Shown: positions 1 through 53,891, counted from the stretch's first letter. The stretch: 53,891 bases of DNA from Candidatus Aminicenantes bacterium (GCA_027025175.1 JALVRF010000005.1:1-53891); one strand, 5' to 3'. A program made the numbers and translations. Notes: generated by a model not told the origin, from the letters alone.

Positions 1-1012
1 GGGTTATGCCGTGGACAAAGGAGGGTCCGTTGACATGAACCCTTCTGGGCTTGTCAGAGCCGTCGCTCACCATGTAGTAGCCGAATTCCCCCCTGGTGGC
101 CTCGGATTTAACATAGGTTTCCCCAGGTGGAATTTTCCAGTAAAGGACATTGGGCAGCCGGGCAAGGAATTCTCCCTTGGGCATTTTCTCTATAATTTGC
201 CTTATAAGGTTTATGCTCAGGTCTATTTCCCTTCGCCTTACAAGGAGCATGGCCCAGGCATCGCAGCCATCCTCTGTTATCACATCAAAATCAAGGTATG
301 GATAAGCCTCGTAAGGATGGTCCTTCCTCACATCGTAGGGGAAACCACATGCCCTGGCCACAGGACCGGTTATCCCCATTTCGTCCACCCACTCCCTGGG
401 AATTTTCGCAAGCCCCTTCAGCCTTTTCTGCACCACGGCATTTTCCATTATTATCTCGTCGTATTCAGGAAGCCTTCTCTCTATAATGTCCATCAACTTA
501 AGAACCCTCTCCTCAAAGCCCTCGGGAAGGTCCTTCCTTACCCCTCCTGGCATTATGTAAATGTGATAAATTCTTCCCCCTGTAAGTTCCTCAAAGAGGT
601 CAAGGATGTAATCCCTGTCCCCGATTCCCCACTGCACCGGGGTGGAAAGTCCCATGGAGCCTGCTATCCCTCCATACCACATGATGAACATCTGGAGGCG
701 GGAAAGTTCAAGGACTAAGGTCCTTATCCACTTTGCCCTTTCAGGAATCTCTATGCCGGCCAGTTCCTCAAGGCCCCTGGCAAAGTTTTCCTCGTTGGTG
801 TCAGGCTCTGGAACGCAAATTCTGCAGACTAAGGGGAAGCTTTTTATGTAAATACGCCTTTCCATTAATTTCTCAAATCCCCGGTGGAGGTATCCTATGT
901 GGGTTTTTGCCCAGGTTATGGTATCCCCTTTAAGGAGAACCTCCACGCTCATGTTTCCGGTCACCCCTGGATGCTGGGGACCTATGAAAAGTCTTACTTC
1001 TTCCTTGCTCAT
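1..1012 (-). CDS. NuoD / [NiFe]-hydrogenase large-subunit-like subunit of an Mbx/Mbs-type membrane complex (5' part only; gene runs off the left edge)
   Basis: Absent from the ORF track because no stop lies in the window. My hand translation of the minus strand from ATG 1012 reads MSKEEVRLFIGPQHPGVTGNMSVEVLLKGDTITWAKTHIGYLHRGFEKLMERRIYIKSFPLVCRICVPEPD... and stays open to position 1. GPQHPG and GYLHRGxEKL are NuoD/HycE-family signatures. ATGA overlap with the upstream gene. Confidence 0.8.
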   Translation of the reverse strand, partial: MSKEEVRLFIGPQHPGVTGNMSVEVLLKGDTITWAKTHIGYLHRGFEKLMERRIYIKSFPLVCRICVPEPDTNEENFARGLEELAGIEIPERAKWIRTLVLELSRLQMFIMWYGGIAGSMGLSTPVQWGIGDRDYILDLFEELTGGRIYHIYIMPGGVRKDLPEGFEERVLKLMDIIERRLPEYDEIIMENAVVQKRLKGLAKIPREWVDEMGITGPVARACGFPYDVRKDHPYEAYPYLDFDVITEDGCDAWAMLLVRRREIDLSINLIRQIIEKMPKGEFLARLPNVLYWKIPPGETYVKSEATRGEFGYYMVSDGSDKPRRVHVNGPSFVHGIT

Positions 1013-1551
1013 TTTCTTCTCCATTCGTCGTATTGCTCGGAAATCTGTTTTCTTATGATTATCCCGCTCTTGGGCTCCCTTTCCCCGAACTTCTCCATGG
1101 AATACTTCAGGGTATCAAAATCCCTTCTCATGGGTGGAATATCGTCCCAGTCCTCAAGGATGAGTTCCTCATGCTGGGTGGGATTCCCCTCAAAATCTAC
1201 CCCGAACATCTCGTGAATCTCCCTTTCGTAGGCCTCTGCCTGGGGCCAGATTTTGTATATGGTCTGAAACTTAGGAGCCTCCCGGTCAATTTTCGTCTTA
1301 ACCAATATGTTGTGCTTCTTTGAGGGATTCCACAGGTTATAGACCAGTTCAAATTTCCCCTCCTCTATCCAGTCCACGCAGGAAATCATCACCAGGGTTT
1401 TATACCCCTCGTATTCTTTAAGGTAAACAAGGAGAGGAATGAGGTCCTTTTCTGTGGTCCCGACCAGGGCCAGGTCCTTCCTTTTTTCCTGGCTCTGGAG
1501 AATCTCAAATTTTTCCTTCAATTTATCCAAAATCTCCATTTTCCACCTCAC
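1009..1551 (-). CDS. NuoC (30-kDa subunit)-like, MbxK/MbsK-like
   Basis: 180-aa ORF. WPQAEAYEREIHEMFGVDFEGNP matches the conserved NuoC core. 4-nt overlaps with both neighbours. Confidence 0.8.
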   Translation of the reverse strand: MRWKMEILDKLKEKFEILQSQEKRKDLALVGTTEKDLIPLLVYLKEYEGYKTLVMISCVDWIEEGKFELVYNLWNPSKKHNILVKTKIDREAPKFQTIYKIWPQAEAYEREIHEMFGVDFEGNPTQHEELILEDWDDIPPMRRDFDTLKYSMEKFGEREPKSGIIIRKQISEQYDEWRRK

Positions 1552-2126
1552 CAGTTATAATTGGGCATTCGCCAGTTCTTTATTATTTTCCTCTGGTTCT
1601 CCCTATACCAATCCAGGTTTTCAATGTATTTTTTCCACCCATCTGCCTTTCCGCTGTCTATGAGCCCCTGGAGCCTCTTAAACCCGGCTAAGATGGCCTC
1701 GGGCCTGGGCATACACCCTGTAATCCAGACATCCACCGGAAGGTAAAGGTCCAGTCTGTTTATGGCATTGTAGGAGTCGTAATACATTCCCCCGTTTATG
1801 GGACAGGCCCCTAAGGCCACCACATATTTGGGGGATTGCATCTGCTCGTAAACCCTTATGACCCTCTTAAGGGTTTTCACCGTGAGGTATCCGCTTATTA
1901 TAAGAACATCTGCCTGACGGGGGGTCCCCACCATCCTCATGCCCAGCCTTTCGGCATCAAACCTGGAGGTGAAGGTGGGACGAAGTTCTATGGAACCGCA
2001 ACCTGTCCCGTAGGCCACCACCCACAGGGACCTCGCCCTTGCCCAGTCGTTTATTTTTCTGAAAACCCCACCGTAGGTCATTTTTTCTGGCTTTTCGTTC
2101 AGGAAATAATTTTTATCCTTTCCCAT
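1548..2126 (-). CDS. NuoB / hydrogenase small-subunit-like [4Fe-4S] subunit, MbxJ/MbsJ-like
   Basis: 192 aa. SLWVVAYGTGCGSIELRP, LGACPINGG and ITGCMPRPE are the Cys-bearing NuoB/HycG motifs. Confidence 0.85.
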   Translation of the reverse strand: MGKDKNYFLNEKPEKMTYGGVFRKINDWARARSLWVVAYGTGCGSIELRPTFTSRFDAERLGMRMVGTPRQADVLIISGYLTVKTLKRVIRVYEQMQSPKYVVALGACPINGGMYYDSYNAINRLDLYLPVDVWITGCMPRPEAILAGFKRLQGLIDSGKADGWKKYIENLDWYRENQRKIIKNWRMPNYNW

Positions 2127-2129
2127 CTC

Positions 2130-3041
2130 TCACCTCACCAAATAAATCCTTACAAGGTCAATGAGCCCAAACAGGCTTGGCCAGGTCCAGAAGAAAAGCA
2201 CAGATTGCTCCAAGCGAAACCTGGGGAAAACATTGGTTATGAAAAGGGGCCACAGGAAAATCACGAAGGTTTTAACGAAAGCCCAGAGCAAATTGCTGGC
2301 CCCTCCTAAGAAAAGGTTCATGAAAAGGAGGTATTTGGCCACAGCGAAAACACTCCTTCCGGAAAACATGTAGGAAAGGAAGGTGGAGCTATATTCTGTA
2401 GGAGGTCCTATGGCTATTTCCTGGGGAGCGAGAACCACCTGAAAGGGATAGGAACCCATCATTCCCAGGAGGCTTATGAAGGCCGCGGCTGCGGCAAAGG
2501 GATGGGTAAAGATGTGCCAGTGGAGAATTCCTCCCTGCTGTGCCCTTACTATTCCTTCAATGGAGGTGGTCTTGTCCGCTATCATGAGGACCACCACAGA
2601 GATGACGAAGGGAAGTTCGTATCCTGCCATCTGGGAAAGTCCCCTGGTAACCCCTATGGGGGCGTGGGGATGACCGCTCTCTGCAGCCCCGAGCGCCATT
2701 CCTAAGCACCCCAGAACCATGAAATACATGAGAACTATCAGGTCACCGCCGAAGGAGAAATTGCTCAGATAGGGATTTCCCACCACAATGGGAACCAGAA
2801 GGAAGGTCCCAGCGCCTCCCACCAAGCGAAACATTGGGGCTAAGTAAAACATGACCCCGTGGGAAATGGCGGTTTTCTTTCGGAATAGTTTCCAAAGGTC
2901 AATGAAATTCTGCCATATGGTCGGTCCCCTTCTGTTCTGCATCCTGGCGGTTATTTTCCTTGAAACTCCGCCTAAGAAAAGCCCATAGGCAATCCCGCCC
3001 AGAAGGGCTAAAAATGCGTAAAATATCTTTGCCCACATCAT
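2130..3041 (-). CDS. NuoH / HycD-like membrane subunit, MbxM/MbsM-like
   Basis: 303-aa polytopic membrane ORF. The N-terminal RKITARMQNRRGPT resembles the NuoH motif. 4-nt overlap with the upstream gene. Confidence 0.8.
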   Translation of the reverse strand: MMWAKIFYAFLALLGGIAYGLFLGGVSRKITARMQNRRGPTIWQNFIDLWKLFRKKTAISHGVMFYLAPMFRLVGGAGTFLLVPIVVGNPYLSNFSFGGDLIVLMYFMVLGCLGMALGAAESGHPHAPIGVTRGLSQMAGYELPFVISVVVLMIADKTTSIEGIVRAQQGGILHWHIFTHPFAAAAAFISLLGMMGSYPFQVVLAPQEIAIGPPTEYSSTFLSYMFSGRSVFAVAKYLLFMNLFLGGASNLLWAFVKTFVIFLWPLFITNVFPRFRLEQSVLFFWTWPSLFGLIDLVRIYLVR

Positions 3042-6000
3042 TTCACCCCTGTAAAGGCATAAAGGATAATGATTGAAATGAGAATCACATAGGCGGCGTA
3101 GGTGTTAACATCCCCTGTGTAAATTCTCCTTCCCATCTCAGCAAAGGCCCCAATCCATTGGTAAATTCCCCTCCATATTTTGCTCACTAAAGGATAAATC
3201 AGCCATTTCACCGCCCTGCGGAAGTGGTCGTAAAGACCATAACCGAAGTGAAGGTCCTCCGGGGCGCGGGGAACCTCTCCTGAATAGCCCACATCCAGCT
3301 GACCAACCTTTCTTATTCTGGCCGAGGTGAGGGCGAAGAATACCAGGGCAAGTAGGAAGGAGCCCACAAGGAAAACCATGAGGAAGAAGGCATTCCAGTG
3401 GCCGAGTTTAGAAACAATCCCCAGGGCCTTATGATAATGGAAACCTGGGTTTTCCATACCCGGAATACCGGAAAGAACTTTGTTTATCGGATTGAGAAGA
3501 AGATTGGGGAAAGCACCCAAAACTCCAAGAGGAATTAAAAGGATTACCTCCACCAAGGCTATTGGCCAGGGGGCTTCCTTTACATTCTCGTTTTCCTCCT
3601 GGAGCTGGCCCAAGAAAACCGCATGGAGAATCTTAAAGCAGTAAAGGAAGGCTAAGGTGGAGGCGAGAAAAGCCACCACGGTTATAAAAATCCATCCCTT
3701 CTCAATGAGGGCCGAATAAAGGAGCCATTTTGCTGCGAATCCCGAAAGGGGAGGAATCCCGGCTAAGGCTATTATGGCAAGAAGGGTGGCAAAGAAGGTA
3801 AGGGGCATTCTTCTAATGAGCCCTCCCATGTGGGGCAGGTAAGAGGTTCCTACCCTGTAAATTATCCCTGCTGCCGCCACGAAGAGAAGCCCTTTGAAGA
3901 TGAAGTGGTTTACCGTGTGATAAAGGGCAGCGTTCCATCCTAAGGGAGTAAAAAGGGAAAGCCCTATAAGGATATAGCCCACCTGTCCCACGGAGGAATA
4001 GGCAAGGAGTTTTTTAAGGTCGTCCTGAAACACTGCAAGGAGGGTCATGAAGAAGGCGGTCAGTGCTCCAGCCCATCCAAGAAGGTAACGAAAACCTGCC
4101 CCGGAAAGAGCAGTAAGCACATAGAGGAAAACCAGGCCAGAGCCGAAAACCCCCATTTTGGACATTATCCCGGAAAGCAGGGGCGTAAATTCGTCGGGAC
4201 TTTCCCCGTAGGCATCCCTGGCCCATATGTGGAGCGGGGAGGTGGCCATTTTAACCAGGAAGGCTAAGGAAATAAGGACCGCTGGAAGAAGGCCGTAAAA
4301 TTTACCCGGAGCCAAACTCAGGGAAGGAAGGAGGTAAATTCCCCCGAGCATGGCATAAGCCCCTGCTGCGGAAAATACTGCATAAATCCAGGCAGCCTTT
4401 TTCCCTTTTCCCATGTTTATAAGGAGGAAGGAAGCCCAGCTCATTATCTCCCAGAAAACGAATACCGAAAGCCAGGTAGAGGAAAGGACAAGTCCAGCCA
4501 TGGAAAAGAGAACAACCAGGTAGGCAGGATAAAAGGATGAGGAAAGTTTTTTAGAGCCGGGATAGGTGGCCAACAGAAGGACCGCACCTCCGAAAAGAAC
4601 AAGGGCAAGGAAAAACCCGTGAAGGTCGGGTTTTATGTACGGGTAAAGGGAATATATCCCATAGGCCAAAACCCCCAACGAAGCTATCCACTGAAGCAGC
4701 CTTGAGGCTCCAAGGAAGTAAACCAGAAGGGAAATTCCAAGAAGGAGCAAAATTTCTGGTTTTACCGGAATGTGAATTTTATCGGTGAACATTCCCCAGA
4801 CTACTGGCACAGAAGCAATAAGAATCAGGGAAGATATTAATGGAGAGGCCAGATTTCTTCCCACCTTCTTTCCTTTCCCCTCGGAGGCTATTCTGTAAAA
4901 GCGGAAGTAATAAACCACCTCGGCCAGGGCCCCAAGAAGAACCAGCCCCACAACCCAGGAATAATTTCTGGGAATAGCGAAGATGAGAAGTATCTTGGCC
5001 CAGAATCCCGGGAAGGGAGGAACCCCTGCTATGGAGAAAACCGAGGTGGAAAAGGAAAACTTGAATACGGGATTGGAGGCAAGAACACCCCTCCAGCCCT
5101 CAATTTTCCTTTCTTTCACGTTGTCCGCAAGGAGAAAAAGGGAGGACTTGCCGAAGGAGTGATTAAAGACCAGAAGGACCATGGCAAGGCCCATCATGAG
5201 CCTTGAGGACGATGAAACCGAAGGGTTCAGGAAGAATCCGGCTACCAGAATAAGAAGTCCCAACTGGGCCACCGAGGAATAACCGAGGAGCCTGCGGACA
5301 TCCTTCTGCCTCCAGGCAAAAAACTGGCTTACTAAATAGGTCAATCCTCCAAAGAGAAGGGCTAAGTGGAAAAAGGAAGGCAGGGGAAGATAATGGGCTG
5401 TTTTTACGAAAACCAGATAAAAGGCCTTTACTGCTGCCCCTGCCAGAAGGGCTACCACCACAGGGTCTGCCCCCTGATAAACATCCAAGGCCCAGCCGTT
5501 TACAGGGAAAACTTCCAGTTCAATAAGAAGCCCGGCAAGAATCATAAGGGTAATAAGGGCCAGGACCGCGGAGGAAATCCCCCCGGCCAGTTTGCCTGCT
5601 ATATCCAGCATGTTCAGACTTCCGGTGGCCTTGTAAAGGAAAACCACTCCTAAAAGTATGAAGGTTGAACTTATGGAGCCTATAACCATGTATTTAAAGG
5701 CGGCCTCAAGGGCCTTTTCGTCCTTAGAAGAAGCCACCAGCCCGTAGGCTGCTATGGAAGTAATTTCCACGAAAACGAACAGGTTGAAAAAGTCTCCGGT
5801 GAAACTTATTCCGGTCGCACCTAAGGAAAGAAGGAGAAACAGGATGAGAGCCTTCCCTTCGGGCTGAGGGAGTCCCCTTACGAACCAGTGGATGGCCCCT
5901 AAAAGGGCGATGGTGAAAATAAGGAATCCTAAGGCAGCCTCCGCTTTTCCTACCAGCAGGTTAATTCCTATGGGAGGGGGAAAACCGCCAATCTTTACCA

Positions 6001-6181
6001 GGATGGGCTTTGCGATTTTGCCTGTGATAAAGCCATAGAAATTAACCCCGGAGACTAAGAAGTCAAATGCAAGGGTAAGGAGGAAGAAAACCCTTGCCCA
6101 TATTCTGTTGTAAACCTGAAGTATGCCTATGAAAAAGGCCGAAGCCAGGGTAACTCCGATTATAATTATGGGATTTACCAT
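3038..6181 (-). CDS. Fused double antiporter-like subunit (two NuoL/M/N - MrpA/D type modules in one 1047-aa protein; MbxH+H' equivalent)
   Basis: Single uninterrupted ORF with two proton-antiporter cores. The first carries KYMVIGSISSTFILLG...LLGYSSVAQLG. The second carries SPLHIWARDAYGESP...LLAYSSVGQVGY...HTVNHFIFKGLLF...LSGFAAKW. Confidence 0.8.
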   Translation of the reverse strand: MVNPIIIIGVTLASAFFIGILQVYNRIWARVFFLLTLAFDFLVSGVNFYGFITGKIAKPILVKIGGFPPPIGINLLVGKAEAALGFLIFTIALLGAIHWFVRGLPQPEGKALILFLLLSLGATGISFTGDFFNLFVFVEITSIAAYGLVASSKDEKALEAAFKYMVIGSISSTFILLGVVFLYKATGSLNMLDIAGKLAGGISSAVLALITLMILAGLLIELEVFPVNGWALDVYQGADPVVVALLAGAAVKAFYLVFVKTAHYLPLPSFFHLALLFGGLTYLVSQFFAWRQKDVRRLLGYSSVAQLGLLILVAGFFLNPSVSSSSRLMMGLAMVLLVFNHSFGKSSLFLLADNVKERKIEGWRGVLASNPVFKFSFSTSVFSIAGVPPFPGFWAKILLIFAIPRNYSWVVGLVLLGALAEVVYYFRFYRIASEGKGKKVGRNLASPLISSLILIASVPVVWGMFTDKIHIPVKPEILLLLGISLLVYFLGASRLLQWIASLGVLAYGIYSLYPYIKPDLHGFFLALVLFGGAVLLLATYPGSKKLSSSFYPAYLVVLFSMAGLVLSSTWLSVFVFWEIMSWASFLLINMGKGKKAAWIYAVFSAAGAYAMLGGIYLLPSLSLAPGKFYGLLPAVLISLAFLVKMATSPLHIWARDAYGESPDEFTPLLSGIMSKMGVFGSGLVFLYVLTALSGAGFRYLLGWAGALTAFFMTLLAVFQDDLKKLLAYSSVGQVGYILIGLSLFTPLGWNAALYHTVNHFIFKGLLFVAAAGIIYRVGTSYLPHMGGLIRRMPLTFFATLLAIIALAGIPPLSGFAAKWLLYSALIEKGWIFITVVAFLASTLAFLYCFKILHAVFLGQLQEENENVKEAPWPIALVEVILLIPLGVLGAFPNLLLNPINKVLSGIPGMENPGFHYHKALGIVSKLGHWNAFFLMVFLVGSFLLALVFFALTSARIRKVGQLDVGYSGEVPRAPEDLHFGYGLYDHFRRAVKWLIYPLVSKIWRGIYQWIGAFAEMGRRIYTGDVNTYAAYVILISIIILYAFTGVK

Positions 6182-6528
6182 TTCAACTCCTTGTATTCTT
6201 CAATTTCAAGGGTTTTCTTTTTGGAATACATGAGCATCACAATGGAAAGGGCCACTGCAGTGACCGCAACTCCTATGACTATGGCCGTAAGGACCAGGGC
6301 CTGAGGAAGGGGGTCCACCACCTTGGAGGATGTGTTAACCAGAAGGTCCTTGATGTTTACGATGGGGGCTGTCCTTCCCCGGATGAAACCCAAGGAAATG
6401 ATGAGCACATTAACACCGGTGTCCATAAGGGAAAGCCCTATAACTATTTTCATTATGTTCCTCTTAACCAAAACCGCATAAAGCCCTATGAGTATCAAGA
6501 GTATAGAAGCGACGAAGAAAGCCATCAT
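6175..6528 (-). CDS. MrpC/MnhC (NuoK-like) subunit
   Basis: 117-aa, three-helix hydrophobic ORF in the position of MrpC/MbxG. Overlaps both neighbours. Confidence 0.7.
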   Translation of the reverse strand: MMAFFVASILLILIGLYAVLVKRNIMKIVIGLSLMDTGVNVLIISLGFIRGRTAPIVNIKDLLVNTSSKVVDPLPQALVLTAIVIGVAVTAVALSIVMLMYSKKKTLEIEEYKELKW

Positions 6529-7217
6529 TCCTCCTTGGTGGTCTTAATCATATCGGTTATAAGGCCCGAAAGTTCGGAGCCCACTTTAAATCCCACCGCC
6601 ACATATATGAGGGGAATTACACCGGCGGAAAACAGGCGGTTCCACTGACCCAGGGGGATTATGTTGTTAGCCAGAAAACTCCCACCCCAGATGAGGCCTG
6701 CAAAACCTATAAGAACGAAGGTAATTCCCGCAAGTCCCTCCACCGTGGAAAGGGCCCTGTGGTTGGGATGGAAGGTAAAGTGGGCAAGAAGCATCAGCAT
6801 TACTGCAGAGGCAATAACAGTTCCTCCCTGGAAACCTCCCCCTGGAGTTAGGTGCCCGTGAATGAATATGTAGGCACCGAAAAGAATAAGGAGAGGATAA
6901 AGGGTTTCCGAGGCGGTTTTGACGATGAGGCTGGCCTCCCTTCTTTCGTATCTTCTCCTGCAACGGCAGGTGGAAAGGAGGAAAGCCAGGGCAGTGGCTG
7001 CCAGGAAAAGCACGGTGACCTCGCCAAGGGTATCAAATCCCCTGTAGTTTACCACTATGGAGGTCACCAGGTTGGAGCCCCTATTCTCCTCAATTCCTTT
7101 ATCCACATAATGCCTGGAAACTCCCCACTTCTCTTCTCCAAAGGGAAAGGAGGAAGTTATTTTGGCCATAAAGAAGCCGAGAACGATGAGGAAAATTATT
7201 GCCAGCCATTTTCTCAT
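6525..7217 (-). CDS. MrpB/MnhB-like membrane subunit
   Basis: 230-aa membrane ORF. NYRGFDTLGEVTVL is the MnhB-domain motif. Confidence 0.75.
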   Translation of the reverse strand: MRKWLAIIFLIVLGFFMAKITSSFPFGEEKWGVSRHYVDKGIEENRGSNLVTSIVVNYRGFDTLGEVTVLFLAATALAFLLSTCRCRRRYERREASLIVKTASETLYPLLILFGAYIFIHGHLTPGGGFQGGTVIASAVMLMLLAHFTFHPNHRALSTVEGLAGITFVLIGFAGLIWGGSFLANNIIPLGQWNRLFSAGVIPLIYVAVGFKVGSELSGLITDMIKTTKEE

Positions 7218-7459
7218 TTCTCGTACCTCTCAGTTTTTCTTATGGCGATTATGAAAATAAGGGTGGTAAGTCCCGCACCTATGGCAGCCTCAGTCATGGC
7301 CACATCAGGAGCCTGAAGATAAAGGTAAACTATGGAAGCCACCAAGGAAACGAAGCCTGCCGCTACCACCGAGGCAAGAAGGTCCTTGGTTTCCACCGCA
7401 TATATGGCCAGACCCAGCATTAGAAATAAAAGAAAAAGCATGAAATACTCAAGAATCAT
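7214..7459 (-). CDS. DUF4040 / MbhD-like small membrane subunit
   Basis: The track ORF extends to 7564, but AAGGAGG lies 7 nt upstream of the ATG at 7459. The product MILEYFMLFLLFLMLGLAIYAV...APDVAMTEAAIGAGLTT resembles the MnhB N-terminal/DUF4040 module. Confidence 0.6.
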   Translation of the reverse strand: MILEYFMLFLLFLMLGLAIYAVETKDLLASVVAAGFVSLVASIVYLYLQAPDVAMTEAAIGAGLTTLIFIIAIRKTERYEK

Positions 7460-7805
7460 TTTCTTCCTCCTTGAGTCCCCTTTCCTTATCCTCGGCATAT
7501 CTATCAAGAACAGAGCCCTCGGCAAGGGGAATGCCCTTGTTATGGGAAGCCCTGGCCAGGGCATGGGAGGATACGGGATTGGTAAGAAGGATGAAAAGGG
7601 AGATTATGGCTGTTTTAAAGAACCACTGGGGATGGTAAATGCCAACCCCCATTATAAGGGAAAGGGCCCCTAAGGTAGTGGCCTTTGTTCCTGTCTGCAT
7701 CCTGTTGTAAACATCCGGCATTCTCAGGAGCCCTATTCCAGCGAGAAACAGAAACAGGGACCCCACCAGTATAAGAAATTCTCCCAGGGCTCGGTAAACC
7801 ATCAA
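7449..7805 (-). CDS. MrpG/MnhG subunit
   Basis: 118 aa. GLLRMPDVYNRMQTGTKATTLG matches the MnhG/PhaG motif. Confidence 0.8.
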   Translation of the reverse strand: MMVYRALGEFLILVGSLFLFLAGIGLLRMPDVYNRMQTGTKATTLGALSLIMGVGIYHPQWFFKTAIISLFILLTNPVSSHALARASHNKGIPLAEGSVLDRYAEDKERGLKEEENDS

Positions 7806-8059
7806 ACACCTCCTTCTAAATACCGGGCAAGGGCTATAACTCCCAGGAAGGCAAGAACCGCATAGACCAGGGCCACATCAAGGTAAATGGCTCTGTGAAA
7901 AATCTGGGAGAAAAGAACAATCATTGCCGTGGTTATGGTGGTGGCTGTATCCAGTCCCACTGCCCTATCGGAAATGGTGGGACCGGCCACAATCCTGTAA
8001 ACCGCCATCACAGTGGCCAAACTGACAAGGGCGAAAACTATTATAAGGAGATTACTCAA
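7802..8059 (-). CDS. MrpF/MnhF subunit
   Basis: 85 aa. YRIVAGPTISDRAVGLD matches the MnhF motif. Confidence 0.8.
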   Translation of the reverse strand: MSNLLIIVFALVSLATVMAVYRIVAGPTISDRAVGLDTATTITTAMIVLFSQIFHRAIYLDVALVYAVLAFLGVIALARYLEGGV

Positions 8060-8537
8060 AGATCACCTCCAGAAACCTCTCAAATCCCTTTACTATTTCC
8101 TGGGTGGCCGCCTCTATGTCAGGACTTTTAACATCTATCCAGTGAATGTAAAGGTACTGACCAACAATATCCACGGAAAGGGTGCCAGGGGTCAGGGTTA
8201 TGGAATTGGCTAAGGCGAGTTTTCCTGCATGAGTTTTGAGCTTGGTTTTTACCTTTACTATACCCGGATTTATGGGGAGCCGGGGATTTATAACCCTCAT
8301 TGCCACATCCAGGTTTGCCTTTACCATGGCGTAAATAAAGTAGAAGAGATAGATGAAGGTAAATAAATACCTTTTGGGCTGAAGCCATTTTTTAGGCTCA
8401 GGACCGGCCACCCCCGGGGCTATCATGCTAATGACCGCGGCGGTTATAAGGCCCACGGAAAGTTCCTGAGGGTCAAAACTTCCGGTTATGGCCACCCACA
8501 GAACGAAAAGCACAACTGTTGAAACGACAACCTTCAT
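8052..8537 (-). CDS. MrpE/MnhE subunit
   Basis: 161 aa with two N-terminal TM helices followed by a soluble domain. It is the first Mrp gene of the operon, in the MbxA position. Confidence 0.7.
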   Translation of the reverse strand: MKVVVSTVVLFVLWVAITGSFDPQELSVGLITAAVISMIAPGVAGPEPKKWLQPKRYLFTFIYLFYFIYAMVKANLDVAMRVINPRLPINPGIVKVKTKLKTHAGKLALANSITLTPGTLSVDIVGQYLYIHWIDVKSPDIEAATQEIVKGFERFLEVIFE

Positions 8538-9163
8538 GCCACACTCCCTTTTTTAATCTTGTATGCCAAATACTCTATTTCCGATGCTATTTCCACATAA
8601 TTAATCACAACCCCGGGTGGAGCCTTTATACCCTGAAGGGCAAAACTGAGGATTCCTTTTATGCCTGCCCTGGAAAGCAGGTTCACCGTCTCCTGGAGGC
8701 CTTCCGGGGGAATAGCAAGAACTGCAATCTGAGGGGCATGTTTTTTGTAAAATCCCTCAATTTCCCCTATGGGTAAAACTTCCACCCCGTTTATCCTCTT
8801 TCCGATTTTTTTCTCATTTCTGTCAAAGGCGGCCAGAACCTTAAAATATGGTATCTCCTTCAGGTGGTGGATAAGGGCCCTGCCCAGGTTTCCGGCCCCC
8901 ACGATTATCACCCTTATGGGTTCGTTTATTCCTATTATCTCCTCTATGGCCTTAGAAAGTTCCCCTACCCTGTAGCCCTTACCCCTGATGCCAAACTCTC
9001 CGAAATAGGAAAGGTCCTTCCTCACCAGGGAACCTGAGATCCCGCAGGTCCGGGCCAGGTCAGAAGACTGGACCCATTCCTGACCCTCAGCCTCAGCCTG
9101 GCGCAGGCACCTGAGGTAGGTGCTTAATCTCCTTATGCTAACTTCAGGTATGGTTATAGCCAT
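8534..9163 (-). CDS. rex: Redox-sensing transcriptional repressor Rex
   Basis: 209 aa. Winged-helix N-terminus RRLSTYLRCL...SSDLA, and a Rossmann motif IIVGAGNLGRAL. ATGA overlap with the MrpE-like gene. Confidence 0.9.
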   Translation of the reverse strand: MAITIPEVSIRRLSTYLRCLRQAEAEGQEWVQSSDLARTCGISGSLVRKDLSYFGEFGIRGKGYRVGELSKAIEEIIGINEPIRVIIVGAGNLGRALIHHLKEIPYFKVLAAFDRNEKKIGKRINGVEVLPIGEIEGFYKKHAPQIAVLAIPPEGLQETVNLLSRAGIKGILSFALQGIKAPPGVVINYVEIASEIEYLAYKIKKGSVA

Positions 9164-9168
9164 TTTTC

Positions 9169-9192
9169 TTGTGAAAGTTCTAACTTAAACAA
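9169..9192 (-). promoter_or_regulatory. Possible Rex-type operator (imperfect)
   Basis: The minus strand reads TTGTTTAAGTTAGAACTTTCACAA, just downstream of the putative -10 and 5 nt before the rex ATG. The right half TTCACAA equals the Rex consensus half-site. The left half is degenerate and the spacing is 4 nt wider than TTGTGAA-N6-TTCACAA. Confidence 0.25.
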
Positions 9193-9199
9193 GGTGAGT

Positions 9200-9227
9200 A
9201 TAATACCATAAGAAGGAAAAAAATCAA
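9200..9227 (-). promoter_or_regulatory. Putative sigma-70 promoter of the rex-mrp-mbx operon
   Basis: Minus strand has TTGATT (9227-9222), a 16-nt spacer, then TATTAT (9205-9200) preceded by TGG (extended -10). Confidence 0.35.
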
Positions 9228-9242
9228 GATTATTTTTAGGTT

Positions 9243-9271
9243 TTGCTCACGCTTCCTTTCCTTATTAAAAT
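9243..9271 (+). promoter_or_regulatory. Putative sigma-70 promoter of the kinase/bEBP pair
   Basis: TTGCTC (9243-9248), a 17-nt spacer, then TAAAAT (9266-9271), about 30 nt upstream of the SD-preceded ATG at 9301. Confidence 0.3.
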
Positions 9272-9300
9272 ATTATATGTTTGCTACAAGGGAGGCTCTG

Positions 9301-10272
9301 ATGATCGAATCCAGTACTTGTGGAATTATACTAAAGATATTGAACTCTCTACCTATAGGTATAGGAATATTTGACAATAACAAGAAACTTATCCTTTCAA
9401 ACGAGGAATTCAAAAAAATCCTGAGAAGCATTGAAAATCAAGAAATATTTTTCAAGGACCCTCCAGCAGTTAACGAACTGTTCATATCCTCTATAAACAA
9501 GATAACAGGTTTCTCCTCCTACAAAACAACCCACGGATGGTTCGTAATAACAAAGGATATAACCAGCAAACAATATATTGAGGAAAGCGAAGACAAGAGA
9601 ATCCTGGAATTATTGGACCATCTTTTCTCCATGGTAAGGCATGAGGTAGGAAATCCTATAAATACCATAAAGTTCTCTTTATCCGTCATGAAAGAAGACA
9701 TAGACAGTTTCTCCAGGGAGAAACTTCTGGAATACATAGATCGTCTCCTTGAAGAAATAGAACAACTTGAAGAAATCCTCCGAGCGATGAAACGGTATAG
9801 CAATTACGGATATGTAGTGGTTAAAAAGGTTAATTTAAACGAGACCCTGAAGAAGGTTCTTCGCATCATGGAAAACGAAATATTGATGAAGGACATAAAG
9901 TTAAAAAGCAATCTCCCCTCTCAGGAAACTATAGTCAAAGCCGATCCTATAGCATTAAATCAGGTATTCACGAATTTATTGAGAAACTCCATAGAGGCCC
10001 TTGAACAATACGATGGCTCTGAAAAACTCATAGAAGTTTTCGTTAAAACCGACGAAGAATTTGCACGAATATATATAAAGGATACGGGACCTGGAATCCC
10101 TGAAGAAATAAAGGACAAGATTTTCTTTCCATTTTTCTCAACCAAAAAGAACGGCTCAGGAATGGGCTTAACCATATCTAAAGGTCTTATAACCGCTATG
10201 GATGGAAAACTGGAGATAAGGAACCATCCCAATGGAGCAATTGCTGAAGTCTCTTTGAAATTATGGAAATGA
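9301..10272 (+). CDS. Soluble sensor histidine kinase (PAS-like N-terminus, HisKA, HATPase_c)
   Basis: The track ORF starts at 9277, but GGGAGG lies 5 nt before the ATG at 9301. H box HEVGNPIN, N box NLLRNSIEAL, G1 DTGPGIP, F FFPFFSTK, G2 GSGMGLTIS. No TM segments. Confidence 0.85.
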   Translation: MIESSTCGIILKILNSLPIGIGIFDNNKKLILSNEEFKKILRSIENQEIFFKDPPAVNELFISSINKITGFSSYKTTHGWFVITKDITSKQYIEESEDKRILELLDHLFSMVRHEVGNPINTIKFSLSVMKEDIDSFSREKLLEYIDRLLEEIEQLEEILRAMKRYSNYGYVVVKKVNLNETLKKVLRIMENEILMKDIKLKSNLPSQETIVKADPIALNQVFTNLLRNSIEALEQYDGSEKLIEVFVKTDEEFARIYIKDTGPGIPEEIKDKIFFPFFSTKKNGSGMGLTISKGLITAMDGKLEIRNHPNGAIAEVSLKLWK

Positions 10273-11630
10273 AGTTATATAACAGGGCGAAAATATTGCT
10301 TATAGAAGACGACAAGAACTTCCTCTTAACTCTGAAGGAGTTCTTAGAAATTAAAGGATTTAAAGTTTCCATATCATCTAAAGCAGGGGATGCCATAAAC
10401 TTATCCAGACACGAACTATACGACATTTTCCTGATAGACCAGAATTTGCCGGACCTTGAAGGAATAGAACTGGCCAAGGAACTACTATCCTTTCAACCGG
10501 AGGCTGCCATATTAATAATAACCGCCTATCCCGATGTAAAGAAGGCAGTAAGGGCGATGAAATTAGGAGTGATAAATTACCTGATAAAACCCTTTGCACC
10601 TGAAGAACTTCTTGATGAAATCCTGAAAACTCTTGAACTCAAAGAATACAAAAGATTAAGGGAACTACGCAATTTCTCGCTGAGAAGAGAAAGAGAAAAT
10701 ATATCCATTATAGGCGATTCCACAGGAGCCCGTGATATTCGGGAATTCATTGAAATTGCGGCAAATTCTCCTAACACCCCTGTCCTATTAACCGGAGAGA
10801 CCGGAACAGGAAAGTCCTTAGTAGCAAGGGCAATCCATTACAACAGCCTTATCAGGGAGAAACCATTTTTAGTGGTAAATTGTGCTGCAATTCCAGAATC
10901 CCTTCTTGAAGCGGAACTCTTTGGCTTTGAGAAAGGGGCATTCACCGGGGCAGAAAAAAACCGAAAGGGGGTATTTGAACTGGCCAATGGGGGAACTTTG
11001 TTTCTGGACGAGATCGGAGACATGCCTCTTCCCATGCAAGCAAAAATCCTCCATGTGCTGGATTCTGGAAGGATAAGGAGAATAGGCGGAGAAAAGGAAA
11101 TAAAGGTAAAAGTAAGAATCATCGCTGCCACCAACAAGAACATAGAAGAACTGGTCAACAGGGGAGAATTCAGAGGGGATCTTTACTATCGCCTGGCAGT
11201 ATTGAGATTTGAGCTCCCCCCTCTCAGGAAGCGAAGAGAGGACATAATCCCCATTGCAGAACACTTTCTGGAACAATTGTCCATGGGAAATCATTATGAA
11301 TTATCTCCCGAAGACAAAAAGGCCCTGGTCAACTACGATTTTCCGGGCAATGTGAGGGAATTGAGAAACATAATAGAAAGAGCCGTAATTCTATCCCGCA
11401 GAAAGGGATACCTCAGCATAAAGGAACTTATAAATAGGTCCCCACTCCGGGAAAACAATAGCGAAAATAAATCTGGTGTCCCCGAAAAACTTCCCAAGAT
11501 TGAGGAAATCATAAAAGAACATGTTCAAAGGGCCCTGAAGATTACCCAGGGAAATAAAACCGAAGCGGCTAAACTATTGGGTATCTCCCTCTCCACATTA
11601 AAGAGATGGCTGAAAAAATGGTCAAATTGA
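10263..11630 (+). CDS. Sigma-54-dependent response regulator (REC + AAA+ + Fis-type HTH; NtrC family)
   Basis: 455 aa. REC domain ILLIEDDKNF...LIDQNLPD, Walker A GETGTGKS, GAFTGA loop, Walker B LFLDEIG, and C-terminal HTH EAAKLLGISLSTLKRWL. 10-nt overlap with the kinase gene. Confidence 0.9.
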   Translation: MEMKLYNRAKILLIEDDKNFLLTLKEFLEIKGFKVSISSKAGDAINLSRHELYDIFLIDQNLPDLEGIELAKELLSFQPEAAILIITAYPDVKKAVRAMKLGVINYLIKPFAPEELLDEILKTLELKEYKRLRELRNFSLRRERENISIIGDSTGARDIREFIEIAANSPNTPVLLTGETGTGKSLVARAIHYNSLIREKPFLVVNCAAIPESLLEAELFGFEKGAFTGAEKNRKGVFELANGGTLFLDEIGDMPLPMQAKILHVLDSGRIRRIGGEKEIKVKVRIIAATNKNIEELVNRGEFRGDLYYRLAVLRFELPPLRKRREDIIPIAEHFLEQLSMGNHYELSPEDKKALVNYDFPGNVRELRNIIERAVILSRRKGYLSIKELINRSPLRENNSENKSGVPEKLPKIEEIIKEHVQRALKITQGNKTEAAKLLGISLSTLKRWLKKWSN

Positions 11631-11666
11631 ACCAAAAAAGATATAATTGAGCGGTTCAATTTGACC
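11620..11666. promoter_or_regulatory. Perfect 14-bp inverted repeat GGTCAAATTGAACC-N19-GGTTCAATTTGACC (candidate bEBP upstream activating sites)
   Basis: Read directly from the sequence. Arms are at 11620-11633 and 11653-11666. The left arm overlaps the bEBP stop codon. The repeat centre lies about 64 nt upstream of the -24 GG. Confidence 0.5.
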
Positions 11667-11705
11667 TCCTGGTTATTTATCTCCGCTTTTTAGAATGCTC
11701 CAGGT

Positions 11706-11720
11706 TGGCATATTTTTTGC
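11706..11720 (+). promoter_or_regulatory. Sigma-54 promoter (TGGCAT-N5-TTGC)
   Basis: TGGCATATTTTTTGC, with GG at 11707-8 and GC at 11719-20 (canonical 12-nt register). Located directly upstream of the 11733 gene and next to a bEBP gene. Confidence 0.7.
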
Positions 11721-11732
11721 TTTTATCATAAA

Positions 11733-12797
11733 ATGATGAGAAGAATACTGATAGTGGATGATGATAAAAACTTTCTGGTCAGTCTGAAGGACGCCCTGGA
11801 GAAATACGAGGGTTTTGAAATTTTAACAGCGAGTACCGGATCAGAAGCCGAAAAAATGCTTCGGGAAGAGCCGTCTGTGGATTTAATCATATCGGACTTA
11901 AAAATGGGAGAAATAGATGGCCTTCAGTTATTAACCTATGTTTCAAGAGAATTCCCTTCCCTGCCTTTCATTCTCATGACAGCATATGGCTCTCCTGCCA
12001 TAAAAAAGAAAGTTCAGGAATTGGGTGCAGGATATCTTGAGAAACCTCTGACCCTAAAAACTCTGATAAATGCTATAGACACCGTTCTTGAAAAAGAAGA
12101 ACCCACAGAGGGCATAATAAAGAATTTTTCAGCCATATCCCTTGCTCAACTTATCCGTCTTGAGGGAAAATCCTGCGATGTACTGATAATTTCGGAGAGA
12201 GGAGAGGAAGGCATCCTGGGATTTTTGTCCGGGGACTTAATATATGCCAGAACCGAAAATCTGGAAGGGGATGAAGCGGCCAAGGAGATTTTCAAATGGA
12301 AAGGGACAAGATTATTTATAAAAGCATACCAAAAGCACCCCCAAAATGTTCAAAGATCCCTTGAAAGTCTGATTCTTGATGCCGCGAGGGAGAAAGATGA
12401 GGAAAAAAACTCAAAATTAAATTATGAAGAAAAAAACAAAAAGGAGGGAAAAATGCCTTTACCTTATGAAGAAATCATGGAAAACTTTAAGGAAATCCCT
12501 GGCTACATTGGAGCAGCAATTTTTAACGTCAATGGAGAACAGTTGGCATTTCACTCACTAAAAGACGACGAAAAACTAAAAAAATATTTCCTTCAGATGA
12601 CCAGCCTATTCGTAGCAGGCGACAAAGCGGCGGAAAAGACAGGAGCCGGAGGAATGGATTTTATTCAGACCGACTCAGACCTGGGGAAATTCCTGGCAAG
12701 ACGTGGAGAAAAATTCATCGCCATGCTCATGCTGGAAGAAAACGGTAACATAGCCTTAGCGAAAGAGGCTCTGGAAGAGGCAGCAGAGAAAATTTAA
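11733..12797 (+). CDS. Response-regulator receiver fused to a PATAN/DUF4388-like and a Roadblock/LC7 (MglB-like) domain
   Basis: 354 aa. REC domain RILIVDDDKNF...IISDLKMGEIDG...MTAYG...EKP. Middle region FSAISLAQLIRLEGKSCDVLIIS...GDLIYA...GDEAAKEIFKWKGTRLFI. After a K/E-rich linker, IPGYIGAAIFNVNGEQLAF...FIAMLMLEENGNIALAK. Domain calls are by eye only. Confidence 0.7.
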   Translation: MMRRILIVDDDKNFLVSLKDALEKYEGFEILTASTGSEAEKMLREEPSVDLIISDLKMGEIDGLQLLTYVSREFPSLPFILMTAYGSPAIKKKVQELGAGYLEKPLTLKTLINAIDTVLEKEEPTEGIIKNFSAISLAQLIRLEGKSCDVLIISERGEEGILGFLSGDLIYARTENLEGDEAAKEIFKWKGTRLFIKAYQKHPQNVQRSLESLILDAAREKDEEKNSKLNYEEKNKKEGKMPLPYEEIMENFKEIPGYIGAAIFNVNGEQLAFHSLKDDEKLKKYFLQMTSLFVAGDKAAEKTGAGGMDFIQTDSDLGKFLARRGEKFIAMLMLEENGNIALAKEALEEAAEKI

Positions 12798-12822
12798 CTC
12801 TACCAGGTATACCGGAATTTCT

Positions 12823-12855
12823 AAAGGGGGGAACCACAGGAAAGTTCCCCCCTTT
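12823..12855 (+). terminator. Stem-loop (12-bp perfect stem AAAGGGGGGAAC / GTTCCCCCCTTT, 9-nt loop), possible terminator
   Basis: Seen directly, 26 nt after the stop of the 11733-12797 gene. There is no separate U-tract beyond the TTT that is part of the stem. Confidence 0.45.
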
Positions 12856-12919
12856 GACATATCATTTATACTTATTATTATTTTTAATCTAATACAACTA
12901 CAATCATAAGGGGTATGAT

Positions 12920-13489
12920 ATGTCATTAAGAATTAAGTTCTCGGATTTACTTACTTTTCTTTCCTTCAAGTCTTCATCCAATAACCTTATCCGCGTAGTT
13001 TTCTCCTTTGATTCTCAATATGGGGAGATGTCGTTCAAAGATGGGGAAATATGGGAAATAATATTCTCTGATATGGAAATGGAGGAGGCTATAAATTTTC
13101 TGCACAACAGAAAAATAGAAGTCAGGGAAATAAGGGAACTCCTCCATAATGACACCATAAAAATACTGTCCGATCTTATCTCGGGGTTTGCAACAGAGTA
13201 CTTAATCTATCATGCTCATAAGGGGGAATTAACATGGGAGGTATCATCCGAGGAGTTAAAGGATCTTTACATAAAATCAAAACAGAAAATACTGGAAAAT
13301 CTGAAAAATAAAGCGGACATGGTCTGGCTTGAAAAAGACAAAACCTCAGGGATTTACGCCCTAAAACTAAAGGATGAGCTCGTGGTCTTTGCTTTCTTTA
13401 ATGCAGCCACCAGAAGGGAATTCTTCAATACCACTTCCCCTTTTCTTCGGGAACTATCAAAGATTACATTAGAATGCTCCGTTGAGTAG
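12920..13489 (+). CDS. Hypothetical protein, possibly PATAN/DUF4388-like N-terminus
   Basis: 189 aa with AAGGGG before the ATG. FSDLLTFLSFKSSSNNLIRVVF...GEMSFKDGEIWEIIF...EEAINFL loosely parallels the middle domain of the preceding protein. Confidence 0.5.
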   Translation: MSLRIKFSDLLTFLSFKSSSNNLIRVVFSFDSQYGEMSFKDGEIWEIIFSDMEMEEAINFLHNRKIEVREIRELLHNDTIKILSDLISGFATEYLIYHAHKGELTWEVSSEELKDLYIKSKQKILENLKNKADMVWLEKDKTSGIYALKLKDELVVFAFFNAATRREFFNTTSPFLRELSKITLECSVE

Positions 13490-14336
13490 AAGACAGACCA
13501 GTTATTTATTGCTTCTTGGTTCTGCCATCTGGGGCTTTGCCTTCGTAGCCCAGAAGGAGGCGATGAAATACATGGGCCCCTTCACCTTTAACGGCGTGAG
13601 GTTCGCCTTAGGGGCTATCGCCCTTATACCCTTTTTGGGCATAGAAGGAGGACGCAGGTTTCCCTGGAGGGGCGTAATTTATCCCGGAGCTCTGGCAGGT
13701 CTTTTCATATTCCTTGGTGTTTCCTTCCAGCAGGTTGGCCTGCTTTATACTTCTGCGGGAAAGGCTGGGTTTATCACAGGACTCTATGTAATTCTGGTTC
13801 CCATTCTGGGTATATTCATAGGTAAGAAAACATCCCTTCCGGTATGGGCAGGGGCTGCCCTGGCCAGCATTGGCATGTATTTCCTGAGCATACAGGGAAA
13901 GATAAGTATAAACAGGGGAGACCTCCTGGTCCTCGCCGGAGCCCTTTTCTGGGCCATTCAAATTCACATAATAGGGAAATTCTCCCCTAAACTCCCGCCT
14001 ATAAAACTGGCCATGGTGGAATTCTGGACGGTTTCTCTCCTCAGCCTCGGACTCGCCTTCCTTACGGAGGAAATTTCGGTTCCGGCCATCGTTAAAGGAT
14101 GGCTTCCCATACTGTATGCCGGTGTTTTTTCCGCTGGAATTGCCTATACAATCCAGGTGGTAGCCCAGAGAAAAGCCCCGCCTTCCCCTGCGGCGGTAAT
14201 AATGAGTCTGGAGTCGGTTTTTGCTGTAATTGGAGGATGGATTTTCCTTGGAGAAGTCCTATCATCCAAGGAAATCCTGGGATGCCTTTTAATGTTCGCC
14301 GGGATGGTGCTGGCCCAGGTAGACTTAAAGGGTTAA
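13482..14336 (+). CDS. EamA/DMT-family transporter
   Basis: 284 aa with about 10 hydrophobic segments. LLGSAIWGFAFVAQK is an EamA-type N-terminus. The start is a TTG, so it is uncertain. Confidence 0.75.
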   Translation: MSRRQTSYLLLLGSAIWGFAFVAQKEAMKYMGPFTFNGVRFALGAIALIPFLGIEGGRRFPWRGVIYPGALAGLFIFLGVSFQQVGLLYTSAGKAGFITGLYVILVPILGIFIGKKTSLPVWAGAALASIGMYFLSIQGKISINRGDLLVLAGALFWAIQIHIIGKFSPKLPPIKLAMVEFWTVSLLSLGLAFLTEEISVPAIVKGWLPILYAGVFSAGIAYTIQVVAQRKAPPSPAAVIMSLESVFAVIGGWIFLGEVLSSKEILGCLLMFAGMVLAQVDLKG

Positions 14337-14677
14337 CAGGTAAGGTGGAAGGCTCCGCAAACCTTTTTGCCTTCTTCCACCAGGTGGTTAAAAATATCCG
14401 CTGACCTTGATGTCTTATCCGCTATAAGGTGAATACCCAGTTCCCTCAGTTTTTCTTCCACTTCCCTTTGCACCTTCATGAAACCATAAGCACCGGTTCC
14501 CACCACCAGAACCTCCGGCCTATAGGAAACTATGTCCTGGATGTCCTCAAGGTAAAGTTTGTGCCCTTCCTTCCTCCACCAGTTTTCCACTATGCGCTCA
14601 GGGAATATTTTGAGGTCCTTGGTAAACTCCTTTCCGTCCACAATCATAACCCCAAATTTATACCTGTCTATTTTCAT
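14333..14677 (-). CDS. Mth938-like (DUF498) domain protein
   Basis: 114 aa. FG.MIVDGKEFTKDLKIFP...W, PEVLVVGTGAYG and a C-terminal AFHLTC match the Mth938 family pattern. Confidence 0.65.
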   Translation of the reverse strand: MKIDRYKFGVMIVDGKEFTKDLKIFPERIVENWWRKEGHKLYLEDIQDIVSYRPEVLVVGTGAYGFMKVQREVEEKLRELGIHLIADKTSRSADIFNHLVEEGKKVCGAFHLTC

Positions 14678-16722
14678 TCCATTTTCTTCAAAATATCCTT
14701 CACTGAAGGCTGGTTGGGGTTTATTTTAAGGGAGGCTTCAAGAGCCTTCCTTGCCTCTCTCTTTTTCCCCAGTTTCAGGTAGCAAATACCCAGGGAATTC
14801 AAAACCCTGATATCGCTATCGTAAATCAAAAGGGAGCGTTTATAATATGATATGGCGGTTTTGCAATCCCCCTGAAGTTCATAGGCTTTTCCTTTGTAAA
14901 ATAGAATCTCCGGCTCACCCCTTTCTTCAAACCCCGAAAGAACCCTCAGGGCCTCCCGAGGCTTTTTTTCCACCAGATAAGCCTTAGCAAGGGATACCGC
15001 AGCCTCCTTGAAATTAGGTTTTTCCTTCAAAGCCTTTTCTAGGTATCCAATGGACTTCCCGTATTCACCGGCATTTTGATACTGGAGGGCCAGGGCATAA
15101 TAAACTATAAACTTCCTCTCAAGGGGTAGGTTTTTCGTGATTACCGAGGGCCTGGGAAGAGCGGAGATTGGACTGACCATAAAATCCGCAGGAGGGGATT
15201 TCTTTTTACCGATTCTGGCAAAGAGCACATATTCGTCGGATGGAAGTTTTTCCTTTATGCTCCCGGAATAAACGAAATCTTTTTTATATGGAAGGGAGGA
15301 GAGTTTCACTGAAGAGAGGACCCTTTCCTCCTCTTCGGTCTGCAGGACCAGTTCCAGTTTCTCCGTGTTCCAAACTTCCCTGGGAATGGACCATATTTCC
15401 ACTGCATAGATAATCTCGTCCTTTGGAGTGAAGGCCTTTTTAGCATCCATGTAATAATAGACATTGGCCAGGGTAAAAGGTTTCAGGGCATAGAGGGGAA
15501 AACTGGAGGTTCTGTATGCCAGAATGGGCTTTCCTATATTGAACTCCTGGGAGGAAGGCACGGTGATTTTTTTGTCCCAGTAGGAAAATTCCTTGGAAAC
15601 GGTGTTTTTCATGAGAATTACCACCTCATGGCTACCCTCTATAATAGGGACCTCACCCTGAAGAGCAAGTCCACCGCTTTTTATGGCGGAGAGTTCTGAA
15701 CTTTTAACCTCCATGGTGTAAGTTTCCTTGAACTGGGCAAGAACCTTATCCTCGGACTTCTTCAATATGACATCAACCTCAAAGGCAGTCAGGTATTTTC
15801 CCCCTCCTTCTTTCTGGAAGGTTACCGAGGAGGGCTGAACGGAATAGTGGAGAAAATTTATCCCCAGGTTTATATCCTTTAAAATATAGGTCAGAAAGTC
15901 AGCCTTGATGTAATTCAGGCTGTAGTCCACATCAACTATTCCCTTGTATTTCAGGAAATCCTCTGCATAGGAAGTATCAAATTCCTTCTCCGGCAGGGAA
16001 AGGACATTGGCTATTATGGATGCAGCCCGGGGAGAAGGCTGGTAATTATAAGGTATGGTTCCCGGTATAAGTGAGAGGGCAACATCGGCAATGGCCGGGG
16101 CGTGTTGCTTGAGATATTCGTAAAGTTGTTCGTAATCGGTGGGGTTGAGGTCCATGGTATTGGTGGTTTTGAGCAGAAGGGCATAGGGACCGTCGGCAAG
16201 AGGATCGTAGAGTTTAAATTCCCCTATCCCATTTCTCTTGAAGAAAATTATGGCGAAATGGGGGGGGAGTCCGGGTTTTCCCTGTCCGTAGTAATACCAC
16301 ACCTCTATGGGAACCAATATCTGGCTCATGTAATACCTTTCAATGCTGACGGGCTTTCCAAGAAGTATGTAAATCCTGCCCCTGTCGGTCTTCCAGCCTG
16401 GCTTGGGAGAATCTATCCCTAAATATTTATTGGCATAATTAAACCTTTTTACCAGTTCCTCCTTAAACTCGTTTTGAGGGGTGGCGGGATTGGGGTCTCT
16501 GACCTTCCAGAAAGCCTTGATAAACAGGTCCCTTTCCCGGTTGTTCTTCAGTTTCAGGAAAACTTCCTTTTCCTTGGGGGTTATAACCCACCATACGAGT
16601 TCCAGCCATTTCTGATACTTCAGAGGAAGTTCCTTGATTATCCTCTCCTCCTTGGAGGGAAAGAGGAAAAAGGTGAGCAGGAAGATAAGAAGCAGTTTCT
16701 TTGCTAATCCTGTTTTTCTCAT
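14674..16722 (-). CDS. GWxTD-domain protein with C-terminal TPR repeats (secreted)
   Basis: 682 aa with a signal-like N-terminus. PKPGWKTDRGRIYILLGKP is the GWxTD motif. The C-terminal ~130 aa show TPR-like A/Y/L periodicity (YALALQYQNAGEYGKSIGYLEKALKEKPN...). Confidence 0.8.
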   Translation of the reverse strand: MRKTGLAKKLLLIFLLTFFLFPSKEERIIKELPLKYQKWLELVWWVITPKEKEVFLKLKNNRERDLFIKAFWKVRDPNPATPQNEFKEELVKRFNYANKYLGIDSPKPGWKTDRGRIYILLGKPVSIERYYMSQILVPIEVWYYYGQGKPGLPPHFAIIFFKRNGIGEFKLYDPLADGPYALLLKTTNTMDLNPTDYEQLYEYLKQHAPAIADVALSLIPGTIPYNYQPSPRAASIIANVLSLPEKEFDTSYAEDFLKYKGIVDVDYSLNYIKADFLTYILKDINLGINFLHYSVQPSSVTFQKEGGGKYLTAFEVDVILKKSEDKVLAQFKETYTMEVKSSELSAIKSGGLALQGEVPIIEGSHEVVILMKNTVSKEFSYWDKKITVPSSQEFNIGKPILAYRTSSFPLYALKPFTLANVYYYMDAKKAFTPKDEIIYAVEIWSIPREVWNTEKLELVLQTEEEERVLSSVKLSSLPYKKDFVYSGSIKEKLPSDEYVLFARIGKKKSPPADFMVSPISALPRPSVITKNLPLERKFIVYYALALQYQNAGEYGKSIGYLEKALKEKPNFKEAAVSLAKAYLVEKKPREALRVLSGFEERGEPEILFYKGKAYELQGDCKTAISYYKRSLLIYDSDIRVLNSLGICYLKLGKKREARKALEASLKINPNQPSVKDILKKME

Positions 16723-16728
16723 GATAAT

Positions 16729-16737
16729 ATTTTATCA
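16729..16737 (-). promoter_or_regulatory. Extended -10 element TGATAAAAT, 6 nt upstream of the GWxTD ATG (leaderless-type)
   Basis: The minus strand reads CTGATAAAATATTATC-ATG. No SD is present. Confidence 0.35.
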
Positions 16738-16757
16738 GAAAAACAAGGAGGCGAAGC

Positions 16758-17315
16758 ATGAGGAAAGTTTTACTGGTTATCCTTTTCCCTTTCGTTATTC
16801 TCGCAACCTCCTTTGATATAATGCCGGGAGTGGGAATAGTCAAGGGCTCAGAGGTCCTCGACACCAGCCTTTTCAATATTAAACTCTCTTCAGGGGCCGA
16901 TTACGGGTTAAGGGCTCAGATATCCACGACCCTTTTTGGGCTGGAAGCCTATTATTTTGTAAATTCCCTGGAGACCAACGCCATTGACAAAGTTCGGCAT
17001 CTGGACCTGGATTTCTCAGACAAGTTCGTAAATTACGGGATAGGCGTGTTTCTTCACGGAAGTGGTCTCATTGCTCCTTATCTTTCGCTAACCTACGGCA
17101 AGACGAAATTCACCGGCACCCACCGTTATGCTCCCGACGGAAAGCACTTCACAGTGGGTCTGGGAGCCAAGGCCATGCTATCCTCCATAGGGGTCTGGGG
17201 GGAAGTAAGATTACTCAGAGTTATGGACATTCTGGAAGAATATGAAGAATTCGCTGACCCGGGAAAATTCACCACATTCTCCGTGAACGTAGGGGCGGTT
17301 CTCAGGTTTAAGTGA
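16758..17315 (+). CDS. Putative small outer-membrane beta-barrel protein
   Basis: 185 aa with a signal peptide, alternating hydrophobic beta-strand pattern with G/Y-rich turns, and AAGGAGG before the ATG. Confidence 0.55.
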   Translation: MRKVLLVILFPFVILATSFDIMPGVGIVKGSEVLDTSLFNIKLSSGADYGLRAQISTTLFGLEAYYFVNSLETNAIDKVRHLDLDFSDKFVNYGIGVFLHGSGLIAPYLSLTYGKTKFTGTHRYAPDGKHFTVGLGAKAMLSSIGVWGEVRLLRVMDILEEYEEFADPGKFTTFSVNVGAVLRFK

Positions 17316-18013
17316 GGAGACTAAGGGAAGCAAGGGAACTTTTAAAAAACAGGGAAGCGGTCCCCTTAGAGGGAAAACACCTTGTTATAGACGGCCTCCG
17401 ATGGGGTTTGAAGCCCCTTTATCTTTTCCTTTCTAAGGAGGAGCCGGAAATCCTTGCCCTTGCTGAGGAAAGGGGAATTTTTCCCATTTTCATCGGCGAA
17501 AGGGCCATGCGTTCCCTTTCCTCCCTTAAAACTCCACCGGGAGAGCTCCTTCTAGTTGCTCCTCCCCTGTGGAAGGAGGAAGATTTTTCAAAAATCGTGG
17601 TGCTGGAGGAAGTTCAGGACCCTATCAATGCAGGGAGCATACTGAGAACGGCCTATTGCCTGGGATACCATGCAGTATATACCGATACTCATTCTGCCCA
17701 TCCCTTCTCCTCAAAAACCGTAAGGGCCAGCGCCGGCTATTCCCTGAGAATTCCTGTCTTCAGGGTGGCTCTCCCTGAAAAATTAAAGGAATGGAAAGGT
17801 AAAAAAAGGATTCTCGGCACCTTTCCCAGGAGAGGACATGAACCCAAACCCCTCAGGGAAGATTTTGTTCTGGTCTTCGGAAACGAATCCCGGGGGATAA
17901 GCCCTCAGATGAGCGAACTGGTGGAAAGCAGGATTACCATACCCATGGAAAGGGGAGAGTCCCTGGGTGTGGCGGCCTCTGCTGCGATACTCCTTTATCT
18001 CCTCAGGGGTTGA
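17312..18013 (+). CDS. SpoU/TrmH-family RNA 2'-O-methyltransferase
   Basis: 233 aa. VQDPINAGSILRTA, VFGNESRGIS and IPMERGESLGVAASAAILLY are SpoU motifs. GTG start in a GTGA overlap. Confidence 0.8.
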   Translation: MRRLREARELLKNREAVPLEGKHLVIDGLRWGLKPLYLFLSKEEPEILALAEERGIFPIFIGERAMRSLSSLKTPPGELLLVAPPLWKEEDFSKIVVLEEVQDPINAGSILRTAYCLGYHAVYTDTHSAHPFSSKTVRASAGYSLRIPVFRVALPEKLKEWKGKKRILGTFPRRGHEPKPLREDFVLVFGNESRGISPQMSELVESRITIPMERGESLGVAASAAILLYLLRG

Positions 18014-18983
18014 AGAAGTTAGATAAGTTAACTCCCTTTTCAAAAAACCAGCCTAAGGGAGGATAATGGGCCCTGGAGGGGGGGAGCCTCAGGGAGGCCG
18101 AGGTATTCTGGAGGAGGAATTTCTCTTTAGAGCGGGAGATAACAGCCTGGATGTATTCCCTCCTTTCCCCAAGGAAATCCAAAACCTCCTCAGGATCCGG
18201 GGCCTCTCTTAGAAGCACTGTTCTTGCCGGAATTAGAGGGGGAAATTCCTTTACCAGAAAAAGGGCTTCATGGGAAAGAAGGCAAAAGTCCCGGGCATAA
18301 TAGGAGAGGAATTTCACATAATACTCAAAGGAAAACCTGTTGAAACTTTCCTGGGGAGGCCTTTCTCCGGCGGCTTTTTTAAAGGCCTGGCAAGCTTTTT
18401 CAAGTTCCCATTTTTCAGCGAACAAAACCACCGGCGAAAGGCAACCCTCCCCATCAAAACTCAGGGCATCCAGGAAAAAGGGATAGGGGTCATCTTTCAC
18501 TATACCTATGGAGAAGCGGGGACCGAAAAACCTGAAGGGAACCCCGAGACCAGCCAGGGTCTGGCCCAGGCCATGGCCCCCAAACCCCACCACGAAGTCA
18601 AATTCCCGGGCAAAGCTGCTTAACTCATTGTGAGGAAAGAACACGAATTTCATGCCGGAAAATTCCCCAAGGAGCCGGTAGAAAAGATCCTCTGTCAGGG
18701 GTCTTTTAAAAACCGCCTCCAGACCGTAGGCATCAAGGAGTGGCCCCATCTGGAAGGGAATCAGAGGAACATTGGCCGGGAGGAGCACCAGAACCCTGCG
18801 GGGTCCTGAAAGGCGAGGGGCATCAAATTTCGAAAGATGGCTGGAAAGGTAAAGGAGAATATCCTTTAAGACATTCCCCTGATAACCCTTAGAGGATACG
18901 GGCCTGCCTCTTTCAATTTCCCGGACGATTTTAATGGCAGCCTCTGCCAGTTTTTTCGTCCATTTACCGGAAGACATACCCAC
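18003..18983 (-). CDS. LuxC-like acyl-CoA reductase family protein
   Basis: 326 aa. DGEGCLSPVVLF resembles the LuxC active-site Cys region. It is paired with a LuxE-like gene, as this family typically is. Confidence 0.55.
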   Translation of the reverse strand: MGMSSGKWTKKLAEAAIKIVREIERGRPVSSKGYQGNVLKDILLYLSSHLSKFDAPRLSGPRRVLVLLPANVPLIPFQMGPLLDAYGLEAVFKRPLTEDLFYRLLGEFSGMKFVFFPHNELSSFAREFDFVVGFGGHGLGQTLAGLGVPFRFFGPRFSIGIVKDDPYPFFLDALSFDGEGCLSPVVLFAEKWELEKACQAFKKAAGERPPQESFNRFSFEYYVKFLSYYARDFCLLSHEALFLVKEFPPLIPARTVLLREAPDPEEVLDFLGERREYIQAVISRSKEKFLLQNTSASLRLPPSRAHYPPLGWFFEKGVNLSNFFNP

Positions 18984-19881
18984 AACCCCTTTCTTCTTCG
19001 GTGGCTCTTCCCAGGACTAAAAAACCAGCCTCGGTTGCCTCCACAAGGTCAGGAACTAAAAGGGCAGAAACCGTGCACAGGCTGGCAAAATCAAAAACCC
19101 TGAGGAGTTCCCTTCCTCTGGTTAAGACCTCTGCCCAGGGATGTGGGATATAGGGCCTTCGCGATGGTGCATAAAACTGGGAGAACAACTCCGCCATCCC
19201 ATATTCGCTCCAGAACTCCGCTGAAGGAAAGAAGCGTTTAGCGTAATCGTGGAGTTCGTCCCTGTTGTACTTAAGGTCCAGACCCTTGTATCCTCCTGTT
19301 TCTATAACCACTTCTATTTCCGGAAGGAGACTTCCCTCAGCCTCAAGCCACCGGGAAAGGCGTAGAAGTTGAGTGGAGGTCAGAAAAAGAACTCCCTTTT
19401 TGCCCTTTAGTTTTTGGTAGGCCTCCTTAGGCTCCAGATGATAGGAGGAATTAAGGTATTCAACAGCAGGGAAAAGGCTTATCATGAAGGAAAGGGAGGA
19501 TTGCGGAAAAAGGGAAAAGGAGGGAATAAGGGATAAAATTGGCCTTCCCTTAAAGGGGAAAGAGCGAAGGGCTGATATTTTATAGAGTTGGAGGGAGCGG
19601 GAGTTGTAAAAAACCCTGCTTCTTTCCCCGGTGGTTCCGCTGGAGAGAAAATAACCCTCAGCCTCCCCACAGGAGAACACCCTTTCCCTTTTGAAAAATT
19701 CCACGGGGAAGAAGGGAATATCTTCCAGGCTCTTCACCCTATTTTTTCCCCATCTTTGAGCAAATTTTCTGTAAATCGGGTTATTCTCTAACTGGAAATT
19801 CACCACGTCCAGGGCAAGTTCAGGGGAAAAAACCTCGCCTTCCCTTATAAACTTCTGAACCCTGTCAAAAATTCCCTTCAT
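18964..19881 (-). CDS. LuxE/PaaK-family acyl-protein synthetase-like (adenylate-forming) enzyme
   Basis: 305 aa. FQLENNPIYRKF...IPFFPVEFFKRERVFS...FLSSGTTGERSRVFY matches the LuxE-family N-terminal pattern. Confidence 0.7.
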   Translation of the reverse strand: MKGIFDRVQKFIREGEVFSPELALDVVNFQLENNPIYRKFAQRWGKNRVKSLEDIPFFPVEFFKRERVFSCGEAEGYFLSSGTTGERSRVFYNSRSLQLYKISALRSFPFKGRPILSLIPSFSLFPQSSLSFMISLFPAVEYLNSSYHLEPKEAYQKLKGKKGVLFLTSTQLLRLSRWLEAEGSLLPEIEVVIETGGYKGLDLKYNRDELHDYAKRFFPSAEFWSEYGMAELFSQFYAPSRRPYIPHPWAEVLTRGRELLRVFDFASLCTVSALLVPDLVEATEAGFLVLGRATEEERGCGYVFR

Positions 19882-20375
19882 AGATAACCCATGTTTTTCA
19901 GGGCCTGTGTATAAGTTTTCCCTTTCCTTTTCTCCTCAGAGGGAGAACATCCAACATATTTTTTCCCTTCAAGGTAAAGGGAACAGAACGGAAGACCGTT
20001 TTCCTTTATGGCCCTCCATATCTCAAAATCACTTAGCCCTTTAAGGGGAAAAACCTCCTTCACGGGGCTGGGGGTGGGTTCAGGGTTCCTCAGAGGCTCG
20101 TACACTAGGGAAAAACCCGTAGAGGAAAGGTAAGGAAGGAGGAAATCTTCCCTGAGATAACGGCACCAATCCTCCCTTCTCCCTTCAAAATCCTCTGTCT
20201 CCACCTCCACCCTGGTGGCTTTGAACCCGAAGTGCCTTTCTGCTTCTATTAAATAATCGTAAATCTGAGGGGGATAAAATCCCGGATCAACGAACACCAC
20301 GGCATCCACTTCTCTGGCGTAGAGGTGCAAAAGGAGGGTGGTCTCCTTATCTCCTACAAACCACAGTGCCTTCAT
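19878..20375 (-). CDS. Short PAPS-reductase-fold (adenine nucleotide alpha-hydrolase) protein with degenerate PP-loop
   Basis: 165 aa. LWFVGDKETTLLLHL...VVFVDPGFYPPQIYDY and FPLKGLSDFEIWRAIKENGLPFCSLYLEGKKYVGCSP parallel CysH-family blocks. SGGKDS is replaced by VGDKET. Confidence 0.55.
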   Translation of the reverse strand: MKALWFVGDKETTLLLHLYAREVDAVVFVDPGFYPPQIYDYLIEAERHFGFKATRVEVETEDFEGRREDWCRYLREDFLLPYLSSTGFSLVYEPLRNPEPTPSPVKEVFPLKGLSDFEIWRAIKENGLPFCSLYLEGKKYVGCSPSEEKRKGKTYTQALKNMGYL

Positions 20376-21745
20376 CCTAACCCCAGTTTCTTCCAGTAAT
20401 ACCTGAAGGAACGGTATGAAATACCCAGAAGTTCCGCAGCCTTCTTCTTATCACCTTTGGTCTTAACTACCGCAGTTTTCAGAAATTTCCTCATCTCGTC
20501 ATCCAGGTATTCTTCCAGATTGAATCTGCCATCCATTTCAAGGAATTCTTCCATGTTCAACCCGCTGTCGGTTTTCCTCCGGTGAAATATCTTGTCCGGA
20601 AGGTCCTGAACCGTTATGTAAGGACCGGTTTCCATTACCACAGCCCTCTCCACCACATTCTGGAGTTCCCGTATGTTTCCAGGCCAATTGTATGTCTCCA
20701 GAGCAACAAGGGCGTCTTTCTGTATTCCGAGAATCCTTTTGTTGTGCTTTTCGTTAAACTGTTCAATGAAGTGCTGGACAAGAAGGGGTATGTCCTGCCT
20801 CCTTTCCCGAAGGGGAGGAAGTTCTATCCTCACCACATCCAGCCTGTAGAAAAGGTCTTCCCTGAATTCCCCCCTTTGGACAATTTCATCTATGTTCTGG
20901 TTGGTGGCGGTTATTATTCTCACATCAACCTCAATTTCCTCCTCTCCTCCAATCCTCCTTATCCTTTTATCCTGAATAGCAGTAAGGAGTTTTGCCTGCA
21001 TGCTCAGGCTCATTCCTGAAATCTCGTCAAGGAACAGGGTTCCTTCCCTGGCCACCTCAAACAATCCCCTTTTTCTTGAGGCTGCCCCTGTAAAGGCTCC
21101 CTTTTCATAGCCGAAGAGTTCGCTCTCCAGAAGGCTCTCCGGAATGGCGGCACAATTTATGGAAACAAATTTTCGCTTCCTCCTGGGGCTCAACTCGTGG
21201 ATTACCCTGGCAAGAAGGCTTTTACCCGTGCCGCTTTCCCCGGTAATCAGCACATTCACATCGCTGGGGGCTATCCGCCTTACCAGGTCCATAATTTTCT
21301 CCATGGCCGGACTCTTGGCCACCAGTTTTTTTCCCTGGTAAACAGCCCGGAGTTCCCTCCTGAGTTCCTCCACTTCTTTTCTAAGGGAACTTGACTCCAG
21401 GGCTTTTCTGACCACAATTTCAAGGGTTTCAAGGTCAAAGGGTTTCAATATATAATCCTCTGCCCCCATTTTCAGAGCCTTTACTGCATCCTGCACTGAA
21501 GCATAGGCAGTTATTAAAATAACAGGAATTTCAGGGGAAATTTTCTTTATTCTCTCCAGAAGATCAATCCCGTTCAGTTCCCCAGGAAGTTTTATGTCGC
21601 TTATGACGATGTCAAAATCCTCATATAAGGAAAGGGCCTCTTCTGCGGTAACAACTCCCCTGGCAGAATATCCCTTCCCCTGGAAAAAGAGCACCAGTAT
21701 CTCGAGGAGCTGTTCGTCGTCTTCCACCACTAAGATTTTTTCCAT
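20372..21745 (-). CDS. Sigma-54-dependent response regulator, PilR-like by synteny
   Basis: 457 aa. REC domain ILVVEDDEQL...ISDIKLPG, Walker A GESGTGKS, GAFTGA, and HTH AAELLGISYRSFRYYW. Follows the pilB-pilT-pilC-kinase genes. Confidence 0.85.
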   Translation of the reverse strand: MEKILVVEDDEQLLEILVLFFQGKGYSARGVVTAEEALSLYEDFDIVISDIKLPGELNGIDLLERIKKISPEIPVILITAYASVQDAVKALKMGAEDYILKPFDLETLEIVVRKALESSSLRKEVEELRRELRAVYQGKKLVAKSPAMEKIMDLVRRIAPSDVNVLITGESGTGKSLLARVIHELSPRRKRKFVSINCAAIPESLLESELFGYEKGAFTGAASRKRGLFEVAREGTLFLDEISGMSLSMQAKLLTAIQDKRIRRIGGEEEIEVDVRIITATNQNIDEIVQRGEFREDLFYRLDVVRIELPPLRERRQDIPLLVQHFIEQFNEKHNKRILGIQKDALVALETYNWPGNIRELQNVVERAVVMETGPYITVQDLPDKIFHRRKTDSGLNMEEFLEMDGRFNLEEYLDDEMRKFLKTAVVKTKGDKKKAAELLGISYRSFRYYWKKLGLG

Positions 21746-22989
21746 CTTATTCTGACCTCCTGGGAGGTTGCGGTAAGTATACCGTTTATGCTGGCTATAA
21801 CATAAGCCAGTTCCAGAGCGGCGAAACCTTTACCGGTGGAAAGTTCCTTAAGATTTGGGCTGAGAATCATGGAAATTTCACCCTCGCTGAGGGGAGGTTC
21901 CCTTTTCAGAATTATTTCACCATTCTTTACCTCCTCCTCAAAACTCGCACCGTTCACGGCGAGAATTTCCCTGAGTATTTCCAGCGCTCTTCCAGGAGAT
22001 GGATTGGCACCCAGGGAAGTCCAGCGGAGAAGAATTTCATTGATTTTTTCCGCCCTCTCCCTTATCTTATACATAAATTCGTTTTTTCTGTCCTCGTCAA
22101 GGCTGGGGAGGAGTTGAAGAACTCCCAGAATAGAGGCAAGAGGATTTCTGAGTTCGTGGGCAATAATGGATATGGTCTCCCTGACCCCCTCCCTCCTTAG
22201 CATAAACCATTTCTGGGTGTTATCACTTATGACGAAGATTTCCCCATAGGAAAGTGGAAACCTTTTAACCGTGTATACCCGTCCCGAGATTCTTACTGTT
22301 CCCTCCCCTCCTATAAGTTTTTCCAGGGGCATTTCCTCGCACCTTTTCCCCCTCAAGACTAACTGTCCATCCTGTATTAAAACCACACATTCGTGGGTAT
22401 GGCTGAGTATCTCGTCCAGTTTTGAGGCGAAAACCTTCTCCTCCTCCCTTAACATGATTTTCTTTGTTAATTTGTTTATTTCATCCCTGGAAATTATCAG
22501 AATGTAGGCCAGAGCGGGAAATCCTAAGGAATACACCATAAGCCCAGTGGTAAATTCCTTATAGTTAAAATTAACATTCGGTATCTTAAAGTAAAAGGTG
22601 GTGAAGGAAAAAAGGAGATAAGAAAGCAGGGGAGTTAGAGAGGCTATAAGGAGCCTTTTTTTGTCGGAGAGGAAATAGAAGGCCTCAAGAAGCAAGAAGA
22701 CGAAAAGAAAGTAAAGCAGGCTTTCGTATCCACCGGTGTTCAGTATCAAATAGGATATAAGAAACCAATCTCCAATGAGTTGGGCAACCATAAGGTGGTC
22801 CTCACTTGTCCCTATACGAAGAAGAAACAGGTAAAGGACGGAGAGGGTAAAAAGAAGACCGAGAAATGAGAAAAAAAACCTTACCGGGAATAAGTTGAGA
22901 AAGGCAAGATGAATGATTATCAGGGATAGAAGTAGGAAAAAACCTATAAATATACGAAGTTCTATAAGTTTAAGAATCTTCCGGGGCAT
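21730..22989 (-). CDS. Membrane histidine kinase, PilS-like by synteny, with short/degenerate catalytic domain
   Basis: 419 aa with about 6 N-terminal TM helices and H box IIAHELRNPLASI. Only about 140 aa follow the His, and no clear N/G1/G2 boxes are present. Confidence 0.7.
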   Translation of the reverse strand: MPRKILKLIELRIFIGFFLLLSLIIIHLAFLNLFPVRFFFSFLGLLFTLSVLYLFLLRIGTSEDHLMVAQLIGDWFLISYLILNTGGYESLLYFLFVFLLLEAFYFLSDKKRLLIASLTPLLSYLLFSFTTFYFKIPNVNFNYKEFTTGLMVYSLGFPALAYILIISRDEINKLTKKIMLREEEKVFASKLDEILSHTHECVVLIQDGQLVLRGKRCEEMPLEKLIGGEGTVRISGRVYTVKRFPLSYGEIFVISDNTQKWFMLRREGVRETISIIAHELRNPLASILGVLQLLPSLDEDRKNEFMYKIRERAEKINEILLRWTSLGANPSPGRALEILREILAVNGASFEEEVKNGEIILKREPPLSEGEISMILSPNLKELSTGKGFAALELAYVIASINGILTATSQEVRIRWKKS

Positions 22990-24188
22990 TAAAATCTGCC
23001 CAGAAGGTTGAAGATGGGAAGGTACATGGAAAGAACTATACCTCCCACCAGGCCTCCCAGGAACAGAACCATTATGGGCTCCATTACTGAAATAAGTGCG
23101 CCTACTGCGGCATCAACCTCTTCTTCATAGAAGTCGGCTATTTTATTTAACATGGTATCCAGAGCACCGGTGGCCTCTCCTGCCTCCACCATCTGGCTGA
23201 TCATAACAGGTATGTATGGGCTCTTCTTCAGGGGTTCGCTCAGGCTTTTTCCTCCAGCTACTTCCTCCCTGGCATCCAGGATTAATTTTTCTATTATGGT
23301 ATTTCCCGCCGTTTTCGCGGAAATGTCCAGAGCAAGCAGTATATCAACTCCTGAGGTAACAAGGGTGGCCAGGGTTCTCATCACCTTGGCCAGTGCTCCT
23401 TTCAAAATTAGCGGTCCTACAACCCAGAGTTTAAGTTTAATCTTGTCCACGGTCTTTCTTCCTCCCGGGGTAGAAACATAAAACTTGTAAAGGAGGTATA
23501 ACCCGACCAGGCCTCCCATCCAGAGGTAGAACTGGTGTATAAGGAAATTACTGGCTCCAATAACTATCTGAGTAGGAAGTGGTAACTCGGCTCCCAGGTC
23601 GTGGTAAAGTTTTGCAAATGCAGGGATAACCTTCCAGAGGATAAAGGCCGTAATAAGAATGGCTATGGTCAAAACGGCTATAGGATAGGCCAGAGCAGAT
23701 TTTATTTTGCTCACCAGGGCTTTTATCTTTTCCAGGTAATCTGCTAATCTTTGCAGAATGATGTCAAGGGTTCCACCGGTCTCTCCTGCGGCCACCATGT
23801 TCACATAAAGGGAATCAAAAACATCTGGATGCTTGGCGAAGGCATTGGACAGGGAACTTCCTCCCCTCACATCCTCGGTTACCTTTTCAAGCACCGCTTT
23901 AAATCTCTTATTGGTTTGCTGCTCAGCCAGGGCAGAAAGGGCCTGATCTATGGCAAGACCTGCATTCACCATGACGGATAGTTGCCTGGTGAAAATGGCG
24001 AGTTCTTTAAGACTTGCGGCCTTTTTCAGTTTCGGAAGTTTGAGTTCAAAACCCTTCTTTTTAAGATAGGATATCTGAATTCCTTCCCTTAATAGAGCTC
24101 TCCTTACATCTTCTTCTGAAGGGGCAGCCCTCTCACCGGTTACTATCTGCCCCATTCTGTTGACGCCTTTAAAAACGAAAACAGGCAT
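22989..24188 (-). CDS. pilC: Type IV pilus platform protein PilC (GspF family)
   Basis: 399 aa with duplicated T2SS-F domain pattern and 3 TM segments. LSNAF..HPDVFD and EAGEATGALDTML motifs. Confidence 0.9.
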   Translation of the reverse strand: MPVFVFKGVNRMGQIVTGERAAPSEEDVRRALLREGIQISYLKKKGFELKLPKLKKAASLKELAIFTRQLSVMVNAGLAIDQALSALAEQQTNKRFKAVLEKVTEDVRGGSSLSNAFAKHPDVFDSLYVNMVAAGETGGTLDIILQRLADYLEKIKALVSKIKSALAYPIAVLTIAILITAFILWKVIPAFAKLYHDLGAELPLPTQIVIGASNFLIHQFYLWMGGLVGLYLLYKFYVSTPGGRKTVDKIKLKLWVVGPLILKGALAKVMRTLATLVTSGVDILLALDISAKTAGNTIIEKLILDAREEVAGGKSLSEPLKKSPYIPVMISQMVEAGEATGALDTMLNKIADFYEEEVDAAVGALISVMEPIMVLFLGGLVGGIVLSMYLPIFNLLGRF

Positions 24189-24197
24189 TACTACCTC

Positions 24198-25340
24198 CTA
24201 CATGGTTTTTCTTCCCTTGGTTTCTATCACACCCGCCATGGCTGGAGGGGTATAAATATGCCTCACTGCTGCAGGACCTCTTCTTATAAGGTCGTGTAAC
24301 TCCTCAGGATAGGAACTGGACCCCATGGCGGTATCCAGGGAAATAAGACGCTTAAAATAAAGGGCTGCAAGGGACTGATTAAAGGTGTGCATTCCTGTGG
24401 CTTCCTGGCCTGTTTGCATTGAGGAATAAATCTGGTGAATTTTGTCCTCCCTGATCAGGTTCCTTATGGCCGGGGTAGGAACCAAAACTTCGGTGGCGAG
24501 AATTCTTCCCCTGCCATCGGCCCTGGGAAGCAGGGATTGGGTTATTATCCCCTCAAGGATCATGGAAAGTTGGGTTCTAACCTGGGACTGCTGGTGGGGA
24601 GGAAATATGTCTATTATCCTGGTTATGGTTTGAGCCGCAGAGTTGGTATGCAGGGTAGCCAGGGTAAGGTGGCCAGTTTCGGCAATTCTAAGGGCCGCTT
24701 CCACCGTTTCCAGATCCCTCATCTCGCCGATGAGAACCACATCAGGGTCCTCCCTGAGCACTGACCTCAGGGCATTGTGGAATGACTTGGTATCGGTGTG
24801 AATCTCCCTCTGGTTTATAAGAGCCCTCTTGTGGGAATGGAGATATTCAATAGGGTCTTCTATGGTTACTATGTGAACCGGCCTCTCCCTGTTTATCTTA
24901 TCAATCATAGTGGCCAGGGTGGTGGATTTTCCTGAACCGGTAGGTCCTGTGACCAGAATGAGTCCCCTGGGTTTCTCACAGAACTTCTTAACCACCGGTG
25001 GAATTCCCAGTTCCTCAAAGGACCTTATTTCATAGGGAATTTTCCTGAAGGCACCTGCCACTGCACCCCTCTGCATAAAAACATTGGCCCTGAATCTCGC
25101 TAACCCCTTTATACCAAAGGAAAAATCAATTTCCCAGTTTTCCTCAAATCTGTGCTTCTGGGTATCTGTCAATATAGAATATATAAGGCTCTTGGTCTCT
25201 GGAGGGGACAAAGGGGGAAAGTTGAGCCTCTCCAGCGCCCCGTTTACCCTTATAACCGGAGGAGAGCCTGTGGTTATGTGAAGGTCAGTCCCTCCCCTTT
25301 CTATCATAATCCTCAAAAGTTCCACCAGAGTAAGAGCCAT
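24198..25340 (-). CDS. pilT: Type IV pilus retraction ATPase PilT
   Basis: 380 aa. GGTDLHI, Walker A GPTGSGKST, and the AIRNLIREDKIHQIYS PilT signature. Confidence 0.9.
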   Translation of the reverse strand: MALTLVELLRIMIERGGTDLHITTGSPPVIRVNGALERLNFPPLSPPETKSLIYSILTDTQKHRFEENWEIDFSFGIKGLARFRANVFMQRGAVAGAFRKIPYEIRSFEELGIPPVVKKFCEKPRGLILVTGPTGSGKSTTLATMIDKINRERPVHIVTIEDPIEYLHSHKRALINQREIHTDTKSFHNALRSVLREDPDVVLIGEMRDLETVEAALRIAETGHLTLATLHTNSAAQTITRIIDIFPPHQQSQVRTQLSMILEGIITQSLLPRADGRGRILATEVLVPTPAIRNLIREDKIHQIYSSMQTGQEATGMHTFNQSLAALYFKRLISLDTAMGSSSYPEELHDLIRRGPAAVRHIYTPPAMAGVIETKGRKTM

Positions 25341-25350
25341 TTTTCCTCCT

Positions 25351-27102
25351 TTAATACTTCACTGTTTCCCTTACTACTTCCTCTATGGAAGTAATACCCT
25401 GTTTTATCTTCTCAAGCCCGCTCCTTCTGAGGGTTATCATACCCTCCTCTATGGCCTTTCTCCTTATTTCCGCAGATGAGGCGCCGGAAAGGATGAGTTC
25501 CTGTATTTCTTCCGTCACCTCAAGGACCTCAAAAAGTCCTATCCTGCCTTTATATCCCGTGTTGTTGCAGTGCTTACAGCCAACGGGTTTGTAAACAGTA
25601 ACGGTCTTGGCCTCTTCAGGGGTAAATCCAAGTTCTATCAAAACCTGGGGAGGCACATCTGCAGGCTCTTTGCACTTACTGCAGAGTCTCCTCACAAGCC
25701 TCTGGGCCACTATAGCCACCACGGAGGTTGCCACCAGGAAGGGTTCTATTCCCATGTTTATGAGCCTTGTAACGGCACTGGCAGCGTCATTGGTATGAAG
25801 GGTGGAAAGAACTAAGTGACCTGTAAGGGCTGCTTTAATGGCTATCTCAGCGGTTTCAAAGTCCCTTATCTCACCCACTAGTATTATGTTTGGGTCCTGC
25901 CTGAGGAAGGCCCTTAGAGCCGAAGCAAAACTCAATCCTATGTCCTCCCTTATGTGAACCTGGTTTATCCCGTACAGGTTAAATTCCACGGGATCTTCAG
26001 CGGTCATTATGTTAACTTCAGGGGTGTTGAGGGTGGAAAGGGCAGAATAAAGGGTGTTGGTTTTTCCAGAACCTGTGGGCCCGGTGACCAGTATCATTCC
26101 CCAGGGTCTCTTTATGGCCTTCTGGAACTTCTCAAGGCTTTCCGGTTCAAAACCAAGTTGTGTAAGGTCAAGGCGGAGTTGATCCCTGTCAAGAATCCTT
26201 ATGACCACCTTTTCGCCGAAAATTGTGGGAAGGATGGAAACCCTCATATCCACTTCCTTTTTCCTTCCCTCGTCCGTTCTCACCTTCATCTTTATTCTTC
26301 CGTCCTGGGGAAGTCTTTTTTCGGCTATGTTAAGATGGGACAGAATCTTAATTCTTGAAACTATACCGTCCTTCATTCTTAAAGGAGGTGTCATAACAGG
26401 ATGCAGAACACCGTCTATCCTGTATCTCACCCTCAATTCCTTTTCGTATGGTTCTATGTGTATGTCTGAAGCACCACGGTTTATGGCCTCCCTCAAAATA
26501 AGATTCACCAGCCTCACCACCGGTTTCTCCTCCGCCTCCCTGCTCAGCGTCCTTACATCCGCTTCTTCCTCCTCTTCCACCATCTCCAGGTCCTCTCCCT
26601 CCAGGTCAAGGTCTGCAAGTTCATCTATACTTTCTCCCATTATGTTTTCCATCTCTTCTTTGACTTCTATCTCGTGCTCGGAGCCGTAAAGTTTTTCTAT
26701 AGCCTCTATTATGGAGGATTCCGATGCTACCGCCGGCTGTATGTTTAGACCCGTTATAAATTTTAGTTCCTCTATGGCATAAAGATTGGTGGGATCTGCC
26801 ATGGCCACGGTCAAAGTTGCCCCTGCCCTGTCAACAGGAACAAGCATATATTTCCTTGCTATTTCCGCAGGAACCCACTCCTTTACTTTAGGGGAAAGTT
26901 CAAATTTTGAGAGATTTATATACGGATAACCGTATTGTCTGGAAAGGACAGAGGTAACCTGATCCTCAGTAGCAAATCCCAATTTAATGAGTATGGAACC
27001 AAGCCTCCCTCCGTGAAGTCTCTGGTATTCCAGAGCCTCCTCAAGTTGGGAGGGAGTGATTATCCCCTCTTTAACCAGCAATTCGCCCAACTTGCTCGCC
27101 AT
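25351..27102 (-). CDS. pilB: Type IV pilus assembly ATPase PilB (GspE family)
   Basis: 583 aa. MshEN/T2SSE N-domain (LGELLVKEGIITPSQLEEAL), Walker A GPTGSGKTNT, and tetracysteine CSKCKEP...CKHCNNTGYKGR. Confidence 0.9.
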   Translation of the reverse strand: MASKLGELLVKEGIITPSQLEEALEYQRLHGGRLGSILIKLGFATEDQVTSVLSRQYGYPYINLSKFELSPKVKEWVPAEIARKYMLVPVDRAGATLTVAMADPTNLYAIEELKFITGLNIQPAVASESSIIEAIEKLYGSEHEIEVKEEMENIMGESIDELADLDLEGEDLEMVEEEEEADVRTLSREAEEKPVVRLVNLILREAINRGASDIHIEPYEKELRVRYRIDGVLHPVMTPPLRMKDGIVSRIKILSHLNIAEKRLPQDGRIKMKVRTDEGRKKEVDMRVSILPTIFGEKVVIRILDRDQLRLDLTQLGFEPESLEKFQKAIKRPWGMILVTGPTGSGKTNTLYSALSTLNTPEVNIMTAEDPVEFNLYGINQVHIREDIGLSFASALRAFLRQDPNIILVGEIRDFETAEIAIKAALTGHLVLSTLHTNDAASAVTRLINMGIEPFLVATSVVAIVAQRLVRRLCSKCKEPADVPPQVLIELGFTPEEAKTVTVYKPVGCKHCNNTGYKGRIGLFEVLEVTEEIQELILSGASSAEIRRKAIEEGMITLRRSGLEKIKQGITSIEEVVRETVKY

Positions 27103-27140
27103 TTTTATCTCCTTAAAAATCTTCCTTTTCAGGAATTATA

Positions 27141-28148
27141 TTAAAACGCATTTGTAATAGCAAGGGAAATCATAAATCCCGCTTTTTCTCCCTTTCTTAA
27201 ATTCATGCCCGCCCTTAAACTCAATCTCCTGTAGCGAAGTGCTCCGTAAAGGGAATAGAATTTTTCCCCTTCCCACTGCCGGAAACCGGCTCCCAGGTTA
27301 ATCACTCTGGCATCAAATATTAAGGAGAAAAAATACCTGTTTTTATAAGAGGTGGCGTCTGCTCCGGCGGAAAGATAAAAGGCAGATGAAATTTTGTAAG
27401 AACCTGCTACCAGAACGTATTCGGGCGTAATCTTTTCACCCCTGGATATGGGAATATCAAGCATGGATACTGCGAACATTAATTTTCCCGTGAGAAACCC
27501 TGCAAAGCCCAGATCCAGGGCCATCCTTTTTCCTGTTTTCACTTCCCCTTCCTCCAATCCGAGAAGTTCTCCCGGGGAAGCGAAGTTCTTTTCGTCGGAT
27601 ACGGGCAAACTGAAATTCCAGTTTTTATAAAAAACATATTTGGTGGTTATACCCATGAAAATCCTGTTTTTTCTCAGGAAATAAGCCTTGGAAAAGAATA
27701 TCTCCTTCCTCTGCCTGATTTTATAATTCACCAGGAAATCCTCAGGATTTTCAGGGGAAAAATTTTCTCCCTCTGTGCCGAAGGCTGCAAGTTCCCTATG
27801 ATAAATATATCCAAAGGCTCCTCCCCTACCGCTGATATAGACCGTCCTGGAAAAACTGGTATAGGAATTTCCCCCCTCCACCTTTTTGAGGCCCTCATAT
27901 GAGGAGGAAGATTTACTCCGTAGCATTGAAAAAAGCCCCGAGCAATCCATGGTAAAATTTCCCTGAGAATATTGAATGGAAGGAAAATTAAAGGCCGCCA
28001 GGGCTGGATTGTAAAGCGACCCGGACTCCTGCGATAGACTGGTAAGGGCAGCCGAGGGCATTACCCCGATGGGGTCAAGAACCGGAATTTGAAAATCCGA
28101 AGCATAAATGGAAACAAATAAAAGCAGAATAAATAAAACTTTTCTCAT
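27141..28148 (-). CDS. Putative outer-membrane beta-barrel protein (unknown family)
   Basis: 335 aa with a signal peptide, LYNPALAAF near the N-terminus, amphipathic strand pattern and a C-terminal ...ITNAF. Confidence 0.5.
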   Translation of the reverse strand: MRKVLFILLLFVSIYASDFQIPVLDPIGVMPSAALTSLSQESGSLYNPALAAFNFPSIQYSQGNFTMDCSGLFSMLRSKSSSSYEGLKKVEGGNSYTSFSRTVYISGRGGAFGYIYHRELAAFGTEGENFSPENPEDFLVNYKIRQRKEIFFSKAYFLRKNRIFMGITTKYVFYKNWNFSLPVSDEKNFASPGELLGLEEGEVKTGKRMALDLGFAGFLTGKLMFAVSMLDIPISRGEKITPEYVLVAGSYKISSAFYLSAGADATSYKNRYFFSLIFDARVINLGAGFRQWEGEKFYSLYGALRYRRLSLRAGMNLRKGEKAGFMISLAITNAF

Positions 28149-28858
28149 AGCCCAAGAACCTTCTTCTCAAGATTGATTATTTCTCCGGTTTTTTCAAGGC
28201 CTATATCTATAAGTTCAAGAAGAACTTTTTTAGAAAAACTTCCCCCTTCTCCCGTTCCCTGAATTTCCACAAGTTCTCCCTTCTCCGTGGCTATGATGTT
28301 GAGATCCAGGGAAGCCTTTGAATCCTCATCGTAATCCAGGTCCACCAGAATTTTCCCTTCCACAATTCCAAGGCTCACCCCTGCAATGAGTTCCTTCATT
28401 GGGTTATCAAATAGTTGATTTTCGTAGACCATTTTTTTGAAGGCAGAATAAACTGAGATTACCCCTCCGAAAAGACTCGCCATCCTGGTGCCCCCATCTG
28501 CCTGAATAACATCACAGTCCACGGTTACCGTCCTTTCGCCAAGCATTTCAAGGTCCACCACCGCTCTGAGAGCCCTCCCTATGAGCCTTTGAATCTCATG
28601 ACTTCTTCCGGAAACCCTGGTCTCCCTGCCCTCGCGAAGTTTCCTCCTGTCAGTGGAACGGGGAAGCATGTTGTATTCGGCGGTAATCCAGCCTTTCCCG
28701 CTGCCCTTGAGCCACGCAGGGACCTTTTCTTCCACCGAAGCGGCAACGATTATTATGTTGTCTCCCCAGCGAACAAGGGCAGAGCCCTCTGCATATTTAA
28801 GATAATCGGGAATTACTTCAATTTTCCGAAGTTCGTTCCAGTCCCTATTCTTTCTCAT
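28145..28858 (-). CDS. rph: Ribonuclease PH
   Basis: The track ORF extends to 28957, but homology-type sequence begins at MRKNRDWNELRKIEV (ATG 28858). GSALVRWGDN, TAEYNMLPRST, SGRSHEIQRLIGRALR and DCDVIQADGGTR are RNase PH blocks. Confidence 0.9.
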   Translation of the reverse strand: MRKNRDWNELRKIEVIPDYLKYAEGSALVRWGDNIIIVAASVEEKVPAWLKGSGKGWITAEYNMLPRSTDRRKLREGRETRVSGRSHEIQRLIGRALRAVVDLEMLGERTVTVDCDVIQADGGTRMASLFGGVISVYSAFKKMVYENQLFDNPMKELIAGVSLGIVEGKILVDLDYDEDSKASLDLNIIATEKGELVEIQGTGEGGSFSKKVLLELIDIGLEKTGEIINLEKKVLGL

Positions 28859-29483
28859 ATCCCACTTTTTTGATAAGGGCTTTTTCAAAGTTTTTGGCAA
28901 AAAGTTCCGCATCCCGACTGGAGCCCACAATCCTACCCCAGTGCATGGGAATGACAACTTCTACATCCATTTTCCTGGCCGCCTCCAGGGCCTGAGCCCA
29001 ATCCATGGTATAAGTGCCTCCCACGGGTAAAAGGGCCACATCCACCTTTAACCCCTCCATCTCAGGGATAAGATCCGTATCCCCTGCATGATAAACGCTG
29101 CCTATGGGAGTCTCCACAATATAACCTACCCAGCCCTTCTCCTTTGGATGAAAACTTTTTTCCATGTTATATGCAGGAATTGTTCTTATAACGAATTCTC
29201 CCAGGGTAACCTCCTGACCCGGAATCACATGAACTGCGTTGGGATAGGTGAATTTATTTTTAGATTCTTCCGGAAGAACTGCCACGGTGCCCTTTCTTTC
29301 CACCTTTTCAATGTCCTGTGGTGAAAGGTGGTCAAAATGGGGATGGGTTATAAGTATTATGTCTGCTTTAGGCAAATCTTCTTGAATTGAATAGGGATCA
29401 ATATAAATATTTTTATCCCCTATTCTTAAGAGAAAACTCGCATGCCCCAGCCAGTAAATATTATTCACTAAATCCTGCCTCAT
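28845..29483 (-). CDS. MBL-fold metal-dependent hydrolase
   Basis: 212 aa. HASFLL and the THPHFDH (HxHxDH) motif. Confidence 0.8.
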   Translation of the reverse strand: MRQDLVNNIYWLGHASFLLRIGDKNIYIDPYSIQEDLPKADIILITHPHFDHLSPQDIEKVERKGTVAVLPEESKNKFTYPNAVHVIPGQEVTLGEFVIRTIPAYNMEKSFHPKEKGWVGYIVETPIGSVYHAGDTDLIPEMEGLKVDVALLPVGGTYTMDWAQALEAARKMDVEVVIPMHWGRIVGSSRDAELFAKNFEKALIKKVGYEKE

Positions 29484-29488
29484 AATTC

Positions 29489-30388
29489 TTATTTTAGGAC
29501 AAGGGGCCAGGATTTCAAGACTTCATCAAGCCTTAGAAGGGCTTTTTCGGAAACCCTTGCTCTCCAATTAATAACGAAAATCCCTCCCCTGTAGTTTTCA
29601 AGTTTTTTTATTTTAACGAAGTCCTTTTCCGTGGTGTAAACTGGCAGTCCATGGCTCCTGGTATAAATCTCATCCAGGTCCTCAGGGGTATAAGTGTGGT
29701 GGTCCGGGAAAATAAGAGAACCCTCCAGTAGAGGAAAAAGGGATAGAAATTTTTCTGGCCTGGCGATGCCACAGAAGGCAAAAACCCTTTCTTCAGGGAT
29801 TCCTTCAGGATAAAGTGAATAAGCATAGGGGTTGTCTGAGCCTTCTTTGAGGGGACTAAGAACCAGGTGAGCCCAGCGCAGGGCCCTTTTGCTTTCCCTT
29901 AAATAAAAATTGGGAATTTCCGGAGAATGTAGGACAACTTCAATCTTCTTCAACTTCAGGTATTGGAAGGCGTCGTCAAGGATGAGGAGGTTAATCCCCC
30001 TGTTTTTAGCCATCTCTGCCAGGGCCTCCCTTTTCTTCCCCACAAAAATCCACGCATCAGGAAGGGCCTCCCTCAAAACCGCTGCCTCGTCTCCGGCTTC
30101 AAAGGGGTTTATTTCCTCCCGGGGAAAATAGGCTCTTTCCCCCTTAATCTTTCCCCGATAGCCCCGGGTTCCCACCCCCACGGATAGCCCTTTTTGGCTA
30201 TAGTATTGGGAAAGAAATATGGTCACCGGAGTTTTACCCGTTCCCCCGAAGGCTATGTTCCCCACGGAAATAACTGGAATTTCCGGAATTTCCCCTCTAA
30301 TTAGGTACCTTCTTAAAAATACAAGTTCCCTGTAAGGGAAAAGCAGGGGCTCAAACAGCCTGAATATTCTGAAGGATAATTTCTGCAT
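29489..30388 (-). CDS. lpxK: Tetraacyldisaccharide 4'-kinase
   Basis: 299 aa. VISVGNIAFGGTGKTPV is the LpxK P-loop block. Confidence 0.85.
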   Translation of the reverse strand: MQKLSFRIFRLFEPLLFPYRELVFLRRYLIRGEIPEIPVISVGNIAFGGTGKTPVTIFLSQYYSQKGLSVGVGTRGYRGKIKGERAYFPREEINPFEAGDEAAVLREALPDAWIFVGKKREALAEMAKNRGINLLILDDAFQYLKLKKIEVVLHSPEIPNFYLRESKRALRWAHLVLSPLKEGSDNPYAYSLYPEGIPEERVFAFCGIARPEKFLSLFPLLEGSLIFPDHHTYTPEDLDEIYTRSHGLPVYTTEKDFVKIKKLENYRGGIFVINWRARVSEKALLRLDEVLKSWPLVLK

Positions 30389-31559
30389 TTCTCCTCGTGG
30401 CCCCCTTCAACCTTTCAAGTATTTCTCTCCCCTTTTCCCCGATCCAGGCCAATTTACCATCCAGGGCCTGGCTCATTATACTGGAAAGTTCGTGGCTGGT
30501 CCGGAAAAGGAGGGCGCCTCCTTCCCTCAAAAATTCCCCGGCAAGGTCCCGGAAGTTTTCCATGTGGGGTCCAAAGGCAACAGGCGAGGAAAAGAAAGCA
30601 GGTTCCAGGAGGTTGTGCCCGCCGTAAGGTCTTATGCTACCCCCAATAATAGAAAGGACCGAATTTCGGTAAAGAAGGGCAAGTTCACCCATGGTGTCAA
30701 GAATCATTACCTGCCAATCCCCCTCCCATTCTTCACTTCTTTTTACTGTGGAAAACCCCATGGAAACCGCCTGGGAAAAACTCTCCTCTGCCCGTTCGGG
30801 ATGCCGGGGAGCCAGGAGAAGCCTTGCCCTTTCCCTAAACTTCCAGAAGGCACTCAGGACAAATTTGTCCTCCTCCCTGTCCATGGTGCTTCCAGCCACC
30901 ATGTAGGGTCCGGGAATCTTAAAGGGCAACGAGCCCTTTATCTCAAAATCCGCCTTCATATTTCCGGTGACGAAGATTTTCTCCTCAGGGGCTCCCAGTT
31001 CAAGAAATCTCCGATAATATTCCCTGTTTTGAACGCATATAGCCTCAAAACTGGAGACTACCCTTTTCATAAGGCTCCTTAACCTCCGGTACCGGCGGAA
31101 ACTCGTCGGGGAAATTCTGCCGTTGACCAGGAAAATCTTAACACCTTTCCTGTGAGCCCTCAGGATGAAGTTGGGCCAGAGTTCTGTCTCGGCTATCACC
31201 ACCGCATCGGGTTCCACCTCCTCCAGAAACCGATTAACCACATGGGGAAAGTCCAGGGGAAAATAAAATACAGGGTGGTGAGGAAATTTCCCCTTAGCCA
31301 CCCTCATCCCGGTGGAGGTGGTGGTGGAAATAAGAAGTTCCAGATTATTCCCCTCCAGGGCTTTCACCAGGGGAACCAGAGATAAAACCTCCCCCACGGA
31401 AACCCCGTGAAGCCATATTCTTTTCTGCTCTTTGGGTGGAAGTTTCGGTGGCCACAATTTATCTCTTAAAACAAATTTTTTCCCTTTTATTTTGCTTTTC
31501 AGATAAAAATAGGAAAGCGGCAGGGGGGATAGAAGGTAAGTTGCTATTTCCAAAATCAC
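30351..31559 (-). CDS. waaA: 3-deoxy-D-manno-octulosonic acid (Kdo) transferase
   Basis: 402 aa. N-terminal anchor, then IWLHGVSVGEV (the WaaA motif). GTG start. Confidence 0.85.
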   Translation of the reverse strand: MILEIATYLLSPLPLSYFYLKSKIKGKKFVLRDKLWPPKLPPKEQKRIWLHGVSVGEVLSLVPLVKALEGNNLELLISTTTSTGMRVAKGKFPHHPVFYFPLDFPHVVNRFLEEVEPDAVVIAETELWPNFILRAHRKGVKIFLVNGRISPTSFRRYRRLRSLMKRVVSSFEAICVQNREYYRRFLELGAPEEKIFVTGNMKADFEIKGSLPFKIPGPYMVAGSTMDREEDKFVLSAFWKFRERARLLLAPRHPERAEESFSQAVSMGFSTVKRSEEWEGDWQVMILDTMGELALLYRNSVLSIIGGSIRPYGGHNLLEPAFFSSPVAFGPHMENFRDLAGEFLREGGALLFRTSHELSSIMSQALDGKLAWIGEKGREILERLKGATRRNAEIILQNIQAV

Positions 31560-31565
31560 GGAAAA

Positions 31566-31574
31566 ATTTTAACA
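31566..31574 (-). promoter_or_regulatory. Extended -10 element TGTTAAAAT, 6 nt upstream of the waaA GTG
   Basis: The minus strand reads TGTTAAAATTTTTCC-GTG. It lies inside the 22-bp divergent spacer. Confidence 0.3.
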
Positions 31575-31581
31575 TATTAGC

Positions 31582-32421
31582 ATGATGGAAAAATTACTTG
31601 TGCGGATGCCCAACTGGCTGGGAGATTCGGTAATGTCCGTGGCTGCCCTGAGGCCCCTTTCCCGCAAATATGAACTTTACCTTCTGGGAAAACCCTGGTT
31701 AGGGGAATTATTCTACGGAGAGGAGTTTTTCAAAGGAATATATCCATACAGGTTTATCCTCACCTGCACCCCCATTAAAAACCTGGGCCTGCTCCTGACC
31801 AACTCCTTCTCCTCAGCCCTGAACTTTCTCCTGTGTGGGGTCAGGGAAAGGATTGGTTACCAGAAGGAGGGGAGAGGCTTTCTTCTGACGAAAAAAATAA
31901 AATGGGCTAAGGAGCATCAGGTATTAAGATACACCAGGCTGGCAGAATTTCTTCTGAAGGAAAGTATAACCCCGGAAGTAAGACTCAACCCACCGGTCCA
32001 GGAAAAGGAAATAGATGTGGTGCTTGTCCCGGGGGGTTCCAGGCCATCCAGAAGGTGGCCTGTTTCCCATTTTAAACGGCTGGGAAAGATGTTCAGGGAG
32101 AAAAGGCTTTCAGTTCTCTATGTTGGTTCAGAGAAGGAGAAGGAATTGCTTCAGCAGGCCTCGGACACTCTCCCCTTTTCCACACCCGACATGCTGGGCC
32201 TGAAGGAAATCCTGGCCAGGGCAAGGCTGGTTCTTGGAAACGACACGGGTCCCATGCATTTAGCGGACGCCATGGGGACAAAGGTTCTCGTGATTTTCGG
32301 GCCGGCCACTGACCCTGAGATAAATGCTCCATGGAATCAAAAAGAAAATTACATAAGGACCAAGAACCTTTCCAGCCTTCAGCCCGACCAGGTTTTCGAA
32401 AAAGCCATGGAACTTCTGTGA
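31582..32421 (+). CDS. Glycosyltransferase family 9 (LPS heptosyltransferase-like)
   Basis: 279 aa. LLVRMPNWLGDSVMSVAALRPL and GNDTGPMHLADAMGTKVLVIFGP are GT9 blocks. Compact for the family. Confidence 0.8.
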   Translation: MMEKLLVRMPNWLGDSVMSVAALRPLSRKYELYLLGKPWLGELFYGEEFFKGIYPYRFILTCTPIKNLGLLLTNSFSSALNFLLCGVRERIGYQKEGRGFLLTKKIKWAKEHQVLRYTRLAEFLLKESITPEVRLNPPVQEKEIDVVLVPGGSRPSRRWPVSHFKRLGKMFREKRLSVLYVGSEKEKELLQQASDTLPFSTPDMLGLKEILARARLVLGNDTGPMHLADAMGTKVLVIFGPATDPEINAPWNQKENYIRTKNLSSLQPDQVFEKAMELL

Positions 32422-32433
32422 CAAAATTTGTCA
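32419..32433. promoter_or_regulatory. Perfect 15-bp palindrome TGACAAAATTTGTCA (candidate PilR-type UAS)
   Basis: Read directly. It overlaps the heptosyltransferase stop codon, and its centre lies about 70 nt upstream of the -24 GG. A related TGTGTCA follows at 32440-32446. Confidence 0.4.
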
Positions 32434-32494
32434 AACCTCTGTGTCATATTTTGTTTCCCTGAAAAAAGAACCGGCTCCATTGCTGTCTCCAATT

Positions 32495-32509
32495 TGGCAT
32501 GATTTTTGC
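32495..32509 (+). promoter_or_regulatory. Sigma-54 promoter (TGGCAT-N5-TTGC) of the pilin gene
   Basis: TGGCATGATTTTTGC in canonical register. The predicted +1 is about 27 nt before the ATG, with AAGGAGG in the leader. Confidence 0.75.
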
Positions 32510-32547
32510 TTCTACTTAGGATGAAAAAATAAACCAAGGAGGTTACG

Positions 32548-33003
32548 ATGAAGAGACAAAAGGGATTTACCCTTATTGAACTTTTGATCGTGGTGGCCAT
32601 AATCGGAATTCTGGCTGCCATTTTGATTCCCAACCTGCTGGTAGCCATTCAGAAATCCAAGCAGAAATCTACCATGGCTGACCTGCGTAATATTGCTACT
32701 GCTGTAGAAGAGTACAGGCTGGACAACAATGTTCCTCCCACTTCCCTGAATCTGCTCACACAGAACAGCGGATTCTATATCAAGGCAATAAAGACCATTG
32801 ACGCCTGGGGACACACCTTTGACTATCAGGTTGACACCGATGATTACTGGGTTGGTTCTCCTGGAAGGGACTCCGCATATTCCGCGGGTCTTACCGGATG
32901 CTCCACCCTTTATGACCCTCCATCTCAACTTAGCGATTTTGACAACGACATAATTTTCTCTGACGGCCAGCTTATTTGCGGCCCTAGATCCAAACACCAG
33001 TAA
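32548..33003 (+). CDS. Type IV pilin / pseudopilin (prepilin N-terminal methylation motif)
   Basis: 151 aa. MKRQKG|FTLIELLIVVAIIGILAAI is a class III signal with Gly-1, Phe+1 and Glu+5. The globular part (DAWGHTFDY...GSPGRDS) is GspG-like. Two C-terminal Cys residues. Confidence 0.9.
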   Translation: MKRQKGFTLIELLIVVAIIGILAAILIPNLLVAIQKSKQKSTMADLRNIATAVEEYRLDNNVPPTSLNLLTQNSGFYIKAIKTIDAWGHTFDYQVDTDDYWVGSPGRDSAYSAGLTGCSTLYDPPSQLSDFDNDIIFSDGQLICGPRSKHQ

Positions 33004-33028
33004 GGTTTAACTAACCGCAATTACCCTA

Positions 33029-33057
33029 CCCCGCCCTTCGCAGGGCGGGGTTTTTTT
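33029..33057 (+). terminator. Rho-independent terminator
   Basis: CCCCGCCCT-tcgc-AGGGCGGGG followed by TTTTTTT. Confidence 0.85.
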
Positions 33058-33118
33058 ATTTTTAACCTTTACCCTCCGAAATCGTAAAATTCTTTTATAA
33101 CACCTTAAGGAGGGTGGT

Positions 33119-35278
33119 ATGAAGAAAATTTTGATATTTACCCTGGCTTTCGCAATGCTCTTTTTCTCTATCTTTGCTGAGGAAGGTATGTTTCTGCCCC
33201 AGAGGCTCTCCCCGGCCCTTTATTCCCGAATGAAGTCCATGGGTCTTGAACTATCCCCGGAGCAAATATGGAAACAGGGAGGCCCTTCGCTATCCCAGGC
33301 AGTGGTAAACCTTATGGGAGGAACCGGCTCCTTTGTCTCCCCCAATGGCCTTATAGTTACAAACCATCATGTGGCCTTCGGAGCCGTCCAGCGCCAGAGT
33401 GCAAAAATGGGAATTGACCTAATAAGGAAAGGTTTCCTTGCCAAGAGCATGAAAGAGGAAATTCCAGCCCCCGGCTATAAGGCCCTGGTTCTTTTAAGGA
33501 TGGACGATGTGACCGACAAGGTGCTAAAGGGCGTCATGAAGATGAAGGATCCCTACAAAAGATATCTTCGCCTGGAGAAGAACAGGAAAAAGATAATTAA
33601 AAAATCTGAAAAACCGGGTTACCGCTGTGTCATTAAGAGTTTTTACGGAGGGGAAAAATACTACCTCTTCACCTACCTGGAACTTAAGGATATAAGGATA
33701 GTGTACGTGCCTCCTTCCAGTATAGGAAATTACGGAGGTGATGTAGATAACTGGATGTGGCCCCGTCATACCGGAGATTTTTCCTTCCTCAGGGCCTATG
33801 TGGGCCCTGACGGAAAACCCGCAGAGTATTCTCCCAGAAATGTTCCCTACCATCCGATGGTTTATCTGAAATTCTCGGCCAGGAACATAAACCCGGGAGA
33901 CTTTATGTTTATCCTCGGTTATCCTGGCTCCACCGAAAGATACATGCCCAGTTTTTACGCCGAGTTCATGGAAAAGGAGTTCTACCCCCGGAGGATAAAA
34001 TTCCTTGATGGATGGATAAAAATCCTGGAAGAGGGCTCGCGCAGGAGCAAAATTGCTGAGTTTAAAAACGCCGGCATACTCAAGGGATTAAACAACGCCA
34101 TAAAGAACTGGAAGGGACAACTGCAGGGCTTCAAAAGGTTGCATGTGGTAGCCAGGAAAAAGGCACTGGAAGAAAAAATACAGGAGGCTCTGGAAAAGGA
34201 CCCGGAACTCAGGGCAAAATACGGAGATGTTTTTCCCCGTTACAGAAAATATTTTGAAAAGGCAAAAAGACTCTCCATGAAGTCCTTTTATTCCGGATGG
34301 TTTCCCTATGGCTCCCGCCTTCTTTCCTCTGCCATTGAAATAGTTTACTGGACCAGGGAAAGGCTCAAGAAGGACATAGACAGAAAACCCGGATACATGG
34401 ACAGGGACAGGGAAAATCACATCATCAGGTTAAAAATGGTGGATATGGCCTACGAACCCTGGACGGATAGGCAGGTGCTCAAATACTTTATCCTTCAGCA
34501 GGGAAAGGTTCCTCCCCAATACAGGCTTAAAGCCCTGGAGAGGCTACTCAATGGGGATTTCTCCGAAAAGAATGTGGACGCCTTCCTGGACAACCTTTAC
34601 AAAAACACCAGGATGGGTGATCTCAATTTCAGGCTGAAACTCTTTAATTCTCCCTACAGGAAAATCCTCAAGTGCAGGGACCCCTTCATTAAATTCGCCC
34701 TTCAAATTGTGCCCGAAATGGACAGAATGGAAAGACAGGCCAAGGCCCTGGGAGGAGAAGCCCTGGAATTTCTCCCAGAATATTACGCCCTGTGGAGGGC
34801 GGTTTTTGGAAGCGAATTCATGTATCCAGATGCTAACGGAACCCTCAGGCTCACCTACGGCACGGTCAAGGGATATTCACCCAGGGATGCGGTGTTTTAC
34901 CTGCCCCAGACCAGCCTTACCGGGGTTATGGAAAAGGAAACCGGAAGGGAACCATTCATAGTGCCGAAAAAACTGAAGGAACTATGGAAAAAGAGGGAAT
35001 TTGGGCCCTACGAGGATCCGGAAATGAAGAATGTGCCTGTGGATTTTCTAACCACCCACGACACCACCGGGGGAAACTCAGGCTCGCCGGTACTCAATGG
35101 AAAAGGAGAACTGGTGGGTCTTCTCTTTGACGGCAACCTTGAAAGTGTGGTGAGCGATTATTACTTCTGGCCCCCTATTACCCGCTCCATCTCCGTGGAC
35201 AGCAGATATGTCCTTTTCATAACGGATAAATTCCAGGGAGCCCAAAGGATTATAAAGGAGCTTCGGATAGTAAGGTAA
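33119..35278 (+). CDS. S46-family serine peptidase (dipeptidyl-peptidase 7/11-like), secreted
   Basis: 719 aa. Signal peptide then EGMFLP. Catalytic-type blocks VTNHHVA and GGNSGSPVLN. AAGGAGGG SD. Confidence 0.85.
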   Translation: MKKILIFTLAFAMLFFSIFAEEGMFLPQRLSPALYSRMKSMGLELSPEQIWKQGGPSLSQAVVNLMGGTGSFVSPNGLIVTNHHVAFGAVQRQSAKMGIDLIRKGFLAKSMKEEIPAPGYKALVLLRMDDVTDKVLKGVMKMKDPYKRYLRLEKNRKKIIKKSEKPGYRCVIKSFYGGEKYYLFTYLELKDIRIVYVPPSSIGNYGGDVDNWMWPRHTGDFSFLRAYVGPDGKPAEYSPRNVPYHPMVYLKFSARNINPGDFMFILGYPGSTERYMPSFYAEFMEKEFYPRRIKFLDGWIKILEEGSRRSKIAEFKNAGILKGLNNAIKNWKGQLQGFKRLHVVARKKALEEKIQEALEKDPELRAKYGDVFPRYRKYFEKAKRLSMKSFYSGWFPYGSRLLSSAIEIVYWTRERLKKDIDRKPGYMDRDRENHIIRLKMVDMAYEPWTDRQVLKYFILQQGKVPPQYRLKALERLLNGDFSEKNVDAFLDNLYKNTRMGDLNFRLKLFNSPYRKILKCRDPFIKFALQIVPEMDRMERQAKALGGEALEFLPEYYALWRAVFGSEFMYPDANGTLRLTYGTVKGYSPRDAVFYLPQTSLTGVMEKETGREPFIVPKKLKELWKKREFGPYEDPEMKNVPVDFLTTHDTTGGNSGSPVLNGKGELVGLLFDGNLESVVSDYYFWPPITRSISVDSRYVLFITDKFQGAQRIIKELRIVR

Positions 35279-36124
35279 TTATTTAACGCAGAAAAATACC
35301 TGATAAAAGGCAGCGGCAAGTTCCCTTTTGTCAGGGCTACCCTTACTGACCTGGGCGGGGACGAAACTTTTGTCCGCTTCAAAACGGAGTATGAACTCGT
35401 CCCCGTCTCCCATAAGTTCAGGGGTGATGGTAAAAAGCCTCTGAAACTGGGGCTGGGTTATTTCTCCAAGAAGGTGGTCGTTTATGAATATCCTTATTCT
35501 CTGGTCCGGTAAATATTTTTCAGGGAAAAAGCCCTTTATGTAAAGGAGGGAGGTTTTTCTGGGATTCTCCACCCTGCAGATTGCAGTTTTGGCCATCCAC
35601 CTCCAGGTTTTCCCGGAATTGTCGGCCTCTTCATTGTACCACCCCCTGGCATATATTTTCTGGGGAAGCATTTCAGAATTGATCTTTATGCTCAGGGGTT
35701 TTTTAATGACTTCAATCTTCTGGCCGGTTTCAGGATTTACAAAACCAACGGAGAAATCCACCTTGAAATTATCACCGCTTATTTCCTCAACATATTCGGG
35801 AAAAACCAGAATCCTCTCGTAGGATATCTCCTCGCCGGGTTTCCACTGGGAGAAAGGCACCGGAGGTTTGTGATCATCAAGTAGATACATGGTCTTTGCC
35901 TTCCCGTCCCAGAAATGGACATAAATCCAATAATTATCGTGCAGGGAAAAGCCCTCTTCAGGCTTCCATGTGTATTTCATCTTAACTATGTATGCGTCCC
36001 TGAGTTGAGGCGGCTCAAAGGTTACCTTAAGACTTACAGGAAGGTTCTTGCCCCTGGGTTTCCCGCAAAACGGCAGGGAAAACAAAATTAAGACCATTAA
36101 TGAGATAATGGCAATTTTCCTCAA
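35279..36124 (-). CDS. Hypothetical lipoprotein
   Basis: 281 aa with lipobox-like LPFC after a signal peptide. No family recognised. Confidence 0.6.
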   Translation of the reverse strand: MRKIAIISLMVLILFSLPFCGKPRGKNLPVSLKVTFEPPQLRDAYIVKMKYTWKPEEGFSLHDNYWIYVHFWDGKAKTMYLLDDHKPPVPFSQWKPGEEISYERILVFPEYVEEISGDNFKVDFSVGFVNPETGQKIEVIKKPLSIKINSEMLPQKIYARGWYNEEADNSGKTWRWMAKTAICRVENPRKTSLLYIKGFFPEKYLPDQRIRIFINDHLLGEITQPQFQRLFTITPELMGDGDEFILRFEADKSFVPAQVSKGSPDKRELAAAFYQVFFCVK

Positions 36125-36135
36125 TTTTTCCTCCT

Positions 36136-36849
36136 TTAAAGGGTAATCTCAAGGGATGTTATGAGAATTATATCATTTTTTTTCAGGGTGACTAAGGGAG
36201 GCTGGTTATTATACCTTTCCGTAAGGGAAAAGTTTAACCATAAGGGCTTTTTCATGAGGAATTTCATGGAGGCTTCTCCCTCAAACCTGTAATCTCCCGG
36301 ATCTATCAGGGAAGGGGTATAGAGGGCAGCGAGGGAAAATTGAGCCCCTGAATCCATTTTTCTCCTCAAATTCATGGCAAGGGCCAATCTCCTGGTTTTT
36401 TTGACCGAAGTTTTCGTAAAATAAGCCTCGTATTCCTCAGAATATGAGGCAGAAAATGAGACTTTCTTTACCGATTTCTTTTCCATAGAATAATTAAGAC
36501 CCAGACTGAAGTCCACCCTGCCCTGGATGTCCGCCATTTTGTCAAAGAAATAAGAAGCAGATGAAATGAGTTTCCACCTGCCGAAAACCGGCTTTTCTGT
36601 GGAAAAGGTTAGTTTCCCCTGATTGGTATCTACCTCCCTCTCTCCCCTTCCATAAATGTAGTTGCTGGATATTATGAACCCAGCATCCTTCCTTACGAAT
36701 TTTATAATCCCCTTCCCATAAAACCTCGTAGAATTAGAATTACCCCTGCTAAGGGAAAGACCGGCCGAGAAATCAAAGGTATTGTCCTGCGGCAATAGGG
36801 GACAAAGAAAAAGAAAAAGTATAAGCAATCTTACCGTTGCTCCTTTCAT
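36136..36849 (-). CDS. DUF481 (YdiY-like) outer-membrane protein
   Basis: 237 aa with a signal peptide. LSLSRGNSNST near the N-terminus and ERYNNQPPLVTLKKNDIILITSLEITL at the C-terminus fit the DUF481 pattern. Confidence 0.6.
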   Translation of the reverse strand: MKGATVRLLILFLFLCPLLPQDNTFDFSAGLSLSRGNSNSTRFYGKGIIKFVRKDAGFIISSNYIYGRGEREVDTNQGKLTFSTEKPVFGRWKLISSASYFFDKMADIQGRVDFSLGLNYSMEKKSVKKVSFSASYSEEYEAYFTKTSVKKTRRLALAMNLRRKMDSGAQFSLAALYTPSLIDPGDYRFEGEASMKFLMKKPLWLNFSLTERYNNQPPLVTLKKNDIILITSLEITL

Positions 36850-36857
36850 AATTAAAA

Positions 36858-36863
36858 ATTATA
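36858..36863 (-). promoter_or_regulatory. -10 element TATAAT, 8 nt upstream of the DUF481 ATG (part of palindromic AATTATAATT that also gives a plus-strand TATAAT at 36860-36865)
   Basis: The minus strand reads TATAATTTTTAATT-ATG, with no SD. Confidence 0.35.
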
Positions 36864-36886
36864 ATTAGCAACAGGGGAAAAATAAA

Positions 36887-37924
36887 ATGGGTTTTTTAGA
36901 AGAATTAAAAGCCGGAAGAGTAAGCGAGGACATCAAAGAACTCGCAGCGGAAGGTGCCATACCCCTCTCCCCCAGGGAACAATTTGAGGTTCTTGCTATT
37001 TTGCTGAAAGACCCTTCCGGCAAAATAGCCGATAAGGCGTTTAATACACTGATTTCCCTTCCATCTTCCACCATAAAATCTTACCTCCGCAGCAGGGAAG
37101 CCTCTCAGGACCTCCTCCATTCTTACGCTGAATGGGCCCTTGAGGAAAGGGACTACCCGATTATAGAAACGATTGTGAGAAACCCCTCTGTGAAGGACGA
37201 AACCCTGCTTTTTCTGGGTGAAAACGGTGACGAAAGGATAACAGAACTGGTGGCTTCAAACCAGGTCAGAGTTATGTCCAATCCTGACCTGATTAAGGCT
37301 CTCCTCAATAATCCATCATCCCCCGTAAGAGTCAGGGCTCTAATGGAAGAGTGGAAAAGACTTTACTACAGCACTGGCGAGGAAAAAGCGGTTAAACAGG
37401 TGGAAAGCATGCTTGAGGAACTGGAGGAGTTGGAAGAACTGGAGGAAATTGAGGAACTGGAGGAGGTATTAGAAGGAGGGGAACCCACAGAAAGAAATAT
37501 ATATACCCTGACATGGAATGAAATAAAGAACCTGCCTATCCCGGCCAAGGTTAAGTTGGCTCTGATGGGTTCAAAAATGCACAGGGCCATTTTAATAAGG
37601 GATAACAATAAAATAGTGGTGGATGCAGTGCTGGAAAGCCCCAAACTTACCGAAAACGAAATTGCCATATATGCAAAGATGAAATCTCTTCCCCAGGATG
37701 TCATTAGAAAGATAGCCTCCTCCCGTGAATGGACGAAGCATTATTCAGTTCTCCTTAACCTAGTCAGGAATCCCAAAACCCCTCTCCCCATAGCAATAAG
37801 TTTCCTCTCAAGGCTCAGGAAAAGGGACCTCATGGAAATAGCCCGGAGCCGTGAGGTTCCGGATCCGGTAAGAAGGGAGGCCCAGAAAATTCTAACGCGC
37901 AAGGAGAAGCAGAAAAAAATATAA
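36887..37924 (+). CDS. Helical-repeat (HEAT/LRV-like) protein with acidic (EEL)n linker
   Basis: 345 aa with repeated NP..P....L.. helical units (RNPSVKDETLLFL, NNPSSPVRVRAL, RNPKTPLPIAISFL). No family recognised with confidence. Confidence 0.6.
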   Translation: MGFLEELKAGRVSEDIKELAAEGAIPLSPREQFEVLAILLKDPSGKIADKAFNTLISLPSSTIKSYLRSREASQDLLHSYAEWALEERDYPIIETIVRNPSVKDETLLFLGENGDERITELVASNQVRVMSNPDLIKALLNNPSSPVRVRALMEEWKRLYYSTGEEKAVKQVESMLEELEELEELEEIEELEEVLEGGEPTERNIYTLTWNEIKNLPIPAKVKLALMGSKMHRAILIRDNNKIVVDAVLESPKLTENEIAIYAKMKSLPQDVIRKIASSREWTKHYSVLLNLVRNPKTPLPIAISFLSRLRKRDLMEIARSREVPDPVRREAQKILTRKEKQKKI

Positions 37925-38418
37925 TGCTGGTGTTTTTGCTCATCCTGAACATACTTTACAGCACCCGCTCTGCGGTATGTCAATTCACTGAAAGGGTAAA
38001 AGTCCAGGGGGATATACTGAAGGAGCATGGTTATTTTTATTTCAAGAGGGGCGAGGGTATAAGGTGGGATTATACAAGTGGGGAAAAAAGAATATTTGTT
38101 CTAACAGGGGGGAAACTCTGGGAATACCATCCTCGGGAAAGATTTTACAGAAATTATGAGGTGAGGAAAAGTTTCTGGGAAGTCCTCCAGGACCCGGCCA
38201 AATGGAAGGAACTTGTAAAGGAAGTGGAGGGGAAAAACGGAAAATTTATCGTAAAAACTAAGGAAGGAGAGGAAATTTTGATGGAAATTAAAAGGAACAG
38301 GATAAAAAGAATTTCCTTTGAGGATACGAGTTTTGAATTTACCCATTGTCGTTATAACATTCCTCTTCCTTCTTCCCTTTTCAAACCAACCTTTCTTTCC
38401 CGGGTTCGTAAAAAATAA
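37924..38418 (+). CDS. LolA/RseB-fold-like periplasmic protein
   Basis: 164 aa. CQFTERVKVQGD...GYFYFKRGEGIRWDY...IFVLTGGKLWEYHP parallels the LolA family pattern. TAATG-type junctions with both neighbours. Confidence 0.5.
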   Translation: MLVFLLILNILYSTRSAVCQFTERVKVQGDILKEHGYFYFKRGEGIRWDYTSGEKRIFVLTGGKLWEYHPRERFYRNYEVRKSFWEVLQDPAKWKELVKEVEGKNGKFIVKTKEGEEILMEIKRNRIKRISFEDTSFEFTHCRYNIPLPSSLFKPTFLSRVRKK

Positions 38419-38981
38419 TGGAAGAAAAGGAACTGGCTTTAAGGGCAAAAAATGGAGACAAGGAGGCATTTGAGATGCTGGTAAGGCGATATCAGAAAGG
38501 GCTTTACAACTACATCTACAGGCTCACCGGAGAAAGGGAACTGGCGGTGGACTTTACCCAGGAAGCCTTCCTGAGGGCTTACATTTCCATGATCAGATAT
38601 AACCCCTCCTATCATTTTTCCACATGGCTCTGGAGGATAGCCCACAACCTGGTAGTTGACCATTTCAGAAAGGGAAAACTTAACACCGTTTCCCTTCAAA
38701 TGGGGGAAGAAGGTGAGGAAGTGGAATACGATGTGGAAAGCAGGGAACGGGGCCCCTTTGAAAATCAACTTAACAGGGAAAGAAGGAAGATAATTATGGA
38801 GGCCCTGGAAAAATTGCCTCCCTCCCTGAAGGAACTTATCATTCTGCGACATTTTAATGAACTTTCCTATCAGGAAATTTCAGAGGTTACTGGTATGCCC
38901 TTTCACGAAGTAAAGAGCAAATTATTCAGGGCAAGGGAAAAATTAAGAGCGCTTCTGGAGGCTTATCGTGAAGCATTATAA
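38418..38981 (+). CDS. ECF-type RNA polymerase sigma factor (sigma-70 family, regions 2 and 4)
   Basis: 187 aa. Region 2 has FEMLVRRYQKGLYNYIYRLTG...DFTQEAFLRAY. Region 4 has ELSYQEISEVTGMPFHEVKSKLFRAREKLR. Confidence 0.9.
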   Translation: MEEKELALRAKNGDKEAFEMLVRRYQKGLYNYIYRLTGERELAVDFTQEAFLRAYISMIRYNPSYHFSTWLWRIAHNLVVDHFRKGKLNTVSLQMGEEGEEVEYDVESRERGPFENQLNRERRKIIMEALEKLPPSLKELIILRHFNELSYQEISEVTGMPFHEVKSKLFRAREKLRALLEAYREAL

Positions 38982-39438
38982 CTACGAAGAAATCTATCTT
39001 TACCTGGATGGCGAAATGCCCCCCATGGAAAGGAGTCTGCTTGAGGACCACATTCTGGTATGTAAAGAATGCGCCGAAAAACTGGAAAGGGCCAAAGTTC
39101 TTTATCAGGAAATAAAATCGGAGGAGGAAAATCCTCCGGTGGATATAGCCTCTCTGGTTATGGCGAAAATAGACAGGAAAAGGAAAATTCTACCGGTAAT
39201 TTACGGGATTTTCATATTACTGGTCGCCATCCTGACCGTCCCCGTATTCTTCGGTCTGGATAGGGCTATCTTTTTCTATTACATAATTCTCGATTACTTC
39301 AACAAAATTTATCTTGTAGCCAGGGCTGGACTTTCGTATTTATTTTCACTTAAAATTCCGGCCTGGGTATTTGCGGGGGCAGTATTGATGCTATTTCCTG
39401 TATACTTTGCCCTCCGCAAAATATGGAGGAACACATGA
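38968..39438 (+). CDS. Anti-sigma factor (zf-HC2, membrane-anchored)
   Basis: 156 aa. HILVCKECAEKL is the H-x3-C-x2-C motif, followed by TM helices. GTG start overlapping the sigma gene. Confidence 0.75.
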   Translation: MKHYNYEEIYLYLDGEMPPMERSLLEDHILVCKECAEKLERAKVLYQEIKSEEENPPVDIASLVMAKIDRKRKILPVIYGIFILLVAILTVPVFFGLDRAIFFYYIILDYFNKIYLVARAGLSYLFSLKIPAWVFAGAVLMLFPVYFALRKIWRNT

Positions 39439-40283
39439 GGAAAATATTAATTTTTCTTGTGATGGTTTTTTCTCTGGCCGCTTCCATAAAGGTAGGTAAA
39501 GGGGAGGTAAAAAACGGTGATGTGGTTTGTATAGGGGACAGCGCCGTGGTGGAGGGAAAGGTAAAAGGAGACCTGGTGGCCATAAAATGCGACCTGACCT
39601 TTTCGGGCAAGGTGAATGGGGACCTCGTAGCCATATTTTCAAAACTCAAGGCCAGCGAAGGGGCAAAGGTCAACGGAGATCTTGTAAATATTTTCTCCAG
39701 CGGAAACATTTCCGCTATAAAGGTAAACGGTTCCAGGGTAAGCATGAGGGGAGGCCCTGGAAGACATCTTCTGCACAAACCAAAATTCATCCACATGACG
39801 GGGACGGGGACTTTCTTCAACGGTTACAAGTTCGTATCCTACCTGATCCTGTGGGGAATTCTCTCACTTCTGGTGTTCCTCCTCTTCCAGAAGAATGTTA
39901 TGTTAACCGCCTCAGCCCTACTTAACAGGCCCTTTAATCTGTGGCTACGGGGACTGTTAGTATTCGTGGTTCTTATTATTCTCCTTATAATATTCGCTAT
40001 CCTCAGCGCTATAATCATCGGAATCCCCTTCCTGATAATCGTGGTTTTCCTGATGCTCGGAGCCATATTTTTCGGCTACACCTCAATTTTTTACGCTGTG
40101 GGTAACCTAATATTGAACAGCGAAGTTCACCCCGTGTATTCAGTCCTGCTGGGTATGGTTATGTTTTCTTTCATAAAATCCCTTTATATAGTGGGTTCCC
40201 TTTTGAGCCTGATCATGATTCCCCTGGCCTTCGGCGTAACCCATTCCACCTCCTTTGGCAGGAAACTCCCTCCCTCAGAATGA
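39423..40283 (+). CDS. Membrane protein with bactofilin-like (polymer-forming, beta-helical) repeat domain after a signal/anchor sequence
   Basis: 286 aa. Repeats are GDVVCIGDSAVVEGKVKGDLVAIKCDLTFSGKVNGDLVAIFSKLKASEGAKVNGDLVNIF, then 4-5 TM helices. The start may be the second ATG at 39435. Confidence 0.55.
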   Translation: MEEHMRKILIFLVMVFSLAASIKVGKGEVKNGDVVCIGDSAVVEGKVKGDLVAIKCDLTFSGKVNGDLVAIFSKLKASEGAKVNGDLVNIFSSGNISAIKVNGSRVSMRGGPGRHLLHKPKFIHMTGTGTFFNGYKFVSYLILWGILSLLVFLLFQKNVMLTASALLNRPFNLWLRGLLVFVVLIILLIIFAILSAIIIGIPFLIIVVFLMLGAIFFGYTSIFYAVGNLILNSEVHPVYSVLLGMVMFSFIKSLYIVGSLLSLIMIPLAFGVTHSTSFGRKLPPSE

Positions 40284-41765
40284 ACGGAGGAATGAGAGAA
40301 AAATCCTCCTGTCATCCCCATCCAGAAGGAACAGGACGAAAATCCCCATAATTATGGGGAAAGAAATAAGGGGAAGCCAGGGTCTAAACCCCTTTAAAAA
40401 CATCAGCAGAACAAGGGAACCCAGGAAAAGCACCGTACCCTTTAATACGGAATAGGAAAAAACCCATATACCCAATTTCCTCCTTATGTAAACGAGTTCA
40501 AGTATCTTGGAGAAAATCAGGGAGAAACCGGTGGAAACTGCAGCCCCCATAGTTCCCCAAAGGGGAATTAACAGAACGTTTCCGGCGAAGTTCAATATCA
40601 CCGAGATCAGGGTCACTCTGAAGAAGAATAACTGGTGCTCGGTCATGGAAAGGACATATCCCACAGAACCTATGGCCACGCTGAGAATCTGGGCTAAGGT
40701 TAAAATCAAAAGGGGCTCTCTGCCGGAAGAAAACCCCCTGCCGAAAATTCCGAGGATTTTCAAAGGATAAACAGCATAAACAAGTCCAAGGATCAGGGCA
40801 TAGGTAAAAGCCCATCGGGCGCTTCTCCTTCCCAGGGATTCTATTTCACCTTTCTTTCCCAGGGAAAAAAGATAGGAAATTATAGGGGGAAACAGATAAT
40901 TGACTATATTAAGTCCGAAACCCACAAAAAGGGCAGCCCTGGATGCAGCAGAGTATATCCCTACTTCCATAGGTGGCCTGAAATAGCCCACCATAAGGGT
41001 ATCCATCTGAGTTAAAAAAAGATAAAATAGCCCGGAAGCCATCAGCAGGAGGGAAACCCTGGCGAAGGGGGAAAACCTTAGTTGGCGGGCTTTAACGCCA
41101 GAGAAAAATCTCCTGTAAACGAAAATAGCCAGGACCACCATAACGAAAGCGGAGGCGAAAAAGGAAAGGGCCGGAGAAGAAATGCCTATATTAGCCTTCC
41201 ACAGGATGGGGAAAACAAGGCAGGACAGGGAAAAAAGCCCTATACTCTGAATAAGAACGAGAAGATCGGTCCTCCTCAGGGCTTTAAAACTTTCCGTAAG
41301 AAAATAAAAAAGGGCAAGAACCGGGAGGAAAATACCGAAGAGTCTGATATAGGAAGTAAAATGGGGCTTTGAAAAGAAAATGGCCAAATCACGGGCTAAA
41401 AAATAAAAAGACAAACCTGCGGGAATGGAAACCCGGAGTATAATCTTACTCCCCATTTTTAGAAAACCTTTAACGAAGGAAAGATCACCTTTACCGTAGG
41501 CTTCCCCTGCATACTTCAGGACAGAGGCATGGAGGCCCAACGGCACAAATCTAACCATTATCATGTAAAAGGTGAAAATCATTGAAAAATAACCCAGAAT
41601 TTCGGCTCCAGCCATGCGGGATATCAGCACCATAAAACCCAGGGAGAGGAGCATTCCCATGATCTTACCCACAAAGGCAATGGCCCCTCCCCTTGCCACT
41701 TCCCGGGCATGGGATATTACTTCTTCTTCACTTTTATTCTTATGGGAACTCCCTTGAACTGCCAT
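40275..41765 (-). CDS. MOP-superfamily oligosaccharide/polysaccharide flippase
   Basis: 496 aa with about 14 TM segments and the typical Wzx/MurJ-like layout. The start overlaps the der 3' end by 49 nt, so the start is uncertain. Confidence 0.7.
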   Translation of the reverse strand: MAVQGSSHKNKSEEEVISHAREVARGGAIAFVGKIMGMLLSLGFMVLISRMAGAEILGYFSMIFTFYMIMVRFVPLGLHASVLKYAGEAYGKGDLSFVKGFLKMGSKIILRVSIPAGLSFYFLARDLAIFFSKPHFTSYIRLFGIFLPVLALFYFLTESFKALRRTDLLVLIQSIGLFSLSCLVFPILWKANIGISSPALSFFASAFVMVVLAIFVYRRFFSGVKARQLRFSPFARVSLLLMASGLFYLFLTQMDTLMVGYFRPPMEVGIYSAASRAALFVGFGLNIVNYLFPPIISYLFSLGKKGEIESLGRRSARWAFTYALILGLVYAVYPLKILGIFGRGFSSGREPLLILTLAQILSVAIGSVGYVLSMTEHQLFFFRVTLISVILNFAGNVLLIPLWGTMGAAVSTGFSLIFSKILELVYIRRKLGIWVFSYSVLKGTVLFLGSLVLLMFLKGFRPWLPLISFPIIMGIFVLFLLDGDDRRIFLSFLRSF

Positions 41766-43018
41766 TTTTCCCTTATTTTCCTCTCAAGAAATTTTCTGTA
41801 AGAATCATCCAGTTTTATCCTTCTGTTGGCGAAAAAAACAAAAAGAGGGGGATTCACCCCGCTCTGGACTACATAGAAAAACTTTACTTCCTTAGCATCG
41901 GACACCTTTGGAGGATTTTCCCTGAGTATGGGGAGAAGGTAATGATTGAGTTCGCCGGTTTTAATCCTTTTCCCGGCCTCTTTAAGGACATCATCCACTT
42001 CCTCCATTATATTGGTAATTCTCCTACCGGTAAGGGCTGAAACGAAGAGGAGGGGGGCAAAGGAGACGAAGTGCAGTTTATCAAGGAATTTCTCCCTTAC
42101 CCTGAAATACTCAACCGTATCCGCCTTTACCAGGTCCCATTTATTGGCAACAAGAACCAGGGGTTTTCCCTCCTCCACCACCTTTCCGGCTATGGCCCCA
42201 TCATAATGGGTGGGTCCCTGGGAGGCGTCCATGACGAGAACACAAACATCAGCCCCCCTTATGGCCTTGGTCGCCTTTATAATACCCGCAGCCTCAAGGG
42301 AATCCGACGCCCTGGAGAGCCTCCTCATTCCCGCAGTATCCAGGAGCCTGTATCTTTTCCCCTTGAATTTGACCTCCACATCTATTACATCCCTGGTGGT
42401 TCCGGGCTTTTCGTCCACTATAACCCTCTCCTTGCCCGCTAAGCGGTTTACTATGGAACTCTTTCCCACATTGGGCCTTCCCAGGACGAGCACTTTAACG
42501 GCCTTCTCCTGGGGACATTCCCTTCGGGGAATTTTGCTTACTATAAGGTCAAGAAGTTCAGCCAGACCCTGATTGTGCTCTGCAGAGACGGGCACCATTT
42601 CCTCAATGGCCAGGGAATGGAAGGAAAGGGGGTTAAAGGAGCGTTTTACATCCATTTTATTCACAACGAGAACCACATCCTTCCCCATCTTCCTTAGCCT
42701 TTTTGCCACCTCTTCTTCCCATGGAAGGGGACTTCTGGTGCCGTCCACCACCAGAAGAACCACCGAGGCATTCCGGGCGTATTCCAGGGCCTTTCTGGTT
42801 ATTTTCTCGTTCAGTGGCCGGGAAGGAGCCTCAAAAAGCCCTCCGGTATCCAGGACCTCAAAACAGGAGCCCTGCCACTCGGCCATGGAAGAAAGAACAT
42901 CCCTGGTCATTCCGGGCTGGCGGTGAACCAGGGCCTTCTTCCTCCTGACTATCTTGTTGAAGAGAGTGGATTTTCCCACATTGGGAAGGCCTAATATAAC
43001 TACCCTGGGTAAGGACAT
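41717..43018 (-). CDS. der: Ribosome-associated GTPase Der (EngA)
   Basis: 433 aa with two G domains (GLPNVGKSTLFN and GRPNVGKSSIVN) plus a KH-like C-terminus. Confidence 0.9.
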   Translation of the reverse strand: MSLPRVVILGLPNVGKSTLFNKIVRRKKALVHRQPGMTRDVLSSMAEWQGSCFEVLDTGGLFEAPSRPLNEKITRKALEYARNASVVLLVVDGTRSPLPWEEEVAKRLRKMGKDVVLVVNKMDVKRSFNPLSFHSLAIEEMVPVSAEHNQGLAELLDLIVSKIPRRECPQEKAVKVLVLGRPNVGKSSIVNRLAGKERVIVDEKPGTTRDVIDVEVKFKGKRYRLLDTAGMRRLSRASDSLEAAGIIKATKAIRGADVCVLVMDASQGPTHYDGAIAGKVVEEGKPLVLVANKWDLVKADTVEYFRVREKFLDKLHFVSFAPLLFVSALTGRRITNIMEEVDDVLKEAGKRIKTGELNHYLLPILRENPPKVSDAKEVKFFYVVQSGVNPPLFVFFANRRIKLDDSYRKFLERKIREKWQFKGVPIRIKVKKK

Positions 43019-43019
43019 T

Positions 43020-43901
43020 TTAAAGGGCCACTTCCCCGCTCCCGTCTATGTTTTTAAGGGTTTTTCCAGGAACTATCCTCTTTATAAGTCCTGTAAGCAC
43101 CCTTCCAGGGCCTATCTCAACGAATTCCTCCACCCCATCCTCCACCATCTTCAGAACTGACTGGGTCCAGAGCACAGGAGAGGAAATCTGAACCTTCAGG
43201 GCCTCCATGGCCTCAGAGGCGGTTTTAACTGGTCTTGCCCAGGCGTTCACATAAACAGGAAAGGCTGGATTGGAAAATTCCCTTTTCTTCATCTCCTCCC
43301 ACAACCTTTCCTCCACCTCCTTCATGAATTCAGAATGGAAGGGAGCGGAAACCTTCAGATAAACCTTCCTCTTTGCCTTTATTCTCTCCTCCGCCTGTTT
43401 AAGGGCCTCGGTTCTCCCTGAAAGGACTATCTGCCCTGGATTGTTATAGTTAGCCACCTGAACTCCGTCAATTTCCGAAACTACCTTTTCTATTTCCTCC
43501 TGGTCTCCGCCTAAAATTGCCAGCATCCCACCGAAGCCAGGGGGGGCCGCCTCGCTCATAAATTCTCCCCTTTTCCTTACCAGATAAACCCCATCCTCAA
43601 AACTCAGGGTTCCGGCAGCCACGAAGGCGGTCCACTCCCCGAGGCTGTGTCCTGCAGCACAATGGGGTCTCTGCCCCAGCACCCTGTAAATGGCATAACT
43701 CACGGTGAGAAGGGCAGGTTGAGCGTTCTGGGTAAGGGTGAGAAGTTCCTCAGGACCTTCAAAAATTATTCTGGTAAGGTCAAAGCCAAGAACCTCGTTG
43801 GCCCTCTCAAAAATTTCCCGGGCAGCGGGATAGTTCTCGTAAACCTCCTCCCCCATTCCCACCTTCTGGCTTCCCTGTCCGGGGAAAACAAAGCACCTCA
43901 T
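43020..43901 (-). CDS. fabD: Malonyl-CoA:ACP transacylase
   Basis: 293 aa. FVFPGQGSQKVGMG and the GHSLGEW active-site block. Confidence 0.9.
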   Translation of the reverse strand: MRCFVFPGQGSQKVGMGEEVYENYPAAREIFERANEVLGFDLTRIIFEGPEELLTLTQNAQPALLTVSYAIYRVLGQRPHCAAGHSLGEWTAFVAAGTLSFEDGVYLVRKRGEFMSEAAPPGFGGMLAILGGDQEEIEKVVSEIDGVQVANYNNPGQIVLSGRTEALKQAEERIKAKRKVYLKVSAPFHSEFMKEVEERLWEEMKKREFSNPAFPVYVNAWARPVKTASEAMEALKVQISSPVLWTQSVLKMVEDGVEEFVEIGPGRVLTGLIKRIVPGKTLKNIDGSGEVAL

Positions 43902-45265
43902 TTTTCCTCCAGAACCGGATATTCTCCTGTAAAACAGGCATAACAGAAGTCCTCAGGATAATCCAGAACTTCCCTGAGTTCCTCCACGGTCAGGTAGAGG
44001 AGAGAATCTGCCTCTATGAATTCCCTTATTTTATCAATGCTCATTTTATTGGCTATGAGTTCCTCGTAGGTGGGAGTGTCTATCCCATACCTGCAAGGAA
44101 ATCTCACCGGGGGAGATGCAATCCTCACATGAACCTCCTTTGCTCCTGCTCCCCTCACCATCCTGACAATCTTCCTTATGGTGGTTCCCCTTACTATGGA
44201 GTCGTCCACCAAAATTACCCTTTTTCCGGAGAAAAATTTATAAAGGGGATTGAACTTCTGTCTTACCGATTCGTCCCTTATGCTCTGGGTTGGTTTTATG
44301 AAGGTTCTTCCCACATAATGGCTCCTTATAAGTCCAAAGCAAAGGGGAATGCTTCTTTTCCTTGAATAACCCAGGGCCATGAAATTGGAGGAATCGGGTA
44401 CAGGAACCACGGCATCCGCCTCCACATGGTCCTTTTCAGCAAGTTTTTCCCCGAGAAGGATTCTTTTATCGTGGACAAATTGACGGTATTGAAAACTATC
44501 AGGTCTGGCAAAGTAAATTATTTCAAAGGAGCAATGGGCTCTTCTCCCACCTCCCCTTAATTCTTCCTCGTTAAATTTCACCCCCTCAATCCCCTCTTTG
44601 CTTATTATAAGAAGTTCTGCCGGCTCCACCTCCCTCCATTCCCGGGCTCTTATTATGTCCATGGCAACGCTTTCCGAGGCCACCGCATAGCCCTTTTCTG
44701 TCTTCCCGAAAACCATGGGCCGGAATCCCCAGGGGTCCCTGAAAGCATAGATTTTTGTTGGGGTAAGGAAAAGAGCCGAATATGCCCCTTTCACCTCCCC
44801 CATAAGTTCAAGCACCGCCTGGATGGTATCCTTGCCTTCCTTTTCCATTTTGTAAACGAGCATTCTTCCCAGGAGTTCACCGTCGTTGTCGGAGACAAAG
44901 AAAACGCCCCTTTTCTCGTATTCCCTTCTGAGGGTCCGATAATTTACCACATCCCCGTTGCTGGCAAAGGCGTAAAGGGGACCCTGGAGGGTGGTTATAA
45001 GATGGGGCTGGGCATTTTCCACCGTGGGAGTTCCCCGGGTGGGATACCTTACATGGCCAATGGCTGCAAAACCGTCCAGTTCTTTTAACCTCTCCTGATA
45101 GAAGACCTCTTTAACATATCCTAACTCTTTGATAAGTTTCAGCCTTCTGCCGTCGCTCACCGCTATTCCGCAGGCCTCCTGGCCCCTGTGCTGAAGCATA
45201 AAAAGTCCCAGGGCGGTCATCTCCGCCGCTGGTTCTTCACCTATATAACCGAAAATTCCGCACAT
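43898..45265 (-). CDS. purF: Amidophosphoribosyltransferase
   Basis: 455 aa. MCGIFGYIG Ntn start, the PRPP loop VILVDDSIVRGTT, and C-terminal Cys residues. Confidence 0.9.
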   Translation of the reverse strand: MCGIFGYIGEEPAAEMTALGLFMLQHRGQEACGIAVSDGRRLKLIKELGYVKEVFYQERLKELDGFAAIGHVRYPTRGTPTVENAQPHLITTLQGPLYAFASNGDVVNYRTLRREYEKRGVFFVSDNDGELLGRMLVYKMEKEGKDTIQAVLELMGEVKGAYSALFLTPTKIYAFRDPWGFRPMVFGKTEKGYAVASESVAMDIIRAREWREVEPAELLIISKEGIEGVKFNEEELRGGGRRAHCSFEIIYFARPDSFQYRQFVHDKRILLGEKLAEKDHVEADAVVPVPDSSNFMALGYSRKRSIPLCFGLIRSHYVGRTFIKPTQSIRDESVRQKFNPLYKFFSGKRVILVDDSIVRGTTIRKIVRMVRGAGAKEVHVRIASPPVRFPCRYGIDTPTYEELIANKMSIDKIREFIEADSLLYLTVEELREVLDYPEDFCYACFTGEYPVLEEK

Positions 45266-45676
45266 TCAGAGCCCTTTCTCCATTATTATCAGGTTCCCGT
45301 TCTTGAATTCATATCTTACAACATCCATAACCTGTTTTACAATGCAGAGTCCCCTGCCCCTTTCTCTCATGATGTCCTGCTCTCCTCTTTTCAGAATACC
45401 CTCAAAATCAAATGCCTCTCCCTGGTCCTTAACTTCAAATCTGATTTTCTTCCCGTAAAATATCTTGATTTTAACCTCCTTTTCAGGATCCTTCCTGTTA
45501 CCATGGACTATACCGTTGCTCACAACCTCCCTCAGGGCAAGAAAAACCTTCCAGTGCTTTTCCACATCCATGCCCAGACCAGCCAGCATCTCCTCCAGGG
45601 TTTCCAGAACTATGTTCATAATTTTAATGGAGGAGGAAAAGGAAATCTCTATTATTTTTCCTTCACCCATGACCAC
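45266..45676 (-). CDS. RsbW/SpoIIAB-type anti-sigma serine kinase-like (HATPase_c_2) protein
   Basis: 136 aa. LREVVSNGIVHGN (N box), VKDQGEAFDF (G1-like), RGRGLCIV (G2-like). Its stop abuts the purF ATG with no gap. Confidence 0.6.
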   Translation of the reverse strand: MVMGEGKIIEISFSSSIKIMNIVLETLEEMLAGLGMDVEKHWKVFLALREVVSNGIVHGNRKDPEKEVKIKIFYGKKIRFEVKDQGEAFDFEGILKRGEQDIMRERGRGLCIVKQVMDVVRYEFKNGNLIIMEKGL

Positions 45677-46869
45677 AACTGACTCAAAGTGGGTTTTGCC
45701 CCGGTATGAAGCATTCCCACCCGGAATATTTTAGCAGATACCCAAACGGAGGCCAGGGAGGTTAAAAATACAAGGATCAGGGAAACGCCAATTTCCAGAA
45801 CCGAAGGGGAAGAAAGAATGGCCCTCATCATCATGAAAAAGGGAGCAGTATAGGGAAAATAGGCCAGAACAATTTTTATCCAGTTGTCAGGAGTCATAAA
45901 GAGCACAAAACTCAGAGCAAAGGGAAGGGTGATTATCATCATAATGGGCCCCAGCAGGTGCTGGGCGTCCTCTTCGGTCTCAACAATGGAACCCACGGTA
46001 AGGAAAATCGTTGAATAAAGGAAAAATCCCGCAAAGAAAAACAGAAGGAATATTATAAACTTTGGGAAAAACCCTGAAAGGTGAAACTGGGGAAAATAGG
46101 AAATGGCATAAAGATAACCCCCTACCCCCAGCATTAGCCAGAAAAGAAGTTGAAGTATACCTGCCAGACCTACTCCAAGGAGTTTTCCAGCAAAAATCTG
46201 AGTGGGCGAGGCAGAGGAATATAGTATTTCAACTACCCGAAACCTTTTGTCCTCAAGAACTCTGCGAAGAAGTATCTGACCGTATCCAATTAGACCCATG
46301 AAGAGCAGGATGGAAAAAATCATATACAGGGTAAAGGAGGATTCCATGGTTTCCTTTTTTACCTTTCCCTTCTCCACCTTCAGGGTTTCCACCTCAACCC
46401 CGGCCAGAATTTCCTTCAAAACCTCTTCCTTGAGTCCCAGTTTTCTGAGTTTATCCCTCTGAATCACCCTGTTTATTCTCGTTTTTATGGTGGAGACCAT
46501 GGTAACATCCCCCACATTTCTCATGTAAAGGGTAACCTTCCTGGAGGTGAAAACATCGGCAGGAACCACTAAAAGGGCATCAAGTTTTTTCTTGGCCATA
46601 AGGGAAAAACCCTCCTGCCTGGAACTTATACTTATTATCCTTAGAGGAATTTCCATTTTCTCCCCGGTGGGAGTTTTCATAAACTCAATAATCCTTCCTG
46701 TGGGATCAATAATACCCAGGTTCCTCTGGCGATTGGAAAGTTTTCCCATAATGACTGGAAAGGCCGCATATATGAGGACGAAGACCGGGGTAAGAACCGT
46801 GGAAATTATGAACCATTTTTTCTTAACTACCCTCTTCAGTTCAAACTTTGTTATTATCCAGGTTTTCAC
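45652..46869 (-). CDS. ABC-2 type transporter permease (NatB-like)
   Basis: 405 aa. One N-terminal TM, a large extracytoplasmic loop, then 5 TM segments. Follows an ABC ATPase gene. Confidence 0.75.
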   Translation of the reverse strand: MKTWIITKFELKRVVKKKWFIISTVLTPVFVLIYAAFPVIMGKLSNRQRNLGIIDPTGRIIEFMKTPTGEKMEIPLRIISISSRQEGFSLMAKKKLDALLVVPADVFTSRKVTLYMRNVGDVTMVSTIKTRINRVIQRDKLRKLGLKEEVLKEILAGVEVETLKVEKGKVKKETMESSFTLYMIFSILLFMGLIGYGQILLRRVLEDKRFRVVEILYSSASPTQIFAGKLLGVGLAGILQLLFWLMLGVGGYLYAISYFPQFHLSGFFPKFIIFLLFFFAGFFLYSTIFLTVGSIVETEEDAQHLLGPIMMIITLPFALSFVLFMTPDNWIKIVLAYFPYTAPFFMMMRAILSSPSVLEIGVSLILVFLTSLASVWVSAKIFRVGMLHTGAKPTLSQLWSWVKEK

Positions 46870-47752
46870 CTTCTCCTCCTACCAGGCTTATGTAAATCTG
46901 ATTCAGGGACGGCTCAGTCCTCTCCACCCTGTGAACCTTTACCCTGTCAATAATGAGGCGGAGGACATCGTTTACTTCAAGGTCTGTTTCCACCTCAGCG
47001 AACCTCTCGTAGAGCCTGAGGGAAGCGTGGGGAATCTTTTTTATTACCTCTCCGTCCCCCTCAAACTCTATTTTTATGGTCCTTTTCCCGTATTTAGTCT
47101 TTATCTCCGACAGTTTTCCGTCCACCACCTTCTTCCCCCTGGAAATAAGGGCCACATAATCGCACATTTTTTCCGCCTGCTCAAGGATGTGGGTGGAAAA
47201 GAGAACTGTCTTCCCTTTAGCCCTTTCCTCCATTATTCTTTCCCTTAAAACCTCAGAATTTATAGGGTCAAGGCCGGAGAAGGGCTCGTCAAGAATGAGA
47301 ATATCCGGGTCGTGGAGGAGAACCGAAATAAACTGGAGTTTCTGCTGCATACCCTTGGAAAGTTCCTCTATTCTGGAGGAGACCCTGGAGGAAAGGCCGA
47401 ATTCCTCAAGATATTTAAGGGCCCTGGATTTTGCCTCAATGCTGGAAAGACCCTTAAGTTCTCCCAAATAAACGAGAACGTCCAGAACCTTTTCCTTGGG
47501 ATATAGCCCCCTTTCTTCAGGAAGATATCCAACCCTGGAAAGAACACTTACATCCACAGGCTTTCCCAGGATGCTCACCTCCCCTTCGTCGGGTCTCAAA
47601 ATACCCAGGATGATTCTCAAAGTGGTGGTTTTTCCCGCCCCGTTGGGTCCCAGTATTCCGTAAACCACTCCCCGGGGTATATTTAAGGAGAGAGAATCCA
47701 CTGCCTTCACTTCTCCGAAACTCTTGCTAATCCCTTTAACCTGAATAACCAT
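46841..47752 (-). CDS. ABC transporter ATP-binding protein (NatA/CcmA-like)
   Basis: 303 aa. Walker A GPNGAGKTT, signature LSKGMQQKL, Walker B ILILDEP. Confidence 0.9.
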   Translation of the reverse strand: MVIQVKGISKSFGEVKAVDSLSLNIPRGVVYGILGPNGAGKTTTLRIILGILRPDEGEVSILGKPVDVSVLSRVGYLPEERGLYPKEKVLDVLVYLGELKGLSSIEAKSRALKYLEEFGLSSRVSSRIEELSKGMQQKLQFISVLLHDPDILILDEPFSGLDPINSEVLRERIMEERAKGKTVLFSTHILEQAEKMCDYVALISRGKKVVDGKLSEIKTKYGKRTIKIEFEGDGEVIKKIPHASLRLYERFAEVETDLEVNDVLRLIIDRVKVHRVERTEPSLNQIYISLVGGEGENLDNNKV

Positions 47753-47758
47753 GGCTCT

Positions 47759-47767
47759 ATTTTACCA
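47759..47767 (-). promoter_or_regulatory. Extended -10 element TGGTAAAAT, 6 nt upstream of the ABC ATPase ATG (leaderless-type)
   Basis: The minus strand reads TGGTAAAATAGAGCC-ATG, with no SD. Confidence 0.4.
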
Positions 47768-47862
47768 TCTTTTATCCAGCGTCCTTAAATTACGCCTGTA
47801 ACGGGGCCAGGATAAAAATACCTTAACCCAGAAAAGCAATTTTTTATCCCAGGGGAAATCGG

Positions 47863-47868
47863 TATAAA
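47863..47868 (+). promoter_or_regulatory. -10-like TATAAA, 8 nt upstream of the pyk ATG
   Basis: GGTATAAACTTGTTTT-ATG. No SD lies within 15 nt. Confidence 0.3.
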
Positions 47869-47876
47869 CTTGTTTT

Positions 47877-49268
47877 ATGAGAACCAAGATAGTGGCAACG
47901 GTGGGCCCTTCCCTTGGCACCGCCGCGGTCCTGGAAGAGGCCATAAAAAGAGGGGCACGGGTATTCAGGCTAAATTTTTCCCATGGAGATTATCCTTCCC
48001 ACAGGAAGATTGCAGAGGCCATAAGGCAGGCAGAGGAAAGCACAGGCATCCCTGTGGCCATTCTTCAGGACCTTTCGGGCCCCAAAATCCGGGTAGGAAA
48101 ACTTCCCTCTCCCATTCCTTTAAAAAAGGGAGAAATTGTCCGCGTTAGAAGGGAAGGGGAGGCTATGGCGGGGGAGATTCCGGTCAATTACCCTTATATA
48201 GTTGAGGACCTTTCTCCCGGGGAAAGGATTTTTATTGAAGACGGCAAAATAGCCCTTAAGGTGATTAAAAGGGGCATGGATTTCGTGGAGGCCGAGGTAA
48301 TTTCTCCAGGGATAGTGAGGGCCGAAAAGGGAGTGAACCTTCCGGACTCCGCCCTTAGAATTCCTCCCTTTACTGAAAAGGACCAAAGGGACCTTGAATT
48401 CGGACTTTCTCTGGGTATAGACCTCATTGCCCTTTCCTTTACCAGGTCCGGGGAGGATGTGAAACCGGTAAGGGAAATGGCAGGGGAAATTCCCATAATT
48501 GCCAAGGTGGAAAGGAGGGAAGCAGTGAAGAATCTCCCCTCCATAGTGGAGGCCTTTGATGGTATAATGGTAGCCAGGGGGGATTTAGGGGTAGAGGTCC
48601 CACTGGAGAAGGTTCCCATCCTTCAAAAAAGGATGATTTCCATGACCAATTCCTCAAGGAAAATGGTAATAACCGCCACCCAGATGCTCAGCACCATGAT
48701 AGAAAACCCCTTCCCTACCAGGGCAGAGGTAAGCGATGTGGCCAATGCTGTTTTTGACGGTTCCGATGCCCTCATGCTCTCCGGGGAAACCGCTATAGGT
48801 TCTTATCCCCTGGAGGCCATATCTGCCATGGCCAGGACGATAGAGGAGGTTGAGAGTAGCCCGGAATTCTGGTCCATGAGAAACTTACTGGACAGGAAGC
48901 CCTCTGACCCCACAGAGGCCTTAGCGGAAAGTGCGGTTATTACTGCAGAGAAAATAGGGGCTGCAGCCATAATAGTTTTTACAACTTCAGGTGCCACAGC
49001 CATAAAGGTTTCCAAGTTCAGGCCCAGGACCAAAATATTCGCTATAACCCCTGAGCAGACTGTGAGAAGGCAGCTTGCCCTGGTCTGGGGCGTTGATTCC
49101 TTCCTTCTTCCCTTCATGAAAAACACCGACCTTATGATGGAAAAGGGGGTGGAACTTCTTCGCTCCTCCGGGAATTTAAGCCCTGGTAGCACCGTGGTGG
49201 TAACCGCAGGCAAAACCCCCATGAAGGGTGCCACCGACATGGTTAAAGTTTTAAAGGTGGGAGGTTAA
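47877..49268 (+). CDS. pyk: Pyruvate kinase
   Basis: 463 aa. MRTKIVATVGPS, RLNFSHG, MVARGDLGVE and LSGETA blocks. Confidence 0.9.
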   Translation: MRTKIVATVGPSLGTAAVLEEAIKRGARVFRLNFSHGDYPSHRKIAEAIRQAEESTGIPVAILQDLSGPKIRVGKLPSPIPLKKGEIVRVRREGEAMAGEIPVNYPYIVEDLSPGERIFIEDGKIALKVIKRGMDFVEAEVISPGIVRAEKGVNLPDSALRIPPFTEKDQRDLEFGLSLGIDLIALSFTRSGEDVKPVREMAGEIPIIAKVERREAVKNLPSIVEAFDGIMVARGDLGVEVPLEKVPILQKRMISMTNSSRKMVITATQMLSTMIENPFPTRAEVSDVANAVFDGSDALMLSGETAIGSYPLEAISAMARTIEEVESSPEFWSMRNLLDRKPSDPTEALAESAVITAEKIGAAAIIVFTTSGATAIKVSKFRPRTKIFAITPEQTVRRQLALVWGVDSFLLPFMKNTDLMMEKGVELLRSSGNLSPGSTVVVTAGKTPMKGATDMVKVLKVGG

Positions 49269-49269
49269 A

Positions 49270-50244
49270 ATGGGACTTTTTGACCAGGAGGAAAAACCCT
49301 CGGTCAGCCAGATAAAAAGGGAAAAACAGGGAAAAACCTTCAAGGGCGTCTTCCTTATAAAGGACATTTCCTTGAGACAGGGTCAGGGTGGCCCATACCT
49401 TTCCTTTGTAATAATGGACAAAACCGGGGCTATTTCCGCCTCCTTCTTCGGCGGGAAAATCGCAGATAGGGCAATCAACAGAGAAGATATAACCGGGGAA
49501 CTCCTGCAGGAAGGGGTTTACGAGATTTCCCTCAGGAAGCAGAAGGAAAGAAACAATGTGGTGGTGGATTCCCTCAGGAAGATGGAGGAGAATCCGAATG
49601 ATTACTACATAGTTCCCAGGGCCGTTTACCCGGAGTCAGAGGACCTTCGCACGAGCCTGGATCGAATGGGGGAAAAACACATAAAAACCCAGGAGGGAAG
49701 AAAACTCTACCATCTTTTCTGGGATAGGTATGGGGATAGGTTTTTAAGAGCCAGAGGAAGCGTAAGGAAGCATCATCAGGAGGAGGGAGGACTTGCCCTT
49801 CATACCTACATGGTGCTTAAAATAGCCCTTTTTCTGGGAGACCTCTATTCTTTAGACAAGGAGGTCATTTTCCTGGCAGGGCTTCTCCACGATATCGGAA
49901 AAATAGATGAAATAGGCGATGAAGGGTTCACCAGGGAGGGGGACCTTCTGGGACATACGGTTCTTTCCCTTCTTGAGGTCAGGCGTCTCTGTGAAGAGGC
50001 AGGATACACGGGAAAAAGGGAGGCAAATCTCCTCCACTGCATCGCCTCCCACCACGGTCAACTGGAGTTTGGAGCTCCGGTTTCCCCTAAAACCCTTGAG
50101 GCCTTCGTCCTCCACATAGCCGACCTGGCGGATTCAAAGATATACCAATTCTTTAAGGCCATCTCCGAAATAGGGGAAGGGGAGGAAAACTCCAGGTATT
50201 TTAAGGACCTTGACCGCAGAATCTACCTCCTTGACGGAGAATAA
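49270..50244 (+). CDS. OB-fold + HD-domain phosphohydrolase (YhaM-like 3'-5' exoribonuclease family)
   Basis: 324 aa. OB-like N-terminus (FLIKDISLRQGQGGPYLSFVIMD), then HT..V...A......LLHDIGK...HHG HD motifs. Confidence 0.6.
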   Translation: MGLFDQEEKPSVSQIKREKQGKTFKGVFLIKDISLRQGQGGPYLSFVIMDKTGAISASFFGGKIADRAINREDITGELLQEGVYEISLRKQKERNNVVVDSLRKMEENPNDYYIVPRAVYPESEDLRTSLDRMGEKHIKTQEGRKLYHLFWDRYGDRFLRARGSVRKHHQEEGGLALHTYMVLKIALFLGDLYSLDKEVIFLAGLLHDIGKIDEIGDEGFTREGDLLGHTVLSLLEVRRLCEEAGYTGKREANLLHCIASHHGQLEFGAPVSPKTLEAFVLHIADLADSKIYQFFKAISEIGEGEENSRYFKDLDRRIYLLDGE

Positions 50245-50245
50245 C

Positions 50246-50263
50246 TGTCCTCAAAAAAGGACA
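50246..50263. other. Short inverted repeat TGTCCT-caaaaa-AGGACA (weak terminator or regulator site)
   Basis: Read directly. It starts 1 nt after the HD-gene stop codon, about 40-55 nt upstream of the sigma-54 -24 element. There is no U-tract. Confidence 0.3.
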
Positions 50264-50301
50264 TAAAAAGAAAATCCCTTCCTTAGAAAAGCGAAAACAT
50301 C

Positions 50302-50316
50302 TGGCATTTTTCTTGC
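50302..50316 (+). promoter_or_regulatory. Sigma-54 promoter (TGGCAT-N5-TTGC)
   Basis: TGGCATTTTTCTTGC in canonical register. The predicted +1 is about 26 nt before the ATG at 50354, with GGGAGGTG in the leader. Confidence 0.65.
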
Positions 50317-50353
50317 TTAAATAAAACCCTAAAAAACCACGGGAGGTGAAAAG

Positions 50354-51802
50354 ATGAAGAAACTTCTTGGTTTCCTGATTGTTTCAGGGTTGATTTTCGC
50401 CTCGAGGCCCGTTCTAAGACAGATTTTCGTTGAGGAAACTTACATTAAACTCCCTTCTAAATTCTACTTCACCCCGGTTGTGAGGGGAAAGGACGCCGTG
50501 GCCTTCGCCTATGTAAGCAAGGTGGAGCCCACCGAGGAGGAACTCAAGGCAGAGAGGGAAAAACTCAGGAAAATCCTTGATGAAGGAATCAGAAGACAAT
50601 ACGGAAGTTACGAAAACTACGAGAAGGAAATGGAAAAGGTTGGTGAGAAAACCCAGGAGGAGTTCAACAAAAAGGCACCGCCCCTTTTAAGGGACCTCAT
50701 GCCCCCCTCCCTTTTCTCCAGGTCAGTTCCCTTCCTCATGAAGGCAATACTGTTTTTTGCCAGGAACCTTCCCTTCGTCTCATCACCCACTGGAAACTTA
50801 GGGGAAACCGGGGTGGTAATTTTAAGGAGGGACCTTAAACCTGTGGTTATAAAACTGGGAATAAACGAGCCCGTGGAGTGCATGGACTTCTCTAAGGACG
50901 GAAAATATCTTGCGGTTCTTACGGACCTTAGTTACGAGGGCAAGAAGAAATTCCATGTGGTGGGGAAAATATCAGTGATTGACCTTGAGAAGAACTCCGT
51001 GGTCTTTCAGACCATCCTGGCCAATGTCCAGGACCAGTTGGGCTTTACCCCGGACGGGAAATACCTCACCTTCTTAGCCTATCGCCTGGGCCACAGGGAG
51101 AAGAATTTATATTTTATGCAGACCGGAACCTGGAAAATAAAACCTGAGCCCTTTACCTTTGATGGGTCTATTTCCCACGGAAATATCATGGGTCGCACCA
51201 GACATAATCCTATATATAAATTTTCCCCGGACGGAAAATACCTGATTTACCGGGACCCCAAACTTCGGGTACTTTCCTATCCGGAATTAAAGGAGGTATT
51301 TGTGGGTCCGGGCTTTGCCGGCGAATTCTTCATCTCCCCGGACAGCAAATATGTCCTTGACCCCTATGAAAGGCTCTTGGAAATACCCAGCGGGAAACTC
51401 ATATGGAAAGGGAAATACAGAACAGGACTTGAGATTTTATCCGCCCAGTTTTCAGGCAACAGGCTCTACATTGGGAATTTGTTGGAAACCAGGATTGTGG
51501 ACATTAAAAAGGGAAAGGTAACAGCCACCGGCGATTATTATTCAAGACTTCCCTTCCTTCACCTTTCCCAGGACGGAAAATACTTGGCCTCCTTAGCACG
51601 ACCCTTCCATGGTCCCTCCCTTATAAGATACGGAAGGAGAATGAAGGTTCAAAACCTTGAGGTTCACATAGCGGACGCACAAAATTTACGCCTGGTTCAG
51701 ATTCTCAGCAATTTTCACCCTGCAGCCCTTGACCTCGTGTTCTTCGGGAATAAACTCCTGGTAAGCGATTACGAAGGAATATGGGTGTTCAGGGAAAAAT
51801 GA
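50354..51802 (+). CDS. Secreted WD40-like/PD40-type beta-propeller repeat protein
   Basis: 482 aa. Signal peptide, K/E-rich helical segment, then repeated S/T-x-DGKYL blades (SKDGKYLA, TPDGKYLT, SPDGKYLI, SPDSKYVL, SQDGKYLA). Confidence 0.7.
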   Translation: MKKLLGFLIVSGLIFASRPVLRQIFVEETYIKLPSKFYFTPVVRGKDAVAFAYVSKVEPTEEELKAEREKLRKILDEGIRRQYGSYENYEKEMEKVGEKTQEEFNKKAPPLLRDLMPPSLFSRSVPFLMKAILFFARNLPFVSSPTGNLGETGVVILRRDLKPVVIKLGINEPVECMDFSKDGKYLAVLTDLSYEGKKKFHVVGKISVIDLEKNSVVFQTILANVQDQLGFTPDGKYLTFLAYRLGHREKNLYFMQTGTWKIKPEPFTFDGSISHGNIMGRTRHNPIYKFSPDGKYLIYRDPKLRVLSYPELKEVFVGPGFAGEFFISPDSKYVLDPYERLLEIPSGKLIWKGKYRTGLEILSAQFSGNRLYIGNLLETRIVDIKKGKVTATGDYYSRLPFLHLSQDGKYLASLARPFHGPSLIRYGRRMKVQNLEVHIADAQNLRLVQILSNFHPAALDLVFFGNKLLVSDYEGIWVFREK

Positions 51803-52677
51803 GGAAAATAGCCCTGTTTTTTATAATTGGCGTTCTGTTATCCTGCCCCCCAATTTTCAAGTATACCTCCGTCCTTTTCAACAGGCCGGGAATTGAGGTA
51901 AAAACTCCTCCTGCCATGTGGGAAAAGGCCATGGCAAAAAAACTCGGCCTGGACAGCGTATACATTCTCCGTTCCCAGGGGGTCTTTTACCTTAGAATTT
52001 CCGGGACTCCAGGGAAAAAACCGGTCCGGATATCCACCTCCGTTGACCTTTCCCCATGGTTTAAAAACAGGGATTGTGCCCGGACATGGGACGAATTTCA
52101 CCGCTGCATGAACCAGAGGAAAAACCCCCAGGACGAGAAACTCTATCGGAAAATTGACCGGGAATTCTACTCAAAACTAATCTGCCAGGAAAAATGTCCT
52201 GATCCAACCTTTGCCTTATGGGAGGCTCACTGGTATTCGCCCACCTACATAACCATATCCGCTGAGATAGGAGAGGGGGGTTTTAAGACGGTAGAGGAAG
52301 CCAGGGAAAGCCTCCACAGGATTAATTACCTTCTCAAAAAGGTAGTTTACGGACCCCGCTTTCCCGAGGGTTACGGGGAGGGCACCTCCCCTGAGGAGAT
52401 TTTTACCATTGAAACCAGAATGGTCCTTAACGAAAAACTCATAAAAAAGGCGGTAAAGGAGATCCTCCTGGCCATGAAAAGGGATGGGTATCTTTCCGGG
52501 TTGAGCCGGGAGGAGATAGAGAAGATATCCTCCCTCTCCGCCCCTGGAAACAAGGTAATTTACCTTCCAGAGGGATGCCCTGCTCCTTATGACTTGAAAC
52601 CGGGATGGATTAGCCTCTACAATTCAGTCAGGGTGAAATTCGGAGAAAAATGTCCCAGGATAACGGTTCTAAAATAG
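51799..52677 (+). CDS. Hypothetical lipoprotein
   Basis: The track ORF starts at 51781. The ATG at 51799 forms an ATGA overlap with the upstream stop and gives MRKIALFFIIGVLLSC (lipobox-like). No family recognised. Confidence 0.6.
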   Translation: MRKIALFFIIGVLLSCPPIFKYTSVLFNRPGIEVKTPPAMWEKAMAKKLGLDSVYILRSQGVFYLRISGTPGKKPVRISTSVDLSPWFKNRDCARTWDEFHRCMNQRKNPQDEKLYRKIDREFYSKLICQEKCPDPTFALWEAHWYSPTYITISAEIGEGGFKTVEEARESLHRINYLLKKVVYGPRFPEGYGEGTSPEEIFTIETRMVLNEKLIKKAVKEILLAMKRDGYLSGLSREEIEKISSLSAPGNKVIYLPEGCPAPYDLKPGWISLYNSVRVKFGEKCPRITVLK

Positions 52678-52686
52678 GAGGGATAT

Positions 52687-53634
52687 ATGAGAAAAATTGC
52701 CTTTATATTCGCATTAACAGGTCTTCTTCTGGCCTCCGGCCAGAGGCCTGATTTTTCCATCTACGGGTGCGCGGTAATGAAACCTGGAGAGAGCAGGACC
52801 TTTCCCAAAGGGAAGAACTGCATAATCTTTGACAATGCCCGGGATACCGTTTTCTGGGTGAAAATGACCGCCATTCCCTACCACACCGGAGATCCCCAAT
52901 ACGACAGGTTATGGAACAGTCAGCCAAGAAGCCTCAACTATGTGGGCTGCACTTCCTACGATTACTTCAACAGTTTGGAGGGAAATAAATTTGAGGAGGG
53001 ATTTGACTACACCGATTTCAAAGTGGGGGAAACGGTCTGGTTTCTCACTGTGGCCAGCAGGGAAGACGATTTCTGCTACATAACCGGCGGGGGTGCTATG
53101 AAGGTGGAGACCATGGTGGTGGAAAAACAGAACGACGCGGGAAGCGGAAGGGACACCACCAGCAGGGAGCCGGCCTATGTAGAGGTCAACAAAACCTATG
53201 AGGGAGCCAGCGCCGTGGATGAAGACTGGTTCAGGGTAAAACTTCCTAAGGAAAAACTCATAAAATTTTCCATAACATACAAGGATGGCCCTTCAGGACC
53301 TCACAGGCTGGTTTATGGGCTCGGCTGGGGAGGACCCGGGAAAAATTACTTCACATATTGCACTGCTAATCACAAACTTGTCTCCTCCCTGGCCTACGAC
53401 GGCTCCAAAGCCTGGTATTCCGCCTTTTTCCCGAGGGTGGGCCAGACCGCCTATTGCTACCTGAAATACAGGAAGAAAAAGCCCGAAGACCCGGACTATG
53501 TGGTTCTTCCCTTATGGGTTAAACCCCCGGCCCAATATCCTCCCCCGGATGAGGCCAAAAAGCCCAAATCCGCCTACCGCCTCCCAAGATACACCTTCTC
53601 CTTCCAGGTGGTGGAGAAAAACACCAAACACTGA
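52687..53634 (+). CDS. Hypothetical secreted Cys-containing protein, possible PPC-like (pre-peptidase C-terminal) beta-sandwich segment
   Basis: 315 aa with a signal peptide. NDAGSGRD...YEGASAVDEDWFRVKLPKEKLIKFSI resembles the D.DW[YF].[FV] PPC motif. Lys/Pro-rich tail. Confidence 0.55.
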   Translation: MRKIAFIFALTGLLLASGQRPDFSIYGCAVMKPGESRTFPKGKNCIIFDNARDTVFWVKMTAIPYHTGDPQYDRLWNSQPRSLNYVGCTSYDYFNSLEGNKFEEGFDYTDFKVGETVWFLTVASREDDFCYITGGGAMKVETMVVEKQNDAGSGRDTTSREPAYVEVNKTYEGASAVDEDWFRVKLPKEKLIKFSITYKDGPSGPHRLVYGLGWGGPGKNYFTYCTANHKLVSSLAYDGSKAWYSAFFPRVGQTAYCYLKYRKKKPEDPDYVVLPLWVKPPAQYPPPDEAKKPKSAYRLPRYTFSFQVVEKNTKH

Positions 53635-53786
53635 CCCGGAGCAGGGAGCGGGGACTCGGGGAAATCGCCGGATATCAGGCAGTAGAGGATTAGAGCAAAG
53701 GGCGGGATTTTATTCTATTTTTCTTTTCTTACTTCATATAGATGTCCATAAGGACCATTTACAGATTTTAGGGACAGACCCTATTA

Positions 53787-53795
53787 TGGTATAAT
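53787..53795 (+). promoter_or_regulatory. Extended -10 element TGGTATAAT, 6 nt upstream of an ATG (leaderless-type)
   Basis: TGGTATAATTTCCCC-ATG, read directly. Confidence 0.4.
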
Positions 53796-53801
53796 TTCCC
53801 C

Positions 53802-53891
53802 ATGGCAAGACTGGCCCGCACATACATCAAATTCCCCTCAGCCACCGCCTACTACCACATCTTCACCCACCTTGCAGACGAACTCCCCTAC
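53802..53891 (+). CDS. 5' end of an unidentified ORF (runs off the right edge)
   Basis: Hand translation gives MARLARTYIKFPSATAYYHIFTHLADELPY, open to the window end. There is a weak resemblance to N-termini of Y1 (IS200/RayT-like) transposases, which 30 aa cannot establish. Confidence 0.35.
   Translation, partial: MARLARTYIKFPSATAYYHIFTHLADELPY

Follow-up and report, generated by a model that had tools for sequence, protein, structure and literature searches.

A four-gene cassette with a predicted sigma-54 promoter ahead of a REC–PATAN–Roadblock response regulator

The locus considered here raises the question of whether four co-directional ORFs lying between rex and an EamA transporter gene form a signalling cassette in which one two-component pair switches on transcription of a second phospho-acceptor protein. 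This had been proposed in a first-pass annotation of the whole stretch of DNA analysed (53,891 nucleotides of Candidatus Aminicenantes, hereafter the window), and all the elements of the four-gene arrangement that it had described are present.

Gene content of the cassette

The genes, domains and neighbours are laid out as follows:

8534-9163, minus strand: rex (Put_DNA-bind_N + CoA_binding)
9277..10272, plus strand: gene 1, soluble histidine kinase, 331 aa (HisKA, HATPase_c; alternative start 9301)
10263..11630, plus strand: gene 2, NtrC-type bacterial enhancer-binding protein, 455 aa (REC, AAA+, Fis-type HTH)
11733..12797, plus strand: gene 3, 354-aa REC–PATAN–Roadblock response regulator
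11739..12092, plus strand: receiver domain of gene 3, residues 3-120 (Response_reg)
12108..12434, plus strand: PATAN (DUF4388/PatA_N) domain of gene 3, residues 126-234 (DUF4388 match)
12462..12794, plus strand: Roadblock/LC7-like domain of gene 3, residues 244-354 (family profile, structure model)
12920..13489, plus strand: gene 4, PATAN plus probable Roadblock without a receiver, 189 aa (hhalign)
13482-14336: EamA transporter gene
20372-27102, minus strand: pilB-pilT-pilC-pilS-pilR operon

The product of gene 1 combines HisKA (1.1e-8) and HATPase_c (1.1e-19) domains, and the boxes HEVGNP (H-box), NLLRNS, DTGPGI, FFPFF and GSGMGL are readable in its translation, giving the H-box phospho-acceptor and the N, G1, F and G2 boxes of a HisKA-type kinase. 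Its N-terminus is PAS-like (weak PAS_7 match, residues 22-50, 0.0059) and inspection of the translation found no hydrophobic segment, in agreement with the earlier description of a soluble PAS-like kinase with all catalytic boxes. The start of gene 2 overlaps the stop of gene 1 by 10 nt, and its product unites a receiver (Response_reg, 1.1e-22), the Sigma54_activat (2.4e-67) and AAA_lid_14 (4e-19) regions, and a Fis-type HTH (HTH_8, 1.2e-9). The GAFTGA and Walker A (GETGTGKS) motifs can be read in the translation, as expected of the NtrC-family activator that had been recognized.

The N-terminal domain of the gene 3 protein is a receiver (Response_reg, 6.5e-23, residues 5-115) with the acidic pocket, phospho-acceptor Asp, conserved Thr/Ser and Lys of response regulators all intact (D9, D10, D55, T83 and K104, D55 being the phospho-acceptor); none of the five varies among 22 homologues, and Foldseek matched the model to solved CheY-like receivers with a target-normalised TM of ~0.9. 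It is followed by a PATAN domain which passes the gathering threshold of the DUF4388 model (PF14332; 1.8e-9, 38.1 bits against a cut-off of 25 bits, residues 126-225), has no alpha-helical insertion and ends in a long helix (210-234). The AlphaFold2 model of the protein (mean pLDDT 84.6) agrees with both assignments, the 10-residue block means for PATAN being 83-95 over residues 131-220 and 64 for 221-230. The PATAN and Roadblock domains are conserved across the clade at 49-90% identity.

The assignment of the C-terminal domain to the Roadblock fold is made at the level of the family. Gene 3 by itself falls below the Pfam gathering cut-off of 23 bits for Robl_LC7 (PF03259; 0.029, 14.6-16.9 bits, residues 246-331). 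Among the family members 6 of 16 match this model at E up to 1 (best 1.2e-5), 3 of 18 distant relatives of the domain pass it at the Pfam threshold, and a homologue in locus L011, with the same gene order, scores 59.4 bits (2.8e-16). A profile of 16 C-terminal domains retrieves from the PDB the Roadblock proteins 7f8f (3e-8), 7f8m (5.9e-8) and 7yh1 (2.2e-5), along with dynein LC7 and, weakly, MglC (0.057), the best matches being archaeal and dynein-type proteins rather than MglB. In the model, residues 244-353 form a helix (244-253), two strands (258-265, 270-275), a long helix (279-303), three strands (310-315, 318-324, 328-334) and a final helix (340-353), which is the Roadblock topology, with 10-residue block means of 82-94 from residue 251. 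A Foldseek search with the whole model did not confirm the fold, because receivers, the only structures among the matches listed, filled the list. On the strength of the profile, the L011 homologue and the modelled topology the Roadblock call holds for the family.

Gene 4, which had been thought to repeat the PATAN-like part without a receiver, has no match in Pfam. Residues 4-71 of its product nevertheless align with the gene-3 family PATAN profile (hhalign probability 93-94%, E ~1e-7), bearing out that reading, and its C-terminal half aligns with a broad Roadblock profile (probability 76%, E = 2.3e-5, 80 columns), suggesting a probable divergent Roadblock domain. The protein would thus resemble the 354-aa protein minus the receiver; its single-sequence structure model is poor (pLDDT 48.7). 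Homologues of gene 4 occur, in three different positions, in every close cassette examined except L005. Additional stand-alone Roadblock genes are seen in L001, L003, L009 and L091.

Predicted sigma-54 control and its distribution

The regions on either side of gene 3 contain the following elements:

11620..11633, no strand: putative upstream activator site 1, GGTCAAATTGAACC, centre at ~ -105 from the predicted start
11653..11666, no strand: putative upstream activator site 2, GGTTCAATTTGACC, centre at ~ -72
11706..11721, plus strand: predicted sigma-54 promoter TGGCAT-ATTTT-TTGCT, TGGCATATTTTTTGCT, exact consensus match
12822..12856, plus strand: GC-rich hairpin after gene 3, 13 bp stem, -23.8 kcal/mol, z = -2.2
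12854..12881, plus strand: sigma-70-like promoter TTGACA-16-TATTAT before gene 4, 11/12 positions

The predicted sigma-54 promoter sits between the activator gene and the 354-aa gene and, as had been noted, is a textbook TGGCAT-N5-TTGC element; searching the window for the pattern TGGCAY-N5-TTGCW gives 3 matches, where shuffled sequence would give 0.04. Of the two remaining matches, one is found ahead of a gene for a type IV pilin, which is a classic target of sigma-54. The two 14-bp pseudo-palindromes upstream are likewise present: site 1 overlaps the stop codon of the activator gene, the spacing to site 2 is 33 bp (three helical turns), and the sites are 100% mutually complementary, together making up a perfect inverted repeat. 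Comparable motifs resembling GGTTCA-N3-4-TGAACC are found in 2-3 copies 5' of the promoter in L001, L003, L005, L006, L010, L011 and L092. At the sequence level gene 3 thus combines the -24 GG/-12 GC spacing with the putative upstream sites of a sigma-54 target. With the -12 GC at 11719-11720, transcription is predicted to start near 11732, 1 nt before the ATG of gene 3, ahead of which no Shine-Dalgarno sequence was found; because of this proximity the predicted mRNA has no leader or only a minimal one. In the orthologous loci the equivalent promoters mostly lie 22-33 nt ahead of the ATG, an exception being L010, where the distance is ~50 nt and a Shine-Dalgarno sequence is present.

Gene 4 has its own Shine-Dalgarno sequence (AAGGGG) and a sigma-70-like promoter which is the best match in the region, where the total number of such matches is no higher than in shuffles; its TTGACA is retained in L006. 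The preceding hairpin is also kept in L006, where a G:C pair has been replaced by A:T in a compensatory change. It has a weak T-tail and was not called by the terminator scan, and is probably a terminator or 3' stabiliser.

The order kinase, activator and REC–PATAN–Roadblock gene recurs in L001, L003, L005, L006/L007, L010 and L011 amidst unrelated flanking genes; kinase homologues occupy the same position in L001, L003, L005, L006, L010 and L011. The cassettes of L008 and L009 have no kinase gene and carry a gene-4-like gene in its position, while further kinase/activator pairs lie a few kb away in L003 and L009. Paralogous cassettes carry H-NOX gas sensors. A different arrangement, namely activator-free pairs of a kinase with a REC–PATAN(-Roadblock) regulator, is seen in L012-L025 and L034/L091, indicating that the homologous kinases are dedicated partners of these regulators. 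In all 13 loci with an activator gene next to the REC–PATAN gene, two of which are divergently arranged paralogous cassettes, a -24/-12 site (score ≥9 of 11) is found ahead of the latter gene. None of the 13 loci of Desulfobacterota type, in which kinase and REC–PATAN genes are immediate neighbours, has such a site. The promoter therefore tracks the presence of the activator gene (13/13 versus 0/13).

The cassette is real, conserved in a few uncultured bacteria and built from known parts. Locus L011 belongs to a public MAG, Nitrospirae bacterium JdFR-85, so that the REC–PATAN–Roadblock architecture is Pfam-detectable in at least one public genome and is not unique to the window. The earlier statement that no characterised protein of this kind was known stands to the extent that our literature search found no experimental work on the architecture. 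Taken together, the evidence gives good support to the view that the gene 3 protein is a so far uncharacterised variant among the PATAN response regulators, its gene being under sigma-54 control of the ordinary kind.

A two-stage reading and its rivals

The domain searches, the confident structure model and the comparative genomics (13/13 versus 0/13) support the proposal that the kinase/activator pair would drive sigma-54 transcription of a second phospho-acceptor protein comprising REC, PATAN and Roadblock domains; the pair, lying immediately 5' of gene 3, almost certainly turns it on. The reading that we favour, to which we give somewhat better than an even chance, is a two-stage feed-forward cassette in which the kinase serves the activator and then the gene 3 protein. 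In the first stage the cytoplasmic PAS-like kinase would autophosphorylate on an intracellular cue and in turn phosphorylate the activator's receiver. The activator would then bind the palindromic sites at ~ -105 and -72 and open the promoter at 11706-11721 by ATP hydrolysis, so that the 354-aa protein would be translated from an mRNA with little or no leader. In the second stage the newly made protein would receive a phosphoryl group on D55, the same kinase being the most likely donor, so that output would need both induction and continued kinase activity, as in a coherent feed-forward loop. As it has no DNA-binding or enzymatic domain, the gene 3 protein would serve as an adaptor under phosphorylation control, with its PATAN and Roadblock domains making the contacts to other proteins, and the 189-aa PATAN–Roadblock paralogue is a likely partner, probably via Roadblock-Roadblock dimerisation. 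The analysis establishes which domains are present, that the phospho-acceptor residues are intact, that the promoter sequence goes strictly with the activator gene, that the cassette is conserved and that gene 4 encodes a PATAN protein; who phosphorylates whom, the pairing of the gene 3 and gene 4 proteins, and the target are inferred. For the last of these the best single guess, by analogy with the PatA-type regulators of cyanobacteria, is the type IV pilus motor, i.e. the PilB N-terminal domain and PilC; both proteins are encoded in the window, PilB with an MshEN N-terminal domain. The pilus operon does lie 7 kb from the cassette, as had been pointed out, but it is a shared neighbour only in the closest relatives (L006 and L007) and is not found in the flanks of L001, L003, L005, L008, L009 and L010, leaving the motility link as one of analogy.

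Certain observations run against the feed-forward reading: a promoter 13 nt from the ATG needs leaderless translation, the L008 and L009 cassettes have no kinase gene, and the receivers of gene 3 and the activator are 27.3% identical both within and between loci, giving no locus-specific co-variation and thus no sign of one kinase serving both. The missing kinase genes, the lack of co-variation and the second kinase/activator pairs in L003 and L009 would all suit a two-input AND gate, wherein control by the cassette kinase extends to the activator alone, and hence to expression, and the gene 3 receiver is phosphorylated by a kinase encoded elsewhere. We consider this rather doubtful, given that 13 activator-free loci have a homologous kinase gene immediately beside a REC–PATAN(-Roadblock) gene, an arrangement suggestive of direct partners, and that the two receivers of the window have similar alpha-1 helices (DKNFLLTLKEFLE versus DKNFLVSLKDALE). 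The gene 3 protein might instead be a phosphate sink, competing with the activator for phosphoryl groups or binding the kinase or activator via PATAN or Roadblock; it would then shut down its own induction, produce a pulse and shape the kinase-activator response rather than signal outward. Its intact receiver, its want of an enzymatic or DNA-binding output domain, and the fact that in most loci the gene 3-type regulator is the only gene clearly under an activator-dependent promoter are consistent with such a role. It is, however, improbable, as a lone receiver would suffice and yet PATAN and Roadblock are conserved at 49-90% identity, and as the Desulfobacterota regulators are paired directly with a kinase and have no activator to feed back on.

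The remaining readings concern the Roadblock domains. MglB, MglC, RomY and CvnB are Roadblock proteins that act with small GTPases, and the family profile weakly matches MglC; the Roadblock domains of genes 3 and 4 could by this token serve an MglA-like GTPase, encoded at another place in the genome, as a GAP or GEF platform, with the receiver placing GTPase control under two-component signalling and PATAN supplying localisation. PMC4316618 (citing Makarova et al. 2006) describes PATAN genes as often lying near MglB homologues and MglA genes. This alternative is nonetheless unlikely: the sole GTPase of the 54-kb window is EngA/Der, in keeping with the earlier remark that no Ras-like partner is present. 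A tblastn search with an MglA sequence returned nothing in the window or loci L001-L010, no GTPase Pfam family occurs among the called genes in the annotated flanks of L001-L010, L091 and L092, and the best PDB matches are not to MglB. About equally improbable in our estimate is a reading in which the gene 3 and gene 4 proteins form a GTPase-independent, phosphorylation-switched Roadblock heterodimer, whose role would be to position or gate a machine in the membrane, for example the type IV pilus motor. If this were true, the fusion would be a Rosetta stone marking PATAN and MglB-like Roadblock modules as one physical unit, and two-component systems, together with the H-NOX sensors of paralogous cassettes, would be linked directly to the control of cell polarity in uncultured bacteria of deep-branching lineages.

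Relationship to known systems

The closest counterparts of the gene 3 protein are the PatA-type regulators (cyanobacterial PatA, PixG, PixE and LsiR, and Synechocystis PilG), which likewise fuse a CheY-like receiver to PATAN, use the latter as a protein-protein output module and have no DNA-binding or enzymatic domain. Their order is PATAN–REC, whereas that of gene 3 is reversed (REC 5-115, PATAN 126-225, Roadblock 244-354), placing it outside the strict PatA type; its PATAN domain is without the helical insertion, Roadblock is added as a third domain, and its expression is predicted to depend on sigma-54 and the activator rather than on a chemotaxis-like operon. Binding of PATAN to PilB and PilC is known only for the Synechocystis proteins (bioRxiv 10.1101/2021.06.11.447907).

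The C-terminal domain is assigned to the same fold class as Myxococcus xanthus MglB, MglC and RomY and the actinobacterial conservon protein CvnB, and like these polarity-module proteins is expected to dimerise. It differs from them in sharing one polypeptide with REC and PATAN, in lacking a linked cognate MglA-like GTPase in any locus examined, and in having a sequence nearer to Roadblock proteins of archaeal and dynein type than to that of MglB.

At the level of regulation, the cassette resembles hierarchical sigma-54 cascades such as that in which FleQ induces fleSR in Pseudomonas, where an NtrC-family GAFTGA activator also acts at a -24/-12 promoter before another response regulator gene. 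In contrast to this cascade, what is induced here is no transcription factor, the target lies immediately downstream in a compact cassette, and the predicted transcript has no leader. A receiver fused to a Roadblock/LC7-related output domain is also seen in the REC–NitrOD3 response regulators of Thaumarchaeota, known from a genome census only (PMC5847659); these are archaeal and without PATAN, and their likeness to gene 3 is at the level of the fold family.

Domain architecture of the cassette

The four-gene cassette is real and its first interpretation holds: the ORF list bears out four co-directional genes between rex and an EamA transporter gene, and the description given of the genes, of two 14-mers and of a promoter in the first-pass annotation is accurate. 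The features of this segment are as follows.

8534-9163, minus strand: rex, upstream border of the cassette
9277-10272, plus strand: gene 1, histidine kinase (Pfam: HisKA 1.1e-8, HATPase_c 1.1e-19)
10263-11630, plus strand: gene 2, activator (Pfam: Response_reg, Sigma54_activat 2.4e-67, AAA_lid_14, HTH_8)
11620-11633: 14-mer site 1, GGTCAAATTGAACC, putative activator site
11653-11666: 14-mer site 2, GGTTCAATTTGACC, putative activator site
11706-11721, plus strand: sigma-54 promoter TGGCATATTTTTTGCT, before gene 3
11733-12797, plus strand: gene 3 (Pfam: Response_reg and DUF4388/PATAN above cut-off, Robl_LC7 sub-threshold)
12822-12856: GC-rich hairpin 3' of gene 3 (13 bp, -23.8 kcal/mol)
12854-12881: TTGACA-16-TATTAT match before gene 4 (11/12 positions)
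12920-13489, plus strand: gene 4 (Pfam: nothing)
13482-14336, plus strand: EamA transporter gene, downstream border of the cassette

Gene 1 had been read as a PAS-like histidine kinase, and Pfam adds a weak N-terminal PAS_7 match to the two catalytic domains; gene 2, read as an NtrC-type bEBP, has GAFTGA in its translation. The product of gene 3 had been described by eye as a fusion of receiver (REC), PATAN (DUF4388) and Roadblock (Robl_LC7) domains. The first two are recovered directly by Pfam, namely Response_reg at residues 5-115 (6.5e-23) and DUF4388 at residues 126-225 (1.8e-9, 38.1 bits against a cut-off of 25). The invariance of D9, D10, D55, T83 and K104 in an alignment of 22 sequences predicts that the receiver should accept a phosphoryl group.

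The Robl_LC7 match of gene 3 alone, at residues 246-331, is sub-threshold (0.029, 14.6 bits against a cut-off of 23), and four independent results support the assignment of its C-terminal domain to Roadblock at the level of the family. A profile built from 16 C-terminal domains of the family matched the solved Roadblock proteins 7f8f (3e-8), 7f8m (5.9e-8) and 7yh1 (2.2e-5) in the PDB, followed by dynein LC7 chains, with MglC at 0.057. The homologue from the Nitrospirae MAG JdFR-85 (L011), encoded in the same kinase-activator-regulator order as in the window, matches Robl_LC7 at the equivalent position with 2.8e-16 and 59.4 bits. The AlphaFold2 model of gene 3, derived from 22 homologues (mean pLDDT 84.6), shows a Roadblock-like succession of helix, two strands, long helix, three strands and helix at residues 244-353, with 10-residue block means of pLDDT of 82-94 from residue 251. 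Lastly, an exhaustive phmmer search with residues 236-354 retrieved 22 representatives only, among 1.84 billion, and of the 18 that were new five match DUF4388, four the receiver model, and three pass Robl_LC7. When the whole model was compared with the PDB by Foldseek, the best 50 matches listed were all to receiver domains, a result that bears on neither PATAN nor Roadblock. The family-level proof of the Roadblock domain is a new point of this analysis.

Gene 4, held to repeat the PATAN part without a receiver, indeed aligns over residues 4-71 with the PATAN domain of the gene 3 family in profile-profile comparison (hhalign, probability 93-94%, E about 1e-7). Its C-terminal half was not significantly similar to a narrow Roadblock profile (probability below 1%), and aligned over 80 columns in register, with 76% probability and E = 2.3e-5, when nine gene 4 homologues were compared with a broader profile of 40 Roadblock sequences. 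The secondary-structure order of a low-confidence single-sequence AlphaFold model (pLDDT 48.7) also matches Roadblock; Foldseek found no match to this model at E 0.001 or better, and a profile search of the PDB returned nothing. Taken together, the alignments and the order of secondary structure elements argue for a PATAN domain followed by a probable, divergent Roadblock domain, a further new point, such that gene 4 would in effect be gene 3 minus the receiver.

Word-indexed searches retrieved only two, then six, cluster representatives of gene 4, so that the family is either tiny or fast-evolving, and further homologues were recovered via gene context. The gene follows gene 3 in the window and the syntenic loci L006/L007. 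In L001 and L003 a homologue of 185-191 aa (23-28% identity) is found on the upstream side of the kinase gene, and in L008 and L009 a homologue takes the place of the kinase, immediately before the activator gene. These last two loci lack the kinase gene, and their PATAN–Roadblock-like gene (L008 5995-6555, L009 5987-6550) overlaps the start of the activator gene. Gene 4 seems to have its own predicted expression signals, given the hairpin, which is kept in L006 with a compensatory change, the TTGACA-16-TATTAT match, and a Shine-Dalgarno sequence before its ATG.

The EamA transporter gene, called from a TTG start, shares 8 nt with the end of gene 4; it is absent from the otherwise syntenic L006 and L007, which have a DUF498 gene directly after the 189-aa gene, and it looks like a lineage-specific insertion. 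On the other side, rex is divergent from the kinase gene, an adjacency that only L006 and L007 share with the window, and precedes an Mrp/Mbh-type multisubunit cation antiporter or hydrogenase-like cluster (1009-9163 including rex, minus strand) with MnhE, F and G, MbhD/E, a long Proton_antipo_M subunit and NuoB/C/H-like subunits. No RNA family was matched in an Rfam scan of the window.

The sigma-54 promoter and the start of gene 3

The two 14-mers form a perfect inverted repeat of each other, and the TGGCAT-N5-TTGC promoter follows them as described. In the window TGGCAY-N5-TTGCW occurs three times, against 0.04 expected from shuffles. Scoring of the 200 nt before each REC–PATAN gene against TGGCAC-N5-TTGCW gave a site of 9-11 out of 11 in each of the 13 loci whose REC–PATAN gene neighbours an activator gene (the window, L001, L003, L005, L006, L008, L009, L010, L011, L035, L092, and, within L003 and L009, two paralogous cassettes in divergent arrangement). 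Of 13 loci from Desulfobacterota MAGs, which have no activator and in which the kinase and REC–PATAN genes directly adjoin, none has such a site. The activator-linked promoters are also preceded by two to three copies of GGTTCA-N3-4-TGAACC-like motifs. This correlation, which is new, and the recurrent motifs provide strong comparative evidence that gene 3 is a direct sigma-54 target of the activator, in keeping with the earlier proposal that the kinase/activator pair would drive transcription of a second phospho-acceptor gene. As a control scheme, the combination of kinase, NtrC-type activator and sigma-54 is textbook. A sigma-70 promoter for gene 3 (TTGGCA-18-TAAAAT, 11705-11734) was rejected, as its -10 element overlaps the ATG.

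The -12 GC of the promoter lies at 11719-11720 and the ATG of gene 3, which has no Shine-Dalgarno sequence, at 11733, placing the predicted transcript start at about 11732, so that a transcript with next to no leader is expected. There is no alternative in-frame start, since the first strand of the receiver begins at residue 3. In the other loci, after reassignment of the start codon in L008 and L092, the distance from the beginning of the promoter to the start codon is 22-33 nt, for a predicted 5' leader of about 1-8 nt; only L010 departs from this, with a promoter about 50 nt before the start and a Shine-Dalgarno sequence. The public-record start codons at L005 8001 (P0003) and L092 1436 (P0018) lie inside or upstream of the sigma-54 promoter; these annotated N-termini (e.g. 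MVVAIEII...) are probably too long, the real starts being a few codons downstream.

A second exact site, TGGCATGATTTTTGCT (32495-32510, plus strand), stands before a type IV pilin gene (32548-33003, N-terminus MKRQKGFTLIELLIVVAIIG) and acts as an internal positive control for the motif. The leader of about 27 nt and the AAGGAGG Shine-Dalgarno sequence of this gene show the leaderless layout, itself predicted, to be specific to gene 3; its conservation is likewise new. The longest-ORF pick at this position, on the opposite strand (32512-32997, minus), is probably wrong. The third exact site, TGGCATTTTTCTTGCT (50302-50317, plus strand), lies about 36 nt before 50354-51802, which encodes a 482-aa protein with PD40 (TolB-like beta-propeller) repeats.

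Kinase partners, pilus genes and Roadblock neighbours

Full-length relatives of gene 3 comprise about ten cluster representatives at 49-90% identity and more distant ones at 27-32%, and a scan of genome contigs by receiver motif recovered mostly distant relatives, the best, from a Nitrospirae MAG, at 41%. The order kinase, activator, REC–PATAN–Roadblock gene recurs in L001, L003, L005, L006/L007, L010 and L011 amidst unrelated flanking genes. The activator-free loci, with the kinase gene abutting the REC–PATAN gene, show kinases of this type to be dedicated partners of REC–PATAN(-Roadblock) regulators, and it is mainly from these pairs that we infer that the kinase of the window also phosphorylates gene 3. 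The receivers of gene 3 and of the activator display no locus-specific co-variation, their identity being 27.3% both within and between loci. One assembly, GCA_054004935.1, holds two cassettes, one window-like (L007) and the other 53% identical (L009), and represents either a lineage with paralogous cassettes or a mixed bin.

The pilus operon noted near the cassette consists of five genes.

25351-27102, minus strand: pilB (T2SSE with MshEN N-terminal domain)
24198-25340, minus strand: pilT
22989-24188, minus strand: pilC
21730-22989, minus strand: PilS-like kinase
20372-21745, minus strand: PilR-type sigma-54 activator

It adjoins the cassette only in the window and the syntenic L006/L007, and is absent from the flanks of L001, L003, L005, L008, L009 and L010, where the genes are unrelated. 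A small plus-strand operon at 38418-40283, downstream of a LolA-like gene, encodes an ECF sigma factor, a zf-HC2 anti-sigma factor and a bactofilin-like protein, the bactofilin match being weak and sub-threshold (23.9 bits against a cut-off of 27.9).

The sole GTPase in the window is EngA/Der, consistent with the earlier remark that a Ras-like partner is lacking there, and the search for a linked MglA-like GTPase that had been proposed found none in the window or the examined flanks. No GTPase Pfam family occurs among the called genes of the annotated flanks of L001-L010, L091 and L092; tblastn with an MglA query, a weak test, found nothing in the window or L001-L010, and an equally weak search with an MglB sequence found nothing. 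The want of conserved pilus operon linkage and of any linked GTPase gene are new points. Additional stand-alone Roadblock genes are present in L001, L003, L009 and L091; in L003 and L009 they belong to paralogous operons of REC–PATAN–Roadblock, H-NOX and Roadblock genes, divergent from a second kinase/activator pair, and L001 has an H-NOX/Roadblock cluster of like kind. Given these recurrent genes and operons, and no linked GTPase, Roadblock-Roadblock pairing within the system is more plausible than a linked GTPase partner.

In the paralogous cassettes (L003 11811-16447, L009 12211-17063) the second REC–PATAN–Roadblock gene has a sigma-54 promoter of its own; after this gene come the H-NOX (HNOB) genes, one or two in number, and the stand-alone Roadblock gene. 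In L001 the H-NOX and stand-alone Roadblock genes are on the minus strand (1318-2996), and neither a second REC–PATAN gene nor a second kinase/activator pair was found there. This suggests that gas (NO/O2) sensing feeds into this family of regulators; the window has no H-NOX gene.

Comparison with known PATAN and Roadblock systems

To our knowledge, PATAN domains have been studied in cyanobacteria only, and we know of no explanation for their long-noted genomic association with MglB-type Roadblock proteins. Gene 3 joins the two naturally in one protein, controlled by a receiver and a clean sigma-54 switch; it offers a compact system for studying their joint role and for asking whether Roadblock can act without a small GTPase. 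The promoter-activator correlation provides a case study of a kinase-regulator pair gaining a transcriptional tier, and the conserved arrangement, predicted to be leaderless, is unusual for sigma-54 promoters and open to experiment. Nothing in these findings on the cassette overturns current understanding.

More than 8000 proteins had a DUF4388 annotation in 2021, and in cyanobacterial PatA-type regulators PATAN serves as the output domain and binds PilC and the N-terminal domain of PilB1 (bioRxiv 10.1101/2021.06.11.447907). According to PMC4316618, which cites Makarova et al. 2006, PATAN genes often have MglB and MglA homologues encoded nearby; for Thaumarchaeota, receivers fused to a Roadblock-related domain are on record (PMC5847659). 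The first-pass annotation knew of no characterised REC–PATAN–Roadblock architecture, and a full-text literature search likewise found no paper on such a protein, although Makarova et al. 2006 may list the architecture. The gene 3 protein differs from PatA-type regulators in the strict sense by its reversed domain order, and from MglB in having no linked GTPase. Among the PATAN response regulators it is a rare and uncharacterised variant whose sigma-54 switch is clean and conserved.
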